A stretch of 64,000 bases of DNA, taken from NCBI GenBank assembly GCA_050084985.1, contig JBITNC010000002.1, forward strand, positions 13,144,001 through 13,208,000, read 5' to 3'. Origin of the DNA: Nageia nagi (lineage: Eukaryota > Plantae > Pinophyta). The notes under the pieces were generated by a model. That model made no database searches and had not been told where the DNA came from. It worked only from the letters and a program-made list of their open reading frames with translations. Both the position numbers and the translations under genes were made by a program. Shown here piece after piece: positions 1 through 64,000 of the stretch. The number at the start of each line of letters is the position of its first letter. Position 1 is the first letter of the stretch.

Positions 1-481
1 TATTGGCATAGCACCCTTTCCCATCTGGTGGTATTTTGAGATTATGATTATACCTTCAGTGATTTTTGAGATTAGAGAAGTTCTCCTTCAGTGGAAGATA
101 TTTAGGTTTTGAGGGAGCAATATTATCCCATGATTATACTATTTATCAAGAAATGATGGATATTTAATTGTACCCTAGTTGGCTCCTTGGAAACCAACAT
201 CTAGCTATGGTATTGTAGTTATGTCCATTATTGCAACATTATGGCGTATTTATTTATGTATGCATATATGAGCCAAATGTTGGCATTATGAGGGTTTGTA
301 CATTGATATCTACTTATCTTGGTCAAATGTTAGCATCATTATATTATGTAGACTTATAGTATATTACCTATCTTATATGTTGGCAATAGTGTGTTGTGAA
401 TGCTTAATATTGATGCCCTAGACCATATGTTAAGGTTTTTATAATCAAATTTGCTTTTGAATTATGTTTCGAATTCTTACA
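1..481 (+). repeat. 5' LTR (partial) of gypsy-derived copy 1
   Basis: Colinear with 4063-4623 apart from a ~75-bp deletion; followed directly by the tRNA-Met PBS. Confidence 0.88.
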
Positions 482-566
482 GTGGTATCATAGCTTGGAT
501 TTTTCCAACTTGTGTATGAAACCATAAGTACATTGCTACTACACCAAATCCAATACTTGAAGAGAG

Positions 567-2460
567 ATGGCATATGCGAGAAAGAGAGAAAAATCACATA
601 CTAAATAAACACCTTCTAGGGTCATTTATGAGGAGAATCACCAGCCATGGATGAATGAGGTGCCAAATGAGGGTGCATCTGAAGAGGAGGATGATGCACC
701 AAGAGGAAGATCTACATAAACCAAGAGAAGAGGCTCTACTCTGATTCAAGATTCCACACTTGAATGGAATTTCAATGATCTCAACTTGACCATCCATAAC
801 ATGATGGGATCCATCATTGCCATGCAACAATAGTTGAATAAGCATGTGGGATTTCATGAGGATCCAAAGATATAATTTAGCCTTCCATATCCTATTGTAT
901 GTGATAGATAGGAGCCACATGAGGATGATAAGGCATACATGGAGCATAGTATGAGGATATCTCATAGATTGATATATCAATAATCTACTCACCATGGATC
1001 TATGGGTCATCCAGAACACATGGTACTAACCCTACACTAAGAAGGTACTTGGAGGAATAAATTAGTAAGATGGTGGAGCATCCCATCATCCCTAAGCCAT
1101 TTGATCCCATGTCCACAATAATTTAGGGGAGGAGATGAAGAATAGGGTTCCTAGACCATTAGAGTTGAATCAAATTTTCAAGAAGTATCCATTCTAGATC
1201 CAAGGTTGAAGAGATATGTCAACTTCAATAGCAACTTGGAGATATTAGGATTGAAGGGGAGTAGCATACATGACCTATATACCCAAGCAATTTTTGGGGA
1301 GACAAGAGAGACTTGCAACAAAATATAAATAAAATGCAAGTGTAGATGTATGATGGGAAGCAAATGACTACTAAGGCATGGTTGCATCAACTGTAGACTT
1401 ACTTCACCTTTAGCCCAAACATGGTGGAGAAAGATGTGATCCATTTCACATCCTTACACTTTAAGGGTGATACTCTCAAATTTTGATAACATGGAGTGAA
1501 AAACCATGATTACTTGTACATCACCTCTTTTGATAAGTTTGTTACGTAGCTAGTTAAGAGGTTTGATTAAAAGAGGGAAAATGACTACTTCCAAGATATA
1601 ACATTATTGAGGCAATAAGGAGAAATGGATGAATATGTGTCAAAGTTCCATAAGATCATACTTATGATCCACCATATCCCAAAGGACCAATTGATATTCC
1701 TCTTCATAAAGGTTTTTATGGAGTCACTATAGGGCAGTTCAAGGTATCCTCACCTAAGAGCCTTGATGATGCCATCTAGACCACATATGATCTAGATTTG
1801 ACCATGAAGTTCCTCAAAGAAGGGAATATGTAAAAGGGATCAATTAAATATAATTATTTCATCAATAATGAAGGACATATCAAGGTTAAACCATTTCCAC
1901 CACCTCAAATGAACCAATTAGATGTAGCTACATGGAAGAAAATGAGGGAGAAAGGCAAGTGGACATCCTAGATTAGGAGACACCAAGAATAGAGGGAATA
2001 TTAAGGAGCATGATCATTTCACTTCAAGAGGTTAAGAATTACCTCACACTAAATGTTATGGGTAAAATAGGTAGTCAATATGTGATGGTCCTAATTAATC
2101 TAGGAGCAGCCCATAACTTCACCAATGCAAGCATTGTAGAGAAGAAGAATCTAAAATTCAAAGGGTTTGAAGGATTTAGAGTTTCCAATGTTAATGGGAA
2201 ACTCATGCTTATGGATCACATCATTGAGATATTAGGATTAAGGTTGCAACATTGTATGGTGAGGGAGAACTTCTATGTTTATCCCTTGAAAGGGCATCCT
2301 CACATTACTTTGGGAGTGCACTAGTTGTTTGATCTGAGTGACATTTAATCCAATTACCAGAAACTCACCATGAGTTTCAAGATCAATGGGATGACCCATA
2401 CACTACAAGGAATTCAATATGATTGTCCAAAAGTGAAAAATAAGCATCTAGAGGTAATTG
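567..2460 (+). pseudogene. Decayed gag and aspartic protease of gypsy-derived copy 1
   Basis: Fragments homologous to the minus-strand gag (17499-17912) and protease (17166-17399) of copy 2. Retropepsin-like LINLGAAHNF...ITLGV; many C>T stops. Confidence 0.8.
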
Positions 2461-2549
2461 AATGATGCTATAATATGGAATAAGTAGAATATAGGGCCAT
2501 AATGAATGAGGAATCTTGATAAGAGAAGAGGAGTATTGGGTAGCTCCCA

Positions 2550-3050
2550 TATCCCACATTACATCCTAGGGAGCTTGTAGGGGGTACATTAGGCTTAGAA
2601 GACCTCATACTCTACATGTTAGGCCTTAGGGATGGCTTCCACCTCACATTACACATCAAAGCAATTTTTCACATCATGTTGGATATTAGGGAGACTTTCC
2701 ACCAAATGTTGAGTCAAAAGGAGCTCTAATTCCCCACATTGGATTCAAGAAAGCTACTACACCTCACCTAGGAGGATGAGGAATATTTACACATGATGAG
2801 GAGCATGAAGGAGTTTGAGCATCCCATGTTTTATTGAGAGGGTCTTGAGCACTTAAAAACTAGGATAAGATGGTGTTGGCTACCCATGTTGGACTTAGCA
2901 TGGTATGTGTACATGATATTGAACCAAATAGCAGTTAGGAATCCCACATTAGAAGATGGAGGAGTTTTGGACCTCACATGGAGTGATGGGGGAGATTGGG
3001 ATCACACATTGAGCTTGGGGGAGGTTTGGCCTCATATATGGAGCAAGAGC
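2550..3050 (+). repeat. Degenerate 30-bp tandem array (~17 units) encoding H-P-T/M-L-x-x-x-E-x-x decapeptides
   Basis: CCCACATT/CCCATGTT variants recur in the 10-mers at 2551, 2581, 2611, 2641, 2671, 2701, 2731 ... 2821, 2881, 2941, 2971, 3001 with no indels. Confidence 0.85.
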
Positions 3051-3381
3051 TCTATATGTTTAAACTCATCCATGATTTAGTTCAGGTTTTTACAAGTACA
3101 CACTTACAGAGGTACACATACATCCTCATGTGTGTTGAGGATGATACTGGAATAGCTAATTGGGAGTGATAGTTATAGCAAACTAGAGTTTTTCATGCTA
3201 GATTGATGCATGGCTATGAGACTTCAATAATCTACATCACATTGTTATCATGGGTAGAAGGTATTAAAGTTGCATTCCACCATGGAAAACCACAACTATT
3301 ATGTCTGAAGGATTCTCAAAAAATAATATGTTGCAATTTTCCATTATTACTTAAAGGCAAGCAATTCGAGAGGGGAGGCTT

Positions 3382-4623
3382 TGTGACATTCCCCTTACAT
3401 TATTATCATAAATTATAGGATCCAACTAATTCCCCTTTGTAATATATTTTGTTATTGTATTGTACTTTCAAGTTGTATCTTAGGATAGAAGACTTAATGG
3501 GTCAATGAACCCCATTATGAGCCCCAAGTGGGTCATTTCCCTTCTAAGTATAGATTACATTTTTTATTATACTTAGAGATATGATCTTGATTATGGGAAT
3601 CCTAAGGTCTATTTTGCACTTAGATGGATGGATGAGCACTTGTATATATGCACCAACCTTAGGGAGACTCCCAAACCCCCATGTTGGTCTATTATAATAC
3701 CTAGATCCCATGCATGGATCCTAGACCCATGTTGGGTATGTGTGGCACTCCTATACCCCCATGTTGGTATTTATGATACTCTAGGCCCCCATGTTGTCAT
3801 GCTTTATCCCTAAGCACCCACATTAGGCATTTTGGGATCATAGGAGGCTAACATTGGGATTAAGGAGTTTGGTGATGACTCCTAGGTGAGATACAGATTG
3901 AGTTGAGTGTATAAAGAGGCATTGGAGCCTCATTGTTGGATATACATGATTATACTATTATCTCTTGATACCATCCTATAGACATAAGTCTTAGCAATGC
4001 TAAGCAATCCCCTAGGTGCAACATCTAGGAGGGCTATCAAGATGATAGATCTTGTAGCCTATGGTATTGGTGTAGCAACCTTTCCTATCTGGTGGTATTT
4101 CAAGATTGCACTTCTACCTTCAGTGGTTTTTGATATCATAGGAGGGATACTTCAATGGAGAGGACTTGATTTTTGAGGGAGTAATATTATCCCATGGTTC
4201 TACCATCCATCTAGTAGTGAGAGACATTTAATTATTCCCTAGTTGGCTCCTTGGAGGCCAACGTCTAGCTCTAGGAGCTTGGTATTATATCACTTATCAT
4301 TGCTTATCATATATACAACTGTTGGGAATTCGAATCACATCTTGTATTGTTCTTATGTCCATTATTGCAACATTATGGTGTAATTATTTATTTATGCATT
4401 TATGATCCAAACATTGGTATTGTGAAGGTTTATACATTGATATCTTCTTATCTTGGCCAAATATTGGAATCATTATATTATGTACACTTGTAGTGAATTC
4501 CCTAGCTCATATGTTGGTAATATTGTGTTTTGAATGCTTAATATTGATGCCTTAGACCATATGTTAGGGTTTTCGTAATTTAATTTACAAATTTGTACTT
4601 GAGTTGTGTTTGGGATCCTTACA
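3382..4623 (+). repeat. 3' LTR of gypsy-derived copy 1 (~1.24 kb)
   Basis: TGTGACA...CCTTACA termini; preceded by PPT; TATA-like GTATAAAG near 3909. Confidence 0.9.
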
Positions 4624-6798
4624 AAAAATATGGATAGAGCATTGCAATAAATCTCTAGAATATCCTCAATGGGATCATCAAGTTCCTCCACCATGTCTAG
4701 GGTTGCATCCTCATATACCCCTAGTGGCTCAAATAGGGTATTGACATCTAACAAGTATAATTTCTATATGGTACGATGATGTTCGAGCCTAAATTTTTCA
4801 TCAAAATTATAATAAAGACCTTTTTCCTTATCTTCCTTCATTTCCTTAGGAAAAATTCACTTAATCTATAATGACCAATTTGGTTTTGGACCAATTAGAG
4901 AATTTTGTTATTTCCCAATTAGTTACTTCACATGTTTCTACTGAGAAGTGAAATTATCCTTAATCAATTTAGCAAGCCTAATAGTTGCCATTATATTATC
5001 AAGAGTGAACATTTTTATTTCCATATGAATCTCTTCCTTCAACCTACTAATGAAATAACTTCTAACGAATTCTTCATCTAATGTTTTTATACAATTAGCG
5101 ACATTTTCAAATTTAACCTATTATTCTCTAATAGTTGATGTTTGTTATAGTTTTTTTAAATCTTTTATAAAATCTTCAAGATCATTGGGGCCAATACGAG
5201 ATGTTTGGTGAAATCCCCTTAATGAGGGATGTCATTTACCTTCTAGAATGATTTATACCGTTGAATAGTTGATTGATCTAGATGAAATATTAACCTTTTG
5301 TACCTCTAGAATCTAGTTCAAAGAGAAATATTATTCAGCATGATAAATCTAACTAGTGGGATCCTCACCATAAAATTTAGGAAAATATATCTTAGTTATC
5401 ATGGGAAGAATGAAGGCCTAGTAAGGTTCTTGAGGTATTTGTTGCCCTTATCCTCTTGATGGTTGAGATCCACTCAAACTTTTTGATGCACTAATATGGT
5501 ATGCTTACAAGTTGAATAATGTGCAAATTTTGGTTAAGGAAAATATATTTGAAATATATATTTTGCATTGTCTTCCTTAGTTTCTCAATAACAAATGGGA
5601 AGTGAGTATCACCAAGTAGATTACTCATGTATTCCATCTTTTGAGATAATTTTTCAAGCTCTTGAGATCTCCTTCCTTCACCCATTTTACTATTTATGGA
5701 AATTATTATTTTTAGAAACTATTATTTTTGAAAACTACTATTTTTAGAAACTAATATTTTTTAAATTGTTACTTTAAGAAATTGTTACTTTTGGAAACTA
5801 CTATTTTTAGAAACTAAAAAAAGTGTATCGATGTTATATATCAAAACTATTAGCATGAAAAAATAAGCACAATGGGATAGGTCTAGAAATGATGATTTTT
5901 TAACCTTTAAACTATCTAAAAAGTTGTTATCAATGATAATGAACGAGCTTGATCAAAATTAGCTAATTCTTCACAATTTGGGAGATAATAGCCTTTAAAG
6001 TTTTTACTCATTTTGAAATTGTTATTTTAGGTATGAAAAGTTATGGTTCCAAAAATGAGAGTGTTTTTTATAAATTGAGGCTTGAACATAGTTTGAAGGT
6101 TGATCTATAGTGAAAAAATGGATGGATAACACAACCCAATAGATAAAAGGTTTAATTTTGAAAAGGGATCACGAACTAAGGTTTCAAAAATTGATACAAA
6201 TTTCTAGAAAACTTTTGGTAGAGGTTTGGCTAGAAAATAAATAATTTATAAACCTTCAACTTGATCTAACCTTAAAAATATAAAAAACTTTTAGCAATGT
6301 TTTAGTTGGAAACTAGATAAATCTAAGTCTTCAACTCAATTCAACTTCACAAAATTGAAACTTGATCTTTTCTACAAGTAGACAAAATCAAAGCTTTAAT
6401 ACCAAATTTTAGGAACTCAAAAATATGTATAATGGGATTTAAGCCAAAAATAATAAAATATAAACTCATAATGGATCCAAATAACAACATAACAACAACA
6501 CAACTTTGAATAATAGTAAGAGAATGGAAATAGAGTAACTTTACTAAGCAAAATGAATTATAGGATGCTTGGAGGGGGATACCTCCTTATAACTCAAAAG
6601 ATAATATATTTTACAAGATAATATGCATTTATCTCCTATACATATGTATAGTCCTACTACCCTAACCTTACTTGGTAATTCATTACAAAATGGTGATTCA
6701 CCTTACAAAATATGTCAGTCCAGCTTCCAAGTTGATACATGTTGATAATCTAATTAATTAACTATTATAAGTAAATATTATAATATGTAATCCTAATA
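4624..6798 (-). mobile_element. Old Ty3/gypsy element 5' part (LTR ~6407-6798, PBS 6393-6404, decayed gag ~4850-5685); host of copy 1
   Basis: Minus-strand FPKFYGEDPTS and SYFISRLKEEI gag-like motifs. PBS-like TGGTATTAAAGC; decayed inverted LTR ends (TTTTAGG...CCTAATA). Confidence 0.65.
5699..5816. repeat. ~16-17-bp minisatellite (GAAACTATTATTTTTA-like, ~7 units) in gypsy leader
   Basis: Direct reading of the repeated units. Confidence 0.75.
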
Positions 6799-8489
6799 TT
6801 TTCTTTATTTTATATCATAGCCTTATTTGGTTAGATGGTTAGAGCCTTATTAATTTATTCTCAAATACTTTCTATATATTCATTATTATTTGTGTGTAAT
6901 GGGAACCTAGACAAACTCATTATCAGTTTTTATCTTTAATAATGAAGATTATGAGTACTAGAGCATTAAAACAAAGAATTTTTTTATTGGTAAAGGTATT
7001 TAAGATGTTGGAGAAGATTTTTATACAAAATGAGAAGACTAGAGCACACTTTTAATAAGAGATAGATAGAAAAGAAATTGTTACCATCTAATTTTTGAGC
7101 ATATAAATATTATGTAAATTTTAGGTATATAAGTCTTTATTTCTTAAAAAATTTACAAAATATAAAAAATATTGATTATTTTAAATAGGTTTTTATATTT
7201 ACATCTCAAAATAATTTTGAACCATTGAGTGACATCTTTCACTATGAGAGCAAGTGTATATTTTGGACACTAATGTGGAACTCAATTTGTCAATATTGTT
7301 GAGTATCAAATCTCATTTTGAATGTAAAGTACTTCCCCTCAATATATAAATATAAATCAGTTCTACTTAGTTGTTTAATGATAGCTCTTATGATTATACT
7401 CTAAGAGAAAGTTTTTGTTCTTCGCGCTTCAAGCGAAAGTCGATGCTCATCAAGATTATCTTGTCAAAAAATTTCAATATGTAATCATTCATCATTATTG
7501 AAAGATTCTAAATAGATTTCAAGATTTAAAAAAGAAATAACTATATTTTCTTTAGTCACACTGACTTATATTTTAAGTTTAACTTGATAACATTTAAATT
7601 CCTCAATTTCATTGAGTTTACAACACTAAGTCAATATGATAAATTATGATTTATAAATGGACTTGACTCAGCATTTTGAATAAGTTGCACCCACCTTATC
7701 AATCAAAATTGACCTAACTTAATTATTATGGTTGATAATTGGAACCAAGTAAAGGAAGTCTTTTTAGGTTTTAAATTCATTCTGACCTATTGTTGATATC
7801 ATTCATTCCACCTCATTCATTCAATTTAGGATTTTCATTTTATCGATGGTTGATACATATATTTTCATGCATTTATTATGCTAAGCCCCATAGACCTATA
7901 TATAATTGGTCACTATTCATTTTTTGCATCCATAAGTGCAAGTAACATTCCTTTATTAATTGTGAATTTATGTTAATAAAGTTGGTTCAACTACCAAGAG
8001 CATTATCAAAGTGAAGGTTGGCTAGCATTAATGCTTTTAGAGTGAAGCTATACATAAACAGTGGATGTGACTTCACATTCCTTTATTTGGATAAAAGGTA
8101 AATTTATAAAAGGTAGTGAAATTTCTTATTGTAATGAATATAGATAAGCTCAAAGCAACTATCATATTCCTTTAGTTTGACTTAATGTTCTTTGATAAAT
8201 CATGTTAGTGAAATATATTCCTTAATCGGATTGAACTATGAAAACCTAAAAGATAAGTATTATTTTATGTTTATAATATCATTTCAACTAAAATAAAATT
8301 AATAAAACTTTTACTAAGTATTTTTTAGTCAAACACAGCTATTTGTGACAACTCAACTCGACTAAAATGGCTAAATCTTAGCTTAGTCGAATTGAGATGA
8401 TTTGATAGATAATGGTTAATCCTTTATAAGTCAATTTGACTTAGATAACCAAAACTCTCCTAAGTATCATTCTTAACAATTGAATTCAT

Positions 8490-11400
8490 TTCTTGTTACA
8501 TTTCTTGTATCCAAATATTATTAGCACAAGCTTGTTCAAAAAAAGTAAGTTTAAAATTAGAAACATGAGTGGTAGGTACCAAGGCATAGTTCACTACATC
8601 ATCTTTAGGTTCTCCATTATCCTCATATCCATACATGTTCAAGTTCTCAACTCTTTGAACAACTTGATCAACCTCTTGGGATTCGCTTCTTATGAGCCTT
8701 CTCTAAATATTAGTATCCAAAAATTTAGGAGGATGATATTTGAGTACTTTCTTGGTGTTCTTCATATTGGAAAAAATATTTGGATATGTTTCTTCAATTA
8801 AATATGTACTTGTAGTACTTGATTTTGGACTATTGGAGGTACTTGTAGGTGTACTTGAAATAATTATTTGATTTGGTGAAACAAGGCTAGGTTGCACATT
8901 TATTGATTGTACATGGTTGGGTTGAACACATGACTATACATTTTTAGTACTTTCCTCATGGCTTCCATCATCTATAAATAATTTTTGGTGATCCCAAAAT
9001 CCCCCTTCATCAAAAATCACATCTCTTGATATCACAACCTTGTTAGTTTTGAGGTTATAAATCCTATAGGATTTGGTATTTTCATAATATACAATGAAGA
9101 TACATGCCTCATTATTTTCTTCAAGCTTTTTCCTTTTCTTATCAACAACATGTACATATTTCAAACACCTAAAAAAAATTAAGTGGTTGACATTAGGATT
9201 CTTTTCAAACCATGTCTCATATGGAGTCATATTTTCCAAACTTCTAAAGGGATTTCTATTCAAAATGTATAATGTTGTTCGAACTGCATCATTCCAATAA
9301 TAGTTACTTGATTTCTTTTTTTGCAACATGCTTATATACATCTCCACCATATTCCTATTATTTATTTCATCCACTCCATTTATTTGTGGAGTGTAGGCAA
9401 CTATCATCTGTATTTTTATACCAAAATATCTAAAAATTTGAATAAATTCATTGGAATAAAACTCACCACATATATCAATCCTCAAGCATTTTATGCTCCT
9501 CCCACTTTGATTCTCAAAAAAAATTTGAACTCCTTAAAGAACCTAAATTCCTTATATTTATTTTTTATGAAAAACACCCAACAAGTCCTTGAAAAAACAT
9601 CAATTGAAGTGAGAAAGTAGAATTTATTAGCCAAACTCATAGTCTACATTGGACCATAAATATTAGAATGAATTAATTGGAGTGGGTATTGGGTATTCCA
9701 TGCATTAACTTGTTTAAAATGATGTCTAGCATGCTTTCCTAAAGCACACCCTTTGGACATTCAACTTTGTGTAATCCATACACTTTTGTTGAGAGTAATT
9801 TTAAACTTGAAAATTTTAAATGCACAAATATGATATGCCATAGCCAATTCTTACTTTCAATAGTCATAATAAAAAATCTTACCCCTTGTCATACAAACTT
9901 CAAAGGAAATAATATATTGCTTCTCATATGAATAGTATTAACCAGCCTATTGACATTATTCTTATCATATATCTTGCACATTTTATCTTCAAAAATTTGT
10001 ATCTTTTCTCCAACATTTTCCCAATACTCAAAAAACTATGTATCAAATTAAGATTATAGTAAATATATTTTACATTATTATTTCCTTATTTTGTTTCCAC
10101 TTACATATCTCCTTTTTTATATGACCTCCAAGGATTTCTCATCTACAAGCTTTATACTTGATGTGTAGTTGGAATGATCAAGAGATGATAACACTTCCTT
10201 CTTTTGATTCATGTGACTAGTGCAACCATTATAAAAAAAAATGCATGTCTTATCATCATTTTTATTAGCCTTGTTATAATACAAAAACAAATTATATTCT
10301 CCATATAACACTTCTTCACCATAATGGGTTATCCTCCCATCATTTTAAGCTTGCTTCAATATGCACTATCTTTGAAAATGACCAAATTTGTTACAATGGT
10401 AATATTACATGTTTCTTTTGTGTCCTCTTCCTTTACCTCTACTAGTTTCTCCACCTATAGGGACTAAACCATATTCTTTTTTTTTTTATTATTTATCTCT
10501 ACCTCTCTCATAGGAACCTCCTCTACCTCTTCCTCTAGAAGAGTGTTTGCCTATACCTTGTCCACCACCACTTACTTCATTCTCTTTTGTAAAGAATGTC
10601 TTCTCTTCAACACCTCTAGTTTGGAGTTATTTGAGCATCTCCTCATGTTATATTACAAATTTAATCAATTTATCATATTCAAGTGTGTGAAGTTCTATTA
10701 TTTCTCCTATTATTATTATATGGTTCCATTTAGGAGTGAGTTTTCTTAACACTTTTTATCATAACTACCTTTTTTAGTCTCTTCTCTAAGAGTTTCCATC
10801 TTGTTCACAATGGCTTTCACTCTCACACAATAATCACCATCCCATTCATTATTTTGAATATTCAAATTCTCAAACTCTCTTCTCATAGTTTGCAATTTCA
10901 CCTCCTTCACTTGGGCACTTCCTTCATACCCTTCCTTCAATGTTTTCCAAGTTTGTTTAGTTGTTGTATAGCCTACACTTATTGGTAAAATGCTCTCTTT
11001 AAGATCTAATTGTATCTAATACAATGCAAGATTATTTTTCTTCTAATCCTCCTTGGTATTCTTATTCACATATGTTGTTAGAGCACTCCAATCAATAGGT
11101 TCTATATAGCCTTCATCAACTATGTCCCATAAATCTCTTATGATAGCAAAGTCTTCATCTTTATGCTCCAATATTCATAACTTGACCCATAAAACTTAGG
11201 AATTGGTAGAGATAAATTTGTGTTTCTATCCATTATAACACATTCCAATAAGAAACGAAGATTTAACCAAGAATTTGATAAATTACAAGAAAGAAATACC
11301 ACAAGCTTTCTTCAAACCCTTCTTCAACCAAACATACAAAATGAAGTTTTATTGAAAACACTTAAACATTCATATGAACATACATTCACCAAACATCAAA

Positions 11401-11803
11401 CAATGGATAAATGAATTAGACACACCAACAATAGCTCTTTATTCAATGTTATGCAACATACTATACATCCAACAAATGATAAGATCTCCATAATAGATCT
11501 TACACATGAACATGGAAGCAAAAAAAATGATAAAGCAAAAGAATATGTACATCACAGATGAAAGGGATCATCCAAGGAAATGAAATGAGGAGATTGAATT
11601 TTCATTTTATTTACTTTTATTTATTTTATTTTCTATATGTAAGGATTGTTATTCTACTAGAACTATTCTATTGAATTTTGGAATTAGGTAAAAGAAACAC
11701 ATTATTTTAGTATGCATAATATAGTAAAAGTACAAAGGTAGTGGTATGTTGCATAAGTTAAAATTCCCACTAAAGGGTTCCAAAAATTTATAGGAGTTAC
11801 AAT
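8490..11803 (-). mobile_element. Decayed Ty1/copia, 3'-truncated at start of RT (gag ~10300-11230, protease ~10200, integrase ~8930-9700)
   Basis: Integrase motifs GEFYSNEF..YTPQINGVDE..TPYETW..VVISRDVIFDE (8934-9485); UBN2-type gag YEGSAQVKEVKLQTMRREFENL; decayed PBS ~11433-11445; LTR from 11447, possibly resuming at 20927-20998. Confidence 0.85.
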
Positions 11804-14800
11804 TATAAGGCCCATTCATAGATTACAAATCAGAATTCTTTAACTCCAAAATTCAAGTATTACATTCAAGATTATATGTATAAATTTAAGAAGAAATAAA
11901 TGTAACTTTCTCTCTAAAATGTTAAATTCCTAATGAAACTTGTAACTTCTTCCAATTACAAATATTAAATATGTATCATACCTACAAACTTATAACACCT
12001 AAAATGTAATAATATTACTATCAACCTTAATACCTAAGGATTAGGTTTCCAATATTCCCCCTTCATTCAAAAGGGATTAAGAAAGAAATGAAAGCAAAAG
12101 TATGTGCATCAAGCTATTTAGAATAATTTTCTCCATTAAAATAATCAATCTCATCAAAAGATCCACCTTAAGGATTAAGTCTAAGTTCCCTCCCTTAATT
12201 TAAAGGGGTCAATGAATACAAAAGTACTCAAATTTCACTATTACATTCTCTAAAGATAGCATGAGTGGAATTAGAATTATTTTCTGCATACGTTGCCTCA
12301 CCTTGGTCTTTATTTTTCTCTTTTTTATTTTCAATCTTGTCCCATGGTGCCCAACAATTTTTGGCATTATGACCTTTTTAATCAATAGGGTTACAAAAAG
12401 AAATAATCTTCTTGTTATAATTTTGTGTAATCCTATTTTCTTTCTTCTTTTCTTTTACCCATAAACTACCTTCTTTAGGATAATATTGATAATAATTCTT
12501 CCATCATTGATTAACATAAAGAGTTTCACTTTCCATATTCTTTCCAAAATCCTTCTCATATTTTCCAATATTTTCAACAAAAAGATCAAATGTAAGAATC
12601 TTCATATTACCATCTACTTGAAGTGATTCAAGATAGTTAGAGTAGGTAGGATAGATAGCTTTGATGTAGGTTGTGAGATCAATATCAAATTTGACACCTA
12701 AAGCATCAAGGCCATGCATGATAGGTTTGATTTTTTAAGCAAGAGCCATGGGGTCACCATCCTTCAACTCAAGGTTCAAGAGTTTCAATTGAATTTGGAT
12801 AAATTCCAAATCAAAGTGAGTACCATACAAGTGCTTCAATTTTTTTAAATATTTCCAAGCATCACATGTAATGGACTTGATGTTGCAGCTAATTTCCTCA
12901 CTCGAGAAGAAATGAAGGGATAATCTTTATTTTTTTTATATTCCATATAGAAAGGTCTTTTGCATCTATTGGCTTAGTAGGTGTCACTATCACAAATACC
13001 ATAACAAAAATCAACAAAAATGAGAGTCTTTAAAAGTTTTCTATGCCATTCTTTCCAATTTTCTTTTCCAGTTAAAAAAAATAACAACTATCAAAATAAA
13101 GGAATACATGTTTGTGAAAAGGTAATTGCCTTCTAGAAATATGTGATCGTGAAAAAAGGACTTGTAAATGTTAGTAATAAAAATGGTACCCAAAAAGAGT
13201 TTAAATGGATTAATAATAAGGTAATATAAATTAAATATTAAAATTTTTAAATAATACAATAATATATTTCAAAATTTAATATTTAACTATTTGTAATATT
13301 ACCCAATTATCAAATAAAAATTAAATGGGTGGAATGGAAAGTGTGACTGGCAATGGAGTGCAGGTAGTTAACACTAGGTGGATGAAGTGGTAGCCAAATG
13401 ATCAACAAGAAGCTTACTACAAAGCAAAATTGGTAGTAACTAGGTAGACATGCATTATTTTGGATGAGCACATTGGCATTCAAGTTAGGTAGGCTTACTA
13501 GAAAAAATGCATGAACGATAGAACAAGTCTAGAGCAATAAATAGGTAGATGTTGGGGTCCAAATAAGAGTGAGGGCTATGAGGTGTGAAGGAGCAGAGCA
13601 TGGTTGGTCTTCAATAACCTGAATGCATTACCTAACATGGTTAGATGATAGATCACATTGAAGTTTGGTGGATGCCCATAATATTTTAGACTATATGATT
13701 AAATGAGATATTTTCTAATAATTTTAGGTTAACAAGGACATGGATTTCCTTAACTATTTCACCAAATGACACAAATTGTAACAATGTACTAACTAGATCA
13801 CTTCACCTTTATAATATTATCTAAATCATGCATTAATATATGAAAGCAGTTCCATGAATAGTTTCACAAAATAGCTCCACTAGGTAGTTAAGTAAGATGT
13901 CAATCACAGCAGGGTACAAGGTTTTTTCATGATATGGTTCCATACAATAACTCCTCAAAATGGAATAATATCTAAACATGAATCATAAATGATCTTTATC
14001 ACACATCACCATCATGAACTTCACCCAAGCTGGTAGTCCAAAAGGAGTTCCCATTCAATAAGGAACTAGCCACAAATTAGGAATGTAGAGCTGAGTAAAC
14101 AAATGCAATCTATCACATATAGTTTCCACCTCACTCAAAATTTCAAACAAATATATTTTTCCTTATATTTCTTCACATGAAATACTAATACATGGAGAGT
14201 GATCAAATATGCAACTTTGGATTGATATGGCATTACTATCATAACACTAGTCAATAAAAACAATCCAACAATATTTATACCACCATTGAAATCATATACA
14301 GCAAGAGGAAAAAAAATAGTTTCACCACAAAAGAAGAAAAATAGTAGAAAACAAAAACCTTTAAAATATATAAAAATTTTGAAGTGAACAGTAGAATAAA
14401 TACACCATGATAACCCTCTAAAATCTTAACCATATAGTTTTAATGGAAATGGGTATCCAAAACATTTTACATAATGCAAAATATATAACCATCTCACAAG
14501 TTATGAATAAAATGTAAGATTGGAGTTTACTCAAATTTGCAAAAAACTCACATAGAAAAATAAAAAAATTATCACACTCTAATACCACTATAAAACCCAT
14601 TCCTAGATTTCAAATGAGAATTCTATAATTCCAAAATTCATGTATTATATTCAATATGACATCTATAAGTTGAAGAAGAAATAAATGTAACTTCCTCTCT
14701 AAAACCCTAACTTCTTACTTACATGTGAGGATCCAAAATGAACCTCAAACCAAATATTAGTAACTCAATAAAAAAAAGCACAAACTAAGGTTCCCAACAT

Positions 14801-17800
14801 CCACAATACCAATGATGGGCCTTTAGGGAAACAAATACACATACAATGCTAATGTCAACCCTCCAAGGCTTCCAAATACACTACACACACAAAAAATGCT
14901 TGCAATGATGATTATATAAGTCTACAACATCAACAATGGCTACAATATGAAAAAATAATATAAACAAATTCCACAAACACACATGAAAAACATAATACTG
15001 AGATCCAATGCCAACAGCTTGTATTATGATATGAGATGAAATACAATACAAACCCTAGCTCCTAGAGCTGGATGTTGGCCTCCAAGGATCAAACTAGGGT
15101 AACACAATATGAAATCCTCATTGAAATGTTATTGAACCATAGGATAGATGCACTCCCTCAAACTTTGAATTCTCTCCACTGAAGGAGCCCTCCTTGAACC
15201 TTGGATATCCATTAAAAGAAGAAGTGTATCCTCAAAATGCCACTAAATGGGCTTGATAATCCACCAAATTCATAGATAGTTAGGATCCCAATTCTTGTCT
15301 ACCCTCTAGATGACCCACCTAAGAAACTTTGCTTAGCACCACTAAGACTTATTGCCCAAAGGTCTAGTATAAGTGTATAATAATCAATTCATCTTGATCA
15401 ATGAGGCCCTCATGTCTATTTATACTTTACATCATGCCTAGTTCTTACCTTAGGATCATCCCAAGCCCATTTAATCCAACATTGGGGTCAAATAGGTCAA
15501 CTATACCAATGTGAGGGTCATAATGGCCCAATATAATGATGTGGGAGTCATAAAGGCCCTTTAAGCTGATGTATGGATCCTGGAGTGCTCAAGTACCAAC
15601 ATGGGGGTGTGGGGCCCTCCCTAATATTATACAAGCATGCTAGTATCCATCCAATCCATAAATGCATCAAAACACTTTGGGATTCCCACAATATGGGATC
15701 TCCAACACAATATGAACCTACCCTACTACTCAAGAGGGAGACATCCCACTTGAGGCTCATAATGGGATCCATAAGACCTATAAAACTCTTATCTCAATTT
15801 TACAATAATAAACTACAAATCACATGAAATAGATATTTATAATACAAACTAACCAAACTATTCCCACTAAAAGGACAAGGGGGATATCACAAAGCCTCCC
15901 CTCTTGAATTGCTTGCCCTCAAGAAATTGTAAGAAATCACAACATCTAGTCTCCTATACATTATCAGTAACTATCATCCGAAGCACATGGTAGCAGAATG
16001 CAACTTCAATATTTACCAATTAGGATGGTGGTGTAGAGTGAACAATCAAAGCTCCATGCTCCCATCTTAGTGCAAGTTGCAAACTCCCTAGTTTTTTATC
16101 ACTATCACTCCTTAGGGATGCTCAATCATAAATCTCCATATCCATGGGAATGTGTACACACTCAGGATGTATTGTACCTATAAAACCCTAGGAAATATAA
16201 ATGTTAACATGGAATAAGTAGAGCCTAAGCTCCCTCCAAGTAGCAATATCTCCTCTAAGATCCACTAAAGATTTCTCAAGCTCCTCATAACCAGTGTAAG
16301 GTAAGAAATCATCTTATCCTCTAGCTCTTGAATCCTCCATGAGGGGAATGTAACCTCCCTCAGTCTAAATGATGGGTACACACCATCCTGATACTTCTAA
16401 TCAACAATCTTAACCTCCCTAAGCCTTAGCATGGGGTGTCTATTAATATGACACCTCTCAATAATAGCTCTCACCTCCTCAAACCTCAATGTGGGGCTCC
16501 AATCCTCCTAGATGTGTAACATGGTAGGACAAGCTCTCTAGAAGTCTAACATAGGTGGCCTAGGCACCTTCATACCCAATGTTAGTTACCAAGCCTTGAG
16601 TGACTCCAACTTGGGGATCCCAACTCTCCCATGCTACAATGTGAGCCTTCTTGGACCCTCATTCAATGATGTAACCTTTCCTTTAGTTTCCTCCTTCATA
16701 TGCCATTCAATTTGCACCAATAGAAACCATAAATTTCATCCCCTGTAAGGCTAGATGATATATTTGTACTTTGTCATAGTAGAAAAGAAGAATTCTTCTA
16801 TTAGAAGAATATTTTATTCCATTTCAAATTTTGATCTAATGAAAGTAACTAGATTATAAAGTATCAATAGTTTCAAATTTAAATATGATCTCTTTCAAGT
16901 AGCAACTAGTTTAGGACTCCATTTGCTAGCTTCATGAATCACTCTCTAAGAGACTATTATTTGCATGTGAATTATCTTCTTGTATGCCCTATAACGTATG
17001 CACATTACCATCTACTTTGAAACTCATTATGAGTATTTGATATTTAGTATGAATATCACCCAAATTGAATAGCCACTACACTCCAAGGATGATTTGAGGA
17101 TGTACCTTTAAGGGGTAGAGGTAAAAATCCTCTCTTACCATATAGCTCTGCAACCTCATCCCAAATCATTCCATGATGTGGTCTACCAGTGTGAGTTTCC
17201 CATTAGTGTTGGAAACTTGGAATCCTTCAAACCCCTTGGTATTTAGGTTCTTTGTCTTACCAAATCTAATATAAATGAAGTTGTGGGATGCTCTAGGGTT
17301 AATCATCACCATCACATCCTGGCCACATACTTGCCCCATGATCTTCAATGTTAGGAACTTATTCACTCCATGGAGTGAATAGATCATTCTCTCTAACATT
17401 CCCTTAGCTCATAGTGATCTGGAATCCTCCATAATTTATCATAATTTCATATCCAAGTCCCTTGAATATTCATCTATCATATCCTCAATTAAGTGCACCT
17501 ATCCCTTCCCCAAAAAATAGTGCTTAGGCTCCCAATTCTTCTTACAATAGAAGCACTTGCCTTCCTCTTGCATCTTCTTCCATGTAGCTACATCCAACTG
17601 GTCCATCTTGGATGGTGGAGGCATATTGGCCTTGCTATGCCACTCAATAGATGGCTTCTTATTCATTGGCCCCTTGAAAATTGGCCTTCCCTTAAGGGAT
17701 TTCTTAGTAGGCTCTAAATCATAGGTTGCTTGGATCACATCATCAAAGCCTCTTGGAGAGGATACCTTGACCATTCCTCTCAGAGATTCCACCAAACCCT

Positions 17801-20800
17801 CAATGAAGAGGAATGTCAATCTCTCCTCTAAAATGCAATGGATCATAATGGCCAACCTTTGAAACCCTTTCATGAACTCATCCACCATTTTTGTTTTCCT
17901 CAAGGCTATCAAGTATCAGAAGTAATTATTCTCATTCTTCCAATTGAATCTCTTCACTATCCTCTTAGTGAACTCATCAAATGAGGTAATGAGTGAGCAC
18001 CCTTATTTTATCACCCTCTACCACCACCACCCTAGGGCATCATCCTCCAAATGTAATGATGCAAAGTAAATTGCATCCTCCTCCACCATGCTAGGGTTTA
18101 AGGTAAAATATGTCTATAATTAATGCAATCATCCCTTAGCTATCATTTTATTTCCATCAAACATAGGAACTTGCATCTTATTGATCTTGTGCTGCAAATC
18201 CCTCTTATTCTCCCATTAGCCTCTTCAATGATGTTGTCCATGTGTTTTGCCTTCTTTCAATGCTAATAGCTCCAAGTAGCCATTGAATTTAATGTCTCTC
18301 CTCATATTTGGCTCCAACATAGTGTATTCCCTAAAGATTTCATTCAACTCCAACATACCAACCACTTTATGCTTCGAAGCCTCCTCAACCTTCTACCCAA
18401 ACATCAGCTTATATGGTCTCAAAATCATCAATTTTTCTTCTAATTTTCCAACATCCTCCTCTAGGTACCTCCCTAAGAGAGAGTTTTCATGCTATGATGT
18501 GAATGAGAACTCTTGAATTTGGCTTCTGTCTAATCCATCAATCTATGATTATTAGAATCCCAATCCCTCATGCTCCTCATCCTCCTCAAGCTATGTTCAT
18601 AATCAATTTTATCTTTCTTATAAGACTCATCTTTCATATCTCCATATGATCATGGGGTTACTTGCCCTTTCCTAACTTGATGTGGGATATCACAGCTCTC
18701 CCTAGCCTGATGTGGGTCCTCTCTCTCACCCATAGCCCCATGTGCATGGTTTATACCTCCCCTAGCTGGTCTTTGATCCTCTATATCCTCTTGATCATAG
18801 TGATGATCCCTTGGCTATCCTATGACCTATTTTTTGCATCTCTTTTTCACCTTAGGCTCTTTAGGATCTCCCAAAAATATGGATAACTTCTAGATCATGT
18901 TGTTTATATCCTTGGACATGTTGTGCATAGTCAAAATTAACTCATTGAATTTCTATTCAAGAGTGGATTCCCATTTTAGAGTGGGGCTTCTCCTTGGATC
19001 CAATCTCTATCTCTCTCCATATGCCTCATGCATAGCCTCTTCATTGCCAGATAACCTTTCTTTTATAGATTCATTGGCCCATTTCTATCTCTCCTCATTT
19101 TGGATGGCCCAATCTAACACCTCCTCAAATATATCGCTCTTACTAGTGGAAAACATCCCCTTTTTACTAGATTTAGTGTAGTAATGATGAATCCTAGGTC
19201 TCATGCATAGGATGATAAGATATAGGGTCTGATACTACTTATGAGGATCCAAAATGAATCTCAAACCAAATATTAGTAACTCAATAAATAAATGCATAAA
19301 CTAGGGTTCCTAATACTCACAACAAGACTTCCATAATACTAATGATGGGCCTCTAAGGAACCAAATACATATACAATGTTGACATCATCTCTCCAAGGCT
19401 TCTACACATACTACCCACACAATGAATTATCACAATGATGATTATACAAGTCTACAACATCAACAATGGCTACAATATGGAAAACTAACATAAACAAATA
19501 TCACAAACATATATGAACAATACAATACTAATGTCCAATGCACAATGGCCTATATTATGATATGAGATGAAATAAAATACAAACCCTAGCTCCTAGAGCT
19601 AGATGTTGGCCTCCAAGGAGCCAACTAAGGTACAACAATATGAAACCCTCATTTAAATGTTGTAAAACCATAGGGTATATTCACTTCCTCAAACTTTGAA
19701 TCCTCTCCACTAAAGGGGCCCTCCTCAAACCCTAGATATCCACTAAAGGAAGAAGTGTATCCTTGAAATGCCATTGGATGGGCTTGGTGACCCATGAAAG
19801 TTGTATATAGTCAAGATGCTAATGCCTACCTACCCTCTAGATGATCCACCTAAGAAGAGTTGCTTAGCATTGCTAAGACTTATTTCTTGAAGGTCTAATA
19901 TAAATGTATAATAATTAAGTCATCCTAATCAATGAGACCCTTGTATTTATTTATACTTTACATCATGTATGATTTTTAGCTCAGGATCATCCCAGACCCA
20001 TATAATCCAACATTGGGATCAAAGAGGTCAAATATGCCAACATGGGGGTCATAATGACCTAGTGTGCCAATGTGGGGGTCATAAAGGCCTTTTAAGCTGA
20101 TGTAGGGATCCTAGAGTGCTCAAGTGCCAACATGGGGGTATGGGACCCTCCCTAATGTTGGGCAAGCATGCTAGTGTCTATCCAATCCTTAAATGCATCA
20201 ATACATCTTGATATTCCCATAATCCAAGATCTCCAATACAATATGAAGCTACCCTACTAGTCAAGAGGGAAATGTCCCACTTGGGGCTCACAATGGGGTC
20301 CATGGGACAAATAAAACTCATATCCTAGTTTACAACAATAAACTACAAAGCGCATGAAAAAGATATAATACGAGGTGACCAAACTCATCCCACTAAAAGT
20401 ACAAGGGGGATGTCACATGACATTTGAAATTTCTCCCAATTATAAATTCAAAATATTAACTATTTATCATAAATTGAAACTACCAAGAAAATTGTTGAAG
20501 GAAAACAAAAAATACTTCATGGTTTTGGGAGAGGTTTTCTTGTAAAATAGGGAAAAAAATAAAAGTTATTAAAATTTATTTCTCTTACTATGGTTTCTAT
20601 GGTAGAATCAATCATGGTTAAAATTGAAATTTGTATGAAATCCATATGAAATCAGTGCCCAACTTTGTATTAGGTTCTCATGTAGATTTTAGGAAGAATA
20701 TTCTTCCATTTTACAAATTAAACAATGGAAAGATGTTATTGATATTGTTACAAATTTGTAATAACAAGTTTTGGGTAAAAAAACCCATTAATTTAACAAG

Positions 20801-20921
20801 TGGTTTTTTTTTTGTCTCAACCAAAAAATATTAAGTATTTGTCATACCTACAAACTTATAACACCTAAAAATATAATAATAATACTATCAACCTAAAGCT
20901 ATAAGGATTAGGTTTCCAACA
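11804..20921 (-). mobile_element. Non-autonomous Copia-type gag-only LTR element, 5' LTR interrupted by gypsy-derived copy 2
   Basis: Perfect TSD ACAAT (11799-11803 / 20922-20926). LTRs 11804-12054 and 14589-14723 + 20423-20921; PBS 14577-14587; PPT 12055-12064; gag relics ~12300-13090; no pol. Confidence 0.85.
14724..20417 (-). mobile_element. Non-autonomous gypsy-derived LTR element, copy 2 (complete)
   Basis: LTRs 14724-15891 and 19240-20417; TSD TTACA/TGACA; PBS-like 19226-19237; PPT at 15894-15903. Gag (17499-17912, with CFYCKKNWEPKH knuckle) and protease (17166-17399); 30-bp repeats ~16350-16670; no RT/IN. Confidence 0.92.
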
Positions 20922-23900
20922 ACAATATCATAAGAGAATAATAATATAACTAAATTATAATGCAATAGATAGTATAAATATTATTGTAAATTCAAACATA
21001 AGATTATACCATAAGAATAGTGGATTGGTGCCATTTGATGAAAGTTGATAAAAAACATAAAGGTAACACAGTAAATGTAATCATTTCCTAATAAATAATA
21101 AATGTAAATGGCATGGCTATCACTAATCATATCATGGAAAAGATATTTGATATTTGAGGAGTTAAAGGTATTTCTAAATTATTGGTAGAAACTCTAAAAA
21201 TAAGGTATCTTGATTAAAACAAATAAATAAATAAGATATATAAGATTAAGTGTAAATATTCCAATGACAAAAGATGATTGAAAGTAGGGAAAATATCACT
21301 AATATATAACACATGGTGTAAATATAACCTATTGAAAGTAATGGAATACATGAAATAGTAAAAATGTTCATAAAAATAACCAATATTGGACTAAATATTT
21401 GAATTTTATAGAATTTCTTAGTATCCATAAATGAGTCTATAAATAGAGATGCTCCATGGGCAAGAAAACCAAACAAGTGAAACACTTAAGAAATCAACTA
21501 ATAACTTGAGTTGAAATGAAGTGTTTGCATAAGTGTATAAAGTTTAATGTATTGTAAAAAATGTGAATTTTGAGATAAGTATTATAATATACTTACACAC
21601 TAGTTTATACAAATAAGGAGAGCTATGTTGTAATTTGAGACAATTTGACTTGTAAATTCGACCTCAAAAATCAATTTCTAGATCTTTACCCAAAAATGCG
21701 GTGACCTAGTGCATTTCATCATAAACACAATTGTGTTTTACCTTTAGATCATATGTGTCCATATCGATTGCATGAGATCATCTTCACATGCAAGTGTGAC
21801 TCTAGATCATGTGCATTCACCTCAAATATGAGTGTGTTTCCTAAACATATATGTTTTTTATCAATTAAAGTGCATTTCATTAGTATTTTCAATTCATGAG
21901 GTTTTTGTATATTTTGTTAGTTTGTATAAGTATTGTGTGATTTGTTAGATTGTTATCTTCATGTATTTGATGAGTAAGCATAGGTTTAATATTTTCTAAT
22001 TTCTTTGTTGTATTGTTGTGAGATATACAAGTCTATATAATGGATTGAATATTTTAATAGCATAGAATATAAAATATCATAGAATAGCATAGATTGATCA
22101 AGTGTAGAAATCCATTAGGGAGTTGTAGATCCAAGACCTCCATTGTACTAAGGCATTGGTCTATCAAATCATGCTCATATTGTTTATATTAATTTGTAGT
22201 TTATGTGTGATGCTTTTATATTAAATTAATATTACTTCAAGTTGCTTCATGGTTCAATGTAGAATTTGGTTAAAGCCAAACTTAAGATCTTGGGAGTAAT
22301 ATCCAGCTCATATATTGTATGTAATTGCTTATGCTGGTTATGTTGAGTTTGCATTAATCTTATCAAGATTATTGCATTGGTAAAAATGAATTTCATCAAT
22401 TATTTATGTAGTCAATTTATTAATATTCTACATGTGGTATCAGAGCTAAGTTGGAGAGTGTGGTTCTAAATCTTGGTTATGGATTTCTTGTAGATGTTTG
22501 TCAAGTCTCTACAAATTTGATTATTTGTTATTCTTGGTATGATGGCTAACAATTACTATGAGTTACAAGTTCTAAAGTTTGATGGAGAGGATTATATTTT
22601 TTAGAACATCAAAATGAATACATTCTTGATTGTCAAAAGGCTTTGGGACATTGTTTTTAATGGGCATAAGGAACCAAAATATTGGAGCAAATTGCATGGA
22701 GAAGAAAGAAGAGAGAAGAAGGACCAACAACATCAAAATTTCTTGGCCCTTCTTGAAATAAGAAAAGGTATTAAAAGAAATATTTTCCCACTCATTTCTA
22801 GTTGTGCAATAGCTATGAATGGATGGAAAATATTTCAAAATATTTTTATGAATGATTGTGAGCTTGTGTGTGATAATCAAAAAGATTATATGAACAAGGA
22901 AGAGCCTTAAATTTTTAAGAGATTTGTAATGAATATTGTATGGAGCATTGTGAAAATATTTTCATAGAAGAGAGATATGTTGATGAAGACATGTATTGTT
23001 TAAAAGGTATGAGAAATTATGATGAAAAAAAATTTCTTATAGAGGAAGAAAAGGAAAATATGTGTGTTGAAGAATCTCTTTCTATTAATGAGCAAGAACA
23101 AATGAGTGTGACATGCTTACAAAGCATGTACAATGATGAAAAATATGAATAATGTATCTTTGGGTAGATAATTGTTGAGGAGAAATCATCTCAAAATTTA
23201 TTTGGTAGAGCATGTCTCATGGAGGAGGCATCAAATCATAATGTTTTTGAAGAGCAAGCAATTCTCATGGAGGATAATGTTGAAGATCCAAATTATTGGG
23301 AAAATAATGATTTTTTTTTAATAAAGTAAACCTAGAAATTGTAAATAATGGAGCAATATTTTTCATGAAATAATGTTATCTTGCGTATGTATAAGAGCAT
23401 TCATCAAGAATGGATGGTTTCTTTATTGGAAAAGAAAATAAAGAAGAAAAAAAACTCACAATGGAGTGTTGTTTGTTTGATAAAGACCATCTATATAAAA
23501 TGGATGGATTAGATTTTGAAGGCCACTTAGATGAAGTGGATTATTTATTTGCGGACCATTTGATTGGAATGTAATGTTGCTTTATTGAAGACCATACACA
23601 TGGGGTGAATGGATATTTGGAAACTAAGTCATTTGGAGTGAATGATGATTATATTGAAGAGGCAATATGGGATATTGATCAAAGAGAGGTCATAGATGAA
23701 GATGAGAAGAAAGTTGTCAACTTTATGTTTGAATTATATGGAGAATATTACTTATCAAGAGTGAAGATTATTTTATGTGAATAATAATATATCATTTATG
23801 AGATAAAAAATGAAATATTAATTGAAGAGATTGATGATATTCAAGTTGTAATGACTATGGAGATCACTCACATTGATTGATAAAAATAAAGAATGTGAGT

Positions 23901-25229
23901 CATCTCATGGAGGCAACATTGTGCAAAAAGGAACCATGGAGGTTTCTTACTATGAATGAAGAAATAATTATTTCAAAATAAAAAACAAGGGAAATAATAA
24001 AGGATCCTACTCAATACATCAAATAAGAGGTGATGTTTTCTTGTTTGATATTGATTTGCTTACTGATGATTTTTTGAGTAGATATTTTGTAGATAGTTTT
24101 GGGAATTTTGTTGTGAATTAGGAAGATGTTGAATCTCTTACCAAGGCATCATTTAAAAATAAAGCCATATTTGAGGATTATCTTATAAATATAACCTTGA
24201 AGAAGAGTCTTCTTGGACTGAAGACAATAGTAGGTAACTTGGGTCTCTTGAACTCAAGAAAAAATAGTGTTGATCACTTATGTAATGTTTTAAAATTTTA
24301 TTAGAAGGAATCATGTACAAAAAGTGATAATGAGTGACTATTTTTGTAAGGTTACATATGTAATTAGTCATTTTATGGATATTTATTGTTTGAAATTTGT
24401 GTAGAAAATTATGAAATTGTAGTGTAGTTTAATCATCTACATGAGATGGTTAATTTTTGTAAATACTCAAGAAGAGTTTCTAGAAAATGAATATTATTTA
24501 AATACCATAATGTAAATGGTGATCATGTGCAAGATTGGTTGATGAGAACAAATAGTTTTGGCTTTGTGAGAATGTTAATTGAAGAGTTGTTTGATGAAGA
24601 GGGATTTGATCATCAAATAGAACTCAGCTATTTGTAGGTAGAAGAAATAGAGATGGATGATAGCCCACATGGAGAGTGGAAGGAGTGCCAACACTAATTT
24701 TTTATTTTTTTATTTTCTAATTCAAAATTGGAGGAAACAAAAAAAGGATATGTTTCTTCCAATCTATGATACTTCTAAACTCTTGGAATGAGGTCTTTCA
24801 ACATCAAGGAGGAGAATGTTAGAATTTGAGATAGTTTGACTTACAAATTCAACCTCAAAATTTAATTTATAGATATCTACATAAAAATTTGGTGACCCAA
24901 TGCATTTCATCATAAATAGAACTACATTTCACCTTTAGATTACAATCATCTATACCGATCACATGTGATCATATCCAAATGTAGGTGCGATTCCAAATTG
25001 TATGTGTTTTCTAAATGTATGTTTATTTTATCAATGAAAGTGTGTTTCATCAGTATTTTCAATTCATAAGATTTTGGCATATTTTGTTAGTTTGTATCAG
25101 TATTGTATGGTTTGTTAGATTGTTATCTTCATGTATTCAATGAGTAAGCATAGGCTTAATATTTTCTAACTTCTTTGTTGTATTGTAGTGAGATCTACAA
25201 GTCTATATAATGCATTGAATACTATAATA

Positions 25230-28200
25230 CATTAGACCCAAAGAGGGATTTTGAGGTGAGCAATTTGAGATAATTTTAGGGAGGCAAATTTGCGGAGACA
25301 TTTTTTAATGTCCCTATTTTTAGGTTTAAGTGGCAATTTCCATGCGGTAGTTGTAAACTACCCTCCAAAAACATAATGAGGTAGTTTTTAACCATCCCTT
25401 TGTGAGAACCAAAAAAAATAAAAAGGTTCGTATTAGGGGTTATACAGAAACTTAAAATATTTTTTACATTTTGAGTTTTTTGGTTGAGGGATTAGAGAAG
25501 AGAAAGGGATATTTTACAAGATGACATGAGAGGAGATGATGCAATGCAAGGTCAGATAGGTACAAGATTCCAAACTAGATTAGATGAGATCATACAAGGG
25601 AAGGCAAGGTCATACGAGGGGAAACATGGTATTATGAGGTGCAAGCAAGTATTCTTTTGTATTTTGTGATCTTATATGCTTTTGTAGTCCATGACCTTAT
25701 ATTCTTGTGTATTTTGCATATATGTCCATACCTTGTATTTTTTTAGAAAATCCATTTTATGTGTATCTTATCAAAAAAAGCTCAGGTCTTATGTATTCTT
25801 TCACATTTTTCATATATATCTATCAAGACACTAACAACCATAACATTTGATTTATAGGAACCAAGTAGATACATTCACACACCCAATTTAGGGTTTATGG
25901 ATATTTTCATAGTGAAAGTTCAAAGCTCCATCAAGATAGCCTACACGAACCATGACATTCAATTTACAAGCACCAAATATATACATCCACACACCCAATC
26001 CTAAGTTTATGGTTATTTCTGTAATAAAAGTTTATACCTCCCTCAAGATAGCCTCCATAAACTAAAACATTCAATTTAGAAGAACCAAGTAGACACATCC
26101 ACACACCCAATTCAAGGTTTATGGGTATTATCTAAGTTCATCATATGATATGAAATTATCTAAATGCAACATGCATATGATATGAAATAAACCCAGTACA
26201 CTATATATAAAATGAAATTATCTAAATACACCAACATATGATACAAAACCTCATGAAGTGATAAAATAGTTAAATATGTAATCTAAAATATCCATCGCAT
26301 TTAGACCTCCCACTAAAATATCTAAATAGACCATGTGATATGGAATTTTATAAGTGTCAAAAATCGATACAAAAATGGTAAGTTGGAAAAAATATGCTTA
26401 TAATACTTACAATTGTAGAACATATTTGAAACTATAGAGCATATTTGAATAATTTGAGTATAATTGTATAATTTTTATCATAATTGTGGTATGCTTTGAT
26501 ATAATTATGCTAAGTATTACAAGCATGATTTTACCAACTTACCAATTTTGGACTGGTTTTTAACACTTTCTTTTGTATTACAAGCATTTGTTTTGTTTGG
26601 GTAAGTATTACAAGTACGCTTTCACCAACTTACCACTTTTGGACTAGTTGTATTACAAGCATAATGCATCTTCCATATTGCAGTCAATGAAACTATGTTT
26701 GCATCATGCATCTTCCATGTTTTGCATACGTGCCTATTAAGTTTTATGTTTCATTTCATTTTTTTTAAAAGTGCTTCTTGGATGTGTGGATATTCCTAAT
26801 TTGTGCTTGTAAATTTAATGTTGTGGTAGCAATACTCTAGAGCATATTTGAATCATTTAAATACACTATATGATGTGATATGAAATGATTTAAATGATAT
26901 GGAATATTTTGTGGGCTACTTCATTGTCTAGCAAGTGACATAATCGGTGCTTTCCTTTACTGGATCCATGCAAGTTTCTGGATCATATGATGTATTTAAA
27001 TTATTTCACATCATATGTTATCATTTAAATATAAGCACAATAAGATTCATTTATGTTCTATATTTATGCTCAAATGATTTAAATATGCTCTACATATTCA
27101 ATTATGCTCAAATGATTTAAATATGCTTTACATATTTAACTATGCTCAAATGTTTCAAATATGTTTTATATCATATAATCTATTTAGATCATTTCATACC
27201 ATATGGTATAGTTGCATCATTTCAGAACATGTGAAGAAGCCCACAGCATGTTCAATTATTTTCTTCTCATCATTTTTTATATACAACAAATCATCCACTT
27301 GGGAACCACATATATTTCCTATGTTTGGCTAAGTATTACAAGCATATTTTTGCCAACTTACCCACTTTTGGACTAGTTTTTTACACTAAAAACATTTTTG
27401 GGTTGAACAAGTGCTTGCCACTTTTGGATTGGTTTTTGACACTCAACAAAATTATGGGTTGAATAGTTGCTTACCACTTTTGGATTGGTTTTTGACATTC
27501 AACAAAATTATGGCTTGAATAGTTGCTTACCACTTTTGGAATGGTTTTTGACACTTAGAAAATTTATTGGTTGAATAGTTACTTTCCTTCTCCAAGCCAT
27601 TTTTTCAACCATTTAGTTTATTTAAATCATTTCATATCACATAATATGGTGTATTTAAGTCATTTCATGTCATATGTAATAATTTCAATATAAGCTTAAT
27701 AAGATTCAAATATGCTTTATACTTTCAATTATGCTCAAATGATTTAATTATGTTCAACAATGCATCATGTCATTAGAGTTGTCACTAAACAATTGTAATT
27801 GTTCAACCCATATATTTTCAAAGTGTCAAAAACCAATCCAAAAGTGATAAGTTGGCATCATTGTTGTACCCATGAAAATGTGTCTATAGCATGCATATTC
27901 CACATTTCATATCATATGGTACAATTTTATTGTTTCATTTCATATCATATTTATCAAATTTTATCAAGGCAATAATAATTGAGGTATCTTTATTGTACAT
28001 TGTTTGTATTTATTGAACCTAATTATATTTGATTTGTTTATTGAAACTTTTACACTTTCATAATGATATGTAATTACTTAATAATGATATAGTGTGCATA
28101 TAATTTTGTTGCTGATGTTAATAATTCAATTTATTTTTTAATTATGCTATGTATTGGAAACTTGCAAGTGAACAATGATTGGTCAAATCCACTAGGTCGT

Positions 28201-28553
28201 CCTTTAGGATCCCATGGTGAACACTATCATTGGGCTCACTATGATTGAGCTCGAGTGCCTCAGGTAATTGAGGATGACTAACCTAGAAGCATTCTTCCAA
28301 ATGCTTCCAAGCTATGCCCCTTTTTTTAAATTTAATCATCAAACAATGATTTAAAATTGCCCCCTTAAATGACAATGTGGTAGTTTAAAATTGCCTCTTT
28401 AAGACTTAAAGCGGCAGTTTAAGGTACTGTATGGCTCTGGTAGATAGTCACCACCATAGGGGGCAACTCTTGCATAGAGGGTGATAAATAATCATTGGTA
28501 AAAGAATTAGAAAATGATTTATAAACTCCACCAAAGGTCCTTTTTGTCTAGTG
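25230..28553. mobile_element. Non-autonomous CACTA (En/Spm) DNA transposon
   Basis: Termini CATTAGACCCAAAGAGG / CCTTTTTGTCTAGTG; 3-bp TSD ATA. Removing it restores the host LTR. Interior is made of direct and inverted repeats; no transposase seen. Confidence 0.88.
27355..27585. repeat. ~54-bp tandem repeat (~4 units) inside CACTA
   Basis: CTTACCACTTTTGGATTGGTTTTTGACACTCAACAAAATTATGGGTTGAATAGTTG repeated. Confidence 0.85.
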
Positions 28554-29779
28554 ATAGCATAGAATATAGAAAATCATAGAATAGCATGGATTGATCAAGT
28601 GTAGAACTTGATTAGGGAGTTGTAGAGCCAAGAGCACCATTGTAATAGGGCATTAATCTATTAGATCATTTTCATATTGTTTGTATTGATTTGTATTTTA
28701 TTTGTGATGCTTTTATATTAAATTGATATTACTTCAAGTTGCTTCATGGTTCAATGTAGTGTTTGGTTGAACCCAAACTTAAGATCTTAGGAGTATTGTT
28801 GAACTCATGTATTGTATGTAATTGCTTCCACAGCTTATGTTGAGTTTGCAACAATATTATTAATATTATTGCATTGGCAAAGTTAAACTTGATTGATTGT
28901 TTATGTAGCCAATCTATTAAGATTCTATAAGATATCAAATCTTTGTTGTAAAAAGGTTTTTATTAATATAGCTATGTAATAACAATATATTAAACTAGGA
29001 TATTGAGACAAAATGTATTGGTGATTCCACAAGAGGGGTAAGTCTATTATTATCATAGTTTGTTGTGATTTTATAACAAGGTTATTTTTCTTATTGTATT
29101 TGAATCATTTCACTTATATTTTGAAGTGTATCACATATCTCATTCTCTCTCTATTTTATAAAATTAGAATCAACTCTTTCATAAAAAATGAGACTCATTA
29201 TCCTTATTTACCCATTTTACAAATACACTAGATAAACCTATAATGATATTTTTAATTAACCTAATCCATGAGTTTTTAAACCAATATAACCAAATTAATC
29301 TTTGTGATTTTGTTATGAATCTTAATTTTGTTAGAAATATATATATATATATATATACTTTGGACAAATTTTGATAGGTCCTACAAACCATTATGTTTAA
29401 AGGACATCAAAATATATTTATTGAATTATGCAATATTTATATACTTAATCTAACTATTACATAAGTGAAGTATAAATATCAAAGATCATCATAAGAGGAA
29501 GACTTGTGTTGTAATCATTTAAGTGCTAAAATAGTTAACAAACCTTTTCATCCTTGGTATATTCAACAAATATATCTTCCTTCCATCATGGTCCTATTAC
29601 AAACATGATATTTAGTTCTAGTAGTTTAGATAAATAATCAATAAGAATGTTATCATTTCTCTTTTTATATTGAATTTCTAAATCAAATTCATTCACCTAC
29701 TTGGCTTATTATTGACTCAAGCTCATTAAGGATAACAAATATTTGATATTTAATGATCTGATAAACAACAAAGTGTTTT

Positions 29780-30690
29780 CTTAAAAGATAAGATATCATT
29801 TTTCCTAAAATGTGCAAATACCGTCTCTTTATCATAAATACATATACTTTTTCCTTACCAAGTATCTTTCCACTTTAAAAAAAATGTTGCTAATTTTGTA
29901 TGAAAAAAACCTTTAGATAAATTTATGATGCATCACACTCCATTACAAAAGAGTTGAGAGAGACCTAGAAGTGCTAATATACTAAAAGATATTACCTTTT
30001 TGATAATTTGAATTCTTATGTTGATTGTCTTTGTCCATAAGAATTGATCCTTCTTAATAAGTTTAGTAAGAGGTTCCATCATGCATGCAAAGCCCTTAAC
30101 AGACTAACTATTAAAACTATATAGCCTTATAAATCTTCTTAGTTGTGGAATATTTATAAGAGTATATTTGTTTGGCTTGAGCCTTAGCATGATCAATTTT
30201 GACTCCCTCCTCGCTTGTTGTAAAATCCATATATGCAAGTTGTTTTACAAAGCCATATGTTAATTCCTTCATAAATTGAGAATTTCCCCTTATAAGCTCC
30301 ATATGCTTCAAATGTTCTTCCATATTTTTATTTCAAACAAGGATAATATTAACAAAAATCAATACAATTTTCCACAAATCGTGTTAGAAAATTTTTTTCC
30401 ATTGTATCTTGGAATGTATTTTGGACATTGGTAATCCTAACTAGCATTATCTAAAATTCAATGTGGTCAAGATGATTTATGAATACAATCTTAAAATAGT
30501 TAAATTCTCTTACTCTTAGTTAGTGATACATATGCCTTAATCAATTTTTGCAAAGACTACAAGTTGATGTAATTTTGTTAACAATTCATATATGTGAGAT
30601 CAAAAACATGTTCTTGATGGTTACTCTAATAAATTCCATGTAACTAATATACATATGAAAAATCATGTTCAAAATACTTCATCATGAGCA
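29780..30690 (-). pseudogene. Highly decayed gypsy RT relic, with possible chromodomain relic
   Basis: MEEHLKHMELI...LAYMDFTTSEEGVKIDHAKAQ resembles the gypsy RT segment downstream of the DD motif; KVERYLVRKK near 29850. Confidence 0.6.
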
Positions 30691-30749
30691 TAAGTTACAA
30701 AAAAGTGAATATGGATTATAAGAAGAATTTGGCTTAAACATTGTTACAA

Positions 30750-32060
30750 TGCAATCATAGCCCCCCCGTGGCAAACAAGATAAAAAAAATACAAGACTCA
30801 AAACTGGCTAAGGTATGGGTTAATCTATTTACACATGTAGGGACAAATTAGTTAATGAAATTGAAATAAATCTGGAGACTAGAATTGAAAATGAAGCACA
30901 AATAGTGGTGCCCAAGGCAATTGTAAATGGCGAGTAAGATCGCTATAAGAATACTTTGATAAGCATATTTGTAGGAATCTGCCCAGATAGTAAAATAATC
31001 AAACATTAGATGGCAATGACATGGCTAACAAGAGGGGTAGTGGAAGTAGTAGCACTTCCTCAAGAATTCTTGTTCTTTAAGTTCTCTTGTGAAGAAGATC
31101 TAGAAAAAGCTTTAGATATGGATCCATGGTTCCTTGGGAAAGCCTCAAACTCATTCCCACATGGGTAAGCCTCCCTAACTTACCCCCAATGTATTAGAAT
31201 GTAGGTGTAATAGCTAGAATTGCAAGAGGAATCAAAGACCTTATTTCAATTGAAAATGGAACTAGGTATCATAGCAAGATGATAGATACTAGGTTTTGTG
31301 TTAATATAGATATATCCAAGGAGCTAAGGAAAAGAATTTTCATATATGAGGAAGGTGGAGCCACTTAGGAGCAGGAGATAATATACCTAAACTTACCATT
31401 CCAATGCACATCGTGTGGACAATAATACCACTACATGAAAGAATGCCCAACCAAACCAATGTCCCCTCAAATACAGAAGTTCCATGTGATCAAAGAATCC
31501 AACAATGACAAATGGAAATAAATCTAGAAATTAGGGCAAAAATGGAAAAACCATAATAACAAAACAAACAGGAATCAAGGAGGGACAAAATAAGGACACC
31601 AACATGTAAAAGAGGGGACAAGACAAGGAACTAATGCAAGCAAAGAAAACCCTTACACACCACTCATGAATTTGGAAGGGAATGACACGGTGCAAGAATC
31701 AACATCAAAGAAGAGGAAGAGGAATTAGATGTGGAAAATATGGATACATAAAGGAATTACTCATAAGAAGAAAATCCAATGGAATTAGAAATGGTTCTAG
31801 ATGAGGCTATAGATAACATGGTGCAGAAAAGAAAGCGAAATAGGGAGATCATAATAGAAAGGAAGAGGAGTGCAAAATGAAAAAGGAACTATCCCTATAA
31901 GAAAACAAACACTAATCAGGAAAATGATGAATGTTGGAAAACAAGGCCTCGAAAAACCCACAACCCAACAAACTAGAACTAAGAGAACCATGGAGGAGAT
32001 AGTGAAAGGCATGCATGCCACTCTAGAGCAGAGTGGACACCTACTTTCGTTTATAAAACC
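30750..32060 (+). mobile_element. L1-type LINE ORF1 relic (DUF4283-like + zinc knuckle), ORF2 absent
   Basis: LPQEFLFFKFSCEEDLEKALDMDPWFLG and YLNLPFQCTSCG..HYMKECP; similar to 39120-40340. Confidence 0.75.
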
Positions 32061-32499
32061 TATAAAATTAAGGAAAGGGGATCACAAGGATCCCAAGAAG
32101 GAGAGGTATGACAAAGGCAAAATTAAGTAAAGTTCTAAGATAAATAGCAAGTTGTATGGGATAACAACTAATTTTGTATTATATAGTTGTTAATGATGAT
32201 AGGATATAAGTATATGTAGTAGTCGTTCAATAGTAATTTAGCTACCTATAAGCCATAGTTGGGTAGCTGCTAGAAAATGTTTTGATAAATGCCAAAATTT
32301 AATATCATTATGACAAGTTTTGGGATCCTACAAAAAAACCCTCGCTTTCTTGATAATATAATTTATCCTATTATCAAAAAATATACACATACAAAAAGGC
32401 CCATCTATCTTCCTTATCAACATAATAAAAGTAAAAGGACTTTTGTTACATACAATATTATCTATATGCCATAAAGTTACAACTCAGTTTCTCAATCTT

Positions 32500-33700
32500 A
32501 TTATGTAATAGTTTGAAATATTTGTAAGGAGGAAAATAATAGGTTTCATCTTGGCTTATAATTCAATAAAATGTTCTTGACCTCTATCTAAAGATGACCC
32601 ATGTAGTAAGTCTTGGAAAATGTCTACATATTTATTAATTAGTTGATGTAATTATTTTTCCATTAGAATATTGTATTTTTATTATAATATGTATTTTCTT
32701 CATGGAAATGCATTCAAAGATGTAATAAAGTTTGCCTTTGGTAATATTGTTTACACCTTTTATAAGCTGATAAAAATGGATTGCACAATGTTTAAATCAT
32801 GTTATTGTAATCAACTTATGATCTTCAAACTTTACGTACGACTACTACAAATTCATTCAAAATTCAGCCCAAATCTTCAACCATTATGTTGTGCTAAATC
32901 AACTTACATAAAAGTTCAAAACTTCATTGATAATTTTCATGTCATGTCTTTTATCATTCTTGGGCACTTCCATTTAAACTATCATTTGTGACTAATACCT
33001 AAAATTTGTAATAAGTCTATTTTTTGTGTCTCATAAATGTCAATAGTTTTGCATATATGAAGTTATACCTAAAGAGCATTTAACATGGTAGTAAGCAGGG
33101 ATCAAATTTGCAGGGTTGGGTAAATTTTCTTTTGCAAGGCTTTCAAAAATTCAAACTTTCATATTAATAAAATTTGTAGGGCGAAGTTCAAAATATTAAG
33201 GAATGTTTTTTAAACTTGTCCTTCAATTTAAAGGAAATATTTTTTTTAGTACTTTCTATGCAAGAAAAAATCGCTATGAAGGACGCTGCAAGCTGCAAAT
33301 TTAAAGCCTAGTAGTAAGACAATTCACATTTCATGATATTTTGTTGTTATTTAAAAACTGATCTTTTGATTCTTTGCTTGCTTTATTATCAATTCCAAGC
33401 ATTTCTTCATGTTTAACTATAAATTCAATGCATACTCATAAGATATTTGCACTTTCACTAATATTAACACCATCAAACTTAAGAGTAATAATTTTGTTTA
33501 AAAACCTTTGATTTATATAATTTCATCATCCATTCTAATACATAAAACCTTTTTTGTCTTCAAAATATTTTGATAATCCTCATACCTATTATCTTCTATG
33601 GTAATCTCAATCTCCATGTGCCTTCCTCATCCCTATCATTCTCATTTCCTCTTCCCCTTATTTCTATAAAAACAACGAATGACTAATGAGCTTGGTTTAT
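32500..33700 (-). pseudogene. Possible Mutator-like transposase relic
   Basis: By-eye minus-strand translation gives ..KQIITLKFDG.. and ..DKRHDMKIINEV..FKHCAIHF.., reminiscent of the MULE D...CxxH arrangement; heavily decayed. Confidence 0.35.
33096..33310. mobile_element. hAT-type MITE (215 bp)
   Basis: Perfect 8-bp TSD GTAGTAAG (33088-33095 / 33311-33318); imperfect TIRs CAGGGATCAAATTTGCAG / CTGCAAATTTAAAGCCTA. Confidence 0.85.
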
Positions 33701-36000
33701 CTTTTTTATTCATAAAGGTTTTCATTGCCCTCATACATACTAACATCTCTTTTATAGTATTTCAATTTCCTCATGCCTTCATGTCATTGTCATTTCCTTA
33801 TCTTCTTTTCATAAACACAATCAATGACTATCTCCAATGAGAAGGTAATTTCTATAATGTAAATTAACACCCAAATAATTTAAAAGAATTATCCATATCA
33901 AATGTGATACCAATCTGATCTAAATTACAGTTTTGATGCAATGCTTGTGAACCATTCTTCAACATTTAAAACCAACCAAAAGAACTGCAAAAAAAATATT
34001 GTTGAAAAAAAATTTGTACAATAACAATTTTGGAAACCACCATGTAACTAAAACAATTTAAAAAATTTAACTAAATCTAATTTTTAACATATTTCCATGT
34101 TTTCTTCATGATTTAAATAAGTTACGAAAGAAATTAACAATGAATGTCTAACATAAATCATTTTAAGAATAAATTGTTTATGATAATTTTTAAGATATTT
34201 CAGAATCTTTCTTAAAAATTATATGGTTGTCAGGTCATCAATGTAATTGCTGCAATTCACTGAGAATGCTAAAAATATTCTGTTCAAATAGAATTTCTTA
34301 CCTTCAAAAAACATGTTTTAAGTACAAATATCGGAAGATTTATTGTATTCAACACTCTTCTTTTTATCTACTTCACTCTTAATACTCTCTTACTCTTCTT
34401 ATATCCTGTTTCTATCATGCTATTGGCTGCACTCTTGTCATCATCGAATACTAATATCAAATTTCAAATTTGTACATTCTTTCTAGAATAATTAATTTTT
34501 TTTGTAAATCTGTTAACTTGTACTTCATAAATTTTGTTTATAACAACAAAAACACTATTTGCTACCAAAAAGCTTCTTTTGACTAAAAGAAAAGTTTTTT
34601 AACCTAGTAAAGTGCCAAAAATTTTAATATATCATTACCTGTTATTGATTAAAATATGCCTTCTTATTGACCATCATAACATTATTTGAAGCCAAATCTT
34701 ATGCCGTTCTGTGTCTTATTTATTAAGATACGGACTTACTACCCTGGCTAAAAAGGAATAGCAAAGTATATTTCACCAGGACATATCAATAGAATCCATG
34801 TTAACAAGCATACAAGATTAAAAAATGTGCCACAAACTGGTGACTTGATCCAATTAATTAGAAGAAACACCGACAGAACTCTTGATTCATGCCTACAAGT
34901 GAAAGAATTGATAACTGCAAGAAAATTCAACAATACCAATAACATGTAAAACAGGAAAGTTTTTCTATACAACACAAATACAAAAAAAAGTACACCAGAA
35001 GCTACTTTGCATTCTTATCTGAGCTCGTTCCACACGAGGTGCCATCAAGAATGAGCATAAAAACTCTCTTTTGCAGTTTCTGTGGCCAACCATTATGACA
35101 GTACATTTGAAAATAGTTTCTTTATGAATATAAATTTGAACAACCTTGTTAACCATTAGATTTTAGATGACAATCAACTGCACAAGTTGATTTGTGTCTT
35201 CTTAAATCTTATTCAGATTTTTCAAAAAACAAAAAAAAAAGAATTTCAGAAACTTAATAACAGCTGAACAAAGGGCAAACATAAAATTGTAGTTTGAAAT
35301 TTATATACTGCTAGAGTAAAGCATATAGCTATTGCTTTGGTTACTTAACCTAAAAACAAGCCTCTAATTCCAATATAAAAGCACATAAACAAGTTTCCAT
35401 ATGCAGCTCAATAGGGAAGGATAAATGTAAGAAATAAATACCACATCCACTTACAGCAACGATTGCTAGTACCAAATTTATGAATACACAATATACAGCT
35501 CTTTGCAAGTTTTTGGTATGCCTGACAGAATCCTAGTTTTGTAGCAACTGCTTTGCCACAAAAATGAGAGCTCTCAATTTTAAAGTTTGACAGGGATCAA
35601 AAGGTTCTTGTCATTAAAAGTATCAAAGAGTTCAGCATAAGAAGCATTACTCATGAGACCGTCACAAACAACTCTCAAAGTTACCCTTTATGAGAAGTAA
35701 CCTCGTGGGATCAAGAGACAACATTCCTAGTTGCACAGCAGTGCTTTGTTGGCTCCAAGCAAGATAAATACAACATGATACAACGTTTTTTGCACGACAT
35801 CCAAGACACCATCCCTTTCTATTTATTTTTACATCTATAAAGCTTATGTTAAGATATATTGAACAATTAGGTGAAACGAATTACAATAGCTGAACATTTC
35901 TTTCCAGTGCTTATTGTATGGATAAAGTTTTAATTCAGTTCTTAATACAAACAATGTTCTTCATGAGGGTACAAGTCATTTTACATTTTTCACATTCAGT

Positions 36001-36145
36001 TAGTTTTTTTTTGTAGGAACCTTCAGTAGGATAAACTTTTAAAGTCTCTACCACAACTACTACAACATGTTATAGTTTTTTTTTTAGGAACCTTCAGTAG
36101 GATAAACTTTTAAAGTCTCTACCACAACTGCTACAACATGTTATA
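36001..36145. repeat. Near-perfect ~71-bp tandem duplication downstream of RPS27a
   Basis: TAGTTTT..TAGGAACCTTCAGTAGGATAAACTTTTAAAGTCTCTACCACAACTRCTACAACATGTTA occurs twice. Confidence 0.9.
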
Positions 36146-36617
36146 CCAACCATTGTGATTTAAACCTTAAACCTCCTAAACAAGAACCAAAACTTAAATT
36201 ATTGTGTTGTCCCTTGAAGACTACATTCAGTTAGTTGTCTACATGTAAGATTAAAATTATGAATTTTCATAAGTTCCTAATGTTGAATTTGATCATCGAA
36301 GCAATCACACTTTGTCAAAGAACAAAAGTCAATGACCACAAAAATAGCACAATAAGAAAATTTTTGAAATGCCGTGAATATGAACCTGAACATTCCACAA
36401 AGGAAAAAACATGAAATCGCTTGAAAATGAACCAAAAAAACATAAGCCACAAGTTGTTGTTACAAGAATAACAACCTCAATTGAAATCTCATTCTACCAA
36501 AAACAAGGTTTTAAAGTACCCATGAAAAAAATCACTAAATAACGATAACTATCTAAATCCCAACTACAAAAAGCCTCATAAAAAATTTGAAACCATAATT
36601 CAGAACTGGAAACACGC

Positions 36618-37272
<655 letters not shown>

Positions 37273-37361
37273 CTTCAAAGACCATAAGCGAACCTCGAAC
37301 TCTCTTCTTGCCCTTCTCACAGGTGGTCTTCTCCGGCGCTCCTGCTAGATAAGACCCCTCC

Positions 37362-37370
37362 AAACCCTAA
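37362..37370. promoter_or_regulatory. Telo-box AAACCCTAA
   Basis: Exact motif ~90 bp upstream of the RPS27a ATG, typical of plant ribosomal-protein gene 5' regions; (TA)n tract at ~37484-37501 further upstream. Confidence 0.75.
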
Positions 37371-37694
37371 TACTGCTGCCAAAATTGATTAAATAAATAA
37401 TTAAATTTAGTTCATTGGCATAATAGTACCTTAGAAATGAGAATGAAGAGGAGATAATTGTAAATTAAAGAGCAGTATAGGATTATATATATATATATAT
37501 AGAAATCGTAATAAGTTAAATAAATATAAAAAGAGTATTTTTGTTTCTTTGATGTAAATGTATGAGAATTACTATAGATATGTAAAAATATTATGATGTT
37601 TTATAAGAATGTCATGGTTTTATGTAGAAATTCTTTAACAATTTATAAATGATGATTTTTTATCTTTTTGAATTCATATCTTTGTTTTAGGCAT

Positions 37695-37790
37695 GAAGGT
37701 TTAGCTTAGTAAGTAACCCATGCCTATGAAGTGGTAATGATTGAGGTTCAAATCCTTTAAGTCTTGTAGAAACAAAGGACATGTTATAGC
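37695..37790 (+). mobile_element. Decayed tRNA-derived SINE / Pol III promoter relic
   Basis: A-box-like TAGCTTAGTAAG (37702) and B-box GGTTCAAATCC (37745-37755) at tRNA-like spacing; no cloverleaf. Confidence 0.5.
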
Positions 37791-37931
37791 AACATCATCA
37801 ATTACGTTGAAAAGTTTACTATGGCACAAATATAGGTTATAGTGGCAACAAGAGCAAGATTTGAATCCATGATAAGATAGAGAATAATGTAACTAGTTAG
37901 CAATTCCTTTGGTCTAACATAATCTAACATA

Positions 37932-37963
<32 letters not shown>

Positions 37964-38124
37964 TTCATTGGATTATAATATGTCTCTTGTTGTATATAGC
38001 CTATAAGATGACGATTGAAAACTAGATGTTAATTTTTGCAAAATATGGACTTGCTTTAATGGATGAAATTCCTTTTATATTAATTAAAACCCAAGATTTA
38101 AGAAATATATTTTCAATACTTTGA

Positions 38125-38968
38125 ATAGATAGATTTATAGACAAGCATTGCAGAGTCAAGAGGTAAGGAGTATGTTCAAGCACAAAATGAGAACAAATAA
38201 AATATTAAGCTTGTTTAAATAGGTTTGGATTATCATAAGAAGTATGGTAGTTGATGTTTTCAAAATAAAATAGACTTCAAGATGATAAAGTAATCTAATA
38301 AAAGTACATAAGCTAGTGTAATAGACACAAGAAAAATAGATTGATTTATAGACAAGAATCGCATAGTCAACATGTAAGGAGTATGCTCAAGCATAAAGTG
38401 AGAACAAATAAAGTGTTAAGGTTGTTTAAATAGGTTTGGATTATTATGAAAAGTATGCTAGTTGATGTTTTTAAAATAAAATACACTTCAAGATGATAAA
38501 GTAATCTAACAAAAGTACATAAGCTAGTGTAATGGACACAAGAAAAATGGATTGATTTATAGAAATTGCAGAGTCAAGAGGTAAGGAGTATGTTCAAGCG
38601 TAGAGTGAGAATAAATAAAGTATTAAGATTGTTAAATAGGTTTGAATTATCATGAGAAATATGCAGTTAATATTTTTAAAATAAAATACACTTCAAGATG
38701 ATAAAGTAATCTAATAAAAGTACATAAGTTAGTGCAATAGACACAATAAAAATAGATTGATTTATAGACAAGATTTGCAAAGTCGAGAGCTAAGGAGTAT
38801 GCTCAAGCACAAAGTGAGAACAAATAAAATGTCAAACTTGTTTAAATAGGTTTGGATTATCATGAGAAGTATGCTAGTTGATGTTTTTAAAATAAAATAG
38901 ACTTCAAAAAGATAAAGTAACAAAATAAAAGTACATTAGTGCAATAGACACAAGAAAAATATATTGAT
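38125..38968. repeat. ~210-bp tandem repeat, 4 units
   Basis: Units begin at 38125, 38336, 38547 and 38752 (ATAGATTGATTTATAGACAAG..GTAAGGAGTATG..). Confidence 0.95.
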
Positions 38969-39119
38969 CTTTGTCTAAGTAATTATGCTAATATACCTCA
39001 AAAAGTATGAATAAAAGGCTTAAATGGTAACTGAAATATAAGTTTTGTTATAATAATCAAGACCACAAGATCTAATATAGCTAAATGAAAGTCAAGATGC
39101 AACCAAACAATATTTGAAA

Positions 39120-42100
39120 TGCAATGAATAAGAGGCCACCTCCTCGCCCCTTAAAGTCTTGGGTTCATGTCGTAACCTAGGAAAACCCAAAAAAACATAT
39201 CGAAGTTGATTTAGAGACAAAAATAATATACAAGGCTCAAATTACCATCTGAAATAGATTTTGAGTTTGGAAGAAGACAAAAGAAAGAATACTTTGATTA
39301 GTCGATTTGTGGGACTTTACCCTGATTAGGATGAAATTTGAAGATGCACAATTGAATGATAAATGACTACAAGAGCAATTGAAATTATCATGTTACCTAA
39401 GGAATTTTTATTCTTCAAATTATAGAATGAAAAAGATCTTACTAACATTTTAGAGTTGGGCCCATGGTTCCTTCGCAAAAAAGGATTAGTTCTAAAAAAA
39501 TGGCAGATTTTGTCCAAAAATAGAAAATATCAACTTGATACGAACATGGGTAAGCTTCCTTGGATTGTTGTTGAAATATTGAAATGTAAACATTTTAGTT
39601 GTTATGGCTAGAATCATTAGTGAAATGATTGCTTTTGATAAAACTACCAAAATTGAGAAAAGTGTGACAAAAGTTAGAGTATGTGTCAATATTAACATAA
39701 CCAAAGAACTTAGAAAGGAAATCATTTTGGATGAAGAAGGTGGTGGAACTTGGGAACAAATTGTTATCTATGAAAATCTTCCAATTAGATGTGGAATATA
39801 TAATAAATTTGATCGCTACACTCGTGAATGTCTAGATAAAAAAAGTGCAAAATAATAACGAGGAGAGAATAAATGAAAGAAAGCATGATATAAGGGATGA
39901 CATGAGAGAATGGCACTCTGATGTAAGACAAGCCCAAAGAACCTCGATGCAAGGCCAAAACCCTACTACAACATTAAGGAATCATGGCCAAATTATAGCA
40001 TGGATTACGAAGGATAATCTTGCATGTGGAGAAATTAGGTTTGAAGAAATACATGATGAGAGATATAATTTAGAAGCAATTGGGATGGACCTTGATGAAT
40101 TGGAAAGGATGAGAAAATGTTAAAGATAGGACCAAGAAGAGTAGGTCAAACCAAATGAAGAAGGCTTTGTCCCAAAGAGATCAATAATAAACTCAAGAGA
40201 GTTTCCTAATGTGGGACAAAATCTGCTTGGTAGACCTACAAAGAAGCATCTTAGAGATAAGAAAACCTTGGAAGAAATTGCCAATGGGCTTAAAAGTACT
40301 CTAGAGAAGAATGAGTTGGGTATTTTAACCCCTCAAAACTCTCAATGAAAGTATTAAGTTGGAATATAAATAGTTGCAATGCTCCTGATAGACACATGAT
40401 CTTGGAGGACCTCTATAAGGAACTTAGACTTGATATGATTCTAATCCAGGAGTCTAAGTTGAAAAATGATAGAGTTTTGGGAATTATGAAAAAAGTTTTA
40501 AAATGTGTTTTGTGAGTGGAAAGAAGCAATTGGCTTTGCTGGAAGATTGGCAACTTTATGGAATTTGGAGACTATCGAGGTTTCAAGGATCCCCTTAACA
40601 CATCCATATAATATTTACTTACATTCTTTTTGTACATTCATTGACTCTAATTTTTCCTTTTTTGTTACAAATTTGTATGCACCAAATGATCCCCTTGAAA
40701 GGAGAAGGCTCTTTGAATTCTCATCTTTGGAAAGAAAATATTTCAAGGACCCCCCTTGGTTAATGATGGGGGATTTCAACACCCTATATTCTCTCATGAA
40801 AAAAGGGAGGTGATGTTATCAATAGAAGTAATATCGATGATCTCATAAACTTCATGATAGAAAATAAATTGATCGATCTTGATCTTATTGGTTGTGATTT
40901 CACCTGGCATAATGCTAGAATTGAAGAGAACAACATTTGATCAAAGATTATATATAGCTATCTATTCATCTGGTCGGATTACCCAATTTCCAAACCATAC
41001 TTTATTGACAAAAAATAAATTTCAATATGATCATACACCCATATTCCTTCAAGCTACTTACTTTTAGAATAAGAATTATCCCTTCAGATACATTAAGGCA
41101 ATGTGGTTATCTCGTTATAAAATCTATGACAAAATTCAAGAGTGGTGAGATATTAATATCAAAGGAACTAACATGTATCAATTAGAGGAAAAACTAGAAC
41201 ATATAAAGAAAAAAAGTAAAAGAGTGGAATAGGAATGTTTTCAAGAATCTGGATAGAAGAAAAGAAGACATAAAATTTGAAATGGAACAATTAGAAAGAG
41301 TTATTCAATTTGAAGGAAGATATCAAGAAATGACAAAAAAGAAAAAGAATTCAATAAGATCATGATAAATGAGTAAACTTATTGAAAATAAAAATATAGG
41401 ATTTATTGGCTTAAAGAAGGAGATAGAAACAAAAATAATTTCAAGATCACAACCATGAGAAGAAGAGACTTCAATAAAATCATATATATTAAAAATGATA
41501 ATGATAGTTTGGTAACAAACCCCACTAATATGAAAGATAAAATTGTGAACTTATACAAAAACTTATTAACTCCTAAAAGAATGGATGATCTAGTTGTAGT
41601 TAAAAATGTTATTAAACATATCCCCAACCTAATTAATCAAGAAGTCAATATGAAGTTGATTGCCCCCTTCATTGAGTAGGAGATTGAAGATGTTATCCTC
41701 CAAATGGGGAAAGACAAGGCACCTAGCCTAGATGGCTTCTTTGCTATGTTCTTTCAATTATGTTAGGACATTGTAAGATCTGATATCATTACAACTATCA
41801 ATGAATTTCACCAAAATGAAGCTCTGCTACAAAGTTGGAATACCACATTTCTTATTTTTATCCCAAAAGTTTGTGGGGGCTCTAATTTAAAAGATTTTCA
41901 TCCTTTTATCCTATGCAATATTGTTTACAAGGTGATCACCAAAGTTTTGGCTAATAGAATGAATAATATTTTACCTAAAATCTTATCAATTGAACAAAAT
42001 GGACACATTCATGTTAGGAAAATTATGGGTGACATCATTATGATGCATGAGACCCTCCATTCCATCAAGATCAAAAGGGAATCAAATATGTTAATCATTT
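39120..42100 (+). mobile_element. L1-type LINE pseudogene: ORF1 (~39120-40340), ORF2 endonuclease and 5' part of RT (40345-~42100), 3'-truncated
   Basis: GPWFL..YENLPIRC; MKVLSWNI, ILIQES, NLYAP, WLMMGDFN, DHTPI; KAPSLDGF, ITKVLANR, IMMHETLHSI. Confidence 0.9.
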
Positions 42101-42329
42101 TAAAAAGAACATTTTCTTTTTACAATTGTATACACGAGAGAAGCTACTTGGATTTCATCATCAAGAGTTTATTCTCACAAATAGAGCCATAAATAGGTAT
42201 CTTGGACTTTATCACCAAGGACCTAGGCTATACTCTAATTTCATCATCAAGATAGTTTTCACTTAGGTAATTGTTTTAGGTGATTTTAAATAGTAGAAGA
42301 TGATGGTTTTAATTGATAAATTCTTGGAT

Positions 42330-43906
42330 CATTATAATTTTAGGTGATGATATCAAGGCACAAAACTACTAAGGGGCAATATTTAGACTTACGAGTATGT
42401 GTGAGATCAATTTTGACAACAACATGTAGTACTATGCATAGAGAAATATGTGTGACTTGTTTGTTATGAATAGAAGTTTTGAAGACTTGCATATGTAATA
42501 GAGAAAAAAAGTAGGTTATGTGATCTATTGTAGGCTACATTCTTGCCTTATGAAGAACACTCATTGATATTTATTATTTGAGTTTAAATGTGATTATCTC
42601 CCTTCTGTGCATGAGGTAGAAGTACTTTGACATGTTACCAACAACAATCTTTCAAAACTATGAGTACACGAAGATTCTAATCAATAGAAAACCCATGAAA
42701 TGTTGTTGAGATGTGTAACAAATAATTCCTTAGAGAATATGTTAGTGTTGAGAGGAACTAAAGATTTGCATGTCCAAAAATCCACATAGACTTGTTTAAA
42801 GTGAAACATGATATATATATATATATATATTGCAAAGTTATTTATCATTATAAATAATAATGTTGGAGATTTATTTTGAAGAGGATGATAATTATTTTGT
42901 TATTCAAGCTTTACCATACAATCATTTTTAGGGTCTAGAGGGTACTTCAAAGACCATGGTGATATCTAGTTTTTAATTGAATATGTTCATTTGTTTTATT
43001 TATGCCCTAGAGTGCATTATCAAGGGAACCCGATACTCTTACCATTGCTTTTATTGATGGAAGAAATACACTTTTGATTAAGGGTAAAAGTTTCTAAAAC
43101 TTTTTTGTTTGCATGCTTAGATGTGTTAGTTCGCAGTCACTCTTTTTGTTGAATGGATGTGTTTGTCTCCATTCACACATGGATTGTAGGCTACTAAAAA
43201 ACATGAGTGATGACTGAATTCTATGATATGTCATAATAGTTTGTTACAATTTGCATGCTACTAGATGGTTGTAATGACAAAATAGTTTATTGTGATTTAT
43301 ATGTTGTTGGATGGTTGTGTCATGAGATGTACCTAATTATTGAAGGTTTCCAAAGCTTGAGATGGTTGGATGTGTTTGTCCTTGATCATGGTAGTTGTAA
43401 ACATATGTATTTTTCCATGTTTACACCTTGTTGTTTGATCATGGGTAGATGAGTTTGTCCCTATTATTGGTTATTTGGTAAATGGCCAGTCATTATCATA
43501 TGAAGAATGGAAGAGTGGTTATGCCCAATTATTACCACATGGCTTTTAAAGGTTTGAAGATCAATGAGCCCATTGCCATTGTAGATGGTTTGAAGATCAA
43601 TGAGCCCACTACCACTAAATATGGTTTGAACATCAAGTAATGACAAAATGTAGATCTTTTTCATTAGGTGGGGGTGTTAGAGATATTAATGTTAGAGAAA
43701 ATTATATAATAAACTAGGTAATGTGTTTGATGATTTATTAGGTAGTTATAATACGAGTTAATAAGTCAATCCAATTTGTTAACAGGTTTTTTAGAAGGTT
43801 GTAAAAAATTTCTTGTAAGTTAATGTCCAATATCCATTTATTTATTTGATGAATCATAAATTATAATGCAGATATTATTTGTTTTGGCCCTTCCATATTT
43901 TCAATA
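42330..43906 (+). mobile_element. Decayed Copia 3' end (RNase H relic, 3' UTR, PPT, LTR from 43675)
   Basis: Weak RNase H-like traces 42340-42670; PPT-like AGGTGGGGG immediately before TGTTAGAG at 43675. Confidence 0.45.
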
Positions 43907-44183
43907 GTTTGTAAGAGTAATATTTAGGAAAATAATAATAATCATAAAGATGCAAAATGGACACTCCCACGAAGGAAATTCCATAACTACTTTTTAATGT
44001 ATTTATTCTCATATCTTGGATGTAACAAATCACTTTTTGCTTTTGGAGTTAATGGATTTACACACAAGGTATGTTCTCTTGATTTTTTTTTTGTTTTAAT
44101 TTTTAAATGCCATGTCTATTTTCTTAATTTATTCAAATGTCATGTCGAATAACAAGGATTGAATAATATTGTTGGACAAGGAT

Positions 44184-44470
44184 TAAGCCTTATCAAATGA
44201 TATGGTTGAAGCCTTATCGAATGTCATGGCTCAAGCCTTATCAAATGAAAAAGTTCAACTTTTCAAACCTTGTTGAATGACATTTCTTAAGCCTTGTCAA
44301 ATTACATGGACGAAGCCTTATCAAATAACATAGATCAAGCCTTGTAGAATGGCATGGTTTGTCTTGGTCGTTATGGCTTCCACTTAACCTAAGCCTTTCG
44401 ACATGGCTAAATCCATGCCATTCAACAAGGCTTAAACCTTATCGTTTGACAAGGCTTATACCTCATCATT
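44184..44470. repeat. ~24-bp degenerate minisatellite (AAGCCTTATCAAATG..ATGG), probably DNA-transposon subterminal repeats
   Basis: AAGCCTTRTC motif recurs about ten times at ~24-bp spacing. Confidence 0.65.
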
Positions 44471-44703
44471 TGATAAGTAAAATTAACAAAAAAAGTGGGA
44501 TTTATATGCAACTATATTTGATTTTAAAGTATTGTTGGATTTAGCCTCCAATTTTTAAGTATTCATGATTTTTTTCAAATATACCTAAGCAAATAATCAT
44601 TTTTAAAACTATAGACCATTTTTCAAGGGGGGTTCTATATTGCCACGATTTTATAAGTAAGTTTTTGGGAGTGGGTCGTAAAATTTACCCTAAATGCAAA
44701 GGG

Positions 44704-44905
44704 TTTTTTTTGTTTTAGGTTTGAGTAGTCCTAGAACCCATGGATAGGGTTATGCAATCCCCTACCATCCATATCCCTTATAAGGCCAAAAACTACACTT
44801 ATTACTAGGGGATGCACACACAACCATACTCAAACACCCATGCAATAATTTGAACCTTGGACTTACCATAAAAGAGCCAAGTTGCAATCCATTATGCTAT
44901 CCCCT
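44704..44905 (-). mobile_element. tRNA-derived SINE
   Basis: Minus strand GGGGATAGCATAATGG (A box) ... AAGGTTCAAATT (B box, 44848-44856); ends in an A-rich tail at ~44704-44716. Confidence 0.65.
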
Positions 44906-46141
44906 AAGGTTATGTTGGCTAGACTTTTCACATAGAAAACAAGATCAAATCTACTTAAGTACATGTACTCTACTAGATCAAACATTCTTCCACATCACCA
45001 TTTTCGTTTAAGAATTAAAAATCATGAATATTTAAATACTACATCACAAAATTGGTAATAAAATTTAACATCCCAACCAAATTGCCCCTAACAAATTTAC
45101 TACATGCTTCTTGAAATTCAATGACTTCTAACATTATTTTCAAGGTATTAATTGATTATGCAATCCAAATATTATATGGGATAGACCCTTCACATAAAAA
45201 TAAGATCAAATTCCATAAATTATATATCCTCCATGGTTGGATCAAACTTTCTTACCAATCTTCATTATTAACACACACACACAAATAAATTATATATAAA
45301 TTGAAGATGAAGTTCAACTTCTTAACCAAATAACCACTAACAAATTTCATTCTTGTTTCTTCAAAATTCAATGAATTCTACTATTATTCTTGAGGTATCA
45401 TAGATTATTTTATTCACATGCTTGAATCTAAATTTTATCTTCTTCACAAAGTTGATTTTCAAGTTTTTATTATGCCTGCCTTAACACCCATTTTGAAATA
45501 TGTTTCCATATAAATAATTCATTTGGAAGGTTTGAATAGATCCATGTAATCTCTACATGCAACCAAGGTAAGCCCTTGTATTATTTTTTTTGTAATCAAT
45601 TTGTCCACTCATAATTCAATGAAGTTTAACACAAAACAATAGAAGCATACTAACTCAAAATAATAAGCACTATATTTACAGAGCCTTAGACCAAAGTTGA
45701 TAAATTGATGAGCAAATGAGCTTAGAATAAGGTAAAACAAATATGGTTAGAAATAACTCAATAAATGGTATTCAAAAATGTAAAAATATTAAATATTGGA
45801 CTTTGGGTTTAGAAGAATCAAAGTGTTGAACAAAGTGCCAAAGTTTGGGGCAAAAATACTAAAACATGATTTTTTGAGGTGAAAATGAAGCACCAAACAT
45901 AAATAAAATAGCATGTGTGATATATTGATGAAAAGAGATTGATAAGACCTTTCCAATGATGTATCACGTTCTACAAATGAAGCAACATAGAAAAAGTTAT
46001 TAAGTTCAAAAGTAAGATATTCAAACTTTTATAAAATCTAGACTACAATGTAATAAAGCATAATAGGTTGGAAAAATGAATTTTTCTGCATTCAATTTAT
46101 GTCTCCACACTTTGAAAACTTAAACAATACAATGGAATAAT

Positions 46142-46470
46142 TGTTAAGTATTTAAGAATAATTAAAACTAAAGAATCTACGTTGTTACATGTAAAGTAAC
46201 AAACTGACAAAAATTATTACATGCTAACTTATTCCTACTATTACATATTCTTTTGCTTTACAGTTACAAAAGAAGTTTCACATTTATTTTTCTAATCCAA
46301 AAATACTACATGGTCAATATCATATTCTAACACTCTCCCCCTTCATGCTAAGAGGGCTCACAAGTGAGTTTCTTAACTTCAAAATTTGAGCTTTAGCAAC
46401 ACCTTTAGTAAATCTGCCAGTTGATCATGGGTGCTGCAATATTTCAATTCAACTTATTTCTTTTCCATCA
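46142..46470 (-). mobile_element. Copia 3' fragment (RNase H C-terminus, PPT, ~190-bp LTR 46142-46332)
   Basis: VELKYCSTHDQLAD..TKG; PPT GAAGGGGGAGAG directly followed by TGTTAGAATATG...CTTAACA. Confidence 0.75.
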
Positions 46471-47718
46471 TATCACAAACCCCATAGTAGGTTTATCGCT
46501 CTCCAATTCTCTAAGCATATCCACTATTGGATCACATATTTTAAAAACTTTTAAAGCACTATTCCAAAAAGTGGGATTCAAAATTGTAGATTCCACCAAT
46601 TTCCCTTTTGCAAAATTTGAAAGAGAACTTCTTTCCCACTCTTCATGATAAACAACATATTTTAAAGTTGATTTTTGATCAACAACCCTTTGCAAAGTGA
46701 TGTAAAATATTACAAAACTTGTATCAAAAGGCCTCAAAAGTTCTTTAGATGCTTTTTCTCTGTAGAGGTTTAATGTAAGACAATGGTTGAATATGAAGTT
46801 GGCTATTGTTGTTTCCCTTAGAATCACCTCATGAACCCATGCAAGCTTTGCTAAATCATGAAGAAGAAGATCAATGTAATGAGTAGTACATAGAGTCCAA
46901 TAAATTGTTGGAAACTTCTCCATGACCATCTTTTCAGTACCCACACAATTTGTTGCATTATTTGTTACAATTTAGACAATATTTTCTGGTTCAACTTCAA
47001 CTATTACCTCATTTAAAATTTTGAAAATGTACTCTGATGTTTTGACTACCTTCGATGCATCAATGGCCTTAAGAACACTACATCTTAAGGACATGACACC
47101 CAACCATCACTCATAATAGGACAACCTGTATGACTCCAAGACTCTTTGATTGAAGATAAGTTATTAGTTACCTTTTCCTTTGCTCTTTGGAGAAGAGTAC
47201 CCCTCAATACTCCAAATTTAGGTGGCCTATATCCCTTACCATACTCTACACTTTTTTTGATTGCATTGATAAAATAAAGATTATTTGCAACATTAAAAGG
47301 GATGGTACATGCATAAAATGCATCGGCCTATGGATCATCAACTTCTTATTTTTCAATCAGTTTCAAAAATTTATTTAATGTCCCAACCCCACTTGAACTT
47401 GGACTTGGCCTAATATTCGAAGATGTAATAAAAGAAGATATAAAAATCTCCCTTTCTACCCTTTACCTCTTTCCTAAGAGTTTATCTTTGTTTTTTTGTA
47501 AAGCTTCGTGTTCCATTTCAATATTTTTTTTTAATTTTGGAGTTATTTTTTTACAGCCCTCCACACCACCTCCTCGACCATTGCTTGAGGAAAGCAAATG
47601 GTCTACAACTCGTATCAACGAGCCTATGAATTTATGTCCATAGTGAACATGTCAATTTACTAAGATCTGTAAATCTTCTTGTCATGTATTTCCAAGCCTC
47701 TGCATTTGATTTTCCCAT
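46468..47718 (-). pseudogene. hAT transposase relic (BED finger + DUF659-like)
   Basis: MGKSNAEAWKY..; VTNNATNCVG; KFPTIYWTLCTTHYIDLLLHDL; ELLRPFDTSFVIFYITLQR; FW..PIVDMLRELESDKPTMGFV. Confidence 0.85.
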
Positions 47719-48619
47719 GCCATTAGTTACTTTTCTGTAATATATATATATACTTTCTACAATTAAATATAAAGTTTTATATGAATGTGTTATTATTAAA
47801 AAAATCAATAAAATAAAAATTTACTTCCTATATTTTAGAGAAAAAATGATTTAATATTAAAATACATTAAAATTATTTTTATATTAAAATAAAAATACAT
47901 TAAATATAAAATAAAAATTATATTAATGAAAACTACATTAAATAAATTAAAATTAAAACAAATTTAAAGAAATTTAAATTAAAATTAAAACAAATTTAAA
48001 GAAATTTAAATTAAAATGTAAAGAAATTTAAATTAAAATCAAAACAAATTTAAGTTAAGAACTATTCACATTAAAACATAAAAATACAAAACAAATTTAA
48101 GTTGAGAACTATTCAAATTAAAACATAAAAATACAAAACAAAGTTAAATTAAAAACTATTCGAATGAAAAAAAACGGTTGCATGTTATAAATTTATGATT
48201 AATTTAGGCTGAATTAAATGTTTTAAAATTAACGTTACGGAGTCGGGACATTACCGGTCTGCAGTCGAGGCAAAGACCTGGGAGGAGGCGGAGCTAAGCC
48301 TGGCTGGACGACTATAAGCAACAAAGCAGACTTGTGATTGAAGCAGACGGACTGCAGACGGGTCTGAAGCATGAAGTGCAGAAACCCTCCATCGCAATCA
48401 CACAATCACTGTGATTGACGAATGCCTAGGCTGCAAACAGATTTAAATCCAAACTCTACATAGAAAAAATATGAGAAGGGTGAAAGGGAAGGAAATAAAA
48501 TTGCAATTTGCAAATGTGAAGGAAATAAAATAAAGCCATGAACCTGAACCAGAGAACAAGCATCGACTTCGAACCAGAGAACAAGCATCGACTTCGAGAG
48601 CTTCAGGTGTTGTAGATTT

Positions 48620-50274
48620 TGTTGGGAGTTTTTTCTTTCCTACCTTGCTAATGTGCAAATGAGCTTGCAAGGCTTGCCAGAAGACACCAACACCTAGGTG
48701 ATAGGGCATGACCCCTACCCGGTATGAGGATTGGTTACGTCAAAGGTCCTGTGATGGAATGTGCAAGAGGTTGCTCAAGAGACTGGTTGAGATGTTTGAA
48801 GCTGTTTCCAACTCAAATATAATTTGTTAACTAAGGACTCATAGGGTCCTTGTCTCTACAAATAGTTGTTTCTCAAAAGAAAAAGAAAAATAGCTACGAA
48901 AGCTGTGCAAAAAAAATAGAAAAAAATAAGGAAAAAGGTAGATTAGACTAGGGTTTATGAATCTGGCACAGGTGTCTATGGTTCCACTGACAGGTGCATA
49001 GGATTGGGGTTTGCTTCTCTTGGCCGTGATTCAGGTTCCATGCACTCTGTGTCCACTTTACTAGCCAACAACGCAAATGGACTAGTAAAAGGAGCTTAAA
49101 GTAATGGCAAGGGTGGTAGAAGGTAGTTCGTGGGTAGATCTTCGAGTGTGGAGTGAAGTTCTTAAACTAAACATCATAAGAGAGAGCCATCACAAAATGG
49201 CTCATGTCTTGTTATGCAAACTATGAAATTATCACAAGTCAAGTTTTACTCAAATCACTTCAGGAGATATTCAACTACTCTTTCATCCACTTCAACAAAG
49301 TTTATGAGTTGATCCAAGTAACTTGAATAAGACAATATAACAATAGCATTCATCCACTCAAAGTGCACAAATAATATTCATAGTCCCATCAAATGAAACC
49401 ATTCACCATTCAATTACTTGAAATCACACCACTTTCACAAATGGAGCAAACTTGCTTAATTGGCAATATAACTAAGTCTCTCACAAATGCAAAGTGTCTA
49501 ATCCTTTACAAATGAGCCCAAATGGGCTATAAATAGTTTTCTTGACAACTCTAGATGTTGCCTTAACCCTAATTCCAAAATACGAGAAAATACACATAGT
49601 TCAACTACAAATTGCCACATGACATTACAAGGTTTCTTCTAAACTTGTAGGAGCAAATCTTCATCCATCACAAATTTGAGAATTAAATAATAAATATAAT
49701 AAAGTATCTTATCAAAATAAATGCCATTTTCTTGAAAATAAAATAAAATTGATAATTGTGACTAAAATGATGGTGGTTCGAAGACCACAACTCGTTCTTC
49801 AAAAGTTCCAGTCTGTGTAGCATCTCCAAAATCTTTGGCCTAATCTTAGCAACACAACATCCAACTTCTGTAGTTAGACTTTACATCTCAATGGAAGTGG
49901 TCATGATGCTCAAGTGGATGACGAGATTCTCCAAGAGTGATGTGTGGGTCTTCTAGGGATGAGGCTACCCAACGTTGCTTATCTTATCTCCTAACTCCTT
50001 GTGCAAGCCCTAGGAAGCAATGGGACAGATTCCAAACTTAAAACTAGTCTTCTTCTGCAATTTTGGCACAAGGGTAGAAGAGTGCAATTTGAATTTGAAA
50101 AAAAGATGGTCTTCAAGCTTGTATTTATAGCTGAATTTGGTCTCCCAAACACCATAGTCGACCATGCATGAGGAAAAATCCATCCTGGCAATCCATATGG
50201 TTGTCCTCGGGATGTGTGCACATCTAGAATACCATGACCAACCATCCAAAACCAGACATGGGGGTTTTGTAACA
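48620..50274 (-). mobile_element. Large (~1.65-kb) LTR, probably the 3' LTR of a minus-strand retrotransposon inserted in the hAT 5' region
   Basis: Minus-strand termini TGTTACAAAACCCCC...CTCCCAACA and LTR-like composition; partner LTR not in window. Confidence 0.5.
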
Positions 50275-53200
50275 CCTCCAGGCCTAGCGCATGCTCATAA
50301 AAGATAATATTTTGTCTTTCTGGATTATGCGCCAACCCCAGGGGTGGATGCTCTTCCTATGTGATGACCTAAAATCACCTTCAGCAAAAATGACTACAAC
50401 TATGATGCTCAACCCCTCAACAAAAGATGGCAACACACCCATGTTGGGCCCCTAGGGCACCCAAACTCCTCACAATGCAAACGTGAGCCTCCCAAGGCCT
50501 CCACGCAACCCCTACACCCTAACGTAACCCTTTAGGGCACACACCAACACTTGGCACCTCAACGAATGCCTCACAAATGAATATGGAATGCTTGAACACC
50601 CACGAATGGAATAAAGCTTTCAACACCAGTATAGAAGAGACACACATGCACAAATAATGCACAACACAATGGAGAGAGACACAAGCTGTATTTTATTATG
50701 GAATGGTATGGAGTACAATGAGGATCTCAATATCCCGATCTAGGGTTCCAAACCCTCTACTAGCCAAACACCACAGGAAAGACTCACTCTCTCAAACTTC
50801 GAATCCTCTCCTACAAAGGAGCCTCCTCAAACCTTGGCAACCATTGAAGGTAGAAGCTCACCCTCGGAATACCACCAGATGGACTACGTGACCCACCTAA
50901 GTCATAGAATGCCAGGTTGCCAACCCTATCACTTCTTTAGACACCGTCTAAGAATAATGCTTGGCATCGCCAAGACTTTTCTATCCGATCAGGATTTGTA
51001 TAGAAGTATAATCAATAGCTAACCTCATCATGGAGTTCCATCCTCTATATAGTCTGTGCTAGATCTCACCTAGGAATCATGTGCATGCCTCTCTATTCCA
51101 ATGTTACCTAGGGATACCTGTAATCACAATATCCAACAGTTAGATATGCAATGCCTTCGAATCATGCACTACAACTTAGACAAGCGGTCTCATTCCTATT
51201 GCTACATGCATTGAATACACAACACAACATACTCATCTCCCAAGGAGTGGGATGTCACATTCCAAGGAGTCAATATGGGGCTATTCATAGAATTATGTGG
51301 GTGGCCATGAAGTGGAAGATTGGTCTGGCTGGCAAACTTCAAAAGACCATAACTCCATTTCTTAATGAAACCATGTTGCGTGACCTGTCAAAACGTTTCC
51401 CATGAGATGCCTATCCAAAGAACCAATCATATCAACTCACCAAGACCTATGGCAAACTCTACCTTTTGAAAGGGAAAGGGGATGTTACAAGGATTCCCAC
51501 AATCCGAGATTACCCATACACACAACACTACATTGGGATACCCACAATCTGGGATTACCTATACACATAACACAACATCACTACTCAAGGGGAGATGTCC
51601 CATTTTTGGGCTCATAGTGGGTCCACAGACCATAAGCTCCTACTTGAGTTACACATATACAACATGAACATGAACAACACCTAGAATACAAAGAAGCCAT
51701 GATACAATTGTTCATTAGCTCAAATGGGATGTCACAAAGCCTCCCCTCTCAAATTGCTCACCCTCAAGCAATCGCAAAAGATCACAACACCTAGTCCTTA
51801 CTACATTCGTAGAAACTGTCAACTAAAACACATGGTGATGGAATGCAACTTCAACATGTACCACACTATATGAAAATGAGGAATGAACAGTTGGAGCTCC
51901 ATGCTCTCATCGTAAGGCAAGTGGCAAACTCCTTAGTCTGCTATGTATGTCCTCCCTCAGTAACTACTCTATAATAATCCTCCATAGCCATAGTGGCGTA
52001 TTCACATTAAGGCTGAGTTGTACTTGCAAAACCCTTGGAAATATAAATGTTAACATGGGATCAGTAGAGCCTAGGCTCCTTTCAGGTAGCAGGTCCACCT
52101 CCAAACTCAACTTAGAAACTCCCAGGATCCTCATGGCCAATATAAGGTGAGACACCATCTCATCCTCCAACTCCTAAAACCTCCATTAGGAGAATGCAAC
52201 CCCCCTCAGGCTCCATGATGGGTGCCCATCACCCTAATGCCTCCAATCAACAGTCCCAAACTCCTACATCCTCAACGTGGAGCTCCAATCCTCCTAGATG
52301 CCCAATGTGGTAAGACAATCCTCCCAAATGCTCAACATGGGATGGCTACTCAAACTACTCAACATGGGTGGGAAAGGCACCTGAATGCTCAACACACATA
52401 CATCAAACTCGTCCTCTAGCATGTGCACAATAGTCCTCATACCATCATTGACACATACAATAATAGTATATCTACTAACAATAGTCAAAGAGACATCATT
52501 CTTAGTTCTCAACTCATGCAAGATAGCTCTCAAATCAATATATGCAAGGATAGTCCCATGCATCATCAAAACAACCCTCTTCTCCATCATCAACTGTCAT
52601 CAAACTATCCTCAAGAAGTGGCATGAATACAAACCCAAAATCTGTAGGATATGCAGTCCATGAAGTCTTCAATGATGTGTTAACAACAATACCTAGATCG
52701 ATTGCTGCAAATGCAACAACCACCCCTAAGCAAGTGGCAGATGCGGCCCCTTACATAATCCAATCAAACACAACCTACATGTCATCAAGTGCAACTCTTA
52801 AGACATGAATGGAACCTTCCAAAAATGCAATCATTGTCCCTGTGTCAACATCAACCAATACACTAACATGTGCTGCCCATAGTAAGCGATTGACAACCCT
52901 CAAACTATCATAAGATGATGCATCTATAACCCTTCTTAACTTGGGAACCAATACACCTCCAAGTGTAGCCTCAAGAGTGTTGAGAAACGCAACCTTACCT
53001 ATGTGAACAACAACTTAAAACCCATCAAATGCATCAGTCCCATGTATAACAATGTTAGCATTTTCTTCCTCTCTTGCAACCATCATAACATCATCAAATG
53101 CAACCCATAATTAGTGAATAACAACTTCAAATTCATCAAATGAATTAGTACCATGTATGACAACATTAGTGTTTGCTCATCCTCTTGCAACAATCATAAC

Positions 53201-55067
53201 CTCATTCAATGTAGCCCATAATGAGGGGACAACAACACCCAATGCCACCTTGACTTTATCAGTCAACATACCATCATACGCAACCCTTATTATTATGTCA
53301 ACTATGATCGAAAACAATATAACACTAGACCTCCCAATAATGATAGCTGATAACACTCTCATTGTGACATTATGAAAGCCCTTGTCTTCCAAAGTGAAAT
53401 CTGAAATCAACAAGGCTGAATGGATGGACCATGCATACCTCTAATACCTCAAGTGATCATTTGGAACACAAGGTTCCATACTCATGGCTATACGTATTTC
53501 CTTGTGGACTAAAAATGCGAGAGGGAATCCTCCAATATTTGTGCAAATGATGTAGCTATCAACAGTCTCTCTTCTTTTTTGTATGCAATTGTTTATGCCA
53601 AGAACAAGATTAGTGATCAACAAAGCTGTATTGAAGAACAAGTCATACCTTCCCAAAGCAAGGAGCTCATTTTCCAAGCTAAAATCCCTATGGATCCATG
53701 GTGCCCAAACTCTCTAAGAGTCTCGACTCATGAATCTCTCTTCGTGGCTCAAATGTGACATGCCTCCTCTCCTCAAGGTCCAACATGAAGTTTCCAAGTC
53801 TTCCAAAGCTCCATGTGAGGGGTTTTATCAAGCCTATCCCAGGCATTGGGTATCCAAGACCCCAAGGATCTCCACAGTATCTTTGGCTCCTTCATCATCC
53901 AATGTGGATCCCATAAGCTTATAGAGTCTCATCATGGCAATCTCCACCTCCTCCAATCCTGATGTGGGGTGCCCAAGCCTCTAAAGGCTCAATGTGGGCT
54001 CCCTAAGCTTTCTCGGACCCAAGGTAGGGTGATCGACCACTTCTTCCTCCAACATGGGATGCCTAGGCCTCCTCATACCCGATGTAGACCATGATGGCTC
54101 CTCCAATCCAACTATGCCCACTCCATGCTCCTTAAACTGCAATGCAGGGCACAAGAGCTCTTCCATACTTGACATCCCCCCTCTAAGATCTCTAGAATGC
54201 AATGTGGGGTGTGGGGACTCCATGACAATCATGGCCCCTCTTGGCTCCTCAAGTTGCAATGTGGCTTCTCCTTCTATCTTATTTTTCTGAAGGCATTTTC
54301 CTCAAACACGTTTGGATATTGATCTAGGATGCCTTGGATCTCGGACGATTGCTCCTTGGCCCCCCCAATATCCAACGTGGGGTCTCCCTTAGCCAATGTA
54401 AAGATGCATATCCCCTTAATAGCTCTTTTATGAATTGTAGCATCCACATTCTTTGCCAAGATCACTTTCGTAATTGCTTCCAATTCATAGCTTGTGGTAC
54501 TAGATTAAGGTGCTATCTCTCGTTTGTTAGAATTTGTAATGAAATATTGTGAATATCTAAACTCCTTGTAAATTCAATTAATCACTTAAGGGTATGTAGA
54601 TACCTTAAGAGATTAATTGAATTCTTTAATATGTAGACTTTGACTTTACCAAAGTGGTTAGTTGGTAGGTTGAAGTTAGGTGATACATTTAATGTAACCC
54701 TAACCTTACCCTTCGGTTAAAGGAAGGTTAGGGAGGTGCTCTCAAGCTATAAATAGAGGGCCTCTCCTCTTGTAAACATATCTAAATCTTGGAGTAAGAT
54801 TACTCTACTTGTTGTGTAGGAGAGAGCAAGAGAATAGTTGTAAGAGAGACATAGATTGAGAATAGAGAACTAGTTGTGGATGTACTCCCAAGGAGGGAGG
54901 AACCACATTATATTGGTGTCATATTGTGTGAATGATGTTCGTAGAATTATAGATATGTTATCTTGAGTGATTATGTTATCTTGTGTACACTTGAGTTTCC
55001 TAGTCTTAGGTCCTAGAGGATTTGTTTAGATATAGTTCAAATCCTTCAATTGGTATCAGAGCCATGT

Positions 55068-55145
55068 TGTGGAAGCTCTTCTTCTAGGTGTAGAAGCTCT
55101 TCTTGGTGTGGAAGCTCTTCTTTTGGTGTGGAAGCTACATCTTGG
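55068..55145 (+). repeat. ~20-bp tandem repeat (GTGGAAGCTCTTCTT..G, 4 units) just after the PBS
   Basis: Direct reading. Confidence 0.85.
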
Positions 55146-58014
55146 AGGTTCTTCATCCTTCTTCATTCTTCATCTTACACCCCATTGGTGAGGTAAATTT
55201 TTTAGAAAAGGTATAAAGTTCCTCCTTATTTGATCATTTTTTTGGATTATTGAATTAGATACTAACATATTTTGTGAGATATTGGAGCTTATTTCTTGCA
55301 AAATATGATGAAAATGACAATGCAAGTCGTATTTTTTACTAACCTCTTATGTTAGTAGCAATTTTTTTTTACAAAAATGCTCAATACATGCTATATTTTT
55401 TAAGAGGATACTATGAAATGCCAATATTTTTACTACCATTTTTTATGTTAGTAGTATTATGTTATTACTATTTGCTTAAAAAATAGTAATATATTATTGT
55501 GACATTTCTCCTACATATACTACCATTTTTTATGTTAATGGTATTTTTTGAAGCATGAATATTTAAAAGTTTGAGAGTAGGACAATTTTTTAGTTCTACC
55601 ACAATTTTAGGGGCACAATAATATATTCAAAGGCTCTATATATATATATATAGATATTTCTTATTTTGTTTTAACTTTGTTTAAAATAATTAAAACAAAA
55701 TTATATATATATTTTTATTTCCATCCAAAATATATATATATCTATTTTTTATATTTTAAATCTGTTTAAAATATAAATCAAAATATATATTTTTTATATT
55801 TTAAATTCGTTTAAAATATCATCAAACATATATATATATATATTTTTAAAATCTATTTAAAAAAAAAATAATCAACAAATATATATATTATAAAATGTTT
55901 AAAAACAGGGGGGGTCACGTTAAATACATTAAAACCATATCAATTTATTAAAATCGTATACAATCAGGGGGGGTCCTCCATGCGCGCGCGGCCCTTGGTG
56001 GCTCCGCCCCCACGTGCCCTCTCCTCCCAACCACCTCCGTGCTCCTCAGACTCCTCTGCCCACCCACGCGACGCTGCTGCAGACCCCCTTTTTTGGATTA
56101 CAGTGCTCCTACCAAACCTGCAACCAGTTCGCCACCCTCCCCCCACGATTGAGGACCGCCTATCGCTGCATGCTACCGATAGAGTTCCACAAATTGATGC
56201 ACCAGCTGCCTGCTACAGATCGAGTCCTTCAGATCCACGTGATGCATGGTGCAACCACAGTTCCATGGTCGGCGGGCTATGCGCAGCGTAGAGGAGGGCA
56301 AGCACGTGTTTGTTTGACACCATGCAGGATGCTCACAGCACCTGCACACGACCCTGGCAATGCTAAGCAGGCACTCGCCCTTCCATGATCCCAGCATATG
56401 CACAAGATGGCTACCTTACACTGTCCACGGCTTGCATAGTGATTGCAGGCCATGCACTTCACCCCGCTTCCATGGACTTCACTGCTCCCAGGATATTCCC
56501 CAGGTTGCAAACACCGTTTCCTGGACTGAAGTGCTCGCTGGATCTACACAACACGGATCAAGGCTCTGTTCTGATTTTTAACATGACCCTCCTCCCTAGC
56601 CGCCCTGACGTCGTGCCTTCGGTGGTCAACAACCGCCCCCCGCGCCTCACGCGACCTCCACCCCTCTACATGGCCTCCTTGCCGCCTTGGACTCACTCTG
56701 CAGTCCAACCTCTCCCACTCCACGTGACTCACCACCCTTCTACACACTTTGGTCTCTCCTGCCACCCCTGCCCAGCTTCTCAACCTCCATGAGGCTTACA
56801 CATGGCCCTTTTTACTTTTCTTTGTCAACCTTTAGTTGTTGGGTATTTATTTTTTTTACCCACTTCAAATTTGATTTGATTTTTTGTCTTAGTCACACTT
56901 AAATATTTAAAGTTTACCCCTTAAAGTGACAACCAGACAACCTCACACTTAAACATAATTTTTTAGCATCCAAGTTGTTAGCACTTTAAGTAAAAATGGA
57001 GGGGATTTTTATCATTTTTTACTTAAAGCTAAATAGATCTTGCATGCTAAATAGATCTTGTATGTTATGCTAAATGGATCTTGCATGCTAAGTTTAAAAT
57101 GCATGCCTCTTAACATTGTTACGATTAAAGCATGCTTAGTACTTAAATTTATAAGTTAAAATGCATGATGCATGTTTAAAACTTAATTTTAAGTCATGGA
57201 CTAATACATGTTTAAGTTATGGATTAATGCTAAATAGGACTTAGCATTTGAAAAATTCATTATTTTTGAACTTGAGCAAAAATATGAAAAATGTAAAAGT
57301 CCTTTAGGGGTTAGTATAAAACCCATTGGACTCAATTTTGGCCTCTTAAGGTTTCAAGTTCATGTGGATGGAGTATTTTCACTTTACTTTATATTTTTGC
57401 ACATTTGCTTTATACTTGCAATACGCAAAAATTTGAAAGTAACCCCTAAAATGAATACATCTGCACGTATTTTCCACAACATGACTTGTTTGGGGAGCCA
57501 CGAGGTGAGGACAGGGTAGACTGGAGCCCTTTTAGTCTGAAGAACCAAGTGGTGGTAAGTCCGTCTTAATTGCCCCTAAGACCTTTGTTGGATTGGACAT
57601 AACTCTATTAGGTGGACAGGCATGTGTGTAGTGATACCACATGTCCGCATGTCCATTCAGGGATTATCCTGATAACCTAAGAGGAAAACTGAAAACCTTA
57701 ATCAAGATAATTAAAATGGTCGGTCCAAGATACGTCGGATCCTTGGAAAATAGTTAGTACTTCTCCTTGTGAGAGTATATTACTGACCAAGGTGAACTAG
57801 TTGAGGACTGGTAGTACCTGGGCTCCACCTTGCGGGCATCCAGGTGAAGGCCTAATTCTATACAAGAAAACAACCCCAACTTTATCCTTCTATGGATCGT
57901 GGTTAATAAATTTGCACATGTAGGACATGTTTGCTTATTAGATGTTTTATTTGTATAGATGGAAAATTGTAAAAGTTTGCATTCTTATTGCATATTTACT
58001 CTTTTTTTGTAGCA

Positions 58015-61000
58015 ATGGTTGAAACCTTCATTCCCAAGCATATACTCGATGGTTCCAACTTTGGAATATGGGAACCTCGTATGAAAGCTGAGTTACAAGC
58101 AAAGAAGCTGTGGCAGACAGTTAGTGAAGACTTGGTCGCTCCTACCGATGAGAAGGCTCTTGAAGTATACAACTCAAAGAATGAGTTAGCAACTTCAATG
58201 ATTTATCGTGCAGTTTCAAATGATGTCCTTCTCATGATTTCTTCATCAACTTCAGCAAAGGAAGCTTGGGATAGGCTAAAGAAAATTTACCTTAGGTCCA
58301 AATTTTCAAGGAGGTTTACCATTCTACAAAAGTTGTTGTAGTATCGACAAAGTGAAGATGAAAGTGCCTCCATCTACTTAAACAAAATCATTGACCTCAG
58401 GACACAATTGGTTGGTTGTGGGTGCAACTGGATCAATGATGAGTTCATGGTCTTCATCATTCTTCAAAGCCTTACTACAAAGTTAAGTAACTTTGTCACG
58501 GTTATGGAAACAAGGCTCGATGATGAAGAAGATGTCATCTCACTTGATAACCTTTCTAGACTTCTTCTGAAGCATGAGAAAACTTTGAACAAGAAAATGT
58601 TGAACCTTTCTCCAAAGGACAATAGCATTGCTCTAGGAGCAACCAAAACTCCTTTCAAGAAAAAGTTCAAACATTATAAATTCAAAGACAACAAGTCCTC
58701 ATCTACCTTCAGGAAGTATGACAAAAAGGGCAACAACAATCATGGCAACTACAGGTAAAGGAATGACAAAGCTGGATCAAGCAATCCAACACCTCAGGAA
58801 AAATTTGATGGAACTTGTAACTTTTGTGGTATCTTTGGGCACAAAGAGTATGATTGTCGCAAAAAGAAATTTGCTAAAAAAGGTAAAGGAAATGCAAATG
58901 TGAGAAATTTCAATAATAGAAAGAAGAACAAGCATACTGCTACTGTTGCCTACTACTCAATGATTCAAACTATTTCAAATGATTGGATTGTTGATTCAGG
59001 ATGCACTAATCATATGTGTTATGAAAAGGATAAGTTTGAAAACTTTCATAAGTACAAGAAGGATGCAGTTGTGATAGGTGATAATACAGTCCTTGATATT
59101 CACGGAATAGGGAGTGTGAAGATTCATGGAAAGACTCTTGATAATGTCTTTTATGTGCCTAAACTAAGGATGAATCTCATCTCCGTGATTCAGATTACAA
59201 GGAAAGGATGCTCATTTGAGTTTACCTTACACTCTTAGAGTGTTAAGAAAGGACTTGCCACCTTGATGAAAGGATCAGTAAAGGATGACCTTTATATTGT
59301 GGATCAAGTACCTTCAAAGATTTGTCTTGCTGCAAATGTTTGTTCAAAAGGTAATCTTTGGCATCAATGATTAGGGCACCTTAACCACAAGAGTATTCAA
59401 GATATGAAAATTCAAGCACTTGTGGAAGGTTTACCTAATATTTCACCCATAATTGATCTTTGTGAAAGGTGCATTCTAGGAAAAATGCATAGGCAAAAGT
59501 TTGAAAAAGATAAGGCAACTCGGGCTACTTGTCCTCTTCAACTTGTGCATTCAGATTTGATGGGTCCTTTTCAGACTAAGTCCCTAGGGGGAGCTTCTTA
59601 TGTTCTGACCTTCATTGATGACTTCAGTAGGATGACATTTGGTTATCTACTTGAGCACAAGGATCAAACTTTTGACAGGTTTAGAGACTTCAAGGCACTT
59701 GTTGAAAATTAAACTGATTTTAAGATCAAGATGCTGAGATCTGATAATGGGGGTGAATATAATAGCAATGAGTTTAACAACTATTGTGTTAAACATGGGA
59801 TTAAACGATAATTCACAATCCCTTACACCCCTCAGCAAAATGGAGTTGCTGAAAGGAAGAATCGCACCATTATGGAAATGGCAAGATGCATGTTGGGTAA
59901 CCTTCCTAGTTTCTTATGGGAGAAGCTGTTCACACTGCTATTCACACCCTAAATAGGTGTCCTACTAAGGCAATTGAAGGTAAAACTCCATATGAAACAT
60001 GGACAAGAAAGAAACCTAACCTCTCACACTTCAAGGTCTTTGGTTGTGATGCATTTGCCTTTATTACCTCAGAGAAAAGAAAGAAGCTAGATAAACGATC
60101 AGAAAAATGCATCTTTGTGGGGTATGATAATCAGCATAGAGGTTACAGGCTCTACTCTTCATCCCATAAAATAGTCTTTATTTCTAGGGATGTCAAGTTC
60201 AATGAACTTTCTGAGAATACGACCTCTCATGCTGAGGTGTCTGATACAGATGATTCTTCGCCTGCACCTAACTGGTTGGATGATCATGTAGAGACGTCAC
60301 CACAAGAGCAAAATTCTCCAGCATAGAGAATTACAAGGAGTATGACCTTGAATAGCTCTTTATTTGCCAAAATTGATAATACACATGAGCCATCAACCTT
60401 CAAAGAAGCTTCCAAGCAAGAGTGTTGGATGGAAGCTATGAAAGTTGAGTATGAGGCACTCATGAAAAATGAAACTTGGGATTTGGTTCCTTATCCCAAT
60501 AAGAAAAATGTGATTGACAATAAATGGATATACAAGGTCAAGTACAATTCTGATGGAAAAATTGAAAAATACAAGGCAAGATTAGTGGCCAAAGGATTCG
60601 CTCAAAAATATGGTATTGATTATGAGGAAACCTTTGCTCCTGTGGCCAAGATACCTACTGTCAGAATAATCCTTGCTCTTTCTACAGCTCAAGGATGGAA
60701 AGCTTTTCAACTTGATGTCAAAAGTGCATTTCTCAATGGTGACTTAGATGTTGAAATCTACATGAATCAACCAGAAGGATTTATTCCAAAAGGAAAAGAG
60801 TCTCTTGTGTGTAAGCTAAAGAAGTCTTTGTATGGACTTAAGCAAGCACCTAGAGCATGGTACAAGAAAATTTCAGGATTCTTTGCAGATATTAGTTTTT
60901 CCAAGTGCTTCTCAGATTCAGATCTATATGTACTCAATCAAGGAAAAGATGTGGTCATAATTATCCTTTATGTGGATGATCTTCTCATAACAGGTAATAA

Positions 61001-61935
61001 TATTGAAATCATCCAAGAGTGCATCTCAAAACTCAAGGCAACATTTGAAATGATTGATCTAGGTCTATTACATTACTATCTTGGGATGCAAGTATACCAA
61101 CACAAAGATTGTACTTATCTTAGTCAATCTAAGTATATATCAGACATCTTGCAAAAGTTTAGAATGGAGGAGTGTAAATATGCTGCAATACCTGTTTCTC
61201 CTAGAATCGTTGTATCATTGAGCTCAGATTCTCAGTTGGCTGATGCTACAGCTTATAGATAATTGATTGGTAGTCTTCTGTATCTGACTATCTCTCGTCC
61301 TGATATTACCTTTGCAGTGAATCTGATGGCACGATTCATGCAAAAAACCATATGTTGAACACCTCAATGCTGTTAAGCAAATCTTGAGGTATGTCGTAGG
61401 GACAAAGGATCTTGCTTTTAAGTATTCCAAAGTGCCCTCAATTATTCTCTCAGGGTTCTCAGATTCTGATTATGGGGGAGATAGAGATGATAGAAAATCA
61501 ACCTCTGCATATGTGTTTAGCATTGGTTCAGGTGCTATCTCTTGGGCTTCTAAGAAGCAACCTACTATGACTCTTTCTACCACCAAAGTTGAATATCAAG
61601 CCATGTCTGTTGCTACCCAAGACACTATTTGGCTGAGGCATCTTTTGAACGAAATTGGGTATAAGCAAAATGGCCCATCTCTTATTTCATCAGATAATCA
61701 ATCGGCTATCTCTTTGGCTAAGAATCCTGTGTTCCATCAGCGAACCAAACATGTAGAAATCCAAGCTCATTTTATCAGGGAGAAGGTTCTAGATGACATC
61801 ATACACTTGCAGTATTATCCATCTACAGAAAACTCTGCTGATTTGTTCACCAAGCCCCTTCTTGAAGCTCAGTTCTGCAAGCTTAGGGCTTCTCTCGGGT
61901 TGGTGAAGTTGCCCTCAAGGGGGAGTGAAGTTTAA
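58015..61935 (+). pseudogene. Copia gag-pol (gag, CCHC, PR, IN, RT, RNase H) with stops and frameshifts
   Basis: LDGSNFGIW; CNFCGIFGHKEYDC; WIVDSGCTNHM; LVHSDLMGP..FIDDFSR; QLDVKSAFLNG, SLYGLKQAPRAW, LYVDDLL; DRKSTSAY, RTKHVE, ADLFTKPL. Confidence 0.95.
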
Positions 61936-61980
61936 ACTTTTGTTAGTGATGATAACTTCACCTCTAAGAGGCCTTTTTGA

Positions 61981-62272
61981 TTGTACATTCTAGACCTCCG
62001 TCGTAAGTTTGCTCTGCATGACAAACTTATTGTACAATTATTATTATAGAGTGTTGATTATTTTATACCTCAATGGTAAGTTTGCTCTGCGTGACAAACT
62101 TGTTGTACATTTTATACCTCCGTGGTGAGTTTACTCTGCATGAGAAACTTATTGTACAAATTTTGAGCATATAATTAATATACCTCTGTGGTAAGTTCAC
62201 TCTGCGTGATGAACTTGTTGTACATTCTATACCTCCATGGTGAGTTTGCTCTGCGTGAGAAACTTGTACAAT
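61981..62272 (+). repeat. Five ~49-bp stem-loop repeat units in the Copia 3' UTR
   Basis: ACCTCNRTSGT-RAGTTYR-CTCTGCRTGA-NRAACTT-..TGTACA; stems start at 62005, 62078, 62127, 62193, 62242. Confidence 0.92.
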
Positions 62273-63331
62273 TTTTATGCTCTATTTAAAATCAACACAT
62301 GTCTATATATAATAGGTGACTATGAGTGATGGCTTGGCATCTCTGTGATGGCTTATAGTGCACCATTGATCAGTTATTTATAAGATAACATTATTTGATT
62401 CTCTTATTTGAATATATGATGCATCTAACTGATTTTGTTTATGAGTTGCTTGTAGCATGCAGGATCTTCTTCAGAAATGCAGGTTACTCACCTTATGAAA
62501 GCAAGCTCATGGAGACTCACATGTCAGCTTAAAGTTGATCAACTACTATGTACAGTGAAACCAGTTGTGGTTAATGATTGTATTGTAAACCATTTTTTGT
62601 CAAATGGTAATGTAGTGAGTCTCATACTAGTTCTCAAAAAGATTCTCAAATATGTAAAAGTTCTCATCTCCACTTGTATCTCTATGGAGGAGAATTCTCT
62701 CTTACTCTCTCTTCTCTCTTCTACGCTCTATCCCAATATTGCATTAAGGGGGAGTGTTAGAATTTGTAATGAAATATTGTGAATATCTAAACTCTTTGTA
62801 AATTCAATTAATCACTTAAGGGTATGTAGATACCTTAAGAGATTAATTGAATTCTTTAATATGTAGACTTTGACTTTACCAAAGTGGTTAGTTGGTAGGT
62901 TGAAGTTAGGTGATACATTTAATGTAACCCTAACCTTACCCTTGGGTTAAAGGAAGGTTAGGGAGGTACTCTCAAGCTATAAATAGAGGGCCTCTCCTCT
63001 TGTAAACATATCTAAGTCTTGGAGTAGGATTACTCTACTTGGTTGTGTAGGAGAGAGCAAGAGAATAGTTGTAAGAGAGACATAGATTGAGAATAGAGAA
63101 CTAGTTGTGGATGTACTCCCAAGGAGGGAGGAACCACATTATATTGGTGTCATATTATGTGAATGATGTTCTTAGAATTATAGATGTGTTATCTTGAGTG
63201 ATTGTGTTATCTTGTGTACACTTGAGTTTCCTAATCTTAGGTCCTAGAGGATTTGTTTAGATATAGTTCAAATCCTTCATCGTTCGACTTCCTTCTTCAG
63301 ATTCAAGGTTACGTTCTCCTTGAAACCCTCT

Positions 63332-64000
63332 TATAAATTGTATGATAATTGAACTATAACATGAACAACTCTAAGCTTCCAAGATCACATGAAAGCTCAC
63401 AATATACATCTAACAAACTCACAAAGCAATCTCATAAAGATAACATAAGATGTAAGTGGTTCCTCCAACTAGGAGTACATCCACTAACTATATCTCTCTT
63501 AATCTCAAATATAAACTCTTACAATTATCTTAACTCATCTCCTAAACACTATCCTATAGCATAGCTTTACTCCACCAATTGATGTGTGATCACAAAAAGA
63601 GAGCCTTCTATTTATAGGTCAAAATCCCTCTTTAGATCACCCTTTTATCTAATGTACAAAAGCATGACATACACATCCTTTTACCCAAGGGGCATGCTTA
63701 TGATATGGACTGTAGGACAAGCTACATTATCATATTCACTTAAATACTTAAGGTATTAAATGATACCTTTAAGTATTAGTGAACTTACATAGAAGATTAT
63801 TACATAACCTTTACAATAATGCATTATATATTCCAACACTTCCTCTTAATGCAATATTGGGATAAAGCAAATAAGAGAGAAGAAAGAGAGAAAGTAAGAG
63901 AGTTCACTTCTAAATAGATACAATGGAGATGAGAACTTTATACATATTTGTGAAGTAATAAAGATCTAGTTTGAGGCTCACTATTTTGCCAAATACTATT
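63332..64000 (-). mobile_element. 3' end of a second, diverged Copia of the same family (LTR ~63332-63838, PPT, 3' UTR)
   Basis: 63839-63950 is the reverse complement of ~62650-62754 (TTAATGCAATATTGGGATA..TGGAGATGAGAACTTT); LTR shares GTGGATGTACTCC..GAGGAACCAC. Confidence 0.85.

What the first reader, a model, noticed from the sequence alone, without database searches (positions are those of the whole stretch)
61981..62272. Array of five covarying hairpins with an invariant loop, each containing a 5'-splice-site/U1 consensus, in the Copia 3' UTR
Seen: all five units keep the loop CTCTGCRTGA. The stem is AAGTTTG/CAAACTT in units 1-2 but AAGTTCA/TGAACTT in unit 4, a double compensatory change; units 3 and 5 use a G-U-compatible GAGTTT/AAACTT. 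A mini-hairpin ACC-N5-GGT precedes the stem in four units, and a TGTACA palindrome separates units, with unique spacers after units 1 and 3. Every unit also contains GTAAGT or GTGAGT, the donor consensus, half-buried in the stem. Known: U1 binding to 3'-UTR donor-like sites modulates polyadenylation in some viruses, and hairpin arrays act as protein-binding or export elements. Inference: a selected multivalent RNA element controlling 3' processing, export or packaging.
Basis: partly seen in the sequence, partly recalled or inferred. Interest (0 to 1): 0.8.

Follow-up and report, generated by a model that had tools for sequence, protein, structure and literature searches.

The report
Conserved hairpin modules in Copia 3'UTR
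A plant retrotransposon carries, just after its protein-coding region, five copies of a short hairpin-forming module that nearly all of its relatives examined also keep at the same spot; it likely serves as a protein-docking site on the element's full-length RNA, and the splice-site-like letters inside it are likely a side feature.

Summary
The five units are real (61994-62265) and lie between the pol stop and the polypurine tract of a full-length, decayed Copia element of a very high-copy plant family. Across relatives the fold is a 6-bp stem, one bulge, 3 bp and a 5-nt loop, with a small side hairpin; the proposed 7th pair is unpaired in 33 of 37 units. The 'double compensatory' TTG/CAA versus TCA/TGA change is largely methyl-CpG decay of CG/CG. 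The broader inference survives. The unit sits at the same place in 28 of 30 relatives (1-3 copies), diverges as slowly as protein-constrained sites, and its lineage-level changes fall on paired partners. Relatives also carry a second repeat type, lost here, that shares AGTT-N8-GYGAGGAACT but has no donor motif (1 of 79) and folds no better than shuffles. A multivalent U1 array is therefore unlikely. Best reading (0.45): a selected, copy-number-variable RNA module for export or packaging of full-length RNA. Rivals: neutral repeat, DNA regulatory repeat, single U1 site. Tandem arrays in this position are known and of unknown function; evidence of constraint on one is the modest novelty.

The parts
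54525..55048 (+). 5' LTR of the Copia element (524 nt); TSD TCGTT at 54520-54524
   Evidence: 97.9% identical to 62755-63279 (10 substitutions, 1 indel)
55051..55062 (+). primer binding site, tRNA-Met type (label recalled from general knowledge)
   Evidence: read directly
58018..61935 (+). gag-pol, broken by several stop codons and frameshifts; order gag, protease, integrase, RT, RNase H (Copia)
   Evidence: Retrotran_gag_2, Pol_BBD, gag_pre-integrs, rve, RVT_2
61917..61925 (+). internal purine tract identical to the true PPT, overlapping the end of pol; kept in relatives even where it no longer lies in the reading frame
61936..61981 (+). conserved block between pol stop and first unit (as conserved as the unit itself)
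61994..62028 (+). unit 1 (side hairpin broken; main hairpin 7+2 pairs)
62067..62101 (+). unit 2 (side hairpin plus main hairpin, 7+2 pairs)
62116..62150 (+). unit 3 (side hairpin plus main hairpin, 6+3 pairs)
62182..62216 (+). unit 4 (side hairpin plus main hairpin, 7+2 pairs; A62199 and T62210 are CpG-decay states)
62231..62265 (+). unit 5 (6+3 pairs; sibling contigs carry 3 more bases after 62263 that give a G-C closing pair)
62273..62745 (+). distal 3' UTR, 70-95% alike in relatives
62746..62754 (+). polypurine tract
   Evidence: read directly; abuts the LTR start
62755..63279 (+). 3' LTR; TSD TCGTT at 63280-63284
63107..63137 (+). conserved LTR hairpin about 130 nt after the TATA box (also 54876-54906) that holds the same GAGGAAC word as the relatives' array units
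63344..64000 (-). LTR and end of the 3' UTR of a second family member (main clade); its array lies beyond the window
   Evidence: 86-88% to L012, L013, L044

Best explanation
The array is five copies of a module that this Copia family keeps just after the pol stop, and it likely acts as a folded RNA docking site for a protein that exports or packages the element's full-length RNA. Each module is predicted to fold into a bulged hairpin (nine pairs, 5-nt loop) with a small side hairpin, closed in single-copy relatives by a third helix into a three-way junction. Shown: position, family-wide presence, copy-number variation (1-5), slow divergence, partner-coupled changes. Inferred: that the fold forms in vivo, that selection rather than mutation bias keeps it, and that a protein binds it. 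Guessed by analogy: that the job is export or packaging. Relatives fill the rest of the array with a second module that shares AGTT and GYGAGGAACT; this lineage lost that module and multiplied the first, which would fit interchangeable binding sites whose number matters more than their exact form.
For: Present at the same place in 28 of 30 non-redundant relatives with a 3' flank, and the other 2 have related hairpin units. Net divergence main versus divergent clade 0.045 (95% 0.006-0.096), against 0.162 (0.103-0.235) at four-fold sites and 0.053 at first and second codon positions of RNase H; 5th percentile of 417 overlapping 35-column windows of the distal UTR. 89.6% of cells paired over 18 pairs; covariation score reached by 6 of 500 shuffles. 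The 4 clade-fixed differences inside the model fall on 2 partner pairs (P about 0.003 if random). All five window units keep 9 of 9 pairs, 43 of 45 Watson-Crick; a methylation-weighted neutral simulation gives that in 5% (G-U allowed) and 0.4% (Watson-Crick count) of runs. Pair states at the stem base: A-U, G-C, U-A, G-U. Position matches the CTE/RTE/MTE export elements of simple retroviruses and mouse retrotransposons (PMC11379458, PMC12786077, passages).
Against: The second module (79 units) folds no better than shuffles (mean z -0.1), and the first shows no strand preference (mean z -1.31 on +, -1.28 on -; 19 of 39 better on +). The measures least fooled by relatedness are not raised (pairs with two-sided change 392 of 500 shuffles, pair types 428 of 500). 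One of the two partner-coupled changes in the divergent clade leaves a T-C mismatch, and L003 unit 1 has a C-A mismatch. The block before the array is equally conserved (0.030), and 2 of 12 non-overlapping distal windows are about as conserved (0.040, 0.075 versus 0.060; 0.076 is close), so the constraint is not unique to the hairpin. 98 of 170 departures from the column majority are CpG/CHG-type changes. Template switching can perfect inverted repeats without selection (PMC3820800, listing and start of abstract only). The simulation uses a tree and rates I chose. No Rfam family matches the array. No functional data.
Confidence: 0.45

Rival explanations
1. A neutral, hypervariable tandem repeat: a short unit flanked by TGTRCA repeats is duplicated and lost during reverse transcription, CpG/CHG decay makes most differences, and template switching within the hairpin repairs pairs without selection.
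For: Copy numbers 1-5 (first module) and 0-8 (second), with different junctions in L002, L003, L015/L019 and the window; 98 of 170 departures are methylation-type; the second module does not fold better than shuffles; such arrays are common between pol and the 3' LTR and are family-specific (PMC11963269, passages).
Against: Divergence at a quarter of the four-fold rate; no relative with a 3' flank lacks units (0 of 30); the two modules keep the last 10 nt identical while 6 of the 8 middle bases and the flanks differ; few indels inside the main hairpin (2 units of one copy, L025).
Confidence: 0.22
2. A DNA-level regulatory repeat: dyad-symmetric sites (AGTT-N8-GYGAGGAACT) for a host transcription or chromatin factor, like the palindromic repeats of Sireviruses, possibly left from an older LTR captured between two identical purine tracts.
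For: The sequence shared by both modules is kept although its pairing partner differs; no strand preference in folding; the UTR is bracketed by two identical purine tracts; Sirevirus palindromes occur in the LTR and near the env-like gene and are taken as cis-regulatory (PMC4728375, passages).
Against: Lineage-level single changes in stems mostly give G-U on the + strand (P1 C to T, stem-base A to G, second-module A to G and C to T; counted by eye, about 5 against 1), which matters to RNA and not to duplex DNA; arm sequences change together rather than staying fixed; no conserved TATA next to the array (by eye).
Confidence: 0.2
3. A U1 snRNP site: the G|GTAAGT in the first module binds U1 to suppress premature cleavage in the A/T-rich 3' UTR, or serves as a real splice donor; the window's five copies would multiply it.
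For: GTRAGT in 29 of 39 first-module units, GGTAAGT in 24; about 2% chance per 46-nt unit; only 7 GTRAGT in the whole element, 5 of them here; YAG|G acceptor-like sites at 62313, 62460 and 62480; U1 suppresses premature termination in the Arabidopsis Copia element EVD (PMC5580714, passages).
Against: The five copies descend from one unit, so they are one observation; the motif is the 3' arm of the side hairpin plus the 5' arm of the main stem, which explains its conservation and would hide it from U1; GTTAGT or GATTAGT in 7 units including a whole clade, no first-module unit in L027 and L024 copy 2, and 1 of 79 second-module units has it.
Confidence: 0.1

Closest known systems
Tandem-repeat arrays between pol and the 3' LTR of plant LTR retrotransposons (Retand, Ogre/Tat; PMC11963269 and PMC6317226, passages; Macas 2009, title in reference list only)
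   Same: Same position, family-specific units of tens of bases, variable copy number, function unknown.
   Different: Those described are mainly Ty3/gypsy non-chromoviruses with kilobase regions and antisense ORFs; this is a Copia with an 820-nt UTR, a short array of two related module types, and signs of constraint on a fold.
Sirevirus palindromic repeats (PMC4728375, passages)
   Same: Copia elements, repeated symmetric motifs, hairpin-forming, variable in number, arms more conserved than centre.
   Different: Mostly in the U3 promoter region and GC-rich perfect palindromes; here the units are in the internal 3' UTR, bulged, with a side hairpin.
CTE of MPMV, RTE of IAP, MTE of MusD (PMC11379458, PMC12786077, passages)
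   Same: Structured non-coding element between the last gene and the polypurine tract, on the full-length RNA.
   Different: No sequence or Rfam match; those are single 160-410-nt folds that use NXF1; this is a variable array of 35-50-nt modules in a plant, and no export activity is shown.
U1-protected full-length RNA of Arabidopsis Copia (EVD/ATCOPIA93; PMC5580714, passages)
   Same: A donor-type motif in a plant Copia element that could hold U1 against premature termination.
   Different: In EVD the site is the donor of a real intron at the protease; here it is after the pol stop, predicted to be base-paired, and not kept in all clades.

Membership tests
Ty1/copia LTR retrotransposon | LTR pair with TSD, PBS, PPT; integrase before RT | tested here: met
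pol-to-3'LTR tandem-repeat arrays of plant LTR retrotransposons | head-to-tail repeats between pol and PPT | tested here: met
pol-to-3'LTR tandem-repeat arrays of plant LTR retrotransposons | family-specific unit with variable copy number | tested here: met
   model R1 finds it only in family loci (33 hits under E 0.01, none in the 29-57% identity Copia loci)
Structured cis-acting RNA element | conservation above neutral sites | tested here: met
   (0.045 versus 0.162), but not clearly above all neighbouring UTR
Structured cis-acting RNA element | significant covariation | tested here: inconclusive
   a few partner-coupled events; pair-type measures not above shuffles; R-scape not available
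Structured cis-acting RNA element | fold preferred on the transcribed strand | tested here: not met
   19 of 39 units fold better on +; second module 18 of 79
CTE/RTE/MTE export elements | position between last gene and PPT | tested here: met
CTE/RTE/MTE export elements | match to the known sequence/structure models | tested here: not met
   none of 6 weak Rfam hits overlaps 61975-62280
CTE/RTE/MTE export elements | promotes export of unspliced RNA | not testable with these tools
   needs a reporter assay
5' splice site / U1 site | GTRAGT consensus kept across the family and across array units | tested here: not met
   29 of 39 first-module units, 1 of 79 second-module units, changed in one clade
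5' splice site / U1 site | splice junctions or U1-dependent 3'-end choice | tested here: inconclusive
   0 of 11 listed joints start at these GTs, but the runs are contigs and only guessed to be RNA
Sirevirus-type LTR palindromes | located in the U3 promoter region before the TATA box | tested here: not met
   array lies 490-760 nt before the 3' LTR

The most novel reading that the evidence does not exclude
A plant Copia family uses a modular 3' UTR export or packaging signal built from two interchangeable hairpin types that share GYGAGGAACT; the same GAGGAAC word sits in a conserved, covarying hairpin of the LTR R region, so one protein (Gag nucleocapsid or a host export adaptor) would bind both ends and the array of the full-length RNA and tell it from the short gag RNA. 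It would be the first defined RNA export/packaging element of a plant LTR retrotransposon and a function for the unexplained pol-to-LTR tandem arrays.
Probability: 0.15. Interest if true: 0.75.

Novelty: new variant of a known kind. Interest (0 to 1): 0.42.

Why it matters
Tandem arrays between pol and the 3' LTR are common in plant retrotransposons, and a 2025 survey says their origin and function are unknown (PMC11963269, passage); a 2025 review says RNA export of plant LTR retrotransposons has not been studied directly (PMC12786077, passage). A short, family-wide, constrained module in a family with very many copies is a tractable handle on both questions: thousands of genomic copies would allow a strong covariation test and the 35-nt unit is easy to probe. 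The case also shows how methyl-CpG decay of a CG/CG stem mimics compensatory change in plant repeats.

Tried and rejected
No whole genome is held for this window, so no genome-wide copy set could be drawn. Exact-pattern scans found nothing in viral contigs or metagenome contigs; relatives have TT at the place where my pattern asked for TC. Protein scans of viral contigs found no relative. Rfam: no hit on the array. Sequencing runs: no RNA holder listed. Four runs guessed to be RNA were laid on 61880-62780: 11 joints listed, none GT..AG and none starting at the five GTs; contigs show presence, not absence, so this is not counted as evidence. The 7-bp stem with 10-nt loop was rejected. A long-range pairing with a 9-nt complement at 55216 was considered and dropped: 0 such sites in 11 long family loci, though few of them reach the matching part of the leader. 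Resemblances to hammerhead, IRE, Smaug, Roquin, k-turn, Pumilio and heat-shock motifs were compared by eye from memory; none fitted and none was tested by a tool beyond Rfam. The second module is absent from the window. The family could not be matched to a named pine family from the descriptions in PMC3762812 (passages; no sequences seen). Earlier scan notes held nothing on this sequence or place.

Full report
Observation. The five units exist. A degenerate 24-nt pattern matches at 62005, 62078, 62127, 62193 and 62242 and nowhere else in the window at up to 3 mismatches; 100 shuffles give none. The side hairpin ACC-N5-GGT is intact in 4 of 5, TGTACA occurs six times around the units, and spacers are 38, 14, 31 and 14 nt. 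The stretch folds at z -5.05 on the + strand and -3.19 on the - strand; the repeats inflate both. None of 6 weak Rfam hits in 61800-64000 touches the array.

Context. The array lies 60-330 nt after the pol stop of a full-length Copia element: LTRs 54525-55048 and 62755-63279, 97.9% alike, TSD TCGTT, gag-pol broken by stops and frameshifts. The family is very abundant: 13,964-28,732 contigs per run lay on 61700-62900 in four DNA runs. Many holders are air metagenomes, and the best named protein hit is from Cryptomeria at 51%; a wind-pollinated, large-genome plant, probably a conifer, is my inference. A second family member lies on the - strand from 63344 to the window end, 86-88% like L012, L013 and L044; its array is out of view.

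Relatives. A protein scan of metagenome contigs gave 74 loci, 36 of them at 60% identity or more. A conserved anchor after the pol end was found in 38 copies including the window. I dropped 5 duplicates and 2 copies cut by a contig end, leaving 30 relatives; L005, L009, L026 and L060 lack the 3' flank. 28 of 30 carry the window's unit (type A) at the same place: 23 once, 4 twice, 1 three times. The other 2 (L027, L024 copy 2) have related hairpin units. 27 of 30 also carry a second unit (type B, 79 units, up to 8 per copy) that is absent from the window. A and B agree at 16 of 22 core positions: AGTT and the last 10 nt are identical, while 6 of the 8 middle bases and the flanks differ. A covariance model of A finds 33 hits under E 0.01 in 63 sources, all in family loci or the window. 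On the tree the window is sister to L001, which has one A and three B, so this lineage lost B and multiplied A.

The fold. In natural copies such as L016:1548-1607 the unit forms a 6-bp stem, a bulged G, 3 bp and a 5-nt loop, next to the side hairpin, and both are closed by TTGTAC/GTACAA into a three-way junction. On 37 of the 39 A units (2 with nearby indels left out) 89.6% of cells pair; RNAalifold gives the two hairpins but not the closing helix. In the window, units 3 and 5 use the 6+3 register and units 1, 2 and 4 a 7+2 register, all with nine pairs.

The claimed compensatory change. Most relatives have CG at stem positions 6-7. TG (units 1, 2, 5) and CA (unit 4) are its two deamination products. 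Among contigs laid on unit 4, G at 62199 makes up 84-100% of depth in the three runs that cover it, and one contig also has C at 62210, which gives an intact CG/CG (same contig inferred from equal depth). So TCA/TGA is CpG decay. Over all 39 units, 81 of 170 departures from the column majority are CpG-type and 17 CHG-type. The R in the 'invariant loop' is also a CpG.

Evidence for selection. Net divergence between the main clade (19 copies) and a divergent clade (5 copies) is 0.045 (95% 0.006-0.096) for A, 0.162 (0.103-0.235) at four-fold sites, 0.053 at first and second codon positions, 0.084-0.104 in the distal UTR and 0.084 for B. Summed over two clade comparisons A is at the 5th percentile of 417 overlapping distal windows. 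The 4 clade-fixed differences inside the 18-pair model fall on two partner pairs (random chance about 0.003): one swaps T-A for A-T, the other leaves a T-C mismatch. In the window's lineage C-G became T-A at pair 6/19 (no other letter listed at 62083 or 62096), and siblings of unit 5 close the stem with G-C instead of A-T (one contig in each of 3 of 4 runs); L025 has T-A there. A neutral simulation with methylation-weighted rates keeps all five units at nine pairs in 5.3% of runs and at 43 or more Watson-Crick pairs in 0.4%; the tree and rates are my choice.

Evidence against. B units fold no better than shuffles (mean z -0.1) and A units fold alike on both strands (-1.31, -1.28); arrays of six copies were not consistently more stable than control stretches. 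Two-sided pairs and pair types are not above shuffles (392 and 428 of 500). The block between the stop and the array is as conserved as A (0.030), as are 2-3 of 12 non-overlapping distal windows. Most sampled copies are old and decayed, so power is low. Template switching can extend inverted repeats without selection (PMC3820800; listing and start of abstract seen).

The donor motif. GTRAGT is in 29 of 39 A units and 1 of 79 B units; 7 A units, including the divergent clade, have GTTAGT or GATTAGT. It is made of the 3' arm of the side hairpin and the 5' arm of the main stem. Chance per unit is about 2%, and there is precedent: U1 suppresses premature termination in EVD (PMC5580714, passages). 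A single protective site cannot be excluded, but a multivalent U1 array is not what the family shows.

Mechanism. I commit, at 0.45, to a selected RNA module on the full-length RNA that binds a protein for export or packaging. The position matches CTE, RTE and MTE (PMC11379458, PMC12786077; passages). Plant Copia elements make a short gag RNA, in EVD ending early in integrase (PMC5580714, passages; BARE pools in PMC3735527, passages), so a 3' element would mark the full-length RNA; whether this family does so was not tested. GAGGAAC occurs 93 times on the + strand and 8 times on the - strand in 161,737 bases of family loci, mostly in the arrays and in a conserved LTR hairpin 120-135 nt after the TATA box whose inner stem varies in step (CTCC/GGAG, CTCCC/GGGAG, CTCTC/GAGAG; 16 distinct copies). 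That link is a lead only. Rivals: neutral repeat 0.22, DNA regulatory repeat 0.20, U1 or splicing 0.10.

Comparison and novelty. It belongs to the known class of pol-to-3'LTR tandem arrays, whose function is called unknown (PMC11963269, abstract and passages; PMC6317226, passages). It is not a Sirevirus-type U3 palindrome (PMC4728375, passages) and not shown to be a CTE. Searches listed no paper describing this module; the library lacks most subscription papers, I read passages only, and I opened no supplements, where repeat-library sequences could hold it. Verdict: real, partly misread, a new variant of a known kind with modest evidence of structural constraint; interest 0.42.

Noticed in passing
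window 61899-61970 (+): The pol end holds a purine tract identical to the true PPT (61917-61925) and two GTGAAGTT copies complementary to AACTTCAC 30-50 nt downstream, so alternative helices could hide the tract. In the divergent clade this block is kept although it has become separated from the rest of RNase H by about 290 nt.
   Followed up: partly
window 54876-54906 and 63107-63137 (+); 63484 (-): Conserved LTR hairpin 120-135 nt after the TATA box with an inner stem that varies in step across 16 copies and ends in GAGGAAC, the word shared with the relatives' array units.
   Followed up: partly
window 55063-58017 (+): Unusually long (about 3 kb) leader before gag; 57270-57890 is conserved in relatives (76-88%) and a T-rich stretch ending in TAG precedes the gag ATG in the window and in most of six relatives, which looks like an intron acceptor; a donor-like GGTGAGGTAAAT lies near 55190.
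   Followed up: partly
window 62801-62853 and 54571-54623: Near-perfect 21-bp inverted repeat in the U3 part of both LTRs (weak miRNA-model hits only).
   Followed up: no
L013 and L022, L024: Tandem partial copies in which RNase H end plus 3' UTR plus LTR (or part of it) is repeated head to tail.
   Followed up: no
window 62135-62169: In all four runs guessed to be RNA, a long contig carries this 35-nt piece of unit 3 between unrelated sequence (loose ends), perhaps a host transcript with a fragment of the repeat.
   Followed up: no
window 38124-38968: Four copies of a 211-nt tandem repeat (86% matches), unrelated to this finding.
   Followed up: no
protein hits P0012, P0031, P0036, P0038: Plant proteins named 'secreted RxLR effector protein 161-like' match the retrotransposon RNase H at about 50%; the name looks like a misannotation of Copia pol fragments.
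   Followed up: no
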